In this document: positions 1 through 64,000 of the stretch, in pieces | Numbering within the stretch: position 1 is the first letter of the stretch | Layout of the letters: each line of letters opens with the position of its first letter | NCBI GenBank assembly: GCA_964393895.1 | Contig: CAYMWP010000003.1 | Location: forward strand, 18,351-82,350 | Length of the DNA stretch: 64,000 nt | Source of the DNA: an uncultured Anaerolineales bacterium | Lineage (GTDB): Bacteria; Chloroflexota; Anaerolineae; B4-G1 | Direction: 5' to 3' | The notes under the pieces: model-generated | What the model was told of the DNA's origin: nothing | Databases searched by the model: none | What the model saw: the letters and a program-made list of their open reading frames with translations, nothing else | Translations under genes and position numbers: made by a program

Positions 1-326
1 TCGTTCCTATCCAGACTGAATACTACGCCGCCCACACGCTGCTCTACTTTATCAGGCTGGTGCAGCGCGTGCGAGAAAAGACCAACCCGCGCCTGCAATA
101 TCGCGTGTTGGTGACGATGTACGACCGGCGCAACAAGATCTACCGGGTCATATTGGACCAGATGCAGCGTGGGCTGAGCAAGGTGCTCTTCAAGACGATT
201 ATCGAGGTAGATACCAAGTTGCGGGAAAGCCCGGTGTTTGGCCAGCCGATCACGCTCTACGCGCCGCGCACTCGTGGCGCCATGCAGTACCGCGCTCTGG
301 CCGAGGAGCTGATAAACTATGAGTGA
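1..326 (+). CDS. ParA/Soj-family partition ATPase, C-terminal part (5' end outside window)
   Basis: The frame is open from the window edge. Translation VPIQTEYYAAHTLLYFIRLVQRVREKTNPRLQYRVLVTMYDRRN... resembles the C-terminal half of ParA/Soj ATPases. The stop overlaps the next start by 8 nt. Confidence 0.7.
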   Translation, partial: VPIQTEYYAAHTLLYFIRLVQRVREKTNPRLQYRVLVTMYDRRNKIYRVILDQMQRGLSKVLFKTIIEVDTKLRESPVFGQPITLYAPRTRGAMQYRALAEELINYE

Positions 327-2052
327 TAATGACCTCAGAGATCATCTCAGTGGATTGTTCTCCGACATCGTTCCCGAACCGGATTTGGAGACGGAGGCTG
401 AGGCTGAGGAGGAGGAATTCCTCCCGCTAGAGGAAAGGGTCGTTTTCGGCCTCCTCGAAGATGATGTTGCCTTTGCCGCACCTGAGCGAACGGCGGCGGA
501 ACCAGCGCTATCGGCCCCGGTCGGGCCGGAAGGGAGCGGAGTAGAGGTAGACGTCTCCTCGAGGCGCGTGAAGAGAAGCGCAGCGACTCCTTCCTGGAGG
601 ATAACGCTGGGGAAACGGAGCATCAGTATTCTCAGCCTCCTGCTGTACGGAGTGCTTATTCTCGGAGGCGCCCCTCTCGTTTTCTTACTGGTCCGCTTCA
701 TTTGGCAGGGAGAGGTGGCCTGGTCGAGTTTGCCTTTCTGTCTCACGTTCTATACGCTGGCTGTCGTGGTAACGCTGGTACAATGGTTTTTTAATTCTTC
801 CCTGTCGAAAACTGCCCAGGAGGTAGAGGAGCGGCTCGGCGAGGCGCTGCGCTTGCGGACGTTTCTCGAGGGTCGGGTGCAGGAGATAGCCACCGCCAAC
901 GCTTCGTTGCAGAGACGGGTCTTGCAACTCCAGGCCGGAACCGAGATTTCCCGCTCGGTCATTGCGATACTGGAACTAGACAGATTGCTGCCAGAGACGG
1001 TCAGCTTGATCCGTGACCGCTTTGATCTCTATCACGTTGGCCTCTTTTTGATTGACCAGGCCGTCGAGAGCGCCGATGGGATGTGGGCAGTATTGCAGGC
1101 GGGTACGGGTGAGGTGGGCTTCCAGATGTTGGCGCAGGGCCATAGGTTTGCGGTAAACGACGAGTCGCTGGTGGGGCGTTGCATCCTCGACGCTCGGGCC
1201 CGTATCGCTCTGGATAACGCTGCGGCGCACGATTGGCTGCGGTACGAGGACGAGTCGCTAGGCCCAGGTGAAGAGGCCCTACATCCTGGCGGCGCGATAG
1301 ACGCCGTCGAGTACAATTCTCTATTGCCGAAAACGCGCTCGCAGATGGTCTTGCCACTGCTTGTTGACGGTCGGGTGATCGGCGCGCTGGACATTCATAG
1401 CACCGAGCGTGAGGCGTTCTCCAAAAGAGATATTCCCGCGTTTCAAGCGCTGGCCGATTACGTGGCGGCGGCCATCGGCAACGCGCGGGTATTTGCAGAG
1501 ACCCGATCTCGCCTGGAGGAACTCGTCCAGAGTAGTATCCGTGAACAGCGATCCAGGCTGGCACCTTCTCGCTCTGTTCCGTTGTACGAGCGCGTGCGAT
1601 CGGGCGTGCGGCCGTTTGGCGACGTCGTGCCGCCCGAAATCGAGCATGCGGTGACCGAGCGAGAGGCAGTGGTACGGTCCGACGTGAGCGCCGGCGGCCG
1701 AGAGTCCACACTGGTGGTGCCGGTTGCGTTGCGTGACCAGGTGTTCGGCGCGTTGGGGTTGCAGGAGGTGGAAACCGGGCGGCAGTGGACGGACGACGAG
1801 GTCGCTCTCATCGAGGCCGTGGCTACCCAGATGGCGCTGGCTATCGAGAACGCCCGCTTGTTAGAGGGCACCCGGCGGCGTGCCGAGCGGGAGCGCCTCA
1901 CCTCCGACATCACCGCCCAGGTCCGAGCTTCGACCGACGTGGACACCATCCTGCGCACGGCGATCCGGGAACTAGGGCAGGCGTTGCGCGCGTCTGATGG
2001 AGCGATTCGGCTGGGCGGCGGTGATGCCGGCTCTCTGCTATCTGAAGAGTGA
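319..2052 (+). CDS. Membrane-anchored GAF-GAF sensor protein with no output domain
   Basis: 577 aa ORF with an acidic N-terminus and two hydrophobic helices (ISILSLLLYGVLILGG..., LPFCLTFYTLAVVVTLV). Two GAF-type modules end in IGNARVF and IENARLL, followed by a conserved about 50 aa C-terminal tail. Confidence 0.8.
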   Translation: MSDNDLRDHLSGLFSDIVPEPDLETEAEAEEEEFLPLEERVVFGLLEDDVAFAAPERTAAEPALSAPVGPEGSGVEVDVSSRRVKRSAATPSWRITLGKRSISILSLLLYGVLILGGAPLVFLLVRFIWQGEVAWSSLPFCLTFYTLAVVVTLVQWFFNSSLSKTAQEVEERLGEALRLRTFLEGRVQEIATANASLQRRVLQLQAGTEISRSVIAILELDRLLPETVSLIRDRFDLYHVGLFLIDQAVESADGMWAVLQAGTGEVGFQMLAQGHRFAVNDESLVGRCILDARARIALDNAAAHDWLRYEDESLGPGEEALHPGGAIDAVEYNSLLPKTRSQMVLPLLVDGRVIGALDIHSTEREAFSKRDIPAFQALADYVAAAIGNARVFAETRSRLEELVQSSIREQRSRLAPSRSVPLYERVRSGVRPFGDVVPPEIEHAVTEREAVVRSDVSAGGRESTLVVPVALRDQVFGALGLQEVETGRQWTDDEVALIEAVATQMALAIENARLLEGTRRRAERERLTSDITAQVRASTDVDTILRTAIRELGQALRASDGAIRLGGGDAGSLLSEE

Positions 2053-2073
2053 CCGTGAAAGGACGCGGCAAAG

Positions 2074-4554
2074 ATGGCGCACATGAACAGAGATACAATG
2101 TCTGAAGAGATACACCAGCCAGTGGTCAGGCGGAGTATTAGAACGCGGCTCGTGGTGCTGCTGTTAGGTTTAGCCACGGTGTCGGTGTTGACCGTCGGTT
2201 ACTTGGGCGTTGACTCGGTACAGGACGTGGGTGAAAGCGCGCAGCGGATCAGCGCGGGGGCATTGCGTTCTCAGGCGGAAGAGTATTTGCGCCAGGTGGT
2301 CGTCGGTGATGCGCGGAGGAACGATCTCATATTGAAGCGGATACAAGGAGATGCCGCCAACCTGGCCCAGTACGCCGCAGGAATCTTTGGACAGCCCGAC
2401 GCTTTCACCAGCGGCGCCTATTGGCGGGCCGAGGACCACATGTTCGTTGGTCCCGATGGCCAGTATATGAACGACGAGACTGGCGCGAGCAGCGTCTTTG
2501 TCCCCGATTTCGCGGACGTGGACGAGGAGCTGCAATCGCTTCTGGAGTTGAGCGCCTACCTGGATTTCGTCTTTGCCCCGACCTACGAGAATGACGCCAA
2601 CACGGTGGCGATCTATCTGGGGATGGAGCGAGAAGTGACCCGCTATTACCCCAACGTCAATCTGGGTACTCTCATTCCGCCGGACTTTCAAATCACCCAG
2701 CGCCCCTGGTACGTCTCTGTCGTCCCGGAGAGCAATCCCGAGCGGGCGGTGGTGTGGTCGCCCGTCTACGTGGATGCCACCGGCCAGGGCCTGATGGTCA
2801 CAGCCGCCGCTCCCGTATACGCCGGCGGGGACGAATTCGTGGGAGCTATTGGCATTGACGTCACCCTCGGCGACATCAGCGTCAGCATCGAAGAGACGCG
2901 GTTGCTTGGCAGCGGCTACTCCTTTTTGCTCGACGAGACAGGGCACGCCATTGTCCTGCCAGAAAGAGGGTATCGAGACATCCTGGGACGTGATCCCGAG
3001 CTCGACGAGGTGTGGGCCGATCTGAGTGGAGTGACGACAGAGTTCGCCCCTGTGCTGGAAGCAATGATGGCCGGCTCGGTTGGCTTTGACACTCTGGAGG
3101 TAGGTGGAACGGAATTGTTAGTCGCTTATGCCCCGTTGGAGAGCACGGGGTGGAGCCTGGCCAACGTCGTTGACGCCGAAGCGGTTCTTCAGACTGTGGG
3201 TACGTTGCAGACCGAGCTGGAAGCTTCATCCAAATCACTGGTGCTGGCGCGCATCTTGCCCCTTGGTGGAGGTATCCTCGCCGTAGCGACCCTGGTTGGC
3301 CTTTTCTTCACCGTCCGGCTGGTTGACCCCATCAAAAAACTGGCGACAGCCGCTGTGCGGGTTGGGGCCGGGGAGTGGGATGTTGCGCTTCCACCGGCGG
3401 GGGATGACGAGATCGGCGCGCTGGCTCGAGTGTTCGGGATGATGGTCGCCCAGATACAGGAATTGGTTTCAGGTCTGGAACAGCGTGTGGCCGAGCGCAC
3501 GCGCACCCTGGAGCGCCGCGCTACTCAGATGGAGGCCGCGGCCCTGGTAGCCCGAGATGCTGCCGAGATCCGTGACGTGAACCAATTGCTCGACGAGACG
3601 GTACGGCTTATTTCTGAACATTTCGGCTTTTACCACGCCGGCATCTTTTTGCTGGATGACCAGGGGGAGTACGCGGTGCTGCAGGCTGCCTCGTCTAGGG
3701 GCGGGCAGCGCATGCTGGCGCGGGCGCACAAGCTAAAAGTGGGCGAGGTGGGCATCGTGGGATATGCGGCGGGGACGGGGAACCCTCGCATTGCGCTGGA
3801 CGTGGGGGCCGACGCCGTCTTTTTCGACAATCCCGATTTGCCCGAAACTCGCTCAGAGATGGCGCTGCCGCTAAAGGTACGAGAGCGAGTGATCGGGGTG
3901 TTGGACGTGCAATCCACGGAAGGCGCGGCCTTTTCCAACGAGGACGTGGCAACCCTCCAGATCATGGCCGACCAGGTGGCGCTGGCCATCGAGAGTGCTC
4001 GTTTGTTGGACGAGAGCCGGTCGGCGCTGCGAGAATTGGAATCTCTCTATGGACGAAGGACGCGCGAGTCCTGGCAAGAGCGTGTAAGTGCCTATCGTTA
4101 CACCGGTGTGAGAGTGGAGCAAGTCCCGTCGTTATCTCTCCCAGAGCTGGAGGACTCACTCTCCCGCCAGCAGCCGGCCGTCGTGCGTGAGGTTGACGGT
4201 CCCCGCTTGGTCGCCCCCATTCGCTTACGTGGGCAGGTTATTGGCTCCATCCTCCTGCGCCAGGAGCCTGACCAGGCCCCCTGGTCGTCGGATGAGCTGG
4301 CGTTGATTGACGAGGTCAGCACGCAGATCGGGCTGGCGCTGGAAAACGCCCGCTTGCTGGAGGAGACGCAGAAACGAGCAGAGCAAGAGCAAATGCTGGG
4401 CGAAATGACCGCCCGCTTTACTCGCTCCCTCGACGTGGATGGGTTGCTACGAGCCGCCGTGCGCGAACTGGGGCGCTTGCTGCCGGTCGAAGAGGTGTCG
4501 GTTCACGTGATCCCTCCCGAAGAGACTCGCTCGGCGCCAGCGGACGAGGAATGA
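2074..4554 (+). CDS. dCache-HAMP-GAF-GAF sensor protein with no output domain
   Basis: 826 aa. N-terminal TM helix, a periplasmic Cache-like region with an RPWY motif, a second TM helix, and a HAMP-like segment (DPIKKLATAAVRVGAGEWD...DEIGALARVF). Two GAF modules end in IESARLL and LENARLL, then the conserved tail. Confidence 0.85.
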   Translation: MAHMNRDTMSEEIHQPVVRRSIRTRLVVLLLGLATVSVLTVGYLGVDSVQDVGESAQRISAGALRSQAEEYLRQVVVGDARRNDLILKRIQGDAANLAQYAAGIFGQPDAFTSGAYWRAEDHMFVGPDGQYMNDETGASSVFVPDFADVDEELQSLLELSAYLDFVFAPTYENDANTVAIYLGMEREVTRYYPNVNLGTLIPPDFQITQRPWYVSVVPESNPERAVVWSPVYVDATGQGLMVTAAAPVYAGGDEFVGAIGIDVTLGDISVSIEETRLLGSGYSFLLDETGHAIVLPERGYRDILGRDPELDEVWADLSGVTTEFAPVLEAMMAGSVGFDTLEVGGTELLVAYAPLESTGWSLANVVDAEAVLQTVGTLQTELEASSKSLVLARILPLGGGILAVATLVGLFFTVRLVDPIKKLATAAVRVGAGEWDVALPPAGDDEIGALARVFGMMVAQIQELVSGLEQRVAERTRTLERRATQMEAAALVARDAAEIRDVNQLLDETVRLISEHFGFYHAGIFLLDDQGEYAVLQAASSRGGQRMLARAHKLKVGEVGIVGYAAGTGNPRIALDVGADAVFFDNPDLPETRSEMALPLKVRERVIGVLDVQSTEGAAFSNEDVATLQIMADQVALAIESARLLDESRSALRELESLYGRRTRESWQERVSAYRYTGVRVEQVPSLSLPELEDSLSRQQPAVVREVDGPRLVAPIRLRGQVIGSILLRQEPDQAPWSSDELALIDEVSTQIGLALENARLLEETQKRAEQEQMLGEMTARFTRSLDVDGLLRAAVRELGRLLPVEEVSVHVIPPEETRSAPADEE

Positions 4555-4560
4555 GGAGGA

Positions 4561-6690
4561 TTGATGACGATGCAGTGGCAATACAACCACTACGTGTTAG
4601 CCTTGGTCATAGTTGCGGCTATGTCGGCTGCCATTGCGTTCTTTGCCTGGAGACGCCGCCCGGCCTCCGGCGCTGCAGCGTTAACCTGGCTCATGCTGGC
4701 TGGGAGCGAGTGGGCACTGGTGTACGCGGTGGAAATGGCGAGTCTGAATCCGCCGATCAAGGTTTTGCTGTCTCAGGTGATGTACATTGGCGTTGTCAGC
4801 GTGCCAACGATGTGGTTCATCCTTACGGTGCAATACACCGGCCGGAAAAGATGGCTGACGCGCCGCAACCTGGTTCTCTTGATGATTATGCCGTTATGTA
4901 CACTGCTGCTTGTCTGGACTAGTGGTGTGAACGATGGACACGGTTTGATCTGGCGCGAAATCGAGATTGATACCAGCGTCTCGCCGGCGATTTGGGACTT
5001 GACTCATGGCGTGTTTTTCTGGGTTTATCTAGCGTATAGCTACTTGTTGGTTCTGTCCGGTTCACTCCTCGTTTTCCAGTCGCTCATCCGTTCGCCCAAG
5101 CTGTATCGCGGACAGGCCGTCGCGTTGTTGATTGCTGCGCTAACGCCGTTGGCGGGGAATGTGTTGTACGTCTCTGGCCTCGTCCCGTTTCCGGGCCTGG
5201 ACATCACGCCCTTTGCCTTTGCCTTGACCGGCTTGGCGATGGCCTGGGCTTTGTTTTACTTCCGGCTGTTGGACGTTGTGCCGGTGGCGCGCGAGGCCGT
5301 CATCGCAGGTTTGGCCGATGGCGTGATCGTGTTGGACGCGCAGGACCGTATCGTGGACCTCAATCCGGCCGCGGCACAAATCATCGGCCACCCGGTCGCA
5401 GAGGTCATCGGACAATCGGCCGGACACGTGTTGTTGGGTTGGGGCGACGAGGTCGGACGCTATAGTGATGTGACAGAGACGCGGGAAGAGATCGTTTTGG
5501 GTACAGGCGAGATGCAGCGCACTTTTGACTTGCGCATCTCTCCCCTGTCTGATAGGTACGGACAACTCACCGGCCGGCTGGTCTTTTTGCACGACATCAC
5601 TGAGCGCAGACGAATTGAGGAGGTGCTGCGACGCCGGGCCGTGCAACTTCAGGCGGCGTCAGAGGTGGCCCGCGACGCCGCTGCCGTGAGCGAGTTGGAC
5701 GAATTGTTGTCCCGAACCGTCAACCTGATACGCGAGCGCTTTGGATTCTACCACGTCTCCATTTTCCTGGTGGACGAGCGGGGCGAGTACGCCGTGTTGC
5801 GGGCGGCGACTGGCGAGATCGGCCGCCAGATGCTGGAGCAAGGGTATCGCTTGAAGGTGGGCCAGGAGGGCAGCGTTGGCTACGTCGCTGCGGTGGGTCT
5901 ATCTCGCATCGCCCTTGACGTGGGCGCCGGCGCGACCCGTTTCGACGATCCGTTCCTGCCAGAGACCCGTTCAGAGATGACGTTGCCGCTGCGTGTGGGC
6001 AAGGACACCGTCGGCGCCTTGGACGTGCGGAGCCGGGAGGCGGAGGCGTTCGACGAGAACGATGTGACCGTCTTGCAGACGATGGCTGACCAGTTGGCAG
6101 TCGCCATTCAGAACGCGCGCCTGCTCGGCGAGATGCAGCACATGTTGCACGAACTCCAGGTGGCCTCCGGCCGCCACACCCGGGAAATGTGGCAGGCCGA
6201 ACGGCCCAGAGGGTATCGCTATCGGGGATTGGGCGTTGAGCAACTCGCCGAGCGCCCCCCTGAGGTTGACCAGGCGTGGCAGTGCGGACGACCCGTAACC
6301 ACTCCCCGGCCTGCAGCGGAAGGCGACGGGGGAGACGCTATCGGCAGCCTGGCCGTGCCTCTGAAGCTGCGCGATCAGGTGCTGGGCGTGCTCAACCTGC
6401 GCTTTAGGGACGAGGCTACTTCGCCCGAGATGGCCTCGCTGGTCGAAGAGTTGGCCGACCGGCTGGCGCTGGCCCTGGAAAGCGCCCGCCTGTTCGAAGA
6501 GACCCAGTCCCGCGCCCGGCGCGAGGAAACCATCCGCCAAATCACCGAGCAGATGCGTCGCGCCGTGGACGTGGAGACTATTTTGCAGACCACCATCGCC
6601 CGCTTGGGAGACGCCCTGGGCGCCCCCCGCGTATACGTCCGCTTGGGTACCGATGTCGAAGAGTTGCCCAACGACGATAGAGCGAGTTGA
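4561..6690 (+). CDS. 7TM (histidine-kinase N-terminal 7TM-like)-PAS-GAF-GAF sensor protein with no output domain
   Basis: 709 aa. Multiple N-terminal hydrophobic helices, a PAS-like segment (ADGVIVLDAQDRIVDLNPAAAQIIG), GAF modules ending in IQNARLL and LESARLF, then the conserved tail. Confidence 0.85.
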   Translation: MMTMQWQYNHYVLALVIVAAMSAAIAFFAWRRRPASGAAALTWLMLAGSEWALVYAVEMASLNPPIKVLLSQVMYIGVVSVPTMWFILTVQYTGRKRWLTRRNLVLLMIMPLCTLLLVWTSGVNDGHGLIWREIEIDTSVSPAIWDLTHGVFFWVYLAYSYLLVLSGSLLVFQSLIRSPKLYRGQAVALLIAALTPLAGNVLYVSGLVPFPGLDITPFAFALTGLAMAWALFYFRLLDVVPVAREAVIAGLADGVIVLDAQDRIVDLNPAAAQIIGHPVAEVIGQSAGHVLLGWGDEVGRYSDVTETREEIVLGTGEMQRTFDLRISPLSDRYGQLTGRLVFLHDITERRRIEEVLRRRAVQLQAASEVARDAAAVSELDELLSRTVNLIRERFGFYHVSIFLVDERGEYAVLRAATGEIGRQMLEQGYRLKVGQEGSVGYVAAVGLSRIALDVGAGATRFDDPFLPETRSEMTLPLRVGKDTVGALDVRSREAEAFDENDVTVLQTMADQLAVAIQNARLLGEMQHMLHELQVASGRHTREMWQAERPRGYRYRGLGVEQLAERPPEVDQAWQCGRPVTTPRPAAEGDGGDAIGSLAVPLKLRDQVLGVLNLRFRDEATSPEMASLVEELADRLALALESARLFEETQSRARREETIRQITEQMRRAVDVETILQTTIARLGDALGAPRVYVRLGTDVEELPNDDRAS

Positions 6691-6737
6691 GAAATGGCAT
6701 ACGGCTCAACAGATACGTCGAGTTATTGATCGAGGAA

Positions 6738-7766
6738 ATGACGATGAGTGAGACTTCTCTCGAAGAATACAAACGGCTGCTGGAAAAACAGGGACGGGCG
6801 TTGGTGCAAGTCATCCAATCCGTGGCCCTGGGAGACCTGGACGTAGAGGTCGAGATTCCGGAGGGAATTCAGATGCTCTCCGAGTTGGCCGCCGGGTTAG
6901 AGATGATGATTGACCGTCTGCGGAAGGAGAAGGCTGAGCAAGAGCGGGCAGCGGAGGGCCAGCGTAAAGCGTTGGCTGAGGCGTTGCAGACGACGCGCGA
7001 GCTGACCGAGGAGCGGGATGAGACCCGGAGGCGACTGGAAGAACAAACCGCTCTGCGGGAAGCGGGCCTCATCCTCACCTCTGCACTGGATCAGAGCACC
7101 GTGTTGACCCGCCTTGCCGAGCAGGTATGTCGGGCGGTAGATGGCACCAGCACCTACATTTCGTCCTACGATCCAGAGACGACGGCCGGCGTCGTCTTGG
7201 CCGAGTATTACGGCCCGGAAGCTTGTGCCAAAGAGCGCGTATCCGATCTGGGGGAATCGTATGGCGTCGAGGAAAGCGTCGCTCTCGTCAACGCCGGCGT
7301 TCCTCACCAATATCACGTGGACGACCCTGACCTGGCCGAGTTCGAACGGGCCGCGCTGCGGCAGTATGGAGGCCAATCAGTATTGATCGTTCCCTTGCAG
7401 CTCCGCGCTCGAACCATTGCCTATGTGGAGTTGTGGGATAGCCGAGGACGAAGGGAGTTCACGCCGGAAGAGATCGCCCTGTGCCAGAGCGTCGTGCAGC
7501 AGGCTGCCATGGCTATAGAGAACGCCCGCTTGATCGAGCAGACCCAGGCCCGCGTCCGCCGCGAGCAGGTGTTGCGCGAAATCACCACCCGTGTGCGTAC
7601 CTTCACTGATTCTGATGTCATCCTGCGCGCCGCCGTGCGCGAGCTGGGCGCTGCCTTGGGACGGCCCGCTTTTGTCCTTTTGGGCAGCGCGGAGGAACTG
7701 TCGCCAGTGCTTGCGGAGGTGAACGACGACGACCAGGGGATGGCTTTGCGACAAGGAGACGAGTAG
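6738..7766 (+). CDS. Coiled-coil single-GAF protein
   Basis: The ORF track starts at TTG 6687. ATG 6738 is preceded by GAGGAA and is preferred. One GAF module ends in IENARLI, followed by the conserved tail. The stop lies 1 nt before the next start. Confidence 0.7.
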   Translation: MTMSETSLEEYKRLLEKQGRALVQVIQSVALGDLDVEVEIPEGIQMLSELAAGLEMMIDRLRKEKAEQERAAEGQRKALAEALQTTRELTEERDETRRRLEEQTALREAGLILTSALDQSTVLTRLAEQVCRAVDGTSTYISSYDPETTAGVVLAEYYGPEACAKERVSDLGESYGVEESVALVNAGVPHQYHVDDPDLAEFERAALRQYGGQSVLIVPLQLRARTIAYVELWDSRGRREFTPEEIALCQSVVQQAAMAIENARLIEQTQARVRREQVLREITTRVRTFTDSDVILRAAVRELGAALGRPAFVLLGSAEELSPVLAEVNDDDQGMALRQGDE

Positions 7767-7767
7767 T

Positions 7768-10700
7768 ATGCAAGAACTCGCAGCCAAGATCAGAGACGAC
7801 CTGGATAGGTTGGCGGAGGAGTACGAACGGCTGTTGCTGGAAATTCCCGGCTATCCCGGTATGGCGCAGCAGGCCAGGAGCGAGGCGGCCCGCAATGCCG
7901 TCCAATTGGTCGCCACCGGCCTAGAGGCCGGGGATCAAGATATGTTCGTGCAGTTCGTCCAAGCTGTGGCGGTCGAACGGGCGGCCCAGGGACTTGAAAT
8001 TGACTCCATACAACAGGCGTTGACCGCCCTGGTCGAGGTCGTAGAGCCTCTGCTCGACACTGTCGAGGCCGCCAGTTTTTTGTGGAAAGCGGTGATCCAA
8101 GTTAACACTACGCTCTCCCAGATGGCGATGGAGCGGGCGCGCTCTACCGAGGAGCGCTTCAAATTCCTCGCCGATAACATCACCGTTGGGGTCTTTGTTC
8201 ACCAGGACGGCATCCTGCGCTACGTTGGGCGCGAGGGGGCGCGCATCCTGGGGTACGACGATCCAGCCCAAGTCGTTGGCCGCTCGATCCTCGATTTTGT
8301 GCATCCGAGCGAGCAGAAGCGCATCGCCGACCTGGCCCGTCGCCGCGTCGCCGGCGAGCCGGTTCCAGACCAGTACGAGTCTCGCTTTATCACCAGGGAT
8401 GGCTCCCCTGTGGACGTGCATCTCTACAATACACTCATCGAGTACGAAGGCCGCGTTGCCACGCAGGGAGCGTTCGTAGACATCACCGCGCGCAAAGAGG
8501 CGAACGAGAGGGCTAGACGAGCACAGGAGGCATTACGGGCGATCGTTGACTCTATGCCGTTTGGCGTCATAGTCATCGGTAGAGACAAGATCGTTCGCCG
8601 CGCCAACCAGGCGGCTTTGGAGTTGATAGGGTGTGAATCGCAAGAGCAGATCGTTGGCAAGATCTGCCACGAGACTCTATGTCCGGCCGAAGTGGACAGA
8701 TGCCCCATCCTCGATCTAGGACAGGAACTCGACAGGTCTGAGCGAGTGCTCGTGACCCGAGAGGGGGAGCGTGTTTCCATTCTGAAGAGCGTCGTTCCCG
8801 TGACGCTGGATGGGGAAGAGGCTTTGCTGGAGACTTTTGTAGATATTACCGAGCGCAAGCAGGCCGAGCAGTCTGTTGCCGAGCAGCAAGCTTTCCTGCA
8901 GCGCGTGATTGATGCTGATCCGAACTTTATCTTTGTAAAGGATCGCGAGAGCCGCTTCGTGTTGGTCAATCAGGCCGTGGCCGATGCTTATGGTTCGACC
9001 CCGGAAGAGCTGATCGGAAAATCGGATGCCGATTTCAACCCTAATAGAGAACAAGTCGAAAACTTTCACCGGGACGACCTCAGAGTCATAGACGACCAGC
9101 AGGAGAAATACATTCCCGAGGAACCGATTACCACAGCCTCGGGCAAAGTGCGCTGGCTGCAAACTATCAAGCGTCCCCTAGTAGACGAGGACGGCGTGGC
9201 CCGGCGTTTGCTGGGGGTTTCCACCGACATCACCGAGCGCAAGCGGCTCGAACAAAGGATTCAAGGGTCGTTGGATCGTCGTGGTCGCCAGGTGCAGACC
9301 AGCACCGAGGTGGCCCAGGAGATCGCCGCCGCCACCGAGTTGGAAGAACTGTTCCGCCGTGTGGTCACGTTGATCAAGGAACGCTTCGATTATTATCACG
9401 CCCAGATATTCCGCTACGAGCCGGCGCTGGATGCCGTGTTGTTGGTGGTAGGCTACGGCGAGACCGGCGAGCGGATGCTGGTCGCCGGCCACCGCCTGGA
9501 GCTGGGGCGCGGCGTGGTTGGCACAGCCGCCTTTACCGGTCAATCTGTGTTAGCCTCAGACGTGGCCCAGGACCCCGATTGGGTCCCCAATCCCTTCTTG
9601 CCGGATTCCCAGGGCGAGTTGGCCGTGCCCATCAAGTGGCGCGACGAGGTGTTGGGCATTCTCGATGTGCAGAGCGAGACCGCCGGTGCTTTGACCGAAG
9701 AGGATCAACTCTTGCTCGAAGGGTTGTGTGGGCAGATAGCCATTGCTATCCAAGACACTCGCTTGCGCTTGGAGATGGAGGAGAACCTGCGTGAGCTCGA
9801 ACGACTCACTCGCGCCTCGATCCGCGAGGGGTGGGAAATCTCCCGGCGCGAGAGCGGTGCTGTGGGCTATCGCTTCGACGGGGCCAGCGTCGTCCCAACC
9901 GACGATTCATGGACGCGGGGACCGCAGGCCGGCGGCCGACCAACTGTCGCCACTCCTCTGGCGGTGCGCGGCGAGGTAATCGGCGCGCTGGGCGTGCAGG
10001 ATGACCCGCGCCATCCCCTTTCTCACGAGGACCTGGCGCTGGTCGAATTGGTCGCGGAGCAGGTGGCCCAGGCGTTGGAGAGCGCCCGCCTGTTCGAGCA
10101 GACCCAGGTTGCGTTGGATCAGACCGACGTTCTATACCGCGTTGGCCAGGCGCTCAACGTCGCTGCCAGCTACGATCAAATCGTCGAGGCTTTGAAACTG
10201 CACCCCATCGTCCACCAGGCCAGCCGAGGCGGTATGGGTCTCTTTAACCGTCCGTGGAGCGCCGCCACTGCCGGGAGTCCGTCCGGTGATAGCGTGCCGG
10301 AGTGGGTCGACATGGTCGCCAGTTGGCACGCGCCCGATCAACAGGCCCTCGCTTCCGTCGGTACGCGCTACGAGTTGGAGGCGTTCCCGGTGGCGCGCCA
10401 TTTTCGGCCGGACGAGCCTTTCATCGTCGAAGACATCGCGGACGATCCGCGGCTGGACGATAACATGCGCCAACTCTACCTGGGGCTCTTTCAGGCCCGC
10501 GGAACGATTTTCGTTCCTCTGGTGGCCGGCGAGCAGTGGATTGGCTGGCTCAACGTGCTGATGAACGAACCGGGCGCCTTTCCTGAGGATCAGGTGCGGA
10601 GCCTGATGACTCTGGCTGGACAGGCCGCCGTAGCTTTGCGAAACTTGAGCCACCTGGAGGAGATACGGACCCGCGCCCTTCACGAGCAATCTCTGCGCGA

Positions 10701-11769
10701 GATCGCGGCCCTCATTGCCGCCAGCCAAGACCTGGTGATGAGCTTGCCCGCTATCACCCAACACTTGCGCCAACTGGTCCCCCTGGACGTACTGACTCTG
10801 GCTACTTATACCCCCGGCGACCAGGAATACGTCCTCTTTGCTCCTTCCACCGGCGCGGATACGGAGGCCGATGACTTTGCCCTACCGGGTACTTATCTGC
10901 CGGTGGAGGGAACTTGTCCCGGTTGGGTCATCACTCACCGGGAGCCGTGGCTGGATGCGGACATTCGCCGGGAGATGCTTTTCCTGGAGGACGAACAGCT
11001 CGTCTCGGAGGGAATGATTTCGCGCTTATCTTTGCCGTTGCTGGTTGGGGAGCGGGTTGTCGGTGCCATCAACCTGGGCAGTAAACAGCCCGGAGTCTTT
11101 ACTACAGAGCAGCTGCCGCTCCTGCATCAGGTGGCTGACCAGATGGCGCTGGCTTTGGAGCGCACTCGTTTGTTGCAAGAAACCCGCAATGCCCTGGCCG
11201 AGGCCGAGGCTACCCACCGCGCCTACCTGCAACGTGGCTGGCGCGACTATTTGCGCCAGCAGGAGGCGTTGCGGCGAGGGGCCTTCCTCTACGACCGGAC
11301 GCAAGGAGCCGCCGTGCTGGACGGCTTGACCGAACCGGTAGCCGATCTCTGGCTGCCAGAGATGGAGCGCGCTTTGGCCCAGGGTCTCCCCACCGTAGCG
11401 GACATCGGTGGTGGCGAGGAGAAGCGAACGGGGTTGGCTATTCCCATCGTCCTGCGCGGTCAGACCATCGGCGTGCTGGGCATGGACGACCCCGCTGGCG
11501 AGCACGCCTGGTCTGAGGAAGACCGGGCCGTGATCGAGGCGGTCGGCCGGCAGTTGGCCCAGGCGCTGGAGAACGCCCGCCTGCTGGGAGAGACCCAATT
11601 GCGCGCGCAACGAGAGCGCATCATCGGCGACATCACCAGCCGCGTTCGCGCCTCTATGGATTTGGATAACATTTTGCGGACCACCGTCCGAGAGTTGGGT
11701 GCGGCCCTCGGCACCGATCGTGCCTTCATACGGCTGAACCCAGATGCGCAGTTACCTGAGAAACCCTAA
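7768..11769 (+). CDS. PAS x3 - GAF x5 sensor protein with no output domain
   Basis: 1333 aa. Three PAS-like units, each followed by DITERK or DITARK junctions. Five GAF-terminal motifs (IQDTRLR, LESARLF, LRNLSHL, LERTRLL, LENARLL), then the conserved tail. Confidence 0.85.
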   Translation: MQELAAKIRDDLDRLAEEYERLLLEIPGYPGMAQQARSEAARNAVQLVATGLEAGDQDMFVQFVQAVAVERAAQGLEIDSIQQALTALVEVVEPLLDTVEAASFLWKAVIQVNTTLSQMAMERARSTEERFKFLADNITVGVFVHQDGILRYVGREGARILGYDDPAQVVGRSILDFVHPSEQKRIADLARRRVAGEPVPDQYESRFITRDGSPVDVHLYNTLIEYEGRVATQGAFVDITARKEANERARRAQEALRAIVDSMPFGVIVIGRDKIVRRANQAALELIGCESQEQIVGKICHETLCPAEVDRCPILDLGQELDRSERVLVTREGERVSILKSVVPVTLDGEEALLETFVDITERKQAEQSVAEQQAFLQRVIDADPNFIFVKDRESRFVLVNQAVADAYGSTPEELIGKSDADFNPNREQVENFHRDDLRVIDDQQEKYIPEEPITTASGKVRWLQTIKRPLVDEDGVARRLLGVSTDITERKRLEQRIQGSLDRRGRQVQTSTEVAQEIAAATELEELFRRVVTLIKERFDYYHAQIFRYEPALDAVLLVVGYGETGERMLVAGHRLELGRGVVGTAAFTGQSVLASDVAQDPDWVPNPFLPDSQGELAVPIKWRDEVLGILDVQSETAGALTEEDQLLLEGLCGQIAIAIQDTRLRLEMEENLRELERLTRASIREGWEISRRESGAVGYRFDGASVVPTDDSWTRGPQAGGRPTVATPLAVRGEVIGALGVQDDPRHPLSHEDLALVELVAEQVAQALESARLFEQTQVALDQTDVLYRVGQALNVAASYDQIVEALKLHPIVHQASRGGMGLFNRPWSAATAGSPSGDSVPEWVDMVASWHAPDQQALASVGTRYELEAFPVARHFRPDEPFIVEDIADDPRLDDNMRQLYLGLFQARGTIFVPLVAGEQWIGWLNVLMNEPGAFPEDQVRSLMTLAGQAAVALRNLSHLEEIRTRALHEQSLREIAALIAASQDLVMSLPAITQHLRQLVPLDVLTLATYTPGDQEYVLFAPSTGADTEADDFALPGTYLPVEGTCPGWVITHREPWLDADIRREMLFLEDEQLVSEGMISRLSLPLLVGERVVGAINLGSKQPGVFTTEQLPLLHQVADQMALALERTRLLQETRNALAEAEATHRAYLQRGWRDYLRQQEALRRGAFLYDRTQGAAVLDGLTEPVADLWLPEMERALAQGLPTVADIGGGEEKRTGLAIPIVLRGQTIGVLGMDDPAGEHAWSEEDRAVIEAVGRQLAQALENARLLGETQLRAQRERIIGDITSRVRASMDLDNILRTTVRELGAALGTDRAFIRLNPDAQLPEKP

Positions 11770-11794
11770 CGGTTTTCTGAAATCTCGGGTTGGG
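11761..11794. repeat. Degenerate copy of the GGTTTCAGAAAACC-core palindromic element (inverted orientation)
   Basis: AAACCCTAACGGTTTTCTGAAATCTCGGGTTGGG. The left arm and core are conserved and the right arm is degraded. It contains the stop of the upstream GAF gene. Confidence 0.55.
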
Positions 11795-11805
11795 AGTAGC
11801 AAGCG

Positions 11806-14800
11806 ATGGTAAAGACTAGCGATAAGCAAAAAACCGAGGTGCAATTGGTCGAAGAGTTGCAAGAGCCGGAGGAGCAGCGCAAGTGGGCCGTAGAGTCCTT
11901 GCAGGCGAGCGAGGAAAAGTATCGCGCGATTCTCGAGAACATTGAGGAAGCCTATTACGAGGTTGACCTGGCTGGCAATTTCACTTTCTTCAACTCTATG
12001 CTGTGCCAGATGCTAGGGTACACGGCCGATGAATTGATGGGCGCGAACTACCGACGTTATACGGACGATGTGTACGCCGATATGGTGTACCGGATTTTCA
12101 ACAAGGTTTACCGCACCGGGGAGCCTACCAGGATATTGGATTGGGAGGTCAACAGTAAGGACGGGGCCAGGAAACTGGTCGAGTCATCCGTGTCGCTGAT
12201 CCGTGACGCTGCGGGCAAGCCCGTCGGGTTCCGTGGTATCGTTCGCGACGTCACCGGGCGCAAGTGGACGGAGGCCGAAATCGTCAAACTCAATCGCGAG
12301 CTGACCACCCTCAATAGGGTTGGTCAGGCCCTCACCTCCGCTCTGGATCTGGAAGAGACGTTGACCCTCATCACCGAGCAAGTGACCAATTTGCTGGGAG
12401 TAGAGGCGACCTCGGTGATCCTTCACGACGAGGTCCAGGATGACTTGTGTTTCGCTGCCGCGTCCGGCAGTGGTGCGGATTTCATACTCAATGCCCGCTT
12501 TGAATTGGGCCAGGGTATCGCCGGCTGGGTCGTACAGCACGGTGAAGCGGCGGTGGTACCCGACGTATCCCGGGACGTGCGTTGGTTTCGTGATTTTGAT
12601 CATAAGAGCGGCTTGGAAACTCGCTCGATCTTGTGTGTTCCCTTGCGAGCCAAAGGACAGATCATTGGCGCTATTGAGGCGGTAAATAAGTGGGATGGCG
12701 ATTTTGACCAGGATGATTTGCGGCTTTTGACCTCACTGGCGGCGCCGGCGGCCACCGCTATCGAAAACGCCCGCTTGTTCGGGCAGTCACAGGCTCGCGC
12801 CGAGGAATTGGCGGTACTGAACGAGTTGGGGCAGGCCCTCACCGCCCACCTCGACGTCGAAGGAGTGCTGGACGAAGCTTACCGGGGTGTCTCGCGCTTG
12901 ATGGATACCACTAATTTTTACGTCGCCCTTTGCGAGCCGGGTGAGGAGGAGGTTACGTTCGCCATAGATGTGCTCGAGGGAGAGGTGCGGAGGTCGCGCG
13001 AAACCCGCAGGGCCGGTCGTGGCCTGACCGAGCACGTCATTCAAACCCGCGAACCCTTGCTCATCGAAGAGGAGCTGCCCGAACGGTTGGAAGAGTTGGG
13101 AATTGCGTTGATTGGACGGATTGCTCTCTCCTGGCTGGGGGTGCCCCTCGTCGTCGGCGACCAGGTGCTAGGCGTGATGGCCGTGCAGAGTTACACCAGG
13201 CCCCGTCTCTACGGCCAGCGCGAGCGAGATTTGCTGGTCTCTGTTGCCAGCCAGGCAGCTATCGCCATTGAGAATGCCCGATCGTACGAGCAGGAACAGG
13301 CCCGCGCCAAAGAACTGGCCGTGCTTAACGAGCTGAGCCAGTCTCTCACCGCCAGCTTGAGCGTGGAGGATGTGTTGGAGGAGGCCTACCGGCAGGCCGC
13401 TCGCCTGGTGGACACGACCAACTTTTACATCGGCCTCTACGACTCGGATAAGGAAGAAGTGGCTATTCCCTTCATCGTCTCCAAGTCGGAGATTGACCGT
13501 CACATCACCGTCGTTCCTGCGGACCAGGGCTTTACCGGCTATATCATCCGCAATCGTACCGCCGTGTTAGTCGAAGAGAACGTGATCGAATGGTTGGAGG
13601 AGAACGGGATTAGCGTGATAGGGGAGCCGGCTCTTTCCTGGCTGGGAGTACCTCTGATCGTCGGCGACCAAGTGCTAGGAGTTATGGCCGTTCAGAGCTA
13701 TATCACCCCCCGCCTCTACGGCGAGCACGACCGCAAGTTGCTGACGGCCATTGCCGGGCCGACGGCTATCGCCATCCAGAACGCCCGGTTGTACGAGCAG
13801 GCGCAGCGCGAAATCGGAGAGCGCAAGCGGGCGGAGGCGGAGGTGCGACGGCGAGCGGAGCAGGCGGCGCTGACCTACAAGGTGGGCCAGCGCGTCAGCG
13901 GCGAACTGGCGTTGGACGAACTGCTATCCGAAATCGTGATTGCTGTGCACGATGCCTTTGATTACTATGGCGTGATGTTGTTGCTCGAGGGAGAAGCAGG
14001 TTTTCTGACCCTGCAATCCGCGGCTGGCGGCTATATTGACGTTCTTCCAACAGATATCGAGATCGCCGTTGGGGAGGGAATGATAGGGCGCGCGGCGGCC
14101 AGTGGTGTGGCCCAAGTCAGCAACGACGTCAGCCAGAACCCCTATTACGTGCGCAACGCGAATGAGGATACAAAATCAGAGTTGGCCGTGCCCATCGAGA
14201 GCGGCGGCAGGGTCATCGGCGTGCTCGATCTCCAGAGTGACGAGCTGGACGCCTTCGACGAGACCGACGTGATGTTGATGGAAACGCTGGCCGATCAAGT
14301 GGGTGTGGTGATCGAGAACGCCCGCCTGTACGAGGAAATCCAGCGTGAGTTGGCCGAGCGCGAGCGGATGGAAGGGGTGTTGCAAGAAACGCACGAGGAG
14401 CTAGAAAAATATACAACCATCCTGGAGCGCCAGACCGCGCGACTGCGAGTGGGGGCCGAGGTGACCCGCAAAGTTTCCGCTATCCTCGATGTGCGACAAC
14501 TTCTCGAAGAGACGGTGCGCCTCATCTCTAATGAATTTGGCTTTTACCACTCGGCAGTCTTCCTGGTGGGCGAGTCCGGCGAGTATGCCATCCTGCGCGC
14601 CGCTTCGTCCGCAGGGGGGCGCCGCATGGTGGAGCGAGGTTACCGGGTGCCGCTTGGTGGGAAAGATGCCGTGGGCTACGTCGCAGCGACAGGTGAACAC
14701 TGCATTGCCCTCGATGTGGGTGAGGGTGCCGCGATGCTTCCCTTTGATCGGGGGGGAGCTGTTGCTTTCAATAACCCCGACTTATCTGACACCCGTTCGG

Positions 14801-17800
14801 AAATGGCGCTGCCCCTGAGGATGCGTGGTCGCACCATCGGCGTGCTGGACATTCAGTCCACTCAAGAGGCTGCTTTCTCCGAGGAGGACGTGGCGGGGTT
14901 TCAGACGCTGGCCGACCAATTGGCCGTTTCCATAGATAACGCCCGCCTGGTAGAGCGCACAGGAGAACAGTTGCGTGAGCAGGAACGTCTCTACGGTGAG
15001 TACAGCGCCTCCGCCTGGGCCGAGTTGCTGTCGCCCGTTCGACCGCTGGGTTACATCTACGATCGCATTGACGTCTCGCCGATATTGGATTCGCCGGCGC
15101 CGCTTGATTTGGCCCCGCAGCGCGTCGAGGCGGAGACGACGGGCGCAATATTGACCATGCCCCTCAAGGTGCGGGGTCGCACGGTCGGCATCCTGGGCGT
15201 AGAAGAGAGCGATGCCGCCCGTGAGTGGTCGTCTGAAGAGGTCGCCATCGTCGAGGCAGTGAGTGACCAGGTAGCCATGGCGCTGGATAGCGCCCGTTTG
15301 TTTGGAGAGGCCCGCACTCGCGCCGAGGAGTTGGCCGTGTTGAACGAGTTGGCTCAATCTCTCACTGCCCGCCTGACCGTGGACGATGTGCTGGAAGAGA
15401 CTTACCAGGGCGTGTCTCGCTTGCTGGATACCACTAACTTTTACATCGGTCTCTACGACCCACAAAAGAACGAAATATCCTTTCCTTTTAACATCACCGA
15501 ATCGGCGGTGGACGAACAGATCGTCGCCATCTCGGCCGATCAGGGGTACGCTGGCTACATAATGCGGAACCGCACGAGCCTGCTCCTCACGGAGGACACC
15601 ATAGAGCAGGTAGTGGAGCGGACGGCCAAGATGGGTATTGAGCATATCGGGCAGTTGGCCCTTTCTTACCTGGGAGTGCCGTTGGTGGTCGGCGACCGGG
15701 TGCTGGGGGTCATGGCGGTTCAAAACTATACCGTGCCCCACGTCTACAGCGAGCACGACCGGAACTTGTTGACGGCCATCGCCAGCCAGGCGGCCATTGC
15801 TCTTCAGAGCGCCCATCTTTTCGAGGAAGCGCAACGGAGGGCGGCTCAGTTGGCGGCGGCTGCCGAGGTCGCCCGGGACGCCACAGCCATCCTGGAAGTG
15901 GACCAGTTGCTAGACGAGACGGTGCACCTCATCTCGGAACAGTTTGGTTTCTACCACGCCGGCGTGTTTTTGCTGGACGAACGGGGCGAGTACGCCGTTC
16001 TGCAAGCGGCCTCTTCCGAGGGCGGGCGCCGCATGTTGGAGCGGGGGCACAGACTGAAGGTCGGCGAGGTTGGCATCGTCGGCTACGCCGCGGCCACGGG
16101 AGAACCTCGCGTCGCTCTGGACGTGGGACAGGATGCCGTGCACTTTGCCCACGACGATCTCCCCGATACCCGTTCGGAGATGGGATTGCCGCTCAAAGTG
16201 CGGGAGAGAGTGATCGGCGTGCTGGACGTTCAATCTGACCAGACGGCCGCTTTCTCCGCTGACGACGTCGCGGCTTTGCAGACGATGGCCGACCAGTTGG
16301 CTATTGCCATTGCCAACGCTCGCTTATTTCAAGAGACCCGCTCCGATGTGTTGCGCCGCGCCCTCATCAACGAGGTGCTCCAGGCCGCTACCGCTTCGCT
16401 GGATCCAGAGGAGTTGCTTCACCAGGCCGGAGAGGTCATCTCCCGGCGACTAGAGTCGCCCACCGCGCTCTTTGTCTGGGAGGCGGAGGATAAAGTGTTC
16501 CGTACGGTCGCCGTCCACGACTCCCAGGCTGCCGACGTCTCGTTACCTGGGGTATTTCAGCAAGTGACTCGCGGGGTAGCCCCGGTTCTCTTTGAGGCGG
16601 CGGAGAGTCGGCGCACTGCCGTTTTGGAGCTGACCTCCGATGCAAGCGGCCCGTTGGTCACTGCGGCCAGGTGGGCGCGGGCGCAATCCATCATTTACGT
16701 TCCTCTGATATCCCGTGATCAGGTACTGGGTTTGCTTGGTATTGGGAAACTCGAGGAGCAGCCTGTCGTGGACGTCGAGTTCACCGAACTCGTGGCCGCC
16801 AACCTGACCGTGGCCGTGGAAAACGCCCGCTTGTACCAGGAGGCAGTGCAAACCGCCGAACGCCTGGCAGAGGTAGACCGGCTCAAGAGCCAATTCCTGG
16901 CTAACATGTCCCACGAACTGCGCACACCGCTCAACTCTATCATTGGTTTCTCGCGGGTCATTCTCAAAGAGATTGATGGCCCGCTTACCGATATGCAGCG
17001 CACTGACCTGCAATCTGTCTACGATAGCGGGCAGCATTTGTTGGGGTTGATCAACGATATCCTGGAAGTGGCCAAGATAGAATCTGGCAGGATGGATTTG
17101 GTCTCGGAAGTGGTGAATTTACAGGATATTATCAGGGGCGTCATGTCAACCGCCATCGCGCTGGTCAAGGACAAGCCCGCCGTCGAATTGCAGCAGTCTG
17201 TTCCCCAAGACCTGCCCACGATTATGGGCGACACGCGGCGTATCCGCCAGGCGATCCTCAATCTCGTCTCGAACGCTGCCAAATTCACCACGGAAGGCTT
17301 TATTCGTGTGGAAGCCGAGGTTGTAGATACCGAGGTGATCGTCTCTGTGGCCGATAGCGGTGTCGGCATCCCGCCAGACAAGATTGATATGATCTTTGAG
17401 CCTTTCACTCAGGCCGACGCATCCACTACCCGCGAGACTGGGGGCACGGGGCTGGGCCTTTCCATCACCAGCAGCTTTGTCGAGATGCACGGCGGTCGTA
17501 TGTGGGTGGAGAGCGAGGTGGGTAAAGGCTCTACATTCTACATGGCATTGCCCATTCATACCCTCTCTTCTATTGAGGAACAAGTGGAGGAGGAACAGCC
17601 AGAGTTAGAGCCTGGACAAAGAGTCGTTCTCTGCGTAGAGGATGACGAAGGAGTCATCACCCTCTTCCGCCGTTACCTGAGCAAGCGGGGCTACAGGGTA
17701 GTCGGTCTCTCCAACAGTATGATGGCGTTGGAACGAGCGCGAGAGTTGCAGCCGTTCGCCATAACGTTGGACGTGATGATGCCCGGCAAGGATGGCTGGC

Positions 17801-18369
17801 AGGTCGTTCAGGAGTTGAAGGCTGATCCTGCGACCAGCGATATTCCCGTTATAATGTGTACCATCGTAGGCGAGGAGGAGCATGGCCTTAGCCTGGGAGC
17901 GGCCGATTACTTGATCAAGCCGATTCTCGAGCAGGACTTGTTGGCTGCGCTGAATCGTCTGGACCGGCAGGATGAGCGACACTTGGTGTTGGTGGTGGAT
18001 GACCTGCCGGAAGATCGAGATCTGTTGAGCCGGATGATCGAGAGCCAAGAGGGATACGAGGTTATGGGGGCCGGCGGCGGCGAGGAGGCCATCGCCATGA
18101 TCCGGCAAACGTTGCCCGATATTATTATTTTGGATCTGATGATGCCAAACGTGGATGGTTTTGCAGTACTCGAGGCGGTCAAGACAGACGAGAACACTCG
18201 CTCTATTCCCATCATCGTTGTAACCGCCAAAGATCTGACCCCAGAGGAGCGCGAGGTCCTGACCGGTGAGGTAGAGTCCCTGCTCCACAAAGGAATCTTT
18301 GACCGGCAAGAGTTACTGGCAGACGTGGCAGGGGCGCTGGAGCGCCTGAGAGGCAAGGTAGGAGACTGA
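11806..18369 (+). CDS. Giant hybrid sensor histidine kinase: PAS - about 9 GAF - HisKA - HATPase_c - REC - REC
   Basis: 2187 aa. Nine GAF-terminal motifs (IENARLF ... VENARLY). H-box FLANMSHELRTPLNSIIGF, G-box GGTGLGLSITSSFVEMHGGRMWVES, and two receiver domains (LDVMMPGKDG and LDLMMPNVDG). Confidence 0.9.
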   Translation: MVKTSDKQKTEVQLVEELQEPEEQRKWAVESLQASEEKYRAILENIEEAYYEVDLAGNFTFFNSMLCQMLGYTADELMGANYRRYTDDVYADMVYRIFNKVYRTGEPTRILDWEVNSKDGARKLVESSVSLIRDAAGKPVGFRGIVRDVTGRKWTEAEIVKLNRELTTLNRVGQALTSALDLEETLTLITEQVTNLLGVEATSVILHDEVQDDLCFAAASGSGADFILNARFELGQGIAGWVVQHGEAAVVPDVSRDVRWFRDFDHKSGLETRSILCVPLRAKGQIIGAIEAVNKWDGDFDQDDLRLLTSLAAPAATAIENARLFGQSQARAEELAVLNELGQALTAHLDVEGVLDEAYRGVSRLMDTTNFYVALCEPGEEEVTFAIDVLEGEVRRSRETRRAGRGLTEHVIQTREPLLIEEELPERLEELGIALIGRIALSWLGVPLVVGDQVLGVMAVQSYTRPRLYGQRERDLLVSVASQAAIAIENARSYEQEQARAKELAVLNELSQSLTASLSVEDVLEEAYRQAARLVDTTNFYIGLYDSDKEEVAIPFIVSKSEIDRHITVVPADQGFTGYIIRNRTAVLVEENVIEWLEENGISVIGEPALSWLGVPLIVGDQVLGVMAVQSYITPRLYGEHDRKLLTAIAGPTAIAIQNARLYEQAQREIGERKRAEAEVRRRAEQAALTYKVGQRVSGELALDELLSEIVIAVHDAFDYYGVMLLLEGEAGFLTLQSAAGGYIDVLPTDIEIAVGEGMIGRAAASGVAQVSNDVSQNPYYVRNANEDTKSELAVPIESGGRVIGVLDLQSDELDAFDETDVMLMETLADQVGVVIENARLYEEIQRELAERERMEGVLQETHEELEKYTTILERQTARLRVGAEVTRKVSAILDVRQLLEETVRLISNEFGFYHSAVFLVGESGEYAILRAASSAGGRRMVERGYRVPLGGKDAVGYVAATGEHCIALDVGEGAAMLPFDRGGAVAFNNPDLSDTRSEMALPLRMRGRTIGVLDIQSTQEAAFSEEDVAGFQTLADQLAVSIDNARLVERTGEQLREQERLYGEYSASAWAELLSPVRPLGYIYDRIDVSPILDSPAPLDLAPQRVEAETTGAILTMPLKVRGRTVGILGVEESDAAREWSSEEVAIVEAVSDQVAMALDSARLFGEARTRAEELAVLNELAQSLTARLTVDDVLEETYQGVSRLLDTTNFYIGLYDPQKNEISFPFNITESAVDEQIVAISADQGYAGYIMRNRTSLLLTEDTIEQVVERTAKMGIEHIGQLALSYLGVPLVVGDRVLGVMAVQNYTVPHVYSEHDRNLLTAIASQAAIALQSAHLFEEAQRRAAQLAAAAEVARDATAILEVDQLLDETVHLISEQFGFYHAGVFLLDERGEYAVLQAASSEGGRRMLERGHRLKVGEVGIVGYAAATGEPRVALDVGQDAVHFAHDDLPDTRSEMGLPLKVRERVIGVLDVQSDQTAAFSADDVAALQTMADQLAIAIANARLFQETRSDVLRRALINEVLQAATASLDPEELLHQAGEVISRRLESPTALFVWEAEDKVFRTVAVHDSQAADVSLPGVFQQVTRGVAPVLFEAAESRRTAVLELTSDASGPLVTAARWARAQSIIYVPLISRDQVLGLLGIGKLEEQPVVDVEFTELVAANLTVAVENARLYQEAVQTAERLAEVDRLKSQFLANMSHELRTPLNSIIGFSRVILKEIDGPLTDMQRTDLQSVYDSGQHLLGLINDILEVAKIESGRMDLVSEVVNLQDIIRGVMSTAIALVKDKPAVELQQSVPQDLPTIMGDTRRIRQAILNLVSNAAKFTTEGFIRVEAEVVDTEVIVSVADSGVGIPPDKIDMIFEPFTQADASTTRETGGTGLGLSITSSFVEMHGGRMWVESEVGKGSTFYMALPIHTLSSIEEQVEEEQPELEPGQRVVLCVEDDEGVITLFRRYLSKRGYRVVGLSNSMMALERARELQPFAITLDVMMPGKDGWQVVQELKADPATSDIPVIMCTIVGEEEHGLSLGAADYLIKPILEQDLLAALNRLDRQDERHLVLVVDDLPEDRDLLSRMIESQEGYEVMGAGGGEEAIAMIRQTLPDIIILDLMMPNVDGFAVLEAVKTDENTRSIPIIVVTAKDLTPEEREVLTGEVESLLHKGIFDRQELLADVAGALERLRGKVGD

Positions 18370-18374
18370 CAAAG

Positions 18375-20042
18375 ATGAAACAGAACGGATTCAACCACCG
18401 GGTTTGGCTGGAATGTGCGGATTGTGGGCACCGCACTTTGTTTGTTCGTCCGCTGAGGGCGTGTGAAAAGTGTGGCGGGCAATGGCTCGACGCGACTTAT
18501 GATTATGACCGTATTCGGGAGCAATGGCCGGCCGTGTTGAGCAAGCGCCCTTTCGACATGTGGCGCTATCGGGAACTCTTGCCTTTGCGCGACGACGTCA
18601 ACAAGGTGACGATGGGGGAGGGTGGAACGCCGCTGCTCCACGCCGTCAACCTGGGAGTGATGCTCGGCGCTCCCCACATCTACTTCAAAGACGAGCGGCA
18701 GGGGCCGACCGGTTCGTTCAAAGACCGGCAGGCGGCGTTGGCTATTTCGGTGATGAAGGAGCACGGTGTGACTGAGGCGATCGTCGCTTCTACAGGCAAC
18801 GTTGCCATTTCCTACTCGGCCTACTCTGCGCTGGCCGGTATCAAGATGTGGACTTTTCTCACCAGCCTGGTGCCATCTGAAAAGATGCGCGAGGTGGCGC
18901 TTTATGGGAGTGAGGTCGTCAAAGTGACCGCCACCTACGATCAGACCAAGCGAGTGGCGGCCGATTTTGCCGAGCGTAAAGGGATCTTTCTCGACCGGGG
19001 TATTCGGAGCATCGCGGCCCGCGAGGCTATGAAGACCGTCGCTTTCGAGATGGCCGAGCAGTTACCCCTGCTGGTTGGCTCCGGCGCTACCCCCTGGCGC
19101 GCGCCCGATTGGTACTTTCAGGCCGTCAGTGGGGGAATGGGGCCGGTAGGTGTGTGGAAAGCTTACCAAGAGTTGATAGAGTTGGGTCTGGTGGACAAGG
19201 CGCCCAAATTAGCTTGCATCCAGGCCGCCGGCTGTGCACCGATGGTACACTCCTTCGACAAGGGCTTGGAGGAGGCCGAGCCGATCCTCAACCCTCAGAC
19301 GTTGGTCATCACCATCGCCACCGGAAACCCCGGCCCGGCCTATTCTTTCTTGGCTCGTGTCGTCCGGGAGCACGGAGGGGCCTTTGAGTCCGTGACCGAC
19401 GAGGAGACTTTCCGCGCTATGCACGTGATGGCCAAGTTGGATGGCGTCTCGATGGAACCGGCGGCGGCGGTCGCTTTCGCCGGGTTGTTCAAGTTGCTCA
19501 GTAAGGGTATAATAAAACGTGACGAGGTCGTGGTCGTCAATTGCTCCGGCCATACCTTCCCGGTCGAAAAGCACCTGCTGGGCGGCGAGTGGGCGAGGAC
19601 GGTGGAGGTGCCCTCTGAGAAGCCTACCGTCGAAGAGGGATTGTTAGGTTCTTTGGAACAACTGGATGGCCGGGTACAGAGCATCGCCATCATTGAGGAT
19701 AACCCTCAGGCTACGCTGTTGTTGCGACGTATCCTGCAAACCAGGGGAGAGCATCGGGTTTTCGAGGCGCACGATGGGGCCGAGGGGTTAGAGTTGGTGC
19801 GCCGCGAGCGGCCTGACTTGGTCTTGTTGGACCTGATGATGCCGGGTATGGATGGCTTTGAAGTGCTGGACGCGCTCAAGGCCGACGAAGACTTGAGAGA
19901 CGTGCCGGTGATTGTCATCACGGCCAAAGAGTTGACCGCCGCCGAGCGGCAGCGCCTCAGTGGAAGGATTGACAAATTGATGCAGAAGGGTTCCTTTACC
20001 GATGAAGAACTGTTGGAGGAGATTCTCAAGCGGGCATCATGA
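18375..20042 (+). CDS. Threonine-synthase-like PLP-dependent enzyme fused to a C-terminal receiver (REC) domain
   Basis: N-terminal Cys4 ribbon (CADCGH...CEKCGG). ThrC-type motifs WRYRELLP, GEGGTPL, and PTGSFKDRQAALAIS carrying the PLP lysine. C-terminal REC (IAIIEDNPQ..., LLDLMMPGMDGF, VIVITAKE). Confidence 0.85.
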   Translation: MKQNGFNHRVWLECADCGHRTLFVRPLRACEKCGGQWLDATYDYDRIREQWPAVLSKRPFDMWRYRELLPLRDDVNKVTMGEGGTPLLHAVNLGVMLGAPHIYFKDERQGPTGSFKDRQAALAISVMKEHGVTEAIVASTGNVAISYSAYSALAGIKMWTFLTSLVPSEKMREVALYGSEVVKVTATYDQTKRVAADFAERKGIFLDRGIRSIAAREAMKTVAFEMAEQLPLLVGSGATPWRAPDWYFQAVSGGMGPVGVWKAYQELIELGLVDKAPKLACIQAAGCAPMVHSFDKGLEEAEPILNPQTLVITIATGNPGPAYSFLARVVREHGGAFESVTDEETFRAMHVMAKLDGVSMEPAAAVAFAGLFKLLSKGIIKRDEVVVVNCSGHTFPVEKHLLGGEWARTVEVPSEKPTVEEGLLGSLEQLDGRVQSIAIIEDNPQATLLLRRILQTRGEHRVFEAHDGAEGLELVRRERPDLVLLDLMMPGMDGFEVLDALKADEDLRDVPVIVITAKELTAAERQRLSGRIDKLMQKGSFTDEELLEEILKRAS

Positions 20043-21385
20043 TCGCTAAGGACAGTACAAAGATTCTCTACGTAGAGGACGATCCATCTAGCGCGACTTT
20101 GATGCGTCGCCTGCTCGAAAGCGAGGGCTACCGGGTCGTGCACGCCTCGGATGGCCTCTCCGCCATAGAGGTTGCCAGGTGCGAGTCGCCTGACCTGATC
20201 CTGATGGATATAAACATCGGTGGATTAGATGGCTACGAGTTGACCACTCTCCTGCGCTCCATCGAGGAACTGGAGCACGTGCCCATCGTGGCCGTTACTG
20301 CCGCCACGTTGGATGGCGACCGAGAGCGTGCGCTCATTGCCGGATGCACCGGCTACATCCCCAAGCCGATCAACGTGGACGAATTCCCGAGCCAGGTGTA
20401 TTCCTTTCTCCAGGGGACGAAGGAAGAGATCGAGTCTGCGGAGGAGAAGAGCGAGTACCTGGTCGAGTACAGCCGTAGCCTGGTGGATCGGTTGGAGAGC
20501 AAGATCCGCGAGCTGGAGGGGGCGCATGCCGAGTTGCAGCGCATCGAGAAGGTAAAGTCGGACTTTATCATCCTGGCCAGCCACGAGCTGCGCACGCCGA
20601 TGACGTGCGTCTATGGTTACATCCAGATGTTGCTCGCCAACCCGGATATTCCCGGCGATGCCGACGAGGAGGGCAGCGCCCGCAACTTGCTCCACCGCAT
20701 CGCCTCCGCCACACACCGGCTTGGGCTGGTCTTTGACGAGATCCGCAACGTTTCCCTCATTGACGCCGATCGCCTGGATCTGGCCTGGGAGCCGGTGCCC
20801 CTCAGGTCGCTGATCCGCAACGTGGTGAACAGTCTGGAGAAGGTTGATCCAATGCGGGATTTGAAATTCGATTTTGAGGGAGTTGATGATCTACCGGTGC
20901 TCTATGGGGACGATAAGCGTTTGCACCAGGCGCTATGGAATGTCATCAGTAACTCGATAAAGTACACGCCCGACGGCGGACACATACGCATCGTGGGCCG
21001 TCAAATTCAGGATACGGTGCATCTATCTATCCAGGACAGCGGCGTGGGTATTCCTCCGGGGGAGCAGGAGCACATATTCGATCACTTCTACGTGTTGGAG
21101 GATACCAGCTTTCACCACACCAGTAAAACGGCGTTCAAGGGGGGAGGGTTAGGGCTGGGGCTTACCGTGGCTCGAGGCATCATCGAGAATCACGGCGGCA
21201 AGATTTGGGTGGAAAGCGAAGGGTACGACGAGGAGCGGTTGCCGGGCAGCACCTTTCACATTCTCCTGCCGTTGCGTGAAGCTTCGCTCTCGTTGTACGA
21301 TACATCTATTCCAGCTTCCATTCCAGGGGAACATTACCCTCTGCCAGATGCATCCCTGGATCGCGAGACATCAGAATCAGACTGA
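20039..21385 (+). CDS. Response-regulator receiver - HisKA - HATPase_c hybrid histidine kinase
   Basis: ATGA overlap with the upstream stop. REC (ILYVEDDPSS..., ILMDINIGGLDG), H-box LASHELRTPMTCVYGY, and an ATPase G-box GGGLGLGLTVARGIIENHGGKIWVES. Confidence 0.9.
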   Translation: MIAKDSTKILYVEDDPSSATLMRRLLESEGYRVVHASDGLSAIEVARCESPDLILMDINIGGLDGYELTTLLRSIEELEHVPIVAVTAATLDGDRERALIAGCTGYIPKPINVDEFPSQVYSFLQGTKEEIESAEEKSEYLVEYSRSLVDRLESKIRELEGAHAELQRIEKVKSDFIILASHELRTPMTCVYGYIQMLLANPDIPGDADEEGSARNLLHRIASATHRLGLVFDEIRNVSLIDADRLDLAWEPVPLRSLIRNVVNSLEKVDPMRDLKFDFEGVDDLPVLYGDDKRLHQALWNVISNSIKYTPDGGHIRIVGRQIQDTVHLSIQDSGVGIPPGEQEHIFDHFYVLEDTSFHHTSKTAFKGGGLGLGLTVARGIIENHGGKIWVESEGYDEERLPGSTFHILLPLREASLSLYDTSIPASIPGEHYPLPDASLDRETSESD

Positions 21386-22223
21386 CCCCCAGCAGCCCGC
21401 TCCCCAGCCACTGCACGAGTGTCATCCGCTCGCCCAGCAACAAGAAGGCCAGCACCAGGCTGACTGTGAGTTCCAGTAGGCCGGCCAACGCCGTCTCAAT
21501 TCCTCCCAGCCGCTCCAGCGCGAAAAACATTGTCAACCGAGATAGGGCGGTCGTCAGGCCCAGCGCCAGTATAGCCTCCCATCCGGTGGTCGTTATAGTC
21601 TCCAGCGGCTCCGCTTGTATCACCCGCGCGATGCCGACTATGCAGGCCATGGTCGTCAGGATGTAGAGCGCCGCCTTGCGCGCCGGCACGTCGGTCAGCA
21701 CCCATTGACCCAGCACCAGATGCCAGCCATAAGTCGCTGCCGAGGCGACCATCAGCGTCACCCCTAGCCAGTTCAGTTCTCCGGTACCGGCGCGCGTCAG
21801 CAAATAGATGCCCAGTGTGGAGAGCCCAAGCCGCGCTACGGTGAGGCGCGTCAATGGCTGCCCGGACGCAAAGAGGAAAAGCACCACCCACAACGGGTAG
21901 AGAGTGTTGAGCAAAGAGGCGCGGGAGGCATCTATGTGTAGGAGGCCCGTGTAGTAGAGCAGCGACCCAAAGCCGTTGACTGCGCCTACTCCGATACAGC
22001 CGATGAGATCACGCCAGGATATGATGATTTCGCGGCGCCAAAAGATCACGAAAGCCAGCCAGAGAAGCAATGCTGCTACCACTGTGCGGAAGGCCACCAG
22101 CGTATATGGCGTGACGCCATAGGCATAGGCCATCTTGCCCAGAATGGGCGCCCAGCCCAAAAAGAAGCTGGCCACAACCGTGGCTGCGACTCCCTGACGT
22201 TGTTCACGGCTTAGACTAGACAT
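21306..22223 (-). CDS. EamA/DMT-family transporter
   Basis: About 10 hydrophobic helices and duplicated EamA-like halves. The start was moved to the internal ATG at 22223 (MSSLSREQRQ...), because the longer ORF N-terminus is not transporter-like. Confidence 0.75.
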   Translation of the reverse strand: MSSLSREQRQGVAATVVASFFLGWAPILGKMAYAYGVTPYTLVAFRTVVAALLLWLAFVIFWRREIIISWRDLIGCIGVGAVNGFGSLLYYTGLLHIDASRASLLNTLYPLWVVLFLFASGQPLTRLTVARLGLSTLGIYLLTRAGTGELNWLGVTLMVASAATYGWHLVLGQWVLTDVPARKAALYILTTMACIVGIARVIQAEPLETITTTGWEAILALGLTTALSRLTMFFALERLGGIETALAGLLELTVSLVLAFLLLGERMTLVQWLGSGLLGVSLILMSRDPGMHLAEGNVPLEWKLE

Positions 22224-22281
22224 TTCATCTCCGGCCGGCTCTGCTTCCGTGTTGTGTTGTTGACCTACCTGTGTTACACTC

Positions 22282-22824
22282 TTGGCGATGAGCGGGAAAC
22301 AAAAACTAATCGTAGCAGTTTTGGCAATTGCCAACGCTGTCTTGATCCTGGCTCTGGCGAGGCTGATGCTACGCCCATTCGATGCCGTTACCTCGCCTCT
22401 GCCTACGCCCTGGATCAAGGCTTCCGCGTCGCCTCCTGGATCCGAGGGAGGGGCCGCATCGTTCCCTCACGAGGTCTGCCGATGGGAGGCGGCTCAGATG
22501 CTGGCCCAGGCCGGGCTGGCCGGTACGGCGGCGCTTGTTTCCGATGGCTCACTTTGTTTCGAGATCACACATTCTCTCCCGCCAGGCGCAGAGGCCGACT
22601 CGGCCGCTCAGTCAATTTGGGCGGTCTTTGACGTCGCACTGGCCTTGCAAGAGCGCGATTGCGCGTTCACCCAGATCGAGGTCACTGTCCTGGCTCGGGG
22701 GGCTCAATCCGACGTGCGGGTCGAAGCGAGCGTCGGCGCGGCCGACCTGGCGGCCTTTGGCGCTGGCGAGTTGAGCGAGGATGAACTCATCGAGCGCGTG
22801 ACGTACACTGTTTTTGTTCAATGA
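22282..22824 (+). CDS. Hypothetical protein with an N-terminal membrane anchor
   Basis: 180 aa ORF with N-terminal helix LIVAVLAIANAVLILALARLML. No recognisable domain. Confidence 0.4.
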   Translation: MAMSGKQKLIVAVLAIANAVLILALARLMLRPFDAVTSPLPTPWIKASASPPGSEGGAASFPHEVCRWEAAQMLAQAGLAGTAALVSDGSLCFEITHSLPPGAEADSAAQSIWAVFDVALALQERDCAFTQIEVTVLARGAQSDVRVEASVGAADLAAFGAGELSEDELIERVTYTVFVQ

Positions 22825-24223
22825 CCAGCTCCCGGTCAAATATCTGTTCCAACAGCGACCCCTTGGCTAGCGCCTGCTCTCGCTCCGCTTCCGCGTACCC
22901 GCGCGTGGCGCAGCGCACGGTTATCTGCTGGGGCGAGAGCTCGCACGTGAGTTCTTCCACGACGTTGCGATGGGTGCGATCCAGCCCATCGGCCACCCGC
23001 AGGAGCGCGGCCAAAATGGTCACGCTGCGCCGCTCCTCTGCGTCCAGTGCGGCAAAGTGCTCGTGCTTATCTTTTGGGAGTGCTCCGCGATGGTAGCGGG
23101 CGATTGAGCCAATGATGTGTCGCTCTTGCCTGTCGAATGGCAGGTGGGGTGTTTCGAGAATGATGCGCAAGCTGGTTTTGTGATGCCGCTGCTGTCCCTC
23201 GATCCAGCCGATGTCGTGCAGCAGGGCGCCGCATCTCAGCCAGAAGCGTTCCTCCGCGCCGAGGCCGTGCAGGGATTGCAGCTCGTCGAACAGCTGCAGG
23301 GCCAGCCGCGTCACCTGGTAGGAGTGTTCCACCTCGTAATCGCAGCGCTCTGCCAGTTGCAACACTGCCTTTAGGCGACGCTCTTGCTCCTCCTGCCACA
23401 GAGATGCGCCCGCAGCGGACGTAGCCCGCGTTTCCGGCGTTTCTCTGGGATGTCGTTTATCCACCATGACCGTGTCCAGATCGCGGCCCTGGAGCAGCAT
23501 TTGGGCGAACGCTTCCGGCAACCCACACTCGCGGATTGCGGCCGCTGCCCCGTCCACGTCGTACGCCAGCCGAAAATGCTCCACGTGGACGTCTGGCCCT
23601 GCTTTGCCTGGCCCTATTTCCAGGACGGCGTAGCAAGCGCGAGGGTCGCCGTCGTCGGGCCGGCCCACGCTGCCGGTATTGACGAACCACACGCCCTCCA
23701 CCTGACGTGTGAGGGGCCGGTGCGAGTGCCCGCAGACGATCACGTCGGCGCTCGCCGCGTGCGCCAGTTCGCGCAGCCGCTCATCCGGGGTATCGGAGGT
23801 GATGGGTTCCTCGTTCGAGACGGGACTTGCGTGTGTCAGCAGGATGTGCAGCCCTTTTACTTGCAATCGTATTTCCTGGGGCAGGGAGCGCAGGTAGTCG
23901 TGGTTCTCTGGTGAGAGATGGTCGTGGGTCCATTGGAAGGCCAGGAATTTTTCTGCCCGTTTGCTCTTTTGCCACTTTTGCCTTTTTTCCTCGAACTCCA
24001 GCACTTTGAGGTCATAGTTGCCCACGATGCTGACCACTCGTTCCTGTCGCAGCAACCGTATCACCTGGTTGGGAAAAGCGCCATAGCCGACCAGATCGCC
24101 CACGTTCCAGATTGCCTCTACGTTGCGCTGGCGTGCGTGTTCCAGCACCACTTCCAGCGCCGGCAAGTTAGCGTGGACGTCTCCGATCAGGGCTAACCTG
24201 GCGCGCGAGTCATTCTTCACCAT
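22787..24223 (-). CDS. Calcineurin-like metallophosphoesterase fused to an HD domain resembling the Ppx/GppA C-terminus
   Basis: N-terminus has LALIGDVHANLPALE, NVGDLVGYG, LLTHASP and VCGHSH. C-terminus has HSYQVTRLALQLFDEL...LLHDIGW...HHKTSLRII...IARYHRG. Confidence 0.8.
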   Translation of the reverse strand: MVKNDSRARLALIGDVHANLPALEVVLEHARQRNVEAIWNVGDLVGYGAFPNQVIRLLRQERVVSIVGNYDLKVLEFEEKRQKWQKSKRAEKFLAFQWTHDHLSPENHDYLRSLPQEIRLQVKGLHILLTHASPVSNEEPITSDTPDERLRELAHAASADVIVCGHSHRPLTRQVEGVWFVNTGSVGRPDDGDPRACYAVLEIGPGKAGPDVHVEHFRLAYDVDGAAAAIRECGLPEAFAQMLLQGRDLDTVMVDKRHPRETPETRATSAAGASLWQEEQERRLKAVLQLAERCDYEVEHSYQVTRLALQLFDELQSLHGLGAEERFWLRCGALLHDIGWIEGQQRHHKTSLRIILETPHLPFDRQERHIIGSIARYHRGALPKDKHEHFAALDAEERRSVTILAALLRVADGLDRTHRNVVEELTCELSPQQITVRCATRGYAEAEREQALAKGSLLEQIFDRELVIEQKQCTSRAR

Positions 24224-26372
24224 GCCATATTCCCCGCTGCTCGATCATCCACATCTGAGAATTTAGCTTCGGCCCGTCAGGTTGCGGACGCGCGCGTCTG
24301 TAGCTGCCATCGGGCAACAGTCGCCGGGCTTGCACGTTATCCCTCAGGTGAACACCGAGAATGTGGTCGCGCAATGCGTCCCGCAAATTGGGGTCATCCA
24401 CCGGAAACAACTGCTCTACTCTGCGGTCGAGGTTGCGGGGCATCAGGTCGGCGCTGCCCACAAAGATCTCTTCCTCGCCATCGTTACGGAAGTAGAATAT
24501 GCGGGGATGCTCCAGAAAGCGCCCCACGATAGAGGTGACGGTGATGTTCTCGCTTACTCCTGGCACTCCTGGCCGTAGGCAACAGATGCCCCGTACCTGC
24601 AAATCCACCTTCACCCCTGCCTGTGAGGCCCGGTAGAGCGCCTGGATGCACTCTTTATCCACCAGGGAATTCATCTTGAAGGCCAGGTAGCCCTCCCCGT
24701 GCTGCTCGTGCCGCTCGATCTCGCGCTCGATGCGCGCCAGAATCTCTTGCCGCATCGTCCCTGGGGCCACCAATAGCTTGCGGTATTCTTGCTTGGTGGA
24801 ATAGCCGGTGAGGGCGTTGAACAGATCCGACACGTCCGCGCCGATCTCGGGGTCACATGTAAAAAAGCCAATGTCCGAATAAAGCCGGGCGGTGACGTCG
24901 TTGTAATTACCCGTGCTCATGTGGACGTAGCGCGTGATGCCGTCTCCCTCGCGACGCACCACCATGAGGAGCTTGCAGTGCGTCTTGAGCCCCACCAAGC
25001 CATAGACTATGTGTACCCCCGCCTGTTCCAGCGCCCGCGCCCACACGATGTTGTTCTCCTCGTCGAAACGGGCCTTTAACTCCACCAGCACGGCCACCTG
25101 TTTCCCATTCTCGCGCGCTTTCATCAGCGCTGCCACGATCGGCGAATTCGGGCCGACCCGGTACAACGTTTGCTTGATCGCCAGCACGTCGGGGTCCCGT
25201 GCTGCTTGATGGACGAAATCTATTACCGGGTCAAAGCTGTCGTAGGGGTGGTAGAGTAAAATATCGCGGCGGCGGATCACGGAAAAGATGTTCTCCTCCG
25301 GGGCCAGAGCCGGCGGCACCGACGGTTGGAAGGGCGGATCCTTCAATTCGGGGCGGTTTACGCGGGTCAACTCCATCAGGGCAGCCAGCCCGATGGGGCC
25401 ATCCGCCGTGTATACCTGGTAGGGCGCCAGGCCCAGGTTGGCGACCAGGATGTTGCGCACCTGTTCCGGCATGGTATTATCCACCTCTAGCCGTACCGCC
25501 GAACCAAAGTGACGCATGCGTACACTCTCTTGAATGGCGATCAGCAGGTCGGCGGCCTCGTCCTCTTCGATTTCCGGGTCGGCGTCGCGGGTGACACGGA
25601 AAGGATAGGCGTTCACGATTTCCAGGCCGGGGAAGAGCTTGTCCAGATTAGCGACCACCACTTTCTCCAACCACACAAAGTTGTTGGACGTAGCTTCCGT
25701 CACCAACCCCAGTTTTTGATATTCGTCGGCCGTCTCCTCGCTGGGGATGCGCAGCAGGCGGGGGAACATGTTGGGCACCTTCAAACGGGCGAACCGCTGG
25801 CCGTTCACTGGATCGTTGATCACTACCGCCAGGTTGATGCTGAGGTTGGAGATGTGGGGGAAGGGATGACCTGGGTCGAAGGCCAGCGGTGTGAGGGCGG
25901 GGAATATCTCTTGCTCAAAGTGCTTGCGGAGCAGCTTGCGCTGCTTGCGCTTCAGTTCGTCGTAAGTGAGCACTTTGATCCCGGCCTCGCGGAGTTTCGG
26001 CAACAGGTCATAGTGCCAGCAATCGTATTGCCGCGCCAGTTCCGGGAGCAATTCTCGACGAATAGCGGCCAATTGCTCCGCCGGTGTCATGCTCTCGAGA
26101 GGCGCTGCCAGGGGGCCGGCCTCCAATTGCCTCCGCAAGCCGGAGACGCGGATCATAAAGAACTCGTCCAGGTTGCTGGAAACGATGGACAGGAACTTTA
26201 CCCGTTCCAACAGGGGATGGCGCTCATCCAGCGCCTCCTCCAGAACCCGGTGGTTGAACTGGAGAAAGCTCAGCTCGCGATTTATATAAAGATCAGGGTC
26301 GTTCAGATTTGGGCCCTTTTTGTCTTTCTGGGAGCTGGTTTGCGGCTGGCGGTTCTCTTTTTTTTTCGGCAT
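24210..26372 (-). CDS. ppk1: Polyphosphate kinase 1
   Basis: YINRELSFLQFNHRVLEEA...LERVKFLSIVSSNLDEFFMIRV and the full-length PPK1 architecture. Start chosen at ATG 26372 (MPKKKENRQ), preceded by GAGGA. The ORF track extends to 26420. Confidence 0.95.
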   Translation of the reverse strand: MPKKKENRQPQTSSQKDKKGPNLNDPDLYINRELSFLQFNHRVLEEALDERHPLLERVKFLSIVSSNLDEFFMIRVSGLRRQLEAGPLAAPLESMTPAEQLAAIRRELLPELARQYDCWHYDLLPKLREAGIKVLTYDELKRKQRKLLRKHFEQEIFPALTPLAFDPGHPFPHISNLSINLAVVINDPVNGQRFARLKVPNMFPRLLRIPSEETADEYQKLGLVTEATSNNFVWLEKVVVANLDKLFPGLEIVNAYPFRVTRDADPEIEEDEAADLLIAIQESVRMRHFGSAVRLEVDNTMPEQVRNILVANLGLAPYQVYTADGPIGLAALMELTRVNRPELKDPPFQPSVPPALAPEENIFSVIRRRDILLYHPYDSFDPVIDFVHQAARDPDVLAIKQTLYRVGPNSPIVAALMKARENGKQVAVLVELKARFDEENNIVWARALEQAGVHIVYGLVGLKTHCKLLMVVRREGDGITRYVHMSTGNYNDVTARLYSDIGFFTCDPEIGADVSDLFNALTGYSTKQEYRKLLVAPGTMRQEILARIEREIERHEQHGEGYLAFKMNSLVDKECIQALYRASQAGVKVDLQVRGICCLRPGVPGVSENITVTSIVGRFLEHPRIFYFRNDGEEEIFVGSADLMPRNLDRRVEQLFPVDDPNLRDALRDHILGVHLRDNVQARRLLPDGSYRRARPQPDGPKLNSQMWMIEQRGIWHGEE

Positions 26373-26479
26373 TGCTCTGTCCTCGGCTGGGGGTGGCAGA
26401 CGGTAGACAGGGGAAGACAATTCCCAGTCTCGAGAGAAAAGGCCGGGGTATTCTCTGTTTACCGTCTGCCGTTCGCGGT

Positions 26480-26533
26480 CTACTTCTTTTTCTTCTTCTT
26501 ATCTTTCTTGTTCTTATCTTTCTTCTTGCTCAT
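26480..26533 (-). CDS. Candidate 17-aa Lys-rich micro-ORF (MSKKKDKNKKDKKKKKK)
   Basis: An ATG preceded by GGAGGT with a 7-nt spacer, and a TAG stop. It lies between a PPK2 gene and ppk1. It is too short for the ORF track. Confidence 0.35.
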   Translation of the reverse strand: MSKKKDKNKKDKKKKKK

Positions 26534-26564
26534 AGCTTTGACCTCCGTAGATTAATAGAGTTCC

Positions 26565-27350
26565 CTAATTGGAACCCTCAGCGCTACTTGCTTTTTTCTT
26601 CTTTTTGGTTCTCTTGACTTTTGGAGTCGCGGGTTGATAGTCGAGTTCCTTGCTCAAGACCTGGACGAGCGTGCGCAACGCTTTGACTCTGGCGAACCAC
26701 TTGTCATTCCCCTCCACCACCGTCCAGGGAGCCGTAGCCGTGCTGGTTTTGAGCAGCATGTCCTCCACGGCCAATTTGTACTGATCCCACTTCTCACGGT
26801 TGCGCCAATCCTCGTCGGTGAGCTTCCATTTTTTGTGGGGGGTGTTCTGACGCTCCTGGAAGCGGCGCATCTGTTCATCCTGGCTGATGTGGATCCAGAA
26901 CTTGACCATGATCATTCCAAAATCGACCAACTGGCGCTCAAACTCGTTGATCTCGCGGAAAGCGCGCTTCCACTCGTCTTCGGTGCAGAACCCCTCGATC
27001 CGCTCCACCATGACGCGCCCATACCAGCTTCGGTCGAGGATGAGGATCTGTTTCTCGTCCGGCGGCTTGAGCCGCCGCCAAAAGCGCCACAGGTAGTGAT
27101 GGGTGGCGTCCTCACCCTTGGGCGCGGCGATGGAGAATACTTCATAGCCGCGCGGGTCCAACCGCTCGGTGACGCGCTTGATGTTGCCCCCCTTGCCCCC
27201 GGCGTCCCAGCCTTCGTACACTACCACCAACGTTCGCTGTTGGACGTAGAGTTGGTAGGCCAGTTCTCGTAACTGCAACTGGTAGCGGATCAGGTTCTCG
27301 ATGTACTCCTCTCTCGTGAGACTCTTGCTCAGGTCCACTGTGTCCAGCAT
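26565..27350 (-). CDS. Polyphosphate kinase 2 family protein
   Basis: 261 aa single-domain PPK2. Motifs VVYEGWDAGGKGGNIKRV, RFWRRLPP-type and DRSWYGRV. Lys-rich C-terminal tail KVKRTKKKKKA. Confidence 0.9.
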   Translation of the reverse strand: MLDTVDLSKSLTREEYIENLIRYQLQLRELAYQLYVQQRTLVVVYEGWDAGGKGGNIKRVTERLDPRGYEVFSIAAPKGEDATHHYLWRFWRRLKPPDEKQILILDRSWYGRVMVERIEGFCTEDEWKRAFREINEFERQLVDFGMIMVKFWIHISQDEQMRRFQERQNTPHKKWKLTDEDWRNREKWDQYKLAVEDMLLKTSTATAPWTVVEGNDKWFARVKALRTLVQVLSKELDYQPATPKVKRTKKKKKASSAEGSN

Positions 27351-27359
27351 AATTTCCCC

Positions 27360-28139
27360 CTATCCTTGTGGCTCGGCCTGGAGTTCTTGCTCGGCGTGGG
27401 CTTCTAGTTCTTCCGGCAGCGGGAAGCCGCGATTCACCAGCGCCTCTTCCAGGGCGCGGATGATCGTCTCAAAGACCTTGACCCGCGCCCAGCGGTAGTT
27501 GGTCGCCTCCACGATCGTCCACGGGCCCCACTCGGTTTCGGTACGCTCCAGCATCTCCTCGACGGCGAGCAGGTATTCGTCGTATTTGCGGTGATGCTCC
27601 CAGTCCTCCGGTTGGACGTGCCAGCTCTCGAGCGGATCTTTTTCCAATTTCTTAAAGCGCTTTTTCTGTTCTTTCTTGCTGATGTGCAGCCAGAACTTTA
27701 TAATGACGTAACCATCGTCGGCGATGGTGCGCTCAAAATTCACAATGTCCCGATAGGCCTTGCGCCACTTTTCCTCGGGCGTAAAACCCTCCACCCGCTC
27801 GACCACCACGCGGCCATACCAACTGCGGTCGAAAATGGCCATCTCGCCATAGTTGGGCAGCTTTTGCCAAAAGCGCCACAGCCAGGGCATGTGCGTCTCG
27901 AACGTGCGCGGGGCCTGGATGGGGTAGAGCTTGAAGCCACGCGGCTCGAGTCTCTGGGTAAGCGCCTTGATGGACGTTCCCTTGCCGGCCGCGTCCCAGC
28001 CTTCAAAGACGATGATGCTGGGAATGTTGGCATCCCAGCACGCCTTTTGTAGGTCGTACAGCCGGGAGCGCAGACCGGGCATCACTTCTTTGTACTGCTT
28101 CTTTTTCAGCTTTTTGGTCAAGTCTACTTTTTCTAACAC
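27360..28139 (-). CDS. Polyphosphate kinase 2 family protein (second tandem copy)
   Basis: 259 aa. Motifs IVFEGWDAAGKGTSIKAL and DRSWYGRVVVERVEGF. Paralogous to the adjacent gene. Confidence 0.9.
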   Translation of the reverse strand: MLEKVDLTKKLKKKQYKEVMPGLRSRLYDLQKACWDANIPSIIVFEGWDAAGKGTSIKALTQRLEPRGFKLYPIQAPRTFETHMPWLWRFWQKLPNYGEMAIFDRSWYGRVVVERVEGFTPEEKWRKAYRDIVNFERTIADDGYVIIKFWLHISKKEQKKRFKKLEKDPLESWHVQPEDWEHHRKYDEYLLAVEEMLERTETEWGPWTIVEATNYRWARVKVFETIIRALEEALVNRGFPLPEELEAHAEQELQAEPQG

Positions 28140-28159
28140 TTTTCGCCTCCCCCGATTGA

Positions 28160-28190
28160 GACCCTGGGGGTTTCAGAAAACCCTAGAGTC
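28160..28190. repeat. Palindromic element copy (imperfect)
   Basis: GACCCTGGGGGTTTCAGAAAACCCTAGAGTC lies between PPK2 and adk. The adk stop codon lies inside it. Confidence 0.75.
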
Positions 28191-28851
28191 TGTTTACAAC
28201 AGCACGCAGTTCGGCCTGCACTGTCTCTATGGATTGGTCGCCATTGACCTCGACCAGCACACCCTGGTCTCGATAGTAATCAATCAGCGGGCTGGTCTGT
28301 TCCCAATAGACTTGGAGTCGCTTACGAACTGTCTCTGGTTTGTCGTCGTCGCGCTGGTACAGCTCGCCCCCGTCTCTATCACACACCCCTTCCTCTCGGG
28401 ATGGGTTGAACTGGACGTGGTAGGATTCACCACACGTACGGCAGATGCGGCGTCCACTCACCCGCTCGACCAGCACCTCGTCTGGCACGGCGATGTTGGG
28501 TACCAGCTTGATCCTGTGCCCCTGGGCGGCCAGCGCCTCGTCGAGCGCCTCCGCCTGAGCGATGGTGCGGGGGAAGCCATCCAGCAGCGCGCCGCCGGCG
28601 CAATCCGGCCGGCTCAGGCGATCCATGACCATAGCTATGGTGATGTCGTCGGGCACCAGTTCGCCGCGATCCATGTACTTTTTGGCCTCTAGGCCTAATT
28701 CGGTCTCGCCCTTGAGGTTCTCCCGGAATAGATCGCCGCTGGCGACGTGGGGCAGGTCGAGCGCCTGGCGCAATTGGGCCGCCTGAGTCCCCTTGCCCGA
28801 GGCCGGCGGGCCGAGAAGAACGATGAACGTAGGCTCTTTTGCCATAATCAC
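28183..28851 (-). CDS. adk: Adenylate kinase with a Zn-ribbon lid
   Basis: LLGPPASGKGTQAAQL, GDLFRE, and a lid with RRICRTCGESYH...CDRDGG. Confidence 0.95.
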   Translation of the reverse strand: MIMAKEPTFIVLLGPPASGKGTQAAQLRQALDLPHVASGDLFRENLKGETELGLEAKKYMDRGELVPDDITIAMVMDRLSRPDCAGGALLDGFPRTIAQAEALDEALAAQGHRIKLVPNIAVPDEVLVERVSGRRICRTCGESYHVQFNPSREEGVCDRDGGELYQRDDDKPETVRKRLQVYWEQTSPLIDYYRDQGVLVEVNGDQSIETVQAELRAVVNRL

Positions 28852-28882
28852 ACCTCCATTGGGGTTATGTCTTGGAATGTAA

Positions 28883-30796
28883 TCACGATGGCGTCGCTGC
28901 CAATGCCACCGTGCGACTAAAATCGGCGCTATGAAAGTACGCCCAGGCCCGGGGGAAGGTGTCCAACAGATGTTGGATCTCGGATTGCCGGGCTGCCAGA
29001 TAAGCGGCTACGCCGGGCGCTACGATCGTCTCTGTGGGCGAGGTGGTCGCATTGCTGCCGGCCTGGGTGTGGCCCCACGTACCCCAGGTCAAAAAATCGC
29101 GCAGCAGATTACTGGCCACCACCGCATCCTGGAGATCCCCCAGGTGATCTTGCAGCCCCTTTATCTCTTTGATCACCCCCTTGGTTTCGGGCGCCAGTAC
29201 CTCCTCGAAGAATTCGAGCGTGTAGCGCAACCGCTTGGCAGCGATGCGGAGCAGATGCAATCGCTCTAACGGAACGTCGGACTTGGTCACCCACTCGTCA
29301 TAAGCCAGGAAAGCGGCCAATCGCTGGTACACGGCCACCGGCGCGACGTGCCGCAGTCGGTGGGGCAATGGCTCGCCTTTCTCCGAGAGTACAGGGAGCG
29401 CCGCATTGCCCGGATTCTCCAATAACTCGGCGAACCGCTTTTTGAACTGGGCGTAGCGATCGCTATCCAGGTAGGCCAGCATCTTTTCTCTGGCCTTTTC
29501 CCGCTCCGTTTCCCAGGCCGCCCGCAGCGGAGATAGATCGCTCTCCTGTTCTGGAGGCAACGTATCCAGGTAGCGTTCGGTTTTTTCCCAGAACACGTCC
29601 AGGTCTCGCACATTCCCCAGTGCCCGGCCGGTGCGTCGCAAGTCCTTGAGGGTTGGCCTCAACTGCTTCATATCCAGATGATGACCAAACACCCGGAAGG
29701 CGGCCCGCATCCGCCGGGTGGCTACCCGCATGTCGTGCAGTTCTTCGATGTCCTCGCCCAGCCGGGTGCCCGGCTCGTGGTACAGCATGTGCTGGAAGTG
29801 GAAGTGGAACGTCTTGCGCGCTGCCTCGGCCATCGAGTCGTTCGCTTTTAGCCCTGGCTCTTTGGGTGGTTTTTTGAGCTTGGGAGTTGGACGAACCGGA
29901 CGCGCGACCGGAGGGCGGGCTGGTTCTTTTGATTCTGTGGGGAGGGGATCTGGGGCAACTGGCCCAGTCTTGTCCAGGGCGGCGCCGGAAAAGATGTCCA
30001 GTCGTTCTCGCTGAAAAGCCGCCAGCCAACGCCGCACCGTGCGCGCCGATCTCTGAGCCTGCTCGCCGGCCTCCGCCTGCGTCGCTCCCCCGTCCAGCGC
30101 CAGGAGCGCGCGTGCCCGGAGACCATCCAGATCGTCCCGTCCGGCCACCTGCTGGCAGATAGCGCGCTCCTGAGGCGTCAGCAACCGCTCTTCCAGGAAG
30201 GCCAGCGCCCGCTCGAACTTGGAGCGAGGCTCAGGCTCCAGTCCCCATTCCTCCTGCAGGCAGGCCACGATCGTCGCCAACTCTTCCTCGCTCCCTTGGG
30301 CCGCCAACTCTACCTCCAGCTCCAGATAGGTTTGCTCGGCTCCCTCGCTGGTCAGGCGCACGTCGTCCAGGCTCAACTCGGCCATCGTTTGCCGGCCCCG
30401 TTTCACCTGGCGCACGCTTCGTGTCTGTTGGAGGGAGAAAAGCGGCCGGAGTGGAGCCTGCCCGATCAATGCGAGTACCCGTTCACGCACGGGGCCGGCG
30501 GGCCACTCGGTGGGCGGCGCGGCGGCGGGCAGCAGTATCTCTAACTCCTCCCGCCGGTGGACGGCGCCCTCGGCTCCTCCCAGACCCTTGAGGGTGATCA
30601 GTATCCCTCCCTCCTGTTCTCGCTGGCGGCAGGCGTAACCGGCGGCCAGGATCGGCCGGTCAGCCGCGTCCAGGTAGGTATCGCGCACCTGTTTGACCTG
30701 GCGCGCCGCGAGCGCGAACCCGGCCAGGCGGTCGGCCGCCTGCAAGCGTTGGAAGATTCCCATCGTGGGGACAACGAACTTGGCTTCGATTTCCAT
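28883..30796 (-). CDS. CYTH (triphosphate tunnel) - HTH-like insert - CHAD domain protein
   Basis: N-terminal MEIEAKFVV CYTH start. A central HTH-like stretch (GGATQAEAGEQAQRSARTVRRWLAAF) and a Pro/Lys-rich linker. C-terminal CHAD (LHDMRVATRRMRAAFRVFG ... LHLLRIAAKRLRYTLEFF). Confidence 0.85.
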   Translation of the reverse strand: MEIEAKFVVPTMGIFQRLQAADRLAGFALAARQVKQVRDTYLDAADRPILAAGYACRQREQEGGILITLKGLGGAEGAVHRREELEILLPAAAPPTEWPAGPVRERVLALIGQAPLRPLFSLQQTRSVRQVKRGRQTMAELSLDDVRLTSEGAEQTYLELEVELAAQGSEEELATIVACLQEEWGLEPEPRSKFERALAFLEERLLTPQERAICQQVAGRDDLDGLRARALLALDGGATQAEAGEQAQRSARTVRRWLAAFQRERLDIFSGAALDKTGPVAPDPLPTESKEPARPPVARPVRPTPKLKKPPKEPGLKANDSMAEAARKTFHFHFQHMLYHEPGTRLGEDIEELHDMRVATRRMRAAFRVFGHHLDMKQLRPTLKDLRRTGRALGNVRDLDVFWEKTERYLDTLPPEQESDLSPLRAAWETEREKAREKMLAYLDSDRYAQFKKRFAELLENPGNAALPVLSEKGEPLPHRLRHVAPVAVYQRLAAFLAYDEWVTKSDVPLERLHLLRIAAKRLRYTLEFFEEVLAPETKGVIKEIKGLQDHLGDLQDAVVASNLLRDFLTWGTWGHTQAGSNATTSPTETIVAPGVAAYLAARQSEIQHLLDTFPRAWAYFHSADFSRTVALAATPS

Positions 30797-30951
30797 CTTC
30801 TATACCTCGCGAGTCAAAGATAGGCGGGCTGTTGGAGAGATGTAGTTTAGCCCCTCGTGGGCGGCAAAGTAGTTCAAAAACAGGCACGAGGCTCCATATT
30901 ACCAGGTTCTCCGACGAGCTGCTAGATACGAGTATATACTATCTGGCCGGA

Positions 30952-31176
30952 TTAGCAAAGTTGGCTTGGGGCGTATTCTAACGCCCTGTAGCGTGCTGCT
31001 AACTTTATCCAATCGTGTAGCTCCCAGCCCGGCGGCTCTTCCAGGTACCCGGCGATTTCTTCGGTGACTATCACGACCTCGCCGGTTTCCAGGTCTAGAT
31101 AGCACTGCATCTCCCAGGAACTGTTTTGGAAAGCGCTCTCTAGCTCTATCCAGTCAATCTCGAGTTTGCGGGTCAT
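30952..31176 (-). CDS. Small acidic protein, possibly UPF0158-like
   Basis: 74 aa ORF overlapping the recQ stop by 23 nt. The family assignment rests on weak recollection only. Confidence 0.4.
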   Translation of the reverse strand: MTRKLEIDWIELESAFQNSSWEMQCYLDLETGEVVIVTEEIAGYLEEPPGWELHDWIKLAARYRALEYAPSQLC

Positions 31177-34100
31177 TCGCCCCTTCTTCCTGGCGCTCGT
31201 GCACCAATTCGATCAATTCTGCTCCATACCGCTCCAGCTTGCGCGGGCCGACTCCCTTCAACTCAGCCAGAGCCTCCAGCGTGACAGGCCGGTGCGCGGC
31301 GATGGCCCTCAGGTGGCTATCGTGAAAGATGACGTAGGGCGCGACCTTTTGCGCGCGAGCCTGCTCCAGCCGCCAGGCGCGCAACTTTTGGAACAGCGCT
31401 TCGTCCACGTCCGGCCCTGCGCTCTCTTCTGGGGATGGTTTGCGTGACTGCGGCTCCCTCACCGGAGCGACCAGGCTATCCAACGCGGCCGGGTCTTGCA
31501 GCGCCGCCCGGCCTGCGGGGGCGAGCTCGAGCACATCGCCGCCGTGATAGAGCCGCCGCGCTTGCAGGAACTCGCCGCTTTCCAGGAGGCCCAGCATGCG
31601 CTCGACGGCCGCCGCCGAGCGAAAGGCCAGCTTTCCGAAACAGGCGTTCTCACGGGCTTTTTCCTTGAGGGGCTGCCTACCGTGACGCGCCTCATCGTCG
31701 CCGCGCAGGATGCGGGCCAGCGTGAGCCGTCCCCAGCTCCATTCCGCGTCCGCCACGCAGCGCAGAACGGTCAGCAGTTGCTCCCGCTCGCCGGGCAGGC
31801 CGGTGTCCGGCGGTGGCTGAATCTCGACGCAGTTATCACAGGCGTCGCAACGCTCGATGGCGCGCCCGCCCAGGTAAGAGTTGATGTAGCCGTGACGGCA
31901 GCGACGGGTGCGGGCGTAAGCCGTGATCTCGTCCACCCGCTGGGCCTGCACCGTCTCATACCGCTCCAGCAGCGTCTCGACCCGTTCGGCGGCGTCTGCG
32001 GGCGGCGGCGGCAGCTCCAGCAGCCAGTCCCGCCCGGCCGGGTAATAGTTCAGCCAGCCCGCGTCGGCCCACTCCAACATCCGCCGCTCCACGCCGTCGA
32101 GGGGCAGGTCGGCCCGCCGCGCCACGTCCGCCAGGTCGAGCGTCAGGGATTGGTCGGGCCGCAGGTGGGCGGCCTGGCGGAAGGCGTCAAACTCGTCTGG
32201 CAGGATACTGGCGATCTGTAGGGTCGTATCTTGCCTGACGGCGGCTGTCAGGCGGACGGTCCCGCTGCGGGGAAAATCGGGGCCGCGCCGTAGTAGACCT
32301 GCCTCCTCCAGCAAGCTCAGAGCGACCCGGATGCGCGTTCTGTCGGTTCGCAGGTCGCGCTCCAGGTTCGCCGCCACGATCCGGCCGGACGAGTGCTCAC
32401 CCAAACGGCGCTTGACGGCCCCGTAGACGGCCCGCAGGAACTCGACCGGCAGCGCGTCCCGGCGGATGCGACGGGACAGCACAGCTCGGTCCGACAGGGC
32501 GTACATCAACAGGCAGCGGGCGGGCAACCCATCGCGCCCGGCCCGTCCGGCCTCCTGGTAGTACGCTTCCAGCGAGTTGGCGGGGACAAAGTGAACGATG
32601 AAGCGAATGTCGGCCTTGTCAATGCCCAGGCCAAAAGCGATGGTCGCCACGACGACGCGGATGCGGCCGGCCATAAAGTCATCCTGCACCTCGGCCCGGT
32701 TGGAGATGCCGGCGTGGTAGTGACCGGCGTTGACGCCGTGAGAGCGCAGCAGCGCGGCCAGTTCCTCGCAGCGGGCGCGGGCGCCGGCGTAGATGATGCC
32801 GCTGCCCGGTTCGCTTTTGCAGAAGGACAGCAGGTGACGCAGTTTATCGTCGCTGGCGCGGGCGTAAAAGACCTCCAGTTGCAGGTTGGGGCGGGTCACG
32901 TCGCCGGCGACGACGCGCATGTTGCCCAGGTGGCGGATGATGTCGCGCCGCACGCGGGGCGGGGCGGTCGCCGTCATCGCCAGGAGCGGCGGGTTGCCCA
33001 GCGCCTGCCGCGCTCGCCCGATGGTGAGATAGTCGGGCCGAAAGTCGTGGCCCCACACACTGACGCAGTGGGCCTCGTCAATCACCAGCCGGTTGACGCC
33101 CGCCCGTCGCAGCGCGTGCAGAAAGGGGGGCTGGCGCAGCCGCTCCGGGGCGGCATAGAGCAGGCGGTAGCCGCCGTCGGTGACTTGCCCCAGCCGGGTG
33201 CGCAGCGCGTCCCGTTCCAGGCTGCTGTTGATGGTGGCGGCCCGGCCCCGCACCCCGGCCGGCAGCGAGTCCACCTGATCCTTCATCAGCGCGATGAGGG
33301 GCGAGATGACGAGCGTCGTGCCGCGCTCGGCCAGCAGGGCGGGGAGTTGGTAGCACAACGATTTGCCGCCGCCGGTCGGCAGGACGGTCAGCACGTCCTC
33401 GCCGCGCAGGACGCTGGCGATGGTCTCCAACTGGCCGGGCAGGAGGCTCTCGAAACCAAAGAGCCGCCGGATGGCTTCTGTGATGCGCTCCCGCTCCGCG
33501 TCGGAGACGGGGATTTGGTCAAAGGTGGGGAGGGGTTCGGTGGGTGGGGGTCCCTCCTCCTCCACGGGGCGCGGCGCAGGAGGCGGGCGGTAGTCCGGGG
33601 ACAGGGCGGCCCGCAGTTCGGCCAGTTCATCGGCGTGGCGGCGGGATAGCTCCGCCTCCAGGTCGGCGATGCGAGTCTCCTCGCCGCTGGCCCGAAAGTG
33701 ATCGCGCAACCGGCGCAGGTAGACGGCGGAGAGGGGGCTTTCGTCGGTCGCGGTACGCAGCAAGCGCACGGCGTAGCCGCTGGCCGTAATCCAGTCGTCG
33801 AGCAAGCGGTAGAGCGCGGCCATTCCCAGCAGATAGGCGCGGCTCTGAGGGCGCAGTTCGTTCAGGCGACGGTAGGCGGCCAGCGCGGCGTCGGTATCTC
33901 CCCGCTCCAGCTCGACCTCGCCCAGCAGTCCCCAGGCAGTCACGCTCTCTGGTTGTTCCCTGACCAAGTCGCGGGCGATCCGGTGGGCGGCATCCGAGTC
34001 GGTCCGGGCCAGGTGGACGCGGGCCAGCAGTGCGCGAGCGGTCATGGATGTCCTGATCTGCAACCGCTTTTCCATCACCATCAGCGCGTCGTCGGGCCGC

Positions 34101-34333
34101 TCCTGGGCCAGGAAGGCGCGCGCCCGCAGGTCTAGCAGCGAGACCAGGGAGGGGCGGGCCGGGATGAGCACGTCCAGGCAAGCGTGCAGGGTCTCCAGTT
34201 GCTCCCAGCGCAGGAGAAAGTTGAGCAGCCGGCTGCGCTCGCTGCCCGTCAGCCCGACCATCTGTCGCGGGGCTATCGCCAACTCGGCCAGCACGTCGCC
34301 ATTCGCAGATTCGCTATTCGTAAATTCGTTCAT
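31154..34333 (-). CDS. recQ: RecQ-family DNA helicase with an N-terminal TPR region and a C-terminal HRDC domain
   Basis: LPGQLETIASVLRGEDVLTVLPTGGGKSLCYQLPAL, DEAHCVSVWGHDFRPDY, YYQEAGRAGRDG, the Zn motif CRHGYINSYLGG...CDACDNC, and an HRDC-like C-terminus (LFQKLRAWRLEQA...). The N-terminal 290 aa or so are TPR-like. Confidence 0.9.
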   Translation of the reverse strand: MNEFTNSESANGDVLAELAIAPRQMVGLTGSERSRLLNFLLRWEQLETLHACLDVLIPARPSLVSLLDLRARAFLAQERPDDALMVMEKRLQIRTSMTARALLARVHLARTDSDAAHRIARDLVREQPESVTAWGLLGEVELERGDTDAALAAYRRLNELRPQSRAYLLGMAALYRLLDDWITASGYAVRLLRTATDESPLSAVYLRRLRDHFRASGEETRIADLEAELSRRHADELAELRAALSPDYRPPPAPRPVEEEGPPPTEPLPTFDQIPVSDAERERITEAIRRLFGFESLLPGQLETIASVLRGEDVLTVLPTGGGKSLCYQLPALLAERGTTLVISPLIALMKDQVDSLPAGVRGRAATINSSLERDALRTRLGQVTDGGYRLLYAAPERLRQPPFLHALRRAGVNRLVIDEAHCVSVWGHDFRPDYLTIGRARQALGNPPLLAMTATAPPRVRRDIIRHLGNMRVVAGDVTRPNLQLEVFYARASDDKLRHLLSFCKSEPGSGIIYAGARARCEELAALLRSHGVNAGHYHAGISNRAEVQDDFMAGRIRVVVATIAFGLGIDKADIRFIVHFVPANSLEAYYQEAGRAGRDGLPARCLLMYALSDRAVLSRRIRRDALPVEFLRAVYGAVKRRLGEHSSGRIVAANLERDLRTDRTRIRVALSLLEEAGLLRRGPDFPRSGTVRLTAAVRQDTTLQIASILPDEFDAFRQAAHLRPDQSLTLDLADVARRADLPLDGVERRMLEWADAGWLNYYPAGRDWLLELPPPPADAAERVETLLERYETVQAQRVDEITAYARTRRCRHGYINSYLGGRAIERCDACDNCVEIQPPPDTGLPGEREQLLTVLRCVADAEWSWGRLTLARILRGDDEARHGRQPLKEKARENACFGKLAFRSAAAVERMLGLLESGEFLQARRLYHGGDVLELAPAGRAALQDPAALDSLVAPVREPQSRKPSPEESAGPDVDEALFQKLRAWRLEQARAQKVAPYVIFHDSHLRAIAAHRPVTLEALAELKGVGPRKLERYGAELIELVHERQEEGANDPQTRD

Positions 34334-34337
34334 TCGC

Positions 34338-35048
34338 TCATTCGCTCCCGTAATCTGGTATCACGTGCACTCCGACGACGAGGGGCCAATACTCGCCCCG
34401 CCACTTGCGCCCCAGCCCCAGCGCCAGGTAGAGGGCCTCGGTCTCCAGGCGTTCGAAGAGTTCATCGTGCTCCAATGTCAGGTGGCCGCCTCTTGCGCCC
34501 AGCCAGGCCCGGCCCAGTGATTCCCATTTCAGGTCGGTGACGGTGATGCCGCGCTTGCCGGCGGCGCGGTGGCGGTTGTCCTCGCCCGCCAGCAGAAAGC
34601 CCATCCGCGCTTCGTACTTGCCAGAGTAGGCGTCCAGCGAGAAGTTGGCCCAGACGCGCTCCGGCTGCACCAGGCAGAGCGAGCGGGTGTGGTGGACAAG
34701 CACTTCCTCCGGGGCGCGGTCGAGATAGCGGGGGAAGAAACTGGCGCGCTTTTTCCCTTCCAGGCGGCGCAGCAGGCGCGGCCGGTGATGCACAAAGTCG
34801 GTGAGCCAGTCCTCGACGTGGGGTGGGTTGGGACGCGGCTCGATTAGATTCAGCTCGATCACGTCGCCGCACTGCACCAGCCGGCCATCGGCGTCGGTCA
34901 TGTCGCCCGGTTGGATGGTGTCAAAGTCGCGGATCGGGCGCACCCAGCGCAGGCCGGTCACCGGGTCGGGGTCGGTGGTGAAACCGGCGGTGCAGATGCC
35001 GCTGAGCATTTTGGTCATTGCCAGGATGAGGACTGGTTTAGGTGGCAT
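34338..35048 (-). CDS. Uncharacterised protein, possibly of the dual-OB-fold type
   Basis: Start moved to ATG 35048 (MPPKPVLILAMTKMLSGICTAGF...), because the longer ORF N-terminus is Pro/Arg-rich junk. It lies 4 nt from the recQ start. The family call is tentative. Confidence 0.5.
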   Translation of the reverse strand: MPPKPVLILAMTKMLSGICTAGFTTDPDPVTGLRWVRPIRDFDTIQPGDMTDADGRLVQCGDVIELNLIEPRPNPPHVEDWLTDFVHHRPRLLRRLEGKKRASFFPRYLDRAPEEVLVHHTRSLCLVQPERVWANFSLDAYSGKYEARMGFLLAGEDNRHRAAGKRGITVTDLKWESLGRAWLGARGGHLTLEHDELFERLETEALYLALGLGRKWRGEYWPLVVGVHVIPDYGSE

Positions 35049-35083
35049 GGCTAGAACACGGATTGCAGGACGGTAACGGATTC

Positions 35084-35524
35084 TTACAGATGCGCGACGG
35101 TCAGCGCCGGCAGGTGCTTGGTCCAGTATTCGGCCACCAGGCGGCGGTGGCAGTGGTCGGCGGTCGGCTCGGCGCAGAGGAGACACGGGGCGCGGCGGCG
35201 GGCCAGGATGTCGCGCCCTATTTCCTCGGCGGACCGTTTCTTTAACAGCTGGAGGAAGCCGGTCACATAAGCGGCCCAATCCTCGTCCTCGCGGTAGGCG
35301 TCGAGGATCTCGGGCGTGGGGGACAGTTCGGGATGGTGCTCGTAGGCGATGTGGAACCCCTCGCGCAGCAGGAAATCCAGCGTGTCCCGCTTGGTGTAGC
35401 CGGCCAGGTGGGAGGTGTTGCGCAACCGCACGTCAATCACCGCGTCCACGCCGGCCCGGCGCAGTTGATTGATGAACTTTTCCAGGGGTTTCTCTTTGTA
35501 ACCGATGGTGTAGATGGTTGGCAT
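35084..35524 (-). CDS. DUF488 family protein
   Basis: MPTIYTIGYKEKPLEKFINQLRRAGVDAVIDVR... and CLLCAEPTADHCHRRLVAEY, the typical DUF488 layout. Start at ATG 35524. Confidence 0.8.
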   Translation of the reverse strand: MPTIYTIGYKEKPLEKFINQLRRAGVDAVIDVRLRNTSHLAGYTKRDTLDFLLREGFHIAYEHHPELSPTPEILDAYREDEDWAAYVTGFLQLLKKRSAEEIGRDILARRRAPCLLCAEPTADHCHRRLVAEYWTKHLPALTVAHL

Positions 35525-35570
35525 AGCTGTCTCCTGGGCAAGCACGGGCTGCAAGTTTGCAAGTCGCGAG

Positions 35571-36077
35571 TTAGAAGAGGGAGAGTTGTTGGGCGATGGG
35601 TTCTCCCTCGATTTTCGCACCGTCGGGCTGGATGTGAAGCACGCGCACCCCGCGCGCCAGCAGGGTTTGGCTGATCAGCAGATGGCGGTGGCATTGACGG
35701 TGATCGCCCTCGCTGCACATGACGGCTACTCGCTCGGTGCGGGCCAGTTCGAGCAACCGGTCAATGCCGGCCTGGTATTCGTCGCTCTGCTCCACGCGCC
35801 GGTAGTCGGGGCGCTCCTGGCCGGGATCGTACAGGATCGGGTCGGACGGCCGTCCGCCGAGCGCGTCACCCATAAAGCGGTAGGCTATGCCGGCCTCTTC
35901 CAGGTCGCGGCCCAGCGTCTCCCGGTTGAACTGGTGTGTCCAACGGCTGTAGGGCTGACTGCGCACATCGGCCACGAGGGTTACCTCGTGCTGGCGCAAC
36001 AGATCAATAAAGGCCATCGTGTCGTGGTCGCTGTGGCCGATGGTGTAGACGAGTAGGTTGTTGCTCGGTTGTTCCAT
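35571..36077 (-). CDS. DUF488 family protein (second tandem copy)
   Basis: LVYTIGHSDHDTMAFIDLLRQHEVTLVADVRSQP... and VMCSEGDHRQCHRHLLIS. Confidence 0.8.
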   Translation of the reverse strand: MEQPSNNLLVYTIGHSDHDTMAFIDLLRQHEVTLVADVRSQPYSRWTHQFNRETLGRDLEEAGIAYRFMGDALGGRPSDPILYDPGQERPDYRRVEQSDEYQAGIDRLLELARTERVAVMCSEGDHRQCHRHLLISQTLLARGVRVLHIQPDGAKIEGEPIAQQLSLF

Positions 36078-36095
36078 TCGCGTCCTTGATGCTGC

Positions 36096-36251
36096 TCAGG
36101 TTTCTTGCTGCGCCAGGTGCTTTTGATAAGCTTTCCATCCCGGGCACCATTTGATGTGCCAGTGCCAGAATCGGCCAAACAGCGATTTGGGACTGGCTTC
36201 CGCTCTTTTGCGCATAGGACAATCCTCGCAGCGGATCTGGCTTTTGCTCAT
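36096..36251 (-). CDS. Cys/Trp-rich miniprotein (51 aa) of unknown function
   Basis: ATG 36251 is preceded by GAGGAGG. Translation MSKSQIRCEDCPMRKRAEASPKSLFGRFWHWHIKWCPGWKAYQKHLAQQET carries paired CxxC-like and CPGW motifs. Confidence 0.55.
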   Translation of the reverse strand: MSKSQIRCEDCPMRKRAEASPKSLFGRFWHWHIKWCPGWKAYQKHLAQQET

Positions 36252-36267
36252 GACGGTTCCTCCTCTT

Positions 36268-36909
36268 TCAAATCGTTGGATCACGCGGTTCCAGTGCGGC
36301 TACTCCGGCGATGAACTTGCGTTTTCCTCCGTGAGATGGATGTCTGATGTAGGGAGCCGGCCGGCCGATCTTGGCCAGCGCCCGCTCCGCCACGCGCCCG
36401 ACGGCGTAGGGTCGCGCCGACGGGAACAGGGCCAGGAAGCAACGCAGCACTTTTAGCCCGTCGCCTAAATCCTGACCTGGGGCGCGGTTGGAGAGCGGGC
36501 CTTGCTCGCCGAACGGGTGCCAGGGAAAGGCGTTCCACAATATGCAGTCCGCCCGTTCGCTCAAAGGCTGCCACACGATCTTGGCCGAACGCTCGACCCA
36601 CAGGCTTGCCGCCGTGCTGCTGCGGGCCAGGTCTTGACCCCGCGTCCAGTTCAATCGCTCCGGGCCGACCAGTTGCGCTTCGCAGGTGAACGGAATGCCG
36701 GAAAAGCGGCAACCGGCGTAGCCGGCTCCCTCGCCTACCAGCACGTAGCGCGCGCCGGAGAATATCTCCAGGTAACGGCGTAGGTTGCGGCGGCGTATCT
36801 CTGCCCCGTTAGGGACATCCAGTTCGTGATCAACGTCGCGGTACTGGTTGAACGCCCTGGGGTTGCTGTAGGCGTTCAGTAGCCCAAATAGCTCATCACT
36901 GTCAGTCAC
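36268..36909 (-). CDS. Uracil-DNA glycosylase superfamily protein (non-canonical family)
   Basis: VLVGEGAGYAGCRFSGIPFT matches the UDG-superfamily motif A region. HPSHGG lies near the C-terminus. ATGA overlap with the recJ stop. Confidence 0.75.
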   Translation of the reverse strand: MTDSDELFGLLNAYSNPRAFNQYRDVDHELDVPNGAEIRRRNLRRYLEIFSGARYVLVGEGAGYAGCRFSGIPFTCEAQLVGPERLNWTRGQDLARSSTAASLWVERSAKIVWQPLSERADCILWNAFPWHPFGEQGPLSNRAPGQDLGDGLKVLRCFLALFPSARPYAVGRVAERALAKIGRPAPYIRHPSHGGKRKFIAGVAALEPRDPTI

Positions 36910-39233
36910 GATGTTATCAACGTCTCCTTGGCGGCGCGGGCAAAGTGAGCGCGGTAGGCGGCTGTCTCTCTCAGCAGTTTCTCCAAGCGAGCGGCCGCTT
37001 GGTTCAGCCCTGCGCCTGATTTCTGGTCGCCGATCGTCAGATGTGCCTCGTCGTCTGTGCCTTGAGCCTTCAGGATCCCCTTGGCCTCCAGCCAGGCTAA
37101 CCCGGCCCGCACGGTCGCCTCTCGCTGAGCGGTGGCCGCCGCCAGGGTGGAGATGCTGACCCGGCCTCGATTGGCGTTAAGCGCACGTTTGGTCAGTCCG
37201 AGCAACCGTTTCAGGAACGCCTCGAAATCGTCCAGCCCCGGCTCTGTACCAAAGAGATAGATCGTCTCCGGCGAGACCTTGTCCAGCGCGGCCTGCAATT
37301 CTTTGGGGCCGGGGGGCGTGGTCCAGATGGCGAGAGCTTGTGATGGCTCTAGCTCTCGCCTATCGCGACCCGCGACTTGCGCTCTGGCCTCCGCTTCGCT
37401 CCACACTTGCACTTGCTTCTGCTCTCGCAACTGTTCCAGCAACGTATGCGGGTGAGATTCTTGCCTATAGTCCACCACCTGCAACCTGCGACCGGAGATT
37501 GGGGGATGGAGATCGGGGATGGGAGATCTGACGCGGGCATCTACCCACACCACCTGCACCTCTCGCTGACCGCGATAGTCGCTGGCCTGCACGGCGTAGG
37601 CCAGATCGAACTGACCCTGCGGCAACGAGGACTCGTCCCCCCGCCACCAGAGCACTTTTTGCGTCGCGCCAGCCTCGTCCTCCACGACCAGCCGCAGATG
37701 CTCGCCGGTACGGCCTATGGTGGTGTGGCTTTCCAGCCTCAGCCCCTTGCTCGCCAGAGTCAGCGCGGGATTGCCCGGCCCGAAAGGAGCCAGCCGCTCC
37801 AACTGCTCCACCAGGTCGAGTGACAGGTCGGAGAGCGGCAGGTAGCCATCTATGGGGAGTGTGTTAGACCCCAAGGGTCTCAGAAGACCCTTGGGGTCTC
37901 TCGTTAGCGCGCGACTGAATTCGGGGATGCGCTCTGGCTCGATGCTCAACCCGGCCGCCATTGGATGGCCGCCGAAACGGACCAGCATCTCGCGCTGGGC
38001 GGCTATGGCGGCGTGAATGTCACAGCCTGGGATGGAACGAGCTGATCCCCGGCCCAGCTTGCCGGGAGGGGTGGCGATGAGGATCGTGGGGCGGTTGTAC
38101 TGCTCGGCCAAGCGCCCGGCCACGATGCCGATGACGCCAGCCGGCCAATCGGGATGGCTCAGCACCAGCGCCTTGTACTCCAGCAATGAGGGATCGCGCT
38201 CGATCTGCGTCTGTGCTCCTTGAAGGACCTGATCGCATAGCAGCTTGCGCTGGGCGTTCAACCCGTCCATCTCGGCGGCCAGGATACGGGCGCGGGCCAG
38301 GTCGGCGGTGGTCAGAAACTCGACGGCAATGGTGGCGTCGGCCAACCGGGCCAGGGCGTTGAGGCGGGGAGCCAATGCAAAGCCGATGTGCTCCTCAGTG
38401 AGCCGCTCAGGGTTGAGACCGGCGGCCTCTATCATTGCCTGGAGGCCCAACCGCTCGGTGTGACGCAACGCCTCCAGGCCGCGTTGGAGCAGGTGGCGGG
38501 TGTCGCCGGTTTGGGTCGCCACGTCGGCCACGATGCCCAGGGCCACCAGATCGAGGTATTGTGCTGCCTCTTCCGCTCGGCTCGCTCGCTCGTACAGGGC
38601 CTCGGCCAGTTTGTAGGCCACGCCCACTCCCGGAAGTTCGCGCAATGGATGGGTTTCTGGCAGCAGTTTGGGATTGACCACAGCGTGGGCTTCCGGCAGG
38701 GTCGGGGGCAGATCGTGATGGTCGGTGACGATCACGTCCACGCCCTGCGAGCGGGCGTAGGCAATCGCTGCGTGGGCGGTGACGCCGGTATCGCAGGTCA
38801 GCACCAGTTGCACCCCCTCGGCGATGAGCCGTTCCAGTATGGGAGTGTGAAGCCCGTGCCCCCCTTCCTCACGGTTGGGGATGTAGTAGGTGACGGCCGT
38901 GCCCTGCGGCGAGCCTCGTCGAGCCACCAGCTCCCGCAGTGTGGAGACCAGGATAGTCGTCGCCGTCTGGCCGTCCACGTCAAAGTCGCCCCAAACGCAG
39001 ATCGCCTCGCCCTGGCGGATGGCGCGCTCCAATCGCTCTGCGGCTCGAACCAGGTGCGGCAGTTCGGCCGGCGGGGTGGGCTGATAGCGGGCGGGGTCGA
39101 GGAAGGCGCGGGCCGTTTCCACGTCGGTGAACCCGCGTCGGGCCAGTGTCTCTGCCACCAGCGGGTGCCCGCCGACGGCAGAGCGCAGCGCGTCAGGTAC
39201 TCGCACTTTCTGTGGTTCGATCCAATCTTTCAC
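36906..39233 (-). CDS. recJ: Single-stranded-DNA-specific exonuclease RecJ
   Basis: DHH motifs (WGDFDVDGQTATTIL, TCDTG, VIVTDHH) and DHHA1 (FGGHPMAAGLSI), plus a long C-terminal extension. Confidence 0.9.
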   Translation of the reverse strand: MKDWIEPQKVRVPDALRSAVGGHPLVAETLARRGFTDVETARAFLDPARYQPTPPAELPHLVRAAERLERAIRQGEAICVWGDFDVDGQTATTILVSTLRELVARRGSPQGTAVTYYIPNREEGGHGLHTPILERLIAEGVQLVLTCDTGVTAHAAIAYARSQGVDVIVTDHHDLPPTLPEAHAVVNPKLLPETHPLRELPGVGVAYKLAEALYERASRAEEAAQYLDLVALGIVADVATQTGDTRHLLQRGLEALRHTERLGLQAMIEAAGLNPERLTEEHIGFALAPRLNALARLADATIAVEFLTTADLARARILAAEMDGLNAQRKLLCDQVLQGAQTQIERDPSLLEYKALVLSHPDWPAGVIGIVAGRLAEQYNRPTILIATPPGKLGRGSARSIPGCDIHAAIAAQREMLVRFGGHPMAAGLSIEPERIPEFSRALTRDPKGLLRPLGSNTLPIDGYLPLSDLSLDLVEQLERLAPFGPGNPALTLASKGLRLESHTTIGRTGEHLRLVVEDEAGATQKVLWWRGDESSLPQGQFDLAYAVQASDYRGQREVQVVWVDARVRSPIPDLHPPISGRRLQVVDYRQESHPHTLLEQLREQKQVQVWSEAEARAQVAGRDRRELEPSQALAIWTTPPGPKELQAALDKVSPETIYLFGTEPGLDDFEAFLKRLLGLTKRALNANRGRVSISTLAAATAQREATVRAGLAWLEAKGILKAQGTDDEAHLTIGDQKSGAGLNQAAARLEKLLRETAAYRAHFARAAKETLITS
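37866..37897. repeat. Palindromic element copy inside the recJ coding sequence
   Basis: GACCCCAAGGGTC tcagaa GACCCTTGGGGTC has perfect 13-bp arms. It is read in frame as DPKGLLRPLGS. Confidence 0.85.
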
Positions 39234-39236
39234 GTC

Positions 39237-40088
39237 TCAGTACTCGATCTCTGCGATCTGCTCAAAGTCAAGCGATATGTCGAAATCTTGGGTCAATTCG
39301 TCCTCCATCTTGTCCAACGGGCCGGCCTCGACCCCGCGCTGGCACAGCGAGCGGTAGCGGCAGTAGCGGCAGTTCCGCTCGTCGGACGTGCGCGGGTAGG
39401 GAGGATCGCCGATCTGCCCTACGAGCGAGGTCAGGTAAGCCTCGTCCGCCTTGTACTGGGCCGCGCTGTAGGGGAAGCGGGCGGGATCGTCTGGAAAGTT
39501 GGCGAACCAGTAGACCATCTCCACCTGTTCGGGCGCGAGCGGCTGCCCGCCGTTGAGGTGGTCGCCCGCCAGCACCAGCAGGTAGGGGTAGACCTTGGTC
39601 TGCAACCGCTCGGCCAGGTATTTGCGCTTGGGTCGTCTGCGGGACGTCTTCCAGTCCAGGATGACGGCCCGGCGCCCAGGGTCTACTGTGACGAGGTCGT
39701 ACTTGGCGACCAGGCGGTAGTCGCCCAGCGGCGCGGACAGGACGATCTCTGGATGGCGAGACGCGGGTAGATTCTCTGGCCCGTGCGTCAAATAGTTGTG
39801 CCACCAGCGGCGCAGGTCGGCGTCGGTTGCGGCGCACGCGAGTTGTTCTTCTGGGATGCCCAGCAGGTGTTGGTGCATCAGGCGGTGGAAGGCGGCTCCT
39901 TGCTGCATGTGGCGCTCGTTTTCCAGGGCGGGTTGCGCCTCGTGGGCGGGCCAGTCCACGTGCTCCACGTAGCCGAGTTGGAAGCGGCGCGGGCAGTCGG
40001 CGTAATCCTGGAGGCTGGCCTGATTGTATGAAGTAGGGAGTAGGGAGTAGGGAGTAGGGGGAGTGGAGGGAGTAGGTGTTGTTGTCAT
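39237..40088 (-). CDS. PD-(D/E)XK (Cas4/AddB-like) nuclease with a C-terminal Cys cluster
   Basis: Start at ATG 40088 (MTTTPTPS...). YADCPRRFQL at the N-terminus, DLV...ILDWKT in the core, and CRYCRYRSLC at the C-terminus, typical of Fe-S PD-(D/E)XK nucleases. Confidence 0.8.
   Translation of the reverse strand: MTTTPTPSTPPTPYSLLPTSYNQASLQDYADCPRRFQLGYVEHVDWPAHEAQPALENERHMQQGAAFHRLMHQHLLGIPEEQLACAATDADLRRWWHNYLTHGPENLPASRHPEIVLSAPLGDYRLVAKYDLVTVDPGRRAVILDWKTSRRRPKRKYLAERLQTKVYPYLLVLAGDHLNGGQPLAPEQVEMVYWFANFPDDPARFPYSAAQYKADEAYLTSLVGQIGDPPYPRTSDERNCRYCRYRSLCQRGVEAGPLDKMEDELTQDFDISLDFEQIAEIEY
40032..40059. repeat. Tandem heptamer array (AGTAGGG x4)
   Basis: Four perfect AGTAGGG units, followed by degenerate units up to about 40077. 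They encode the nuclease N-terminus on the minus strand. Confidence 0.9.
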
Positions 40089-40540
40089 TGGCGGCGCTCC
40101 GTGCTGGCGACGAGGCCGTTGAGCAGGCGGCCTACTGTCTCTGATTGGGCCATCAAATCGGTATAGGATGGAATGTATTTCAGGTCTTGGGATGACTTTC
40201 CTGAAAAAAGGTGTTGGTTTGTTCGTCGGTGGGGATAAAATGCCCAAAAACCAGGTTTTTTGGTGAGATATTCCCACAAACACGTCAATTTTGAGCCAAA
40301 AGTGGGACGCTGTCCCATAAAACCATTGAAAAACCTGGTTTTTTCAGTGGGGTCTTGGGATAGGATGAAAAAGTATTCTAGCTCTTCCAGAGAGCCTTCC
40401 GAGATGTTGTAGAAGCGGATCTTGTCTCGAACCCCGCGTCGTTTGAACCCCTCGGCGATGTTGGCCGGTACTGAGACCGCCGCCCGTTTATGAGCTTCCT
40501 GCCACGTCTCTAGTTGTCGAAAATGCGAGATCTTCCCCAT
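40085..40540 (-). CDS. Four-helix-bundle protein (23S rRNA intervening-sequence protein family), apparently decayed
   Basis: RAAVSVPANIAEGFKRR...GSLEELEYFFILSQD...VGRLLNGLV matches the family. About 28 aa are missing after WQEAHK, and 56 unrelated codons are inserted. The ORF is still open. Confidence 0.55.
   Translation of the reverse strand: MGKISHFRQLETWQEAHKRAAVSVPANIAEGFKRRGVRDKIRFYNISEGSLEELEYFFILSQDPTEKTRFFNGFMGQRPTFGSKLTCLWEYLTKKPGFWAFYPHRRTNQHLFSGKSSQDLKYIPSYTDLMAQSETVGRLLNGLVASTERRQ
40194..40350. mobile_element. MITE-like 157-bp insertion flanked by an 11-bp direct repeat
   Basis: GGTCTTGGGAT occurs at 40183-40193 and 40351-40361. The insert carries the palindromes AAAAACCAGGTTTTT and AAAAACCTGGTTTTT, and its ends are CTGAAAAAA and TTTTTTCAG. 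Confidence 0.45.
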
Positions 40541-40545
40541 ACTCT

Positions 40546-40566
40546 CTACTCCTTACTCCCTACCCC
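40546..40566. repeat. Tandem heptamer array (TACTCCY x3), inverted relative to 40032-40059
   Basis: TACTCCT TACTCCC TACCCCC, the reverse complement of the permuted AGTAGGG unit. It encodes the helicase C-terminus and stop. Confidence 0.8.
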
Positions 40567-42819
40567 CTCTTCCTCCCAGAACGTCTGCAAAGCAATGAAC
40601 GGCGCTGCCGGCTGCTGGTCGCCGCGCCGGCCGGTGTTCCAGGTGACGATCAGTTCCTTCTTGGCGCGCGTGATGCCCACGTAGAGCAGGCGCAGCCGCT
40701 CGGCGGCGTATTCCTGCCGCGCCTCCTGGGTCACTTGGCGCTCCTGGTATTCGTACACGGGCAGGTCGCCCTCGGCCAGGACCGCCTCCAACTGGGCCAG
40801 GGCCTCCGCCTCCAGGTTTATCCGCTCGCGCACGAACCATTTCTCCGAGATGAACTGGTCGTGGGGGCGGGCGGAGGGAAAGTTATAGTTGTTGACCGAC
40901 ATCAGGTAGACCCGGTCCCATTCCAGCCCCTTGGCCTTGTGGATGGTGGCGATCACGACCTTGCCCTTGTGCCTTTCGGGGTCAAAGCCTCTGTCGTCGG
41001 CGCTCAGCCCCAGGAAGCGGCGCTCGTTGCGGGCCACGACCGCCAGTTCCTCGACCAGCTCCGGCAGTCGCCAATCGGGATGGCTGGCGCTCATGCGCCG
41101 CAGGACGCCGGCCAGTTTGTGAGCCACGGCCAGGTCGGCCGGTTCCTCGAACAGGTCTTGGGCCAACGTGAGGATCAGTTGATCCACCGGCAGCAGGGTG
41201 CCCCCCTGCCAGCGCCGAATCAATACGCGGAACTCGGCCAGTTGCTCGTGGATCCTTCGGCCATACTCAGGACAGGTATTGGGGAACTCGGCGGCCATCT
41301 CCAGCCCGGCCAGCCAGTCCCGATCCACCTGGGGCCACACGAAATCCTCCACCCGCCGACATTTGCTCAACCTCCTGGCAATCCACTCGAGTTGTTCCCT
41401 GGTCTCTTTGTCCTCGCGGTCGTCTCGCCGCCACACTTTGTAGGCGGTCGCCAGTTTACTGGGGGAGGCGGGGTCGGCCAGGTACTTGAGGACATTGCCC
41501 AGAGCGCCGGCCGTCTCGCGGGTCTCTCGCGTGCTGCGCAGGAGCTCGACGTATTCCAGGCCGCGTCTCTTCAACTCGGCCGCCAGCTCAAAGCCGCGAT
41601 TGTTGCGCGGCACGAGCACGGCCACCGTCTGGTCGGGGCGGTCTGGCAGCCAGCTTGATAGGGAATCGGCCACGGCCCGCAGCTCTTCCTGGGGTGTGAA
41701 CTTTTGAGCGACGATGCGCACTTTGTCGGGGTCGTCGGGCGGGTTGGGCTGGGGGTCGCCGGGCGGGGCCGGCTCGATGTGCGGTGGGGTGAGCGCCTCC
41801 CGCACTGCCTCCACCGGGTGCCGGGTTTGCGTCCAGTCAATGAGATAGTTGGCCAGCGCGATGATGCTGCGGGTGGAGCGGCCAGAGTTGGGCAACTCGC
41901 GGGCTTCCACCTCCTCCTCTTCCAGGAAGGTGCGCAGGTATTTCGGATCGGCGGTGGTAAAGGTCTCATAGATGGCCTGGTTGGGGTCGCCGACGCGCAC
42001 CCAGTTGCCGCCTGGCCCGCAGAGGAGGCGCAGGATTTGCTCCTGCAGGCGGCTGCTATCCTGGGCCTCGTCCTCCAGGATAAAGGGCCATTGGTGCTGC
42101 AAGCGTTCCAGCAGGTCACGGTCCATCTCCAGGGCTTGCAGCGCCAGGCGGATCAGGTCGTCGAAATCCACCGCGCCGCGATAGCGCAGCGCGCGCTGGT
42201 AGTCGGCATAGATGGCGGCTCCCATCTCGACCAACGGGAACGAGGGCGAGCGTCGTTCCAGGCGGCCCTGGATTTTATCCGGCGTGCCCTCCAGGTCCTT
42301 GGCCCGCTTGATAAAGCTGCGGGCGACGCCGGTCACCAGGTCGGGCCACTGACCGCGGCGCACCCAGTTCTGTTTTCCCTCTTCCAGGTCTGGCGATATG
42401 AACTCGTCGGCGACGTGAGGGTTGGCCCGCAGCCAGGCGGCCGCCGCCTCCTGTAGGATCCCGTCCGCCTCCCGCTCGTCCACGATCTGGAAATCGTCCG
42501 CGAGGCCGACCAGCGCCGGCCGCTCGCGGACGATGTCGTGGGCCAGGCCGTGCAGTGTGCGCACCCGGTAGCCCAGGTTGGGCAGCAGCCCGCGCTCCTG
42601 GACAAAGGCGGCCACGCGGCCGGCGAAATTATCCACGGCCGAGTTGACCAGCGTCACGACCAACACTTCTTGATCGTCCGCGAGCCGTCCGCTGGCGACG
42701 ATTTGCGCGGCCAGGGCGGAAAGCGTGAGCGTCTTGCCGCTGCCGGGCACGGCCGCGACGCCCATCTTGCCGCCGATATAGTCGAGAACTTGCTGCTGTT
42801 TGGGTCGTGGTTTAAACAT
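40546..42819 (-). CDS. UvrD/PcrA/AddA-like superfamily 1 DNA helicase
   Basis: Walker A AVPGSGKTLTLSA, FILEDEAQDSS, VIATIHKAKGLEWDRVYL and LLYVGITRAKKEL. Confidence 0.9.
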   Translation of the reverse strand: MFKPRPKQQQVLDYIGGKMGVAAVPGSGKTLTLSALAAQIVASGRLADDQEVLVVTLVNSAVDNFAGRVAAFVQERGLLPNLGYRVRTLHGLAHDIVRERPALVGLADDFQIVDEREADGILQEAAAAWLRANPHVADEFISPDLEEGKQNWVRRGQWPDLVTGVARSFIKRAKDLEGTPDKIQGRLERRSPSFPLVEMGAAIYADYQRALRYRGAVDFDDLIRLALQALEMDRDLLERLQHQWPFILEDEAQDSSRLQEQILRLLCGPGGNWVRVGDPNQAIYETFTTADPKYLRTFLEEEEVEARELPNSGRSTRSIIALANYLIDWTQTRHPVEAVREALTPPHIEPAPPGDPQPNPPDDPDKVRIVAQKFTPQEELRAVADSLSSWLPDRPDQTVAVLVPRNNRGFELAAELKRRGLEYVELLRSTRETRETAGALGNVLKYLADPASPSKLATAYKVWRRDDREDKETREQLEWIARRLSKCRRVEDFVWPQVDRDWLAGLEMAAEFPNTCPEYGRRIHEQLAEFRVLIRRWQGGTLLPVDQLILTLAQDLFEEPADLAVAHKLAGVLRRMSASHPDWRLPELVEELAVVARNERRFLGLSADDRGFDPERHKGKVVIATIHKAKGLEWDRVYLMSVNNYNFPSARPHDQFISEKWFVRERINLEAEALAQLEAVLAEGDLPVYEYQERQVTQEARQEYAAERLRLLYVGITRAKKELIVTWNTGRRGDQQPAAPFIALQTFWEEEGVGSKE

Positions 42820-42829
42820 TGTTCCTCAA

Positions 42830-42857
42830 ACGTAAGACGTAAAACGTGAAACGTAAT
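42830..42857. repeat. Tandem degenerate heptamer array (ACGTRAN x4)
   Basis: ACGTAAG ACGTAAA ACGTGAA ACGTAAT, immediately upstream of the helicase start at 42819. Confidence 0.85.
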
Positions 42858-43000
42858 GATTGGGGTGTGTTTCAAACGAGTTGTGGATTGGGTGGCATAG
42901 CCCCTCGTGGGCACCTTATAGGCCATTTAACGGGCACAAGGCCCTACACTACAACCGAAATGAAACACGCCCTAATGATTTTCGGGCCACTCTCTTGCGC

Positions 43001-43029
43001 ATTACGTATTACGCATTACGCAATTACGT
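43001..43029. repeat. Tandem degenerate heptamer array (ATTACGY x4), inverted relative to 42830-42857
   Basis: ATTACGT ATTACGC ATTACGC AATTACGT, overlapping the 3' end of the upstream helicase gene. Confidence 0.85.
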
Positions 43030-45127
43030 TATCACGGAGGACACGCTGGATGGCTTGCAGCAGCGGCCCTTTTTGCTCGCGGCCGTTCTCGCCTAGCTCG
43101 CTCAACCCCAGGTAGACCCGGCGGCGGCAGCGGCGGACGAGGCCCTGGACGAGGCGGTGCAGTGTCTCCTGGCGAGCCTCGTGCTCGGCGGCGTCAGTCC
43201 AGACGTCGCCCCTCGGCCAGCCCCGGCTGAGCACGTAGGGCTGGGTGAGCGGTTGGTACAGCCTCTCCCACCAGCCGCGGCTGCCGACGTCGAGCCAGAA
43301 CTGGACGTCCACCGGACGGTTGCTCATCAGAAAGGTGTAGGCCGGGGCCAGGAGCACCGCGTCCTGGGGGCGGAGCTGCCAACTGTGGATGTATTGGGCG
43401 GCGATGACGCCGTCCTGAACCATCTCGATGTACTCTTGTCCCAGTGGTTTGTCGTCGTCGCACCGCGCCACCCAGCGGAATTTTTGCACCGATTCGATCA
43501 GGTTGAACGCCACCCGTCCGGCATCATAATTGCGGTGGAAGCCGAATCCGGCCTGTGAGAGCACTTCGCCGAACAGGCCGCTCAGGAAATGATCCAGTTC
43601 CGCCGCCAGGCCCGCAGCGTATTCCTCGACCCAGGTGCGCAGCCACTCGTACCGCTCGCCCAACACAAAAGTGAGGCGCTCCTTCATCTCTGGCACGATC
43701 TGGTCGAAGGAGGTCAGCGCGGGACGGCCATCAGTGGGGCGGTAGACGATCTGGGTCAGCAGTTGCGCCCGCACCAGGTCCAGGCCGTCAATCGCCTGCA
43801 TCAGGGCGTAGGCCACGTCAAAGCTGGTGGGGCAGATACCCCAATCCGGGTGGGCGATGGCGGTCAGCGTCAGCAGGCAGCGGGTGGCGGGTTCATCTCG
43901 CAGGGCGCGCGAGGGGCGGTGGGAGCGGGTGGGGACGTCCCGCGCTTCCAACCGGTTGGTCAGCGCAAAGCGCAGCGCGTCCGGTAGGAAGGGAGCCAGC
44001 ACGACGATCTCCTGCGGCGGGACGCCTTCGTCCTGCACCAGCTTGGCGATTTCGTCGGTGACCCAGTCGAGCATTTCGGGGTAGTAGCGGTGATAGGCGT
44101 ATGAGAGTGGAGATTGGGGCGACGCCTGATGGGCCGCTTGGGAGATTGGAGAATGTTCTCTGGGCCGGTTCAGGCTGCGGGCCAACTCTGCTCCGAGGGC
44201 CTCCATATCCGGCGAGGTGACGAATGACTTGGTGAAGGCGATCCGCTCGTCGCACAGCTCGCGCAGGGCGTGACCGCTCTCGGTGTCGGCGCCCAGGAAG
44301 CGACGGTAGCCGGCCTCGCGGTCATAGATCAGCAGCGCCGATTGGCAGTGGGGCAGCCAATCCCGCAGCAGGTCGTGGGCCACGGGGGTATCTTCCTCGA
44401 CGTTGTCGGCGATGACGTGGGTGTAGGTCTCCAGCAAATAGTTGCGGCACAGCGGCATGGTCCACAGGTGGTTGCGGAACAGCTCGAGCTGGAGCGAAAA
44501 GTCGAGCAGGTTGTGGGTCAGGCAGTAGCGGCGGAAGAGCGCGGCGCACTCCTGGGCTTCGTCGTAGATGCGGCGCTGGCTCGATTCACCCCCCCATGCT
44601 GCCTTGAGCCGCCGGCCGATCTCGGCGTGGGGAAAGCCGACCACGGCGGCCTTGTTGAGGTTATCCAGAATCTGGCTGTAGAGGCGATTGTGGTCAATAG
44701 TGATGGTCTCAAAATAGCCCTGGTCGAGCAGGGGGCGCACCAGGCGGGCCATATAGTACTGGGCCGTCTCCAAAGTGAGAAAGGTGGGCGGGTCCTCGGG
44801 ATGGCCAAAGCCGCCCTCCTCGACCACCAGCGGCCAGAAGAGATCAACCGTGCGCTGGGCCAGGCCGCCCACGGTCGAGACGGTCACCTCCCCGCCCGCG
44901 CGGACGGTCGCGCGGCGCAGCGCCTCGTAGTAGGGGGAGGCCAGCGTGCGCTGGGGCACGATGACCAGGATGGCATCGGCCGGGACGCCCGCTTCGATCA
45001 GGTGCAGGAGGCGGGCCACGCCGGCGGTGGTTTTGCCGGCGCCGGCTGGCCCTTCGAGGAAGAGCTTGCGCTCGATGGACCGCTCAATGAGAGAGCGCTG
45101 GTGGTCTGTGGGAACAAATTCTGGCAT
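43016..45127 (-). CDS. UvrD/AddB-like helicase-related ATPase (second subunit candidate)
   Basis: Walker A LEGPAGAGKTTAGV and VIADNVEEDTP (DExx-like). Large and divergent. Adjacent to the UvrD-like helicase and the PD-(D/E)XK nuclease. Confidence 0.75.
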   Translation of the reverse strand: MPEFVPTDHQRSLIERSIERKLFLEGPAGAGKTTAGVARLLHLIEAGVPADAILVIVPQRTLASPYYEALRRATVRAGGEVTVSTVGGLAQRTVDLFWPLVVEEGGFGHPEDPPTFLTLETAQYYMARLVRPLLDQGYFETITIDHNRLYSQILDNLNKAAVVGFPHAEIGRRLKAAWGGESSQRRIYDEAQECAALFRRYCLTHNLLDFSLQLELFRNHLWTMPLCRNYLLETYTHVIADNVEEDTPVAHDLLRDWLPHCQSALLIYDREAGYRRFLGADTESGHALRELCDERIAFTKSFVTSPDMEALGAELARSLNRPREHSPISQAAHQASPQSPLSYAYHRYYPEMLDWVTDEIAKLVQDEGVPPQEIVVLAPFLPDALRFALTNRLEARDVPTRSHRPSRALRDEPATRCLLTLTAIAHPDWGICPTSFDVAYALMQAIDGLDLVRAQLLTQIVYRPTDGRPALTSFDQIVPEMKERLTFVLGERYEWLRTWVEEYAAGLAAELDHFLSGLFGEVLSQAGFGFHRNYDAGRVAFNLIESVQKFRWVARCDDDKPLGQEYIEMVQDGVIAAQYIHSWQLRPQDAVLLAPAYTFLMSNRPVDVQFWLDVGSRGWWERLYQPLTQPYVLSRGWPRGDVWTDAAEHEARQETLHRLVQGLVRRCRRRVYLGLSELGENGREQKGPLLQAIQRVLRDNVIA

Positions 45128-45134
45128 ATTTGAC

Positions 45135-45485
45135 TCAACACGTCAAATGGAGCGCGGCGGCGACGGCTCGCTCTTCGCGCAGGCGGTTGTACGTCTCCAC
45201 GGCTTCCTCGGTAGGCAGGGCAACGAGTTCGATGTCGGCGGCCTGGAGCGCCTGCCTGGTTTCCGCCGTCACTCTCATTCGGCTAAAAGTGCCCTGCCCC
45301 ACGACGAGCAGTTCTGGCGCGGCCTCGAATACCGGCCCAAGGTCGCCGGGGTGTAGCCGATGCCCCTCCTGGCGCCACCACCCACCGACCACTCGATCTG
45401 GCAAGATGATGACGTCCAGGGTGTGAGCCTGCCCATCAATGACGATGTGCCCAGAACGGTAGGACTCTATCTGTGGGTTGGACAT
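45135..45485 (-). CDS. Mth938-like (DUF498) domain protein
   Basis: 116 aa. IESYRSGHIVIDGQAHTLDVIILPDRVV...LLVVGQG... resembles the Mth938/NDUFAF3 fold family. Confidence 0.65.
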   Translation of the reverse strand: MSNPQIESYRSGHIVIDGQAHTLDVIILPDRVVGGWWRQEGHRLHPGDLGPVFEAAPELLVVGQGTFSRMRVTAETRQALQAADIELVALPTEEAVETYNRLREERAVAAALHLTC

Positions 45486-45539
45486 ATCCTGTCAAGGGTT
45501 GGTAGTAAGCCACGAAGCGCAGCGGAGTGGCGTCGATCA

Positions 45540-46100
45540 TTACTGCTCGATCTCTCTAATCACCCTGGCCGGATTCCCCGCCACGACCGTATTCGCTGGA
45601 ACGCTGCGGGAGACGACTGCCCCTGCGCCCACCACGGCATTCCGGCCTATCCTCACCCCTGGCAAGGGGACGGCGCTGCCCCCTAACCACACATTGTCCT
45701 CGATCACTATCGGTTTGGCTACTTCCCAGCCCTGGATCCGGGGTTGCGCCTGAAGGAGATGGGCGGCGGTATAGATCTGGACGCCAGGCCCGATCATGAC
45801 ATGGTGGCCAATACGCACCTCATTGCAATCCAGAATGGTGCACAAGTAATTCAAAAAGACGTGATCGCCGATATAAATGTTCTGACCGTAGGCACAGTAG
45901 AAGGGTGGCTCGATGATCGAGTTCTGACCGATTTGTCCCAGCAATTGCTCGAGGATGGCCTGCCGTTCGGGCGCGGCTTTGGTCAGATTGTAGAGGCGGA
46001 GCAATCGCTTGGTCTCTTGGCGTTCGGCTTCCAGGTCGGGATCAAGGCAGTTGTAGGTTTCCCCGGCCAACATTTTCTCTTTTTCGGTTCTTACGAGCAT
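45540..46100 (-). CDS. Maltose/galactoside O-acetyltransferase-like hexapeptide-repeat acetyltransferase
   Basis: N-terminal EKEKMLAGETYNCLDPDL plus left-handed beta-helix hexapeptide repeats (IGDHVFLN, IGHHVMIGPGVQI, IGRNAVVGAGAVV). Confidence 0.85.
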   Translation of the reverse strand: MLVRTEKEKMLAGETYNCLDPDLEAERQETKRLLRLYNLTKAAPERQAILEQLLGQIGQNSIIEPPFYCAYGQNIYIGDHVFLNYLCTILDCNEVRIGHHVMIGPGVQIYTAAHLLQAQPRIQGWEVAKPIVIEDNVWLGGSAVPLPGVRIGRNAVVGAGAVVSRSVPANTVVAGNPARVIREIEQ

Positions 46101-46362
46101 CTCGTGCCTCCTGTTTGACTTTTGCCGCCCAACTGACTAACAGAAGTCCGCTCACTCGCCTATATACGGAAACAACACCCCATCCATAATTATACACAAC
46201 AACGTCTCCCGCACAATTGCCAAAAGCTGCCACATCCCCTCGCACATCGGCTTTGCCGCCATCGCATGTGGACGGGGCCACTCCTCCATAGCATAACAGG
46301 GCCAGACATCACATCCGACCCTGTTGTGCTTGTGCTACGGAAGTTCAACAGACAAGCGTGCC

Positions 46363-46776
46363 CTAACCAGCCTGCGGCAGCCAGTGGATGCGTAGAACCT
46401 TCTCCAGCAGGTGGAACTCGGGGTCGCCGGTTACCAACGCGGCGTCGGTCTGCATTGCCAGAGCGGCGGCAAAGGCATCGGCGTAGGCCAACGGGTGAGT
46501 CGCCTTGATGCGGGCCGCTGCCAGCGCCAATGCTCGCTCCACCGGGACCATTTCAATGGTCGTTGCCTCCAGTGTCCCCAACACCTGATGCAGCCGCGTC
46601 TGTCCCCAGCGGTGTTCCACTATGTAGGCTACTTCTCCCACGTTGACCCAGGTCATCAGAAGGCGCGCGTCACCGCTCTGCGCCTGCCTTAGGAGGCGGG
46701 CCACATCTTCCCCGCCCGGCTCGCTGCCAAGCAGAGCGAGAAGAGCAAAGCTATCCAAGACCCAGGTATCACTCAT
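46363..46776 (-). CDS. vapC: PIN-domain toxin VapC
   Basis: 137 aa with acidic PIN residues (VLDSFALLALL, ...DAFAAALA...TGDPEF). Overlaps the upstream antitoxin gene by 8 nt. Confidence 0.85.
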   Translation of the reverse strand: MSDTWVLDSFALLALLGSEPGGEDVARLLRQAQSGDARLLMTWVNVGEVAYIVEHRWGQTRLHQVLGTLEATTIEMVPVERALALAAARIKATHPLAYADAFAAALAMQTDAALVTGDPEFHLLEKVLRIHWLPQAG

Positions 46777-47017
46777 AGGGGGCTTCCTCTCGCGTTCGCT
46801 CTCGCGCCCGTTCAGCCAGTAGCTCCTCTGTCAGCGACGGCCCGCCCTTCAACATCCCATGCAGCATCTCCACCGGGTCTTCGGGCAGCGGCAGCAGAGC
46901 CAGCACGTCGCCGTAATCCACCACCTGCACCTGCATTCCGGTCTTGAGGCCGTATTTCTCCCGCAGAGGCTTGGGAATGACCACCCATCCCTTGGTCGAG
47001 ACCTTTGCTGTGTACAC
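46769..47017 (-). CDS. AbrB/MazE/SpoVT-family antitoxin (VapB-like)
   Basis: YTAKVSTKGWVVIPKPLREKYGLKTGMQVQVVDYG is a swapped-hairpin AbrB motif. GTG 47017 is the likely start; the ORF track extends to 47092. Confidence 0.7.
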   Translation of the reverse strand: MYTAKVSTKGWVVIPKPLREKYGLKTGMQVQVVDYGDVLALLPLPEDPVEMLHGMLKGGPSLTEELLAERARERTREEAPYE

Positions 47018-47196
47018 CTGATCCTCCTCCTGTGGTATGTCAATCGCCTTCAGTATACCACATATCCGTTGCAAGTGCAACAGATGCATCATTGGTATTA
47101 CTGCGCCTCTGGTAAGTTACCCTCAACTGTATAAAGGTGGATCAAGGCGGCATCTCCTGTCAGGCCTCGAAGGTTTCCTCAGACAAACCTCCCCAT

Positions 47197-47340
47197 TCAG
47201 GCAGCCAGTTCCTCCAGCAGCGCGGCGATGTAGCGCGTCTGGGCGCTAAAGTCGGGGATGCGGATGTGCTCGTTGGGGGCGTGGGCGCGCGAGCCGGCGT
47301 AACCCACGCCGGCGGTGACCAACGGCCCTCGCACAAAAAA
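47197..47340 (-). pseudogene. 3' remnant of an M20-family peptidase/deacylase gene
   Basis: Only the C-terminal 45 aa or so look M20-like (GPLVTAGVGYAGSRAHAPNEHIRIPDFSAQTRYIAALLEELAA). The upstream part of the ORF is unrelated. Confidence 0.45.
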
Positions 47341-47574
47341 AGCGGGCTGATACTCCCAAACCTGGTGGTAGTACCTTACCAGTGAAATTCTGGCACATTG
47401 GGCAGGAAAATTCACCACCACGAAGAACAAAGAGCACAAAGGAGGTCTCTTCGTGTACTTGGTGTCCTTTGTGGTTCTGGTTTATCCAGGTTAGGGCATT
47501 ACGCGTAACACGCCGTGTTGTCGGCACAACAACGGCGTGTTTGAATCACCCCAATTTGCGGGCTTGTAAACTCG

Positions 47575-48798
47575 CTAACACATAGAGCGCCAGCGGTCGG
47601 CCAGGCTTTGCGATTGGGTGGCCTGCTGTATCAGCGTTTTGGCCGAGGGCCTGGCCCACGAGGGGGTTGGCGTGTCATAGTCGAACCCCGGCAGGGTCTC
47701 GCGCTCAATCTTGCGGCCCAGCAGGTACTCGATGCGATGGATCAGCGGCTCGTCGTCGGGGGTGGTGAGCGTGATGGCGTCGCCGTCGGCCTCGGCGCGG
47801 GCGGTGCGTCCGATACGGTGCACGTAATCCTCGGGGTGTTCCGGCACGTCATAGTTGATCACGTGCGAGATCCCTTCCACGTCCAACCCTCGCGCGGCGA
47901 TGTTGGTGGCGACCAGGACGCGGTGCTTGCCCGACCTGAACCCCTCCAGCGCGGATATCCGTTCGCGCTGTTTGAAATCCCCGTGAATGCAGGCCACGGC
48001 GACTTTGGCCTGGCGCAAGTGGCGGGTTACGACGTCGGCCCCTTGCTTGGTCCTGGTAAAGACCAGCATACTGTTGACCTCCATCTGCTCAAGTATAGCC
48101 AGGAGCAGTTGAAGCTTGAGGTGCTTGGGTACCGGATAGAGGGCCTGTTGGATCGCCTCGGGAGGCTGGGCCATGTCTATCTCGATATTCACCGGGTCGC
48201 GTTGGAACTGGCGGGCGAGGTCTGCAACCGTCGAAGGTATCGTGGCCGAGTAGAGCATAGTTTGGCGCTGGCGCGGCATGCGATTGATGATCTGTTTGAT
48301 GTCGGGCAGAAAGCCCATGTCCAACATCCGGTCGGCCTCGTCCAACACGAGGACCTCCAAGTCTCCAAAGTTGACGTTCTTGCGGCGCATGTGATCCATC
48401 AGGCGGCCTGGCGTGGCGACGACGACGTCTACGCCCCGGCGCAGCTTGTTGGTCTGTTTTTTCATCCCGGCTCCACCGTATATGGGGGCGACGCGCAGTG
48501 ACGTGCGAGCGGTCAGTTTCCGGGCCTCCCCGGCGATCTGGATAGCCAGCTCGCGGGTCGGCTCCAGGACCACCACTCGGGGGCGACTGGTCTCGGTTTG
48601 ATTCCGCAGCAAACGGTCCAACGCCGGCAGAAGAAAGGCCAACGTTTTGCCGGTGCCAGTCTGGGCGCAACCGACGATGTCGCGTCCCTGCAAACCAGGC
48701 GAGATGGCCTGGGTCTGGATGGGGGTCGTTTCCTCGTACCCCAATCCGCTGATTGCCTCTTGCAAAGGCTTGCTTAAATCTAGTTCTGTGAAACGCAT
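47575..48798 (-). CDS. DEAD-box ATP-dependent RNA helicase
   Basis: Q-motif region FTELDLSKPLQEAISGLGYEETTPIQ, AQTGTGKT, DEAD (VLDEADRMLDMGF), SAT and HRIGRTARA. Start at ATG 48798. Confidence 0.9.
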   Translation of the reverse strand: MRFTELDLSKPLQEAISGLGYEETTPIQTQAISPGLQGRDIVGCAQTGTGKTLAFLLPALDRLLRNQTETSRPRVVVLEPTRELAIQIAGEARKLTARTSLRVAPIYGGAGMKKQTNKLRRGVDVVVATPGRLMDHMRRKNVNFGDLEVLVLDEADRMLDMGFLPDIKQIINRMPRQRQTMLYSATIPSTVADLARQFQRDPVNIEIDMAQPPEAIQQALYPVPKHLKLQLLLAILEQMEVNSMLVFTRTKQGADVVTRHLRQAKVAVACIHGDFKQRERISALEGFRSGKHRVLVATNIAARGLDVEGISHVINYDVPEHPEDYVHRIGRTARAEADGDAITLTTPDDEPLIHRIEYLLGRKIERETLPGFDYDTPTPSWARPSAKTLIQQATQSQSLADRWRSMC

Positions 48799-49028
48799 TA
48801 AACTCCTGTGTTGTGCTACTTGACGTGGGTTTGGGTCATCATAAAAAACCGCCCCGATTGCGCGAATCGGAGCGGTGAAAGATGCCAAACCGATTGTTCT
48901 AACAGTGGCAATTATACCAGCGAACGGGGTTTGTGTCAAATCGCGGTTAGTGCGTGGTTGATTTCAATCGCTAGCCCGATCTCGAGGGAGTGATTTGGGC
49001 AGACGATCTTGGCGCTTCCAGGTCAACG

Positions 49029-50057
49029 TCAACTGGGAGCATCGAAGGCGCTGAATCCCCATCCTCTCACCTCCGCCGCCCGGCTGACGATGACAAAGGC
49101 GTGCGGATCGGCCTGGTGCACGATCTCTCTCAGGTGGCCCGTTTGCACGTCGGTCATGGCGCACAGCAGCACGTCCCGCACCTCGCCGGTGTACATCCCC
49201 GTCCCTTGCAGCGCCGTTACCCCCCGTCCCACTTCCTCCATGAGCCGGGAGGCGACTTTCTTCCCGCGACTGGTGATGATGGTCGCCATCCGCTCTTGGA
49301 GACGGGGCTTGGGCGCCAATGGGCCGGCTGCCCTCTGGAACGTCGTCGCCAGCCGGCGCAACGGCTGTGGCAGAGCCTCCCCCCACGCAGTCGGCATACC
49401 CGCAGCGACTGCCAGTGCTACCAGCGCTCCGTATACCACCCCGACGGCGGCCATCATCCAAGCTCCGGGAATCGCTCCGACGGCGGCTCGCTCGACCGCC
49501 GTGGCCACATCCGGCACTGTCGCCGGGTGGAGGGCCAGTTTGCCTACCCAACTGACGAGCAGCAGAGTGATCAGCCAGATGTAGGTGCGGCGGAATCGCA
49601 GGCCAATTGCCTTCCACTGGGTGAGAGGGAAAGTGGGGCGAAGCAGACTTTCCGCCAAGAGGTCGGCCCAGTCTGCGGAGGGTTGAAAGGGCGGTGCAAG
49701 CATCGCGGCGAGAAATTCGCTTTCCATCAAACGCACCCGGTATGACCAGAGGGCATAGTAGCGGTAGCGGCGGGCCTCGATATACAGGAAAGTGAGCACC
49801 AGCAGAAGCACCAACAGGAGCACAAAGTGAGGGTTCTGCTGCGCGCTGAAGGAAAAGGTAAGCGCGCCACCCACGGTTACTACGGCCCAGTTGGTGGTGG
49901 TGTCCAACCGGGTGCGCCAGGTGGTGGCCCGTTGTATCTCCCCCCGGTAGAAATGGATCATCGCCGTGGCAAAGTCGGCCAGGTCCAATTGGCCGCCTCG
50001 GAAGGTCCACGCGCGGGCACCTTGTTCGTCACTCAATGATTCGGTCTGCTCAGTCAT
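49029..50057 (-). CDS. Membrane protein, DUF2270-like N-terminus fused to a DUF2179 (YitT C-terminal)-like domain
   Basis: Four or so TM helices after FYRGEIQRATTWRTRLDTTTNWAVV. C-terminus GRGVTALQGTGMYTGEVRDVLLCAMTDVQTGHLREIV...FVIVS. Preferred over the overlapping Arg-rich ORF at 48964-50010. Confidence 0.65.
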   Translation of the reverse strand: MTEQTESLSDEQGARAWTFRGGQLDLADFATAMIHFYRGEIQRATTWRTRLDTTTNWAVVTVGGALTFSFSAQQNPHFVLLLVLLLVLTFLYIEARRYRYYALWSYRVRLMESEFLAAMLAPPFQPSADWADLLAESLLRPTFPLTQWKAIGLRFRRTYIWLITLLLVSWVGKLALHPATVPDVATAVERAAVGAIPGAWMMAAVGVVYGALVALAVAAGMPTAWGEALPQPLRRLATTFQRAAGPLAPKPRLQERMATIITSRGKKVASRLMEEVGRGVTALQGTGMYTGEVRDVLLCAMTDVQTGHLREIVHQADPHAFVIVSRAAEVRGWGFSAFDAPS

Positions 50058-50116
50058 TAGTCCTCACCTTCTTCCACTACTCTGGTACGGAGAGGCAAGT
50101 TGCTCGCGCAATCACC

Positions 50117-51802
50117 TTATCTCCCAACCACTATCTCCTTCTGCCGCTCTTTCCTGGCCGTTTCTTTTTCCACAAAGATGCGCTCGCCGCTGAACGGGTC
50201 CGTCTCGGTGTGGTACATCAGGCTGGAATAGGTGGACGGGGTGGGGGTAAAGACCTGCACCTGCTCTGGATTGATCTTTAGCTCGCGGCTGGTGAACCGC
50301 TTCAGCGCTCGCATGTCCTGCTCGGTGCAGCCGGGGTGGGCGGCGATCAGATAGTAGGTGAGGAATTGCTTCTTGCGGGCAGCCTTTGTCAGCCTGTAGA
50401 ACAACTCTTTGAACTTGAGCAGGGCTTTTCCGCCCGGCTTGCCCATCAGCCGCAGGACGCGATCAACCGTGTGCTCGGGGGCCACCTTCATCTGGCCCGA
50501 GACGTGATACCGCACGACCTCCCTCAGGTAGGCGACCCCGTGCTTTCTATCGGCGAGCAGCAGGTCGTAGCGGACGCCCGAGGCCACAAAGACCTTCTTG
50601 ACCCCCTTCACCTTGCGCAGCCGCTTGAGCAGACTGAGCTGCCTGCTGTGGTCGGGGTTCAGTTGCGGGCAAATTTCGGGATAGACACAGCGCCTATCCT
50701 CGCAGCTTCCTTTGGTCAGTTTTTTCTGGCACTCGAACCCGTACATATTGGCCGTCGGGCCGCCCACGTCCTGGATGTATCCTTTGAAATCGGGGTGCGC
50801 GGCCAGCCGCCGCGTCTCTCTCACCACAGAGTCCGCGCTGCGCCACCTCACCGTCCGCCCCTGGTGGACGGCGATGGAGCAAAAGTTGCACTCGCCGTAG
50901 CAGCCCCGGTGTGTGGTGATGGAGAACTTGATCGTCTCCAGCGCCTTGACCGGGCCCAGTCTCTCGTAGAATGGATGCTGGGCGCGTTCAAAGTCCATCT
51001 CGTATACTTGGTCCAGCTCCTGCTGCGTCAGGTAGGGTGCGGGTGGATTCTGGATCAGGTAGCGCGTGTCCTGCTGCTGGCATAATCCCTGGGCGGTAAG
51101 TGGATCGTTGTTGCGGTAGAAAGCGTGAAACATCTCGGCGAAGGCGCGCTTGTCTCGCGCCACCTCTGCGTAGGAGAGAAGCTCGATACAGCCAGGTCTC
51201 TTCTCCGGGGAGATGTAGCAGATGGACCTCAGATCCTCGATCCCCGCTTCCGTTCTCAAACGCTCGGCCAGCTCCACCACGGTCTTTTCCGCCATGCCGT
51301 AGACGAGCACGTCCGCCTTGGCGTCGAACAGAATGGACCGGCGCACGCTATTCGACCAAAAATCATAGTGGGCGATGCGTCGCAGGCTGGCCTCGACGCC
51401 GCCCAGCACGATCGGCTTTGTCTCCTTAAAGTACCTGCGGATCAGGTTGGCATAGGCGATGACGGCGCGATTGGGGCGGCGGTCGTTTCGCCCGCCGGGG
51501 GTGAGGTCGTCCGATCTTTTGCGCTTCTTGGTGGCCGTATAGTTGGCGACCATAGAGTCAATACAGCCGCCGCTGACGCCCCAGAACAGCTCTGGCTCCC
51601 CCAGCCGCCCGATGTCCTTCTCCGAGTGGACGTCGGGCTGGGCGATGATGCCCACCCGGTATCCGGCCTTTAGCAGCACCTGGCCGACGACGGCCACGCC
51701 GACGAAGGGGCTATCCACGTAGCTATCCCCCGTGACGAGGATGACGTCGAGGGTTTGCCAACCTAGTTGGTCTAGTTCCTGTCTCGTGGTGGGGATGAAC
51801 AT
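50117..51802 (-). CDS. ygiQ: YgiQ-family (UPF0313) radical SAM protein
   Basis: MFIPTTRQELDQLGWQTLDVILVTGDSYVDSPF and the radical SAM cluster HRGCYGECNFCSI. Start at ATG 51802. Confidence 0.85.
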   Translation of the reverse strand: MFIPTTRQELDQLGWQTLDVILVTGDSYVDSPFVGVAVVGQVLLKAGYRVGIIAQPDVHSEKDIGRLGEPELFWGVSGGCIDSMVANYTATKKRKRSDDLTPGGRNDRRPNRAVIAYANLIRRYFKETKPIVLGGVEASLRRIAHYDFWSNSVRRSILFDAKADVLVYGMAEKTVVELAERLRTEAGIEDLRSICYISPEKRPGCIELLSYAEVARDKRAFAEMFHAFYRNNDPLTAQGLCQQQDTRYLIQNPPAPYLTQQELDQVYEMDFERAQHPFYERLGPVKALETIKFSITTHRGCYGECNFCSIAVHQGRTVRWRSADSVVRETRRLAAHPDFKGYIQDVGGPTANMYGFECQKKLTKGSCEDRRCVYPEICPQLNPDHSRQLSLLKRLRKVKGVKKVFVASGVRYDLLLADRKHGVAYLREVVRYHVSGQMKVAPEHTVDRVLRLMGKPGGKALLKFKELFYRLTKAARKKQFLTYYLIAAHPGCTEQDMRALKRFTSRELKINPEQVQVFTPTPSTYSSLMYHTETDPFSGERIFVEKETARKERQKEIVVGR

Positions 51803-51930
51803 CTTGATCCTGCGTAACTGCTCAGCTTGGTAGCTGTTTAGACCTCCGAGGTCTGACTGAGCAGTTACCACTGTTCTTGGCATTTTTTATCACAAATGGC
51901 GCGAAATAAGAACGCCCTCCACGGTTCACT

Positions 51931-53181
51931 CTAGGGAGCGACGGCGAATAGACATTTGAGATACTCGCCCTCTTTGAAACCGACCGGATGATCCAGCGGA
52001 TGCCCGGTGCGTTCGATCTCGCGCAGCGGGCGGCCCGCCTGTGCGGCGGCGCGGTTGACTTCCTCGAAGAACGGTTCCGCGCCGACCCGGCTGGAGCAGG
52101 AAGCCTGCACCAGCGTCCCGCCCGGACGCAGCACGCCCAGGCTCATGCGGGTCAGACGGGCGTAGGCCGCGAGCGCCGGCACCACCTGCGTCTGTCTCCT
52201 CGCGAAAGCGGGCGGATCCACGATCACCACATCAAAGCGGCGGCGGCTTTTCCCCAGCCGGGCCAGCCCCTCGAAAGCGTCCTCGACCAACATCTCGTGG
52301 GAGGCGGCCGCCACCGACGGATGATGGCGGTTGAGCGCCAGGTTGCGGGCCGCCGATTCCAGCGCGGGCGCGCTCGCGTCCAGGCTGACGACAACCCGCG
52401 CCCCGCCTCGCGCCGCGTACAGCGAGAACCCGCCCGTGTAGGCGAAAACGTCCAACACGCTCTTGCCCGCCGCCAATTCTTCCACCCGCGCCCGGTTCTC
52501 TCGCTGATCCAGAAAAAAGCCCGTCTTTTGCCCGCGAACTGGATCGGCCTCGAAGCGTAGCCCGTTCTCCGAGAACAACACAGCGCCCTCCAGCGGTGGG
52601 CCGGAGAGGATCATACCATCGCGTAGGGGCGAGGCATCGCCTCGCCCTAACGTCCGTCCCAGCCGCAGCACCACCCGCTCGGCCGGCGCAGCTTTAGCCA
52701 ATGCGGGCAGCAGGTCGCGCAGGCGGGGAAGCCAGGCGGACGTGTAGAGTTTCAACACCAACGTCCGCTCGTACCGGTCAACGACCAGCCCCGGCAGCCC
52801 GTCGTTCCCGCCGTGGACGAGCCGGTAGCCGGTGGTCTCTTGTGCGAGCAGGGGGGCGCGCAACCGGGCCGCCTCCGCCAGCCGGGCCGCGAACCAGGCC
52901 CGGTTGATGGCGGCCGGTTCCCCGCGCTGCAAGATGCGCGCGCGGATCGTCGAATGGGGATCGTACAACCCCACGGCCAGGAAGCGGTCCTTGCGGTCAA
53001 AGACGACGGCCAGATCGCCGGCTTGTCCCTCGTGGCTCTGCCGCGTGATCGCCCGCTCGAACAGCCAGGGATGCCCGCCCCGCAGCGCCCGCTCCGCTTC
53101 TGGGGTCACGCGCAGGGCAATGCGCCGGTCGGATGGCTCAACCAGGTGCGACATTCGCACATTCGCTCTGTTCGTGTTCAA
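51931..53181 (-). CDS. rlmI: Class I SAM-dependent rRNA (cytosine-C5) methyltransferase, RlmI-like (PUA + MTase)
   Basis: GHPWLF PUA-like N-terminus, VLDVFAYTGGFSLYAA SAM motif, and DVVIVDPPAFA. Confidence 0.8.
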   Translation of the reverse strand: MNTNRANVRMSHLVEPSDRRIALRVTPEAERALRGGHPWLFERAITRQSHEGQAGDLAVVFDRKDRFLAVGLYDPHSTIRARILQRGEPAAINRAWFAARLAEAARLRAPLLAQETTGYRLVHGGNDGLPGLVVDRYERTLVLKLYTSAWLPRLRDLLPALAKAAPAERVVLRLGRTLGRGDASPLRDGMILSGPPLEGAVLFSENGLRFEADPVRGQKTGFFLDQRENRARVEELAAGKSVLDVFAYTGGFSLYAARGGARVVVSLDASAPALESAARNLALNRHHPSVAAASHEMLVEDAFEGLARLGKSRRRFDVVIVDPPAFARRQTQVVPALAAYARLTRMSLGVLRPGGTLVQASCSSRVGAEPFFEEVNRAAAQAGRPLREIERTGHPLDHPVGFKEGEYLKCLFAVAP

Positions 53182-55144
53182 AGAACTGTCTCACGTCGGC
53201 GATTCTGCGCGTGCGGCGGGCGCGAGGCAGGCTGGCGACGATCTGCTGGCCGTACCGCTTGGTGTTGATGCGCGAGTCGAGGATGGCGATCACGCCCCGG
53301 TCGGTCTCGGTGCGGATGAGGCGACCCACTCCCTGCTTTAGCGCCAGGATCGCCTCGGGCAGCGTCATCTCGTTGAAGGGGTTGCCGCCCTGATCTCGGA
53401 TGTGTTGCTGGCGATGTTGCACCACCGGGTCAAAATGAGGTGTGAAGGGGAGCTTGTCAATGATGACCAGCGACAGCGATTCGCCGGGCACGTCCACCCC
53501 TTCCCAAAAACTCTTGGTGGCAAAGAGCACCGCGCCGCCGGCGTCATTCTGGAACAGTTCGAGCAACTCGGCGCGGGAGAGCCCGTCACCCTGGCAGTAG
53601 CAGGCGTACTCCAGATGCGGGCTGATCAGTTCGTGCAACTCGTTCATACGCCGCCGGCTGGTGCACAGCACGAACGCCCGCCCCCGGCTGGCCTGGATCA
53701 AGCGCCAAATCTCGCGGCCCAGGTTGAGCGCGTACGTCTCCTCGCCCTCTCCGTATTGGGGTATCAATCCGTTGGGCGTGTAGAGGAGGGCCTGGTTGGC
53801 ATAGTCGAAAGGGCTTTCTATCACCCGCTCGATGGCGCGCTCGCGTGGGGCGCCGGTCTGCTGGCAAAAGTAGCCAAAGCCGCCTGCCACCGCGAGCGTC
53901 GCGCCGGTGCAGATTGTCCGTTTGACCGGCTCGAACAGCGCCTCCTGCAAAAAGTCGGCCACCTGGATCGGTTCTCGGTAGAGGATGATGTTGCCCGGCC
54001 CGGTCAGTCTCCCTCGCTCCTCGCAATAGCGCACGTGGTCGGCGGGTGGTTCCTCGGCCAAGTCGTGGATCATGTCGGCCAGCTCGGCCGCCCAGGCGAT
54101 GGTCGCCTGGTGACGGGCGTTTTCCTCGTTTTCCTCGTCCCCCTCCACCGGTGGGTAGGCGCGCAGCAAAGCCTTGTGGATTTTGTTGATCCGGTCGGCC
54201 AGCGATAGTCCCTCTTCGAGCTCGCCTGGCACGGCCCAACGCCGTTCCCGCTCCGATGGCTTGTGAGAGAGGGCCTCGAACAGGGAACTGTTGAGGAGCA
54301 CCGCCCCCTGACGCAGTCTGTCGGGGGCGTGGCGGAGCACCACGCTATCGTTGATGAACTGGGGGATCGTGTCGTACTCCATCCCCAAGCGCAGCGCGTT
54401 GACGACGTACCTTTCCAACTCGTGCGCCTCATCCACGACGATCACCGGGCGGGGCGAGAGGAACGGCACGATCAGGTTGAACGCCAGCAGCGCGTGGTTG
54501 ACGACGACGATGTCGGCCTTTTCCGCCCGCAGCTTGGCCCATTCGTAGTAGCAGCGGTCGTGGAGCGGGCACTCGCGCCCCAGGCAATCGTGTCGCCCGG
54601 CGGTCACGGCCTCGCGCAAGCGTCCAGAGAGGCGCATCTCCCCCACATCGCCAGAGATGGCGCCGTCCTCGGCCTCGTAGATGCGGGCCGCCAGATCGGC
54701 GATGGTTTGCTCCTGACCGGGCAGCGTCAACTGCTGCCTCGCCTTTTGCAGCTTGAGGTGGCAGATATAGTTCGCGCGCCCCTTGAGCAGCGCGACCGTG
54801 AACGGGCGCGGCGAGACCTTTTGCAACGTGGGGATGTCCTTCTCCCACAACTGGGTCTGCAGGGTCTTGTTGGCCGTGGAGACAAAGGCCCTGGCCCCCG
54901 ACGCGATCAGCGGGATCAGGTAGGCGAAGGACTTGCCGCAGCCGGTGCCCGCTTCGAGCAGCGCGGGCCGCTCTTCGACCAACGCCTGGCGGACGAGTTG
55001 CGCCATCTCCACCTGGCCGGCCCGGTAGCGGTACCTCTGGCCCAACGCGCGGGCGACCATGCCGTCGCGGGCAAAGGCCGGCGTGACGTCGGGCACCTTG
55101 ATGCGCTCTTCTTCCGTTTCCAGGGGATGGCGTGCTTCAGGCAT
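53138..55144 (-). CDS. dinG: DinG/XPD(Rad3)-like Fe-S DNA helicase
   Basis: EAGTGCGKSFAYLIP, four Cys (ANYICH..., HDCLGRECPLHDRCYY), DEAHELE, and the C-terminal motif GVGRLIRTETDRGV. Start taken at ATG 55144; the ORF track extends to 55225. Confidence 0.85.
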   Translation of the reverse strand: MPEARHPLETEEERIKVPDVTPAFARDGMVARALGQRYRYRAGQVEMAQLVRQALVEERPALLEAGTGCGKSFAYLIPLIASGARAFVSTANKTLQTQLWEKDIPTLQKVSPRPFTVALLKGRANYICHLKLQKARQQLTLPGQEQTIADLAARIYEAEDGAISGDVGEMRLSGRLREAVTAGRHDCLGRECPLHDRCYYEWAKLRAEKADIVVVNHALLAFNLIVPFLSPRPVIVVDEAHELERYVVNALRLGMEYDTIPQFINDSVVLRHAPDRLRQGAVLLNSSLFEALSHKPSERERRWAVPGELEEGLSLADRINKIHKALLRAYPPVEGDEENEENARHQATIAWAAELADMIHDLAEEPPADHVRYCEERGRLTGPGNIILYREPIQVADFLQEALFEPVKRTICTGATLAVAGGFGYFCQQTGAPRERAIERVIESPFDYANQALLYTPNGLIPQYGEGEETYALNLGREIWRLIQASRGRAFVLCTSRRRMNELHELISPHLEYACYCQGDGLSRAELLELFQNDAGGAVLFATKSFWEGVDVPGESLSLVIIDKLPFTPHFDPVVQHRQQHIRDQGGNPFNEMTLPEAILALKQGVGRLIRTETDRGVIAILDSRINTKRYGQQIVASLPRARRTRRIADVRQFFEHEQSECANVAPG

Positions 55145-55279
55145 ATCGTCGAGTATATTACGTCGGATGCCGATATAAGTCAAGCTCCGCGCGTGCTCTT
55201 GCCAGACACTTGACAGGCCGAACACCTGTTCGTATAATGGGGCAGTGTAGGTATCCTCTCAATAACCTGGGGTTTGAAA

Positions 55280-55320
55280 GGCAAGAAACCAGGTTTTTTT
55301 GAAAAACCTGGTTTCTTGCC
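55280..55320. repeat. Perfect 19-bp inverted repeat with a 3-nt loop in a divergent intergenic region
   Basis: GGCAAGAAACCAGGTTTTT ttg AAAAACCTGGTTTCTTGCC, read directly from the sequence. It shares the AAACCAGGTTTTT/AAAAACCTGGTTT core with the insertion at 40194-40350. Confidence 0.9.
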
Positions 55321-55417
55321 CCGAACTATTGAGATGATACCAGTGTAGGGTGTCGTTGGTTTGATCTCACCTGCTCGATCAGTCGTCGGGCGCAGACCAC
55401 AACCCAGGAGGCCGCGT

Positions 55418-56134
55418 ATGAAAACCAAAAAAGCCAGGGAATTGGGCGCACGAATCGCCGCGCTCGTTCGGGTCGGGCGGATGGACCAAGCCTGCGCTCT
55501 TCTATCCCCAGTGCTGGCCGAACGCACGCCCTTTCGCTTGTTGGGGCTGATCGGTGAGGCGGTCGGCGCGGGGCCGCTGGGGGAGGTGAACCGTTTCCTG
55601 GAGCGCGTGGCGGCCGCAAGGACCGAGGGCGGCTGGGTGGTCATCGGCAAGGCTCTGGGCCAACAGCTAGAGCGTGACGCAGCGGGCGCTTTCGACCGCT
55701 GCCGGGGCTACATCGTCGCCGCCGACGTCTGGTATGGCGCGGACATCCTGGGAGAGCGGGTGCCCGGCCCGGCGTTGGTGGCCGACTTTCGACCGGCCCT
55801 AGAGTTGCTCGCCCCCTGGCGGGAGGATGCCAACCCCTGGGTGCGGCGGACGGTCGGCGTCGCCGTGCACTTTTGGGCCAAGCGTGCACGCGGAGAACGC
55901 GCTGCCGAGGCGGAAACGCTGCTGGCCTTCCTGGAGCCGATGTTCGGCGAGTGGGAGATGGACGCCGTCAAAGGCGTGGGTTGGGGGTTAAAGACGTTGG
56001 GCAAGTATTATCCTGACTTGGTGGCAGGCTGGTTGCCACACCAGGTTGGCCGGCCTCATCGGGCGTTGATGTTGCGCAAGGCGCTGACGTATCTTGCGGA
56101 GGAACAGACCCTAAAGGTTTCAGAAAACCTTTAG
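55418..56134 (+). CDS. HEAT-repeat DNA alkylation repair (AlkC/AlkD-like) protein
   Basis: ATG 55418 is preceded by AGGAG. Helical repeats include ANPWVRRTVGVAVHFW. The family call is moderate. The C-terminus TLKVSENL and the stop are encoded by a palindromic repeat. Confidence 0.6.
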   Translation: MKTKKARELGARIAALVRVGRMDQACALLSPVLAERTPFRLLGLIGEAVGAGPLGEVNRFLERVAAARTEGGWVVIGKALGQQLERDAAGAFDRCRGYIVAADVWYGADILGERVPGPALVADFRPALELLAPWREDANPWVRRTVGVAVHFWAKRARGERAAEAETLLAFLEPMFGEWEMDAVKGVGWGLKTLGKYYPDLVAGWLPHQVGRPHRALMLRKALTYLAEEQTLKVSENL

Positions 56135-56139
56135 GGTCT
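56106..56139. repeat. Palindromic element copy (perfect 15-bp stem, 4-nt loop)
   Basis: AGACCCTAAAGGTTT caga AAACCTTTAGGGTCT spans the stop of the AlkD-like gene. Confidence 0.9.
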
Positions 56140-56146
56140 TGGAATA

Positions 56147-57277
56147 ATGATGGAACTCGAGTTCCAAGAATACCGCGCCCGCAAGATTCTCAACGTCCAC
56201 AAGCACGTGGACGGCCCCTGGTTCTGGGGCAAGTACACGGCGCATCCCTACGTCGGTTGCCGCAGCGGGTGCGAGTTTTGTTACTCGCGGGGCAGCCGTT
56301 ACCTGGGACGGCGCGATCCAGATACCTTTGACATGCTGATCGGGGTCAAGGTCAACGCGGTGGAATTGCTGCGCGGCGAGCTTTTTGGCCGGGAGGACGA
56401 GATCGTCTCCGTAGGCGATTGGCAGCAGCCGGCCGAGAGCCGCTACCGACTCTCGCGCGGTATGTTGGAGGTGGTGCGCGACCTGGGCTTTCCTCTGTTC
56501 ATCGTCGAACGCTCACCGCTCCTCACCCGCGATCTGGACTTGCTCGTGGAAATCAACCGCCAATCCTGGGTGGGCGTGCTCTTTAGCATCAGCAACGTGG
56601 ACCCGGCCCTGAAGCGAGCGTTCGAGCCGCGCAGCCCAGGCGTCAAGCGCCGCCTGCGGGCAATGGAAAAGCTGGCGAGCGCCGGTATCCTGGTCGGCAG
56701 CTCGATGATGCCCGTAATTCCCTTCGTGGGCGACGACGAAAAACACCTGGAGGACCTGATCCGCGCCACCAAAGATCACGGCGGCTCGTGCGTGCTGGCC
56801 GGCGGGCTGACGATGGACGGCGTCCAGGCCCAACGTAGCCTGGTGGCGGCCCGGCGGCTCGACCCGGCGCTGGAACCCCGCTGGCGGGAGTTGTACGGCT
56901 GGGAGGAGGGCGGGAAGCCGAACTATAGCCCGCCGCAGGGGTACAGCGCCTGGCTGGGGCTGCTGGTGCGCGAGTTGTGCGCCCGCCACGGCCTGCTGGA
57001 TCGTATGCCGCGCTACGTGAGGCCAGGGCCGTTGGCGGTCAACAAACGGGTCGCCGAGTGGCTGTTCCTCAAGACCTACGACCTGGAATTGGAGCAGGCG
57101 AAAGAATATCGCATCTGGGCCTATCGCAAGGCAGCCTGGACGGTGGACGAGTGGCCGCAGAGCGTGGCCGAGATATACCAGGCCCAAGGCGAGGCAGGCT
57201 TGCGGGAACTGCCGGGCATCGGCAAGAGTTTGGCGGCGCAGATTATCGAGACCCTAAAGGTTTCAGAAAACCCTTAG
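56147..57277 (+). CDS. SplB-like radical SAM DNA repair photolyase fused to a PolX-type helix-hairpin-helix tail
   Basis: The radical SAM motif is HPYVGCRSGCEFCYSR. The C-terminus YRIWAYRKAAWTVDEW...GLRELPGIGKSLAAQIIE resembles the Pol X N-terminal HhH module. Confidence 0.8.
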   Translation: MMELEFQEYRARKILNVHKHVDGPWFWGKYTAHPYVGCRSGCEFCYSRGSRYLGRRDPDTFDMLIGVKVNAVELLRGELFGREDEIVSVGDWQQPAESRYRLSRGMLEVVRDLGFPLFIVERSPLLTRDLDLLVEINRQSWVGVLFSISNVDPALKRAFEPRSPGVKRRLRAMEKLASAGILVGSSMMPVIPFVGDDEKHLEDLIRATKDHGGSCVLAGGLTMDGVQAQRSLVAARRLDPALEPRWRELYGWEEGGKPNYSPPQGYSAWLGLLVRELCARHGLLDRMPRYVRPGPLAVNKRVAEWLFLKTYDLELEQAKEYRIWAYRKAAWTVDEWPQSVAEIYQAQGEAGLRELPGIGKSLAAQIIETLKVSENP

Positions 57278-57281
57278 GGTC
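57250..57281. repeat. Palindromic element copy (one mismatch)
   Basis: GACCCTAAAGGTTTCAGAAAACCCTTAGGGTC spans the stop of the radical SAM gene. Confidence 0.9.
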
Positions 57282-57301
57282 TGGGAAGTTAAAGGAGCGA
57301 C

Positions 57302-58108
57302 ATGCCCGAACTGCCAGAGATAACGGCTCGCGCCCGCGAGATGCAAGGGTTGGTGGGCAAGAGGATCGCCCGTATTGAGGTGCTGCAACCCAAGTGCCTC
57401 AACGTCCCGCCGGAGACGTTCGTCGAGGCGCTGACCGGCGCGCGCGTGCTCGCCGTGACCCATCGTGGCAAGTGGATTTTCGTCGAGACGACCCAGGGGT
57501 GGTTGTTGCTCAATCTGGGGATGGGGGGCGAGCTTTTGCTCGTCACGCGCGATGCGCTTCCGGAGAAACGTCGCCTCGTTTTTGACTTTGACGATGGCGC
57601 CTGCCTGACCGTCAATTTCTGGTGGTTTGGCTATGCTCACCACGTTCCTGCTGGCGAGTTGGATAGCCACGCCATGACGGCCAAGCTCGGCCCAAACGCG
57701 CTCGACTTGACGGCCAACGATCTGTGGGATCTGCTCCAAGGCCGGCGCGGGCGGATCAAATCGTACCTGTTGGATCAATCTCACGTTGCCGGTATCGGCA
57801 ACGCCTACATCCACGACATTCTCTTCATGGCGCGGCTGCATCCCTTACGCAAGGCAAACACGCTGACCGATGCTGAGGTGGATGCGCTGGCTGAGGCGAT
57901 TCGGGCCGGGCTTGAGCCTAGCATCGAGAAGGGTGGGGCCTTCTACGAGATGAACCTCTACGGGCAGAAGGGCGGCTTTGCGATGGATGACATCCTGGTT
58001 GGCTACAAGGAAGGCAAGCCCTGCCCGGTCTGCGGCGCGCCGATTGAAAAGATCAAGACCGGGAGCAACAGCAGTTTCGTCTGCCCTCGTTGCCAACCCC
58101 TGGAATGA
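57302..58108 (+). CDS. mutM: Formamidopyrimidine-DNA glycosylase (Fpg/Nei family)
   Basis: N-terminal MPELPEI, an H2TH region (LLDQSHVAGIGNAYIHDILF), and the zinc finger CPVCGAPI...FVCPRCQ. Confidence 0.9.
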   Translation: MPELPEITARAREMQGLVGKRIARIEVLQPKCLNVPPETFVEALTGARVLAVTHRGKWIFVETTQGWLLLNLGMGGELLLVTRDALPEKRRLVFDFDDGACLTVNFWWFGYAHHVPAGELDSHAMTAKLGPNALDLTANDLWDLLQGRRGRIKSYLLDQSHVAGIGNAYIHDILFMARLHPLRKANTLTDAEVDALAEAIRAGLEPSIEKGGAFYEMNLYGQKGGFAMDDILVGYKEGKPCPVCGAPIEKIKTGSNSSFVCPRCQPLE

Positions 58109-58242
58109 GGGTGGGCGGTAGCGACCGACTCAGAATCCGAGTTCAAACCGGTTGGCGCCAGTGATGACAGAGCACTGACCCCGGCCAGAGCCGCGCTGCG
58201 CCATCCTCGTGGCGACGGGAACGGCCGCTCGGCGCCCCACAT

Positions 58243-58271
58243 TTGCCCTTCTCCACCCATCATGCTAAAAT
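58243..58271 (+). promoter_or_regulatory. Candidate sigma-70-type promoter for hsdM
   Basis: TTGCCC (58243-58248), a 17-nt spacer ending in TGC, then TAAAAT (58266-58271), which gives an extended -10 TGCTAAAAT. It lies about 80 nt upstream of the hsdM start. Confidence 0.45.
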
Positions 58272-58349
58272 CCTTACACAAGACAAAACGCCTCGCGTCA
58301 AGATGCGGCCGGCTTTGTTTTACTTGCATTGCTCACAAGGAGCCATTCA

Positions 58350-59918
58350 TTGCCCGCCAACAACAACGACCTCGAAAAACGTCTGTGGGACGCCGCCGAC
58401 GAGCTGCGCGCCAACTCGCGCCTGCGCGCCGCCGAGTACTCGGTCCCCGTCCTGGGGCTGATATTTTTGCGCTACGCCGACCACCGCTTTGCCGCAGCCG
58501 GTGCGGCGATCCAGGCCGAGCGGGCCACGGCTACCGAGGCGGGCGGCCGGCAGCGCCCGGTCTCGCCGCTGGACTACCAGGCCCGCGGCGTGCTCTACCT
58601 GCCCCAGGAAGCCCGCTTCGCCCACCTGGTGGCGCTGCCCGAGGGGAGCGACATCGGCCGCGCCATCGGCGACGCGATGAAGGCGGTTGAGACCCACAAC
58701 CCCGACCTCAAGGATGTGCTGCCCAAGACCTACAATCGCTTCGAGAACGCCACCCTGCGCGAACTGCTGCGCATCTTTAACGGTATCTCGATGGACGTCC
58801 AGGGGGACGTCTTTGGCAAGATTTACGAGTACTTTTTGAGCAACTTTGCCAGAGCCGAGGGCCAGCGCGGCGGCGAGTTCTTTACCCCCACCGCCCTCGT
58901 GCGGTTGATCGTCGAGATCATCGAGCCTTTCCACGGCTACATCTTCGACCCGGCCTGCGGGTCGGGCGGCATGTTCGTGCAGAGCGCGCGCTTTGTGCAG
59001 CGCCACCAGGGGCAGACGACCGACGTCTCCATCTACGGCCAGGAGCGGGTGGCCGGCACGGTGCGGCTGTGCAAGATGAACCTGGCCGTCCACGGTTTGG
59101 CCGGCGATGTGCGCCAGGGCAACACCTACTACGAGGACATCCACCAATCCCGAGGGCGCTTTGATTTCGTGATGGCGAATCCCCCCTTCAACGTCAACCG
59201 GGTGGACAAGGACCGCCTCAAGGACAGCCCCCGCTTCCCCTTTGGCCTGCCGCGGGTGGACAACGCCAACTACCTTTGGATCCAGCTCTTTTACAGCGCG
59301 TTGAACGAGATGGGCCGGGCGGGGTTTGTGATGGCCAACTCGGCCAGCGACGCCCGCGGCTCGGAGTTAGAGATCCGCCGGCAGTTGATCCAGAGCGGCG
59401 CGGTGGACGTGATGGTGGCCGTAGGCTCGAATTTCTTTTACACGGTGACCCTGCCCTGCACGCTGTGGTTCCTCGACCGGGGCAAGCCGGAGGAGCGGCG
59501 GGACAAGGTGCTGTTCATCGATGCGCGCCACGTCTATACCCAAGTGGACCGCGCCCACCGCGAGTTCACGCCCGCGCAGATCGAGTTCCTGGCCAACATT
59601 GTGCGGTTGTACCGCGGGCGCGAGGCAGAGACGGACCAGGGCAGCGCGGAGCTGATGGCCGAGCACTTTCCGGAGGGCGCGTACCGGGACGTGGCGGGCT
59701 TGTGCAAGGCGGCCACCCTGGACGAGATCGAGGGCCAGGGCTGGAGCCTCAACCCCGGCCGGTACGTGGGCGTGGCCGAGCGGGAGGTGGACCCCGACTT
59801 TGACTTTGCCGAGCAACTGGAGACGCTGCACGAGGAGTTGGAGGTGCTCAACGCCGAGGCGCACGAGTTGGAGGAGCGGATCGCGGAGAATGTGGCGCAG
59901 TTGTTGAACAGCCTGTGA
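58350..59918 (+). CDS. hsdM: Type I restriction-modification system methyltransferase subunit HsdM
   Basis: The N-terminus [19 protein letters not shown] is HsdM_N-like. Also [22 protein letters not shown] and NPPFN. TTG 58350 after AAGGAG is the likely start; the ORF track starts at 58329. Confidence 0.9.
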
Positions 59919-59935
59919 TAACTGGAGCAAGAATA

Positions 59936-60751
59936 ATGGTCAACTATGACTATACAGAGAAGCAGGGCCAGTACCTGGCCTTTATCTACAACTATACCGT
60001 GATCCACGGCCAGCCCCCATCGGAAGCGGATATGCAGCGCTTTTTCCGCGTGACGCCCCCTTCCGTCCACCAGATGGTGCTCAAGCTGGAGGAAAAGGGG
60101 TTCATCAGCCGGGTGCCGAGGAAAGCCCGCACCATCCAGGTGCTGGTGGAACCCGAACAACTCCCAATACTCAGGAGGCAGGAAATACCCAAAAAGACAG
60201 TTTCAAAAGCGCCCATCTACCAGATCAAGGTCACGCTGGAAGAAAGCAAGCCGCCCATCTGGCGGCGACTGTTGGTGCCCGGCGACGTCACGCTGGAAAA
60301 GCTACACTACATCATCCAGGTGGCGATGGGCTGGACCAACTCTCACCTGCACCAGTTCATCGTTGATGGCATCTACTTTGGCGAGCCAAATCCCGACTAT
60401 GGCCCCACTATGCATGACGAACGGCGCATCCGGCTAAATGGGGTCACGACTGAGGAAGGGTTCAAGTTCACGTACGAGTATGACTTTGGCGATGGCTGGA
60501 TGCACACGCTGCTGGTGGAAAAGATTCTGGAGCCAGAGCCGGACCAGCAATACCCGGTGTGCGTCAAGGGCAAGCGCGCCTGCCCGCCGGAGGACGTGGG
60601 CGGCGTGTGGGGCTACGAAGAGTTCCTGGAGGCCATCCGGGACCCCGACCACGCCGAGCACCAGGTGTACCTGGAGTGGATCGGCGGCGAGTTCGACCCG
60701 GAGGAGTTTGACCTGGAGGAGACGAACGAGATTCTGCTGGACCTGCGGTGA
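59936..60751 (+). CDS. LexA-like winged-HTH fused to a pRiA4b ORF-3-like (PRiA4_ORF3) domain protein
   Basis: N-terminus TEKQGQYLAFIYNYTVIHGQPPSEADMQRFFRVTPPSVHQMVLKLEEKGFISR. C-terminus IYQIKVTLEESKPPIWRRLLVP...MGWTNSHLHQF...YEYDFGDGWMHTLLVE...CPPEDVGGVWGYEEF. Confidence 0.8.
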   Translation: MVNYDYTEKQGQYLAFIYNYTVIHGQPPSEADMQRFFRVTPPSVHQMVLKLEEKGFISRVPRKARTIQVLVEPEQLPILRRQEIPKKTVSKAPIYQIKVTLEESKPPIWRRLLVPGDVTLEKLHYIIQVAMGWTNSHLHQFIVDGIYFGEPNPDYGPTMHDERRIRLNGVTTEEGFKFTYEYDFGDGWMHTLLVEKILEPEPDQQYPVCVKGKRACPPEDVGGVWGYEEFLEAIRDPDHAEHQVYLEWIGGEFDPEEFDLEETNEILLDLR

Positions 60752-60765
60752 GGTCCGGTGCGCCT

Positions 60766-60834
60766 AACGCCGAGGCGCACGAGCTGGAGAAACGGATCGG
60801 GAAGAATGTGATTGAAATTCTGGAGGCAAACTAG
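60766..60834 (+). pseudogene. Orphan duplicate of the hsdM 3' end (23 codons including the stop)
   Basis: It encodes [22 protein letters not shown], against [22 protein letters not shown] at 59850-59918. By hand alignment, 40 of the first 45 nt are identical. It ends 3 nt before the hsdS ATG. Confidence 0.65.
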
Positions 60835-60837
60835 TAG

Positions 60838-62097
60838 ATGTTTCCAAATTTACCGCCTACTTGGACCACAAAGAAAATTGGCGAACTATGTGATGTGAGC
60901 CGTGGAGCATCCCCTAGGCCAATACATGACCAACGCTATTTCGAAGAGGGAACAATCCCCTGGATAAAAATTGCAGATGCAACAAAGTCTGGAAAATACT
61001 TGTATGAAACCAAGCAGTATGTGAACGAATTTGGGGCGTCATTTAGTAAACTATTGCCACCAGGAACAATTCTGGTTGCAGCAAGTGGTACTTTGGGTTA
61101 TACACAAATTCTCGGGGTCGAAGGCTGCGCTCATGATGGGTGGCTAATACTCCAGAACCTTCGCGAATTCGACCGAGACTACGCTTACTACACTCTTCAA
61201 TGGATGGAACGGCATTTTTACAACAGTGCTTATGGTGCTGCTATTCAGAACATCAATACAACCATTCTTAAAGAAACTGAAATACCATATCCCCCCCTCC
61301 CCACCCAGCGCAAGATCGCCGCCGTGCTCTCCGCCTACGACGACCTGATCGAGAACAACACCCGCCGCATCGCCGTGCTGGAGGAGATGGCGCGGCTGCT
61401 GTACCGTGAGTGGTTCGTCCGCTTCCGCTTCCCCGGCCATGAGGACGTGGCGATGGTCGATTCGGAGCTGGGGCCGGTGCCGCAGGGGTGGGAGGTGAAG
61501 CCGCTGGGTGACTTTGGCGAGGTCATCACTGGCAAGACGCCGAGCAAGAAAGTAGCGGAGTATTACGACGACTACATGCCATTTATCAAGATCCCTGATA
61601 TGCATGGCAAGATATTCTGCATCCAAACCGCTGACAATCTCTCGGAAGCAGGTGCAGATTCACAGAAGCAAAAAACTCTGCCCCCAGACAGCTTATGTGT
61701 AAGCTGTATCGGTTCTGCTGGCTTGGTCACGATTACCACGGTTCCTTCTCAAACCAATCAGCAGATTAACTCGATTATTTTGAAAAATAAAGTGGATCGT
61801 GAGTTTCTCTATTTTGCACTTGTAGGGCTAAAAGAGACCATCAACCAATATGGTGCGACAGGCGCTACAATGGTCAATCTTAGCAGAGGTAAGTTTGTTG
61901 GCTTGCAGGTCATCTATCCTGACCAGGAAACCCTGGTTGCTTTCCACGGAATGACTTTTCCTCTTTTTGAACAGATCAGGGTAGCACAACTCAAGAACGA
62001 GGTTCTCCGTCGCACCCGCGATTTGCTGCTGCCGCGCCTCGTCTCCGGCCAGGTGGACATATCAGAGCTGGAGATTGACGCAGGACAAGTGGGATAA
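60838..62097 (+). CDS. hsdS: Type I restriction-modification specificity subunit HsdS
   Basis: Two TRD halves are separated by a central conserved region (LPPLPTQRKIAAVLSAYDDLIENNTRRIAVLEEMARLLYREWFVRFRFPG). The distal conserved region is LRRTRDLLLPRLVSGQVD. Confidence 0.9.
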   Translation: MFPNLPPTWTTKKIGELCDVSRGASPRPIHDQRYFEEGTIPWIKIADATKSGKYLYETKQYVNEFGASFSKLLPPGTILVAASGTLGYTQILGVEGCAHDGWLILQNLREFDRDYAYYTLQWMERHFYNSAYGAAIQNINTTILKETEIPYPPLPTQRKIAAVLSAYDDLIENNTRRIAVLEEMARLLYREWFVRFRFPGHEDVAMVDSELGPVPQGWEVKPLGDFGEVITGKTPSKKVAEYYDDYMPFIKIPDMHGKIFCIQTADNLSEAGADSQKQKTLPPDSLCVSCIGSAGLVTITTVPSQTNQQINSIILKNKVDREFLYFALVGLKETINQYGATGATMVNLSRGKFVGLQVIYPDQETLVAFHGMTFPLFEQIRVAQLKNEVLRRTRDLLLPRLVSGQVDISELEIDAGQVG

Positions 62098-62160
62098 TAG
62101 TCACGATTGTTCACTCCCTACTATCGCGGACTACAAAACAATTGATTCAGGGAATATGCA

Positions 62161-63201
62161 ATGAATATCAACACAACACTGCTTGACGAGACCAGAGGTC
62201 AAACTGACGCAGAGACTTTGGAATCGCAAGATGATCTCCTTGAGAAATACGATTGTTGGCGCAATCAAATCGAGCAATTTATTACCTATGAAGGGCCATT
62301 TCTTGATAGACAAAAAAAAGCCATCAATATCGTCGAAGAGATAATGATGCGTCATGGCAAGGCAAAAATCCTGAAATGTGTGACGGAGCTAGCACGAGTA
62401 GAATACGGCATCCGTGATATAGAACCTTGGGTCCGTGACCATGTAGTCCACGCTCTGCTCAGCTTTGTGCTGGGTATTTTCCTCAACGAGAGATTCCTCA
62501 GGCCCAAAAATGCAGTTGGTGTTTTTCAGTGGAAACTTGCTGGTTTGCTGCATGACGTCGGCTACCCAGTTCAGATTGCTAAAGATATTCTAGAGTCCTT
62601 TGGAGCCAAGATGAACGAGATAAAGCAACTCTTGGATGTACCTGCTCCAGATATCGGATTTAGGATAGTACCAGTGGGTCTAGCGCGTCTGGCAAATGGA
62701 GCCGACAGTTTGAACTTGATCCAGGATTGTCTTGAACAATGGGATCTAGACATCGATGCTAAGCGCGAATATTCGATGATGATGGAAACTGGCCAAGTCT
62801 GCCACGGTATGATTAGCGCGCTCTCAGTTTTGTATTTGCTCGATCTCATGTACGCAGCGCACAATTCTGCCAGAGCGTATACCGATGCACTGGACGAAAA
62901 TACAGGCATCGATTGGAGCCAAGATTTCTTCGATCAAGATATCGTACCTGCCTGCTCTGCCATCTTCACCCATAACCTGCCTGAGGAATGCTTTACAAAA
63001 GCCAAGATCAGACGGGACGTAGCACCTCTGCCTTTTCTCCTTAGATTGGCAGATTGCCTACAGGATTGGGAAAGGCCAAAGAAGAAGAATCCTAAAGGAA
63101 CACCCGCCACTCGATACAACATCGAGGTTACTCCCAATGGCTTGATAGTGTCAAGTAGTCTTGACATTTGGTGGCAGAGCCATCTGTACTCTCACCTGTA
63201 G
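62161..63201 (+). CDS. HD-domain-like protein of unknown function
   Basis: Low-GC 346 aa ORF. H...HD-type spacing: DHVVHALLSF, LAGLLHDVGYP, CHGMISA, LLRLADCLQDWER. The 3' end overlaps the transposase gene by 51 nt. Confidence 0.5.
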   Translation: MNINTTLLDETRGQTDAETLESQDDLLEKYDCWRNQIEQFITYEGPFLDRQKKAINIVEEIMMRHGKAKILKCVTELARVEYGIRDIEPWVRDHVVHALLSFVLGIFLNERFLRPKNAVGVFQWKLAGLLHDVGYPVQIAKDILESFGAKMNEIKQLLDVPAPDIGFRIVPVGLARLANGADSLNLIQDCLEQWDLDIDAKREYSMMMETGQVCHGMISALSVLYLLDLMYAAHNSARAYTDALDENTGIDWSQDFFDQDIVPACSAIFTHNLPEECFTKAKIRRDVAPLPFLLRLADCLQDWERPKKKNPKGTPATRYNIEVTPNGLIVSSSLDIWWQSHLYSHL

Positions 63202-64000
63202 TTTTACAATCGAATATTCGGGGCAGTCCGGCTGTGGCAAATGCCACAGGGTGGCCCACTGTGCAGAATCAAAGCGACGTACGAGATCCAAGCCAATCAG
63301 ATTTCGTACTCCCGGTGTGCTCCATCTCACTCCCACATCTGTCCGACGGTTGATCTCGCGCATCTGCCTTTCCAACGGACTGGTTGAACTGATAGCGCGG
63401 GGTTCCATTCTTCGATCATCGAAGAACATACCGTCTGGCTGCTCGCGGTAAGTGAAGACGTAGGGAGCAGCGGCTTCCAAGTAACCCGCAGCATTGGTGA
63501 GTCCTTCTTGATGCAGTTGGGTGATCAAGCTCTCCATCTCGGCTCGGGAACGTGGCACAGTGTACCTTGGGTGATAGATGATCTTGCCCAATCGTCCCAT
63601 CCACACCCTGGCTTGCATCTTGCTCAACCCATCTTCCCACAGAGGCCAGTAGAGTTGAGAAACTACGTGCCACACGCCACGTTGCTTATGTGTATCTGGA
63701 AACATGCTCTCCAGCCAATTGACAAGCCCTTCATCGCCATCAAACAGGATGCGAGCAGGTTCAGTTTCAGCCAAGGCCTGACCAGTTTTGGACCAGCTTT
63801 CGCCTACCCCAAAGCACACGGGGGCGACCTTCAAGCGCGGACGTCCTCCTATCCAGCACCGGCCTTGGATACTCAACCCCAGGTTGAGGGAGCAGCCCCG
63901 TCGTTTATCACCAGATCGCACCTTGGTGGAATCTAGGAGGAGCGGATGGCCGTTGGTTTGTTCGGTTGTAAAGGCAACCTCCTGGCCCTTGTCTTGGACC
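63151..64000 (-). mobile_element. DDE transposase gene (ISLre2/ISKra4-like pattern), 5' end outside window
   Basis: The frame stays open to the window edge (…LLLDSTKVRSGDKRRG…). Motifs are FDGDEGLVNWLESMFP...WHVVSQL and SPLERQMREINRRTDVGVRWSTPGVRNLI. The family assignment is tentative. Confidence 0.7.

Follow-up and report, generated by a model that had tools for sequence, protein, structure and literature searches.

The gene that lies between hsdM and hsdS in this Anaerolineales genome is probably cargo that entered the junction of these two genes long ago and has since been inherited within a widespread type I restriction-modification (R-M) family, where the relic of a duplicated hsdM 3' end has been reused and hsdS has later been exchanged. 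The whole stretch of DNA analysed, 64,000 nucleotides long, is called the window below, and its features lie on the forward (+) strand unless stated otherwise. The first-pass annotation had proposed either that the gene inserted into the junction or that a foreign hsdM-tail-hsdS cassette recombined in behind it. Both scenarios appear to be borne out, with an old gene insertion first and an hsdS exchange later. While the structural part of that interpretation holds, its suggestion that the inserted protein acts as an R-M controller or a defence component is unproven, and several of our results argue against a dedicated controller.

By its HsdM, HsdS and HsdR genes, the locus is predicted to encode a type I R-M system. 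The methyltransferase subunit gene hsdM (58350-59918; 522 aa), identified by gene calling on a longer copy of the contig and by Pfam and PADLOC, encodes HsdM_N (PF12161, 3.4e-19) and N6_Mtase (PF02384, 6.1e-87) domains and matches the PADLOC MTase_I model at 7e-232. Its start is most likely the TTG at 58350, which follows AAGGAG, and not 58329. A consensus scan recovered the promoter-like site annotated upstream (58243-58271; TTGCCC, 17 nt, TAAAAT, with TG), and found no terminator-like site on the + strand between hsdM and hsdS. The hsdS gene (60838-62097) contains two Methylase_S stretches and is a mosaic by segment GC and by BLASTN of its segments against related loci, comprising TRD1 (60838-61285, GC 0.43), a central conserved region (61286-61500, GC 0.68), TRD2 (61501-61985, GC 0.46) and a C-terminal conserved region delimited by the segment analysis (61986-62097). 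In the gap between hsdS and hsdR lies a second cargo gene (62161-63201; 346 aa) of low GC, with an HD-type motif and no Pfam family. Between this gene and hsdR, an ISH6-family transposase gene (63151-64000, - strand; 323 bits) is cut by the window end. The hsdR gene itself lies about 0.7 kb past that end, after the transposase, in the longer contig copy (L001), where it encodes a 1070-aa protein with HSDR_N, ResIII and T1RH-like_C domains.

The last codons of hsdM occur twice. Copy 1 (59850-59918), whose tail is conserved in 120 HsdM homologues, is read as the functional hsdM 3' end; copy 2 occupies 60766-60834. The two agree at 46 of 69 nucleotides overall and, as had been claimed, at 40 of the first 45 (59850-59894 against 60766-60810). 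The match is significant: a BLASTN search of the window with copy 1 as query returned 88.9% identity over these 45 nt (E = 3e-9), while the next-best unrelated 45-mer in the 64 kb reaches only 26 matches. The left edge of the similarity is sharp. On its right, copy 2 divides into a 5' part of GC 0.60 that we regard as an hsdM-tail relic (60766-60810) and a diverged 3' part of GC 0.375 (60811-60837). The latter holds a GGAGG (60822-60826), the Shine-Dalgarno sequence of hsdS, inside the relic and 11 nt before the ATG; copy 1 has no GGAGG at the place where other family members carry one. Copy 2 ends in a TAG (60832-60834) and the hsdS ATG follows 3 nt on, at 60838, again as annotated. A possible 28-codon relic ORF, read from the sequence (60748-60834), starts with a GTG that shares bases with the stop codon TGA of the inserted gene (GTGA). 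Continued selection on the first 45 nt of the relic is unproven, since they are no more conserved than functional hsdM tails.

Between the copies lies, as first described, a single gene (59936-60751; 271 aa), preceded by a 17-nt spacer (59919-59935) with a GGAG that would be its ribosome-binding site and is conserved in three related loci (L013, L007 and L092). Pfam, an AlphaFold model (pLDDT 87), a structural match to PDB entry 2I1S and dN/dS all bear on the gene, which encodes a LexA-type winged helix-turn-helix (HTH; 59951-60133), followed after a low-confidence linker by a PRiA4_ORF3/MM3350-like domain (approximately 60215-60721). Pfam places LexA_DNA_bind (PF01726) at residues 6-66 (E = 3e-8; 33.8 bits against a cut-off of 23.7) and PRiA4_ORF3 (PF07929) at residues 94-262 (E = 5.8e-73; 244.7 bits against a curated cut-off of 26.6). 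The HTH also matches PDB 3K2Z in a profile search of PDB sequences (E = 1.6e-7). Pfam detects no Peptidase_S24 in the protein, so that the self-cleaving C-terminal domain of LexA is absent. NCBIfam recognises the LexA N-terminal domain only (36 bits against a cut-off of 111 for the lexA model, residues 6-73), the sole PHROGs match is a family without assigned function, on the HTH, and PADLOC gives no match.

The PRiA4 domain resembles 2I1S closely, both by fold (Foldseek E = 7e-18, TM 0.83-0.85, rmsd 2.4 Å) and by profile against PDB sequences (E = 4e-53). A further profile search of PDB sequences, at E values up to 10, returned 2I1S alone. With the full-length model, the fold search found only 2I1S and HTH regulators; with the domain alone, SNAPC3 came next after 2I1S (E = 8e-4, TM 0.47), along with weak ubiquitin-like matches, and a viral library gave two uncharacterised giant-virus proteins. 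H124, H137, H139 and C209 are invariant, the enterobacterial transposon copies included. A reading of the protein as a fourth component of the system, discussed below, takes the PRiA4 domain as SNAPC3-like with a conserved His3-Cys site. Values of dN/dS of 0.15-0.3 in both domains place the gene under purifying selection and show that the protein is maintained. It is most likely a DNA-binding accessory factor or regulator, possibly of one-component type with the PRiA4 domain as its sensing or partner-binding part, and in our view it is not a dedicated restriction-enzyme subunit.

The same layout, with a PRiA4 gene between hsdM and hsdS, occurs in no fewer than 13 distinct loci that belong to the same hsdM/hsdR family and come mostly from Anaerolineae MAGs or metagenome contigs (the window, L007, L012, L013/L105, L092, L097, L098, L101, L102, L104, L109, L141, L177 and L189). 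The expected association with R-M elsewhere is thereby confirmed, and three contigs also have the PRiA4 gene after one that encodes a restriction-type endonuclease domain. Relative to the window, HsdM in the layout loci is 72-93% and HsdR 60-88% identical, and HsdS only 30-60%. Across ten loci, pairwise identities correlate between HsdM and HsdR (r = 0.85), less between HsdM and PRiA4 (0.37) and hardly between HsdM and HsdS (approximately 0). Since the layout recurs in at least 13 loci with very different hsdS genes, the insertion and the duplication appear to predate this genome.

Most layout loci keep an hsdM-tail relic whose left boundary falls at about the same codons (E-V-L-N). These relics form a decay series, from intact through frameshifted (L097) and truncated (L098, L101, L177) to fused with the hsdS frame (L104) and absent (L141), and in the other layout loci a purine-rich motif stands just before the hsdS start in the relic. 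In L092, an older hsdS 5' fragment is retained alongside a fresh hsdM tail and hsdS. In cargo-free members of the family, there is an overlap of 4-8 nt between hsdM and hsdS, and the ribosome-binding site of hsdS lies within the final hsdM codons; the relatives L172 and L175 have such an overlap. Presence of the PRiA4 gene varies among close HsdM relatives, and L172 lacks it with an HsdM 93% identical to that of the window. In a PRiA4 tree (no bootstrap), type I copies are interleaved with copies from other contexts, so that one insertion with purely vertical inheritance does not suffice and either cassette exchange or repeated insertion has to be invoked. Given that the layout recurs in many related uncultured bacteria, the PRiA4 insertion appears to be old, tolerated and located at a recombination hot spot.

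Evidence for the later exchange comes from composition. GC within the relic falls from 0.60 to 0.375 at about position 60810, exactly where identity to the resident hsdM tail stops. Both TRDs of the window hsdS are low in GC and match none of approximately 180 related loci by BLASTN of segments, while the central conserved region is 94-95% identical to relatives at the DNA level. Together, these features suggest that foreign hsdS sequence recombined in via the relic, and the 3' third of the relic and both TRDs seem to derive from a low-GC donor.

The duplicated tail appears to belong to the site and not to the PRiA4 gene, because other cargo at the junction is also flanked by hsdM-tail copies. 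In L190 a PDDEXK_3 gene sits between hsdM and hsdS with its own hsdM-tail relic and a different left boundary, and in L092 a RAYT/REP insertion has displaced the old hsdM tail end; REP arrays stand between the cargo stop and hsdS in L092, L013 and L177. An insertion signature of the PRiA4 gene itself was ruled out, as no flanking duplication was found in five non-type-I contexts. No integrase, transposase or terminal repeats belonging to the PRiA4 cargo were found. Direct repeats of the kind that delimit an attL/attR-type integrative element are present, but the 916-nt unit is a single gene without a recombinase domain. A tie to the nearest transposase was likewise ruled out: that gene, 2.4 kb off on the opposite strand, is of the ISH6 family and not of the PRiA4-carrying ISAzba1/ISKra4 type.

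We are thus able to propose how such a junction might accommodate cargo. For an insertion to be tolerated, hsdM would have to retain its C-terminal tail and hsdS its upstream start region, so that those insertions that survive would be the ones bracketed by two copies of the hsdM 3' end. Copy 1 would be the working end of hsdM, and copy 2 a relic that serves as the 5' leader of hsdS and supplies its Shine-Dalgarno sequence. The same relic may act as the left homology arm for hsdS or TRD exchange, and in this genome low-GC DNA would have taken the place of its 3' third and of TRD1 in such an exchange. The cargo would be a self-contained LexA-type winged HTH plus PRiA4_ORF3 gene from a mobile-element-linked family, co-transcribed with hsdM and hsdS. 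We infer the co-transcription, and the roles of the relic as translation start region and recombination arm, from this arrangement.

Other explanations bear on the relic and on the role of the protein. The intact frame of copy 2 might reflect ongoing translation of a 28-codon relay ORF, which would restore the ancestral coupling into hsdS. Consistent with this, a GTGA/ATGA overlap with the cargo stop and a frame open to or over the hsdS start are found in the window, L007, L102 and L104; nonetheless, the equivalent ORF is broken or absent in L012 (no start codon), L097 (early stop and frameshift) and the truncated relics of L098, L101 and L177, and the REP arrays intervene in L092, L013 and L177. 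The frameshifted and truncated relics rule out a conserved mini-gene as a general feature. Recent origin from a functional donor tail accounts equally well for the intact frame, and we consider a translated relay improbable. A dedicated transcriptional controller of the operon, with its HTH on an operator at the hsdM promoter and its PRiA4 domain sensing a signal such as phage entry or methylation state, also seems unlikely to us; it would be the counterpart of C proteins, RptR or BrxR/CapW in other systems. A winged HTH of the LexA/MarR type would suit this role, as would the position of a gene under purifying selection inside the hsdM-hsdS unit of many loci, and repressors linked to type I R-M and other defence systems have been reported (PMC12255303). 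However, the operon upstream regions share no sequence (260 nt upstream of hsdM, aligned for seven loci, are not homologous). The palindromic HTH targets suggested by the first-pass annotation did not emerge either, as no inverted-repeat half-site in nine upstream regions of HTH-bearing genes exceeded shuffled controls. Furthermore, L013 has its HTH deleted, L012, L177 and L141 have none, and in L098 a stop codon separates it from the rest of the protein, yet the R-M genes remain; the HTH is lost, split or disrupted outside R-M loci too, near-identical versions of the whole gene are found in non-R-M contexts, and PRiA4 copies 69-82% identical adjoin NUDIX, HSP20, CHAT or HEAT/SEC-C genes without R-M. 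We also doubt that the HTH-PRiA4_ORF3 protein is a working fourth component, that is, a one-component factor whose PRiA4 domain senses a DNA, metal or protein signal and tunes the hsdM-hsdS arm against restriction. If true, this would provide the first function for PF07929, a family carried by thousands of plasmids and ISKpn19-type transposons.

A somewhat unlikely alternative is that the gene is a selfish or neutral passenger, mobile-element-linked and with a function of its own, hitch-hiking in an often-exchanged operon to no effect on R-M. Units of the ISKpn19/ISEc51 type routinely carry a PRiA4_ORF3/MM3350-like gene (PF07929), placed ahead of a serine recombinase and then a transposase gene (PMC3942029), and the domain is found on 2915 plasmid records. 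The interleaved tree, the variable presence among close HsdM relatives and the unrelated cargo at the junction are all in keeping with such a passenger. So are the neighbours of 78 species-representative homologues, which show no R-M enrichment and no dominant partner (DUF2293 accounts for 4 and ResIII for 2 of 139 neighbours), in a rough survey whose home-made gene caller mis-called some high-GC genes. Against this, the low dN/dS indicates a maintained protein, the closest relatives repeatedly lie in R-M operons, including directly after the endonuclease-domain gene, and the gene here has no transposase or recombinase to go with it, the IS close by being the unrelated ISH6 element. A role in defence as an accessory or back-up component, like that of PrrC, DarTG or Abi genes embedded in R-M operons, is very unlikely; such a component might for instance sense anti-restriction proteins. 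Gaps in type I loci of the family do carry GmrSD (L012, L097), Abi_C (L175) and DUF3800 (L177, L190) as cargo, with a faint NACHT match in L172, and the endonuclease-domain gene precedes the PRiA4 gene in the three contigs noted above. But the protein has no recognisable effector domain and no PADLOC match, defence cargo lies mostly in the hsdS-hsdR and not the hsdM-hsdS gap, and the family at large is nearly absent from phages and is not enriched near defence genes in the 78-homologue survey.

An old insertion with a reused relic and a later hsdS exchange remains our preferred account of the locus. Cargo genes in type I R-M operons are known, and in the literature searched we did not find the hsdM-hsdS junction described as a cargo slot. 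The rule proposed for this slot is that the overlapping hsdM end and hsdS start region must be duplicated, with the relic then doubling as leader and recombination arm. The locus also puts a very widespread, uncharacterised domain into a defined operon context, with methylation, restriction and hsdS expression as read-outs. Should the protein turn out to have no effect on R-M, the locus would remain a clear case from nature in which translational coupling has shaped the tolerance of insertions.

Compared with known systems, the locus resembles type I operons that carry embedded cargo, such as the E. coli prr locus with its cargo gene PrrC. DarTG2 is a cargo gene of a type I R-M system in an EPEC island (PMC12255303). 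As in these systems, the extra gene here is part of the hsd operon and shares its orientation, and across this family the gap between hsdS and hsdR holds variable cargo (GmrSD, Abi_C, an HD protein). In contrast, the insertion described here is at the hsdM-hsdS junction and not beside hsdR, is bracketed by a duplicated hsdM 3' end and encodes no recognisable toxin or nuclease. Our literature search found no paper placing a PRiA4_ORF3 gene between hsdM and hsdS, and none of those mentioning the family gives a function. The C-terminal 170 residues make the protein a clear member of the PRiA4_ORF3/MM3350-like family (245 bits; TM 0.83 to 2I1S, the only solved member), with a LexA-type HTH at its N-terminus. 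PRiA4_ORF3 genes are also passengers of ISAzba1-group transposons, and one homologue bears the NCBI name 'IS1096 element passenger TnpR family protein'. Relative to ISKpn19/ISAzba1-type transposons with PRiA4_ORF3 (comparison loci L187 and L188), the gene described here is chromosomal and lies within an R-M operon, with neither a serine recombinase nor a Mutator-like or ISKra4/ISAzba1-type transposase next to it. In human SNAPc the DNA-binding subunit is SNAPC3 (SNAP50), whose architecture rests on a ubiquitin-like domain and includes a Cys/His zinc site (PMC9758055). SNAPC3 is the closest fold to the PRiA4 domain after 2I1S, a likeness that is modest and structural only.

Regulators of R-M and defence loci offer a further comparison. 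LexA repressor shares the N-terminal winged-helix domain, but its S24 peptidase domain has no counterpart here. C proteins are small, with an Xre/lambda-cI-type HTH, and are encoded just upstream of the endonuclease gene, acting at C-box operators; our protein has 271 residues and a winged HTH, its gene stands between hsdM and hsdS, and no shared palindrome was found upstream. In BrxR and CapW, encoded at the head of defence operons, a winged HTH is followed by WYL and WCX domains. Like BrxR, the inserted protein is an HTH protein in a defence locus and pairs a winged HTH with a second domain, as one-component regulators do, although Pfam finds no WYL in it, its gene is internal to the operon and its match to BrxR (7QFZ) has E of only ~0.08-0.1 and probability 0.2. 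RptR, a small repressor, has its gene upstream of hsdM and binds promoter repeats of TAGCTA; the inserted gene takes another position and no TAGCTA occurs in 57001-63300, a distinction drawn from the description of RptR. From C proteins, BrxR, CapW and RptR alike, the inserted gene differs in lying away from the operon head, in lacking a detected operator and in an HTH that is dispensable in several loci. Finally, hsdS in type I families diversifies by recombination in conserved regions (TRD shuffling). The window conforms to this pattern, with an hsdS mosaic of high-GC conserved regions and apparently foreign low-GC TRDs and, among the related loci, HsdS identity uncoupled from that of HsdM and HsdR. 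Where it departs from the pattern is in the left crossover, which here seems to lie inside the non-coding hsdM relic rather than in hsdM itself.

The forward-strand operon begins with hsdM (58350-59918; HsdM_N and N6_Mtase domains), which has a TTG start preceded by AAGGAG and, in a sequence scan, a promoter-like site upstream (58243-58271). A 17-nt spacer containing GGAG leads to the inserted gene (59936-60751, 271 aa), and an 86-nt gap separates this from hsdS (60838-62097, two Methylase_S stretches). Between hsdM and hsdS, the same scan detected no forward-strand terminator-like site. On L001, a longer copy of the contig, hsdR (1070 aa) and a DUF7662 gene are read just beyond the window end, past a reverse-strand ISH6-family transposase gene (63151-64000, complete at L001 13216-14568; NCBIfam, 323 bits). 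This transposase gene stands between hsdM/cargo/hsdS and hsdR, and overlaps by 51 nt the end of a forward-strand 346-aa gene (62161-63201) that follows hsdS.

The 346-aa gene has a low GC content (0.46) and an HD-type motif (…LLHDVGYP…), with no match in Pfam, PADLOC, NCBIfam or PHROGs. Approximately 210 homologues of 345-350 aa occur across bacteria and archaea, including Citrifermentans, Methanobacterium, Bathyarchaeia and Thorarchaeota, some labelled 'HD domain-containing protein'. The gene probably represents a second, uncharacterised cargo or defence gene. Elsewhere, positions 1-50000 include ORFs of 2187 aa (11806-18369) and 1333 aa (7768-11769).

The first-pass annotation described a duplicated hsdM 3' end flanking the inserted gene, and the alignment bears this out. 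Positions 59850-59894, in the working hsdM end (copy 1, 59850-59918), match 60766-60810, in its repeat before hsdS (copy 2, 60766-60834), at 40 of 45 nt; the copies lie 916 nt apart and the repeat scores E = 3e-9 by BLASTN against the whole window, where the next best 45-mer reaches 26/45. The last 24 nt of the copies share 6 positions and are unrelated as DNA, yet both encode an HsdM-like tail. Copy 2 ends 3 nt before the hsdS ATG.

Loci for comparison were gathered from contigs encoding the cargo protein and from scans of species-representative genomes and metagenomes, and were searched with the HsdM, HsdS and HsdR of the window as tblastn queries. The HTH plus PRiA4 architecture is shared by thousands of protein relatives, and within the same R-M family hsdM is separated from hsdS by a PRiA4 gene in L007, L012, L013/L105, L092, L097, L098, L101, L102, L104, L109 and L141. 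Relative to the window, the PRiA4-bearing loci are 72-93% identical in HsdM and 60-88% in HsdR, but only 30-60% in HsdS. Five HsdM relatives were also sampled regardless of PRiA4 presence: two, L172 (93% HsdM identity) and L175, have a direct hsdM/hsdS overlap, two (L177 and L189) add further examples of the PRiA4-at-junction layout, and L190 carries a PDDEXK_3 gene instead. Contigs of matching length in the HsdM and PRiA4 homologue tables hint, no more than suggestively, at further hsdM + PRiA4 pairs.

Wherever enough of a locus is available, the hsdM-tail remnant before hsdS, hereafter the relic, has its left end near the same codons (E-V-L-N). Its reading frame is intact in the window, L007, L012, L013, L092 and L102, frameshifted in L097, shortened in L098 and L101 (to 'VLDAE') and in L177 (to 12 residues), joined in frame to hsdS in L104, and lost in L141; judged from these sequences, this is a decay series of a pseudogene fragment. 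Every version nevertheless keeps a purine-rich Shine-Dalgarno motif directly before the hsdS start, which in the window is GGAGG (60822-60826) and arises from the tail's 'LE' codons. The 21-residue tail is conserved in 120 HsdM homologues. Because this motif is kept, because the same tail codons directly precede the overlapping hsdS start in cargo-free loci, and because the working tail of hsdM in the window (…LLNSL) has lost it, the relic is likely to be the native translation start region of hsdS. A possible 28-codon ORF, whose GTG overlaps the cargo TGA, could carry translation from cargo into hsdS; it is present in four loci and broken or missing in the others, and we therefore do not take it as a conserved feature.

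Base composition along the operon is uneven, with GC falling from 0.66 in hsdM to 0.60 in the first 45 nt of the relic and 0.375 in its last 24 nt, and then alternating within hsdS between TRD1 (0.43), the central conserved region (0.68), TRD2 (0.46) and the C-terminal conserved region (0.58). The central region shares 94-95% DNA identity with L092, L007 and L172, whereas the target-recognition domains (TRDs) match nothing among approximately 180 other loci compared. Across 10 loci, pairwise identities of HsdM correlate with those of HsdR (r = 0.85), less with PRiA4 (0.37) and not with HsdS (about 0). In L092 the PRiA4 gene is directly followed by an older hsdS 5' fragment, three 125-nt REP-like repeats, a fresh tail relic and a different hsdS. 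The GC breaks, the contrast between TRDs and central region, the uncoupled HsdS identity and the double remnants in L092 together argue that hsdS has been replaced repeatedly, with the window's left crossover probably inside the relic at about 60810. The two origins proposed at first, gene insertion or recombination of an hsdM-tail-hsdS cassette, thus both appear to have occurred, the one reflected in a recurrent layout at one boundary and the other in the GC break and mosaic hsdS; that structural interpretation was essentially right.

Other elements occupy the same junction. In L190, the PDDEXK_3 gene has a relic of its own after it (RELEERIAANVIQLLEAE, then stop), with a different left boundary. 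The hsdM tail of L092 has been interrupted by three 136-nt repeats and an IS200-like RAYT gene; hsdM has acquired a new end (…LLSGQ, then stop), and the old one (RIAENVGQLLNSL, then stop) has been displaced and now immediately precedes the PRiA4 gene, along with the spacer found in the window. L013 holds several hsdM-tail copies amid REP-like repeats beside a RAYT gene. No flanking duplication was found around PRiA4 genes in five contexts outside type I loci. The duplication is a property of the site rather than of the gene. Because the hsdM 3' end and hsdS start region overlap, only insertions that duplicate this stretch would be tolerated, and those surviving would have kept both genes working. 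One route to the duplication may have been illegitimate joining while recombination was anchored in hsdM, which is highly conserved.

Several further features of these loci deserve mention. The L190 insert (6552-7230; PDDEXK_3 gene of 141 aa, HsdM 74% identical) has near-identical TTGCGTGAGGTCTC-type repeats on both sides, with the relic following, and resembles a small mobile cassette. IS200-like Y1 transposase (RAYT-type) genes with tandem 125-136-nt GC-rich REP-like repeats (L092 5016-5927 and 6911-7271, L013 5850-7600, L177 8190-8470) have invaded both the hsdM/PRiA4 and PRiA4/hsdS junctions, with extra hsdM-tail copies among them. In L007 (45-360), a MITE-like insert of ~300 nt with internal inverted repeats at the hsdM end changes the HsdM C-terminus to …LLNSKRSFIFPTTKG…. 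In L012 (5136-5963), hsdM is separated from a PRiA4-only gene by an extra 275-aa ORF that matches no family; the LTSPQERLAEFL at the C-terminus of this ORF is similar to the unusual end of HsdM homologue P0164 (…LTSTQERLADFL), hinting that a deletion fused the two. A divergent hsdM-tail-like fragment (L043 5290-5436), sharing 44% identity with the tail in the window, precedes a PRiA4-only gene by 560 nt on a Phototrophicaceae chromosome, adjoining a TIR-like gene and IS debris, with no hsdM nearby. The hsdS-hsdR gap of the family is a second cargo slot (L012 8025-9806, L097 3884-5533, L175 8760-9434, L172 8836-13548), holding GmrSD type IV enzymes, Abi_C, DUF3800, or a large protein with a faint NACHT match plus a radical-SAM gene.

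The inserted protein combines a LexA-type winged helix (residues 6-66; PF01726, 3e-8; 3K2Z, E = 1.6e-7) with a PRiA4_ORF3 domain (residues 94-262; 5.8e-73), and domain profile searches found no S24 peptidase domain. AlphaFold models are confident (pLDDT 87 and 86) around a disordered linker. The sole solved relative is 2I1S (MM3350; TM 0.83), beyond which a profile search of PDB sequences returned nothing at E up to 10; the next structural match is SNAPC3 (E = 8e-4, TM 0.47), a human SNAPc subunit with a ubiquitin-like domain that binds zinc and contacts DNA (PMC9758055). H124, H137, H139 and C209 are invariant, even in transposon copies at 30% identity, which would fit a metal site. Against nine homologues, dN/dS is 0.15-0.3 in both domains. 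The HTH carries an in-frame deletion in L013, is cut off by a linker stop codon in L098 and is broken in L184 and L185, and the PRiA4 domain stands alone in L012, L177 and L141. In L098 (576-1385) the in-frame TGA leaves an 83-aa HTH ORF and a PRiA4 ORF with a possible ATG restart two codons on, and each domain may act as a protein in its own right.

Close full-length relatives (69-83% identical) also occur outside hsdM-hsdS junctions: directly after and overlapping a gene with a C-terminal restriction-type endonuclease domain (PF19778; L010, L011, L095), beside or fused to HEAT/SEC-C/DUF1186 proteins (L093, L094, L106), 3' of a CHAT protein (L180), and in a variable island adjoining gltX (L008, L182, L185). 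In that island, intact or broken HTH-PRiA4 genes sit by two gltX-type (tRNA-synt_1c) genes of related genomes, with differing small genes (NUDIX, a DUF433/DUF5615 toxin-antitoxin pair, a 1145-aa P-loop protein). More distant members occur in 2915 plasmid records, and homologues in only 4 of 50,697 phage records. In enterobacteria PRiA4 is the first gene of ISKpn19/ISEc51 units, followed by a serine recombinase and an ISKra4-like transposase, in agreement with Guérillot et al. 2014 (PMC3942029). Among 78 species-representative homologues the neighbouring genes are heterogeneous, and a neighbour-joining tree of the domain, without support values, interleaves type I copies with other contexts.

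The searchable literature assigns no function to the PRiA4_ORF3 family. A dedicated R-M controller, suggested earlier, is unsupported because no operator common to the operon upstream regions was found and the HTH proves dispensable and the gene portable; a real regulatory role of the protein in R-M is unlikely. A defence effector is likewise unsupported, as the protein has no effector domain and no PADLOC match; accessory defence is improbable. That the gene is a pure passenger is less likely than not. What remains is a maintained, self-contained putative DNA-binding accessory protein, with predicted co-expression with the methyltransferase arm.

Through the hsdM-hsdS locus, an uncharacterised and very widespread domain gains a testable setting. 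Cargo in type I operons is a known theme; the main additions here are that the PRiA4 layout is old and common within one R-M family, that the relic appears, from its sequence, to serve as both hsdS leader and recombination arm, and that hsdM-tail duplications mark the hsdM-hsdS junction as a general slot for cargo.
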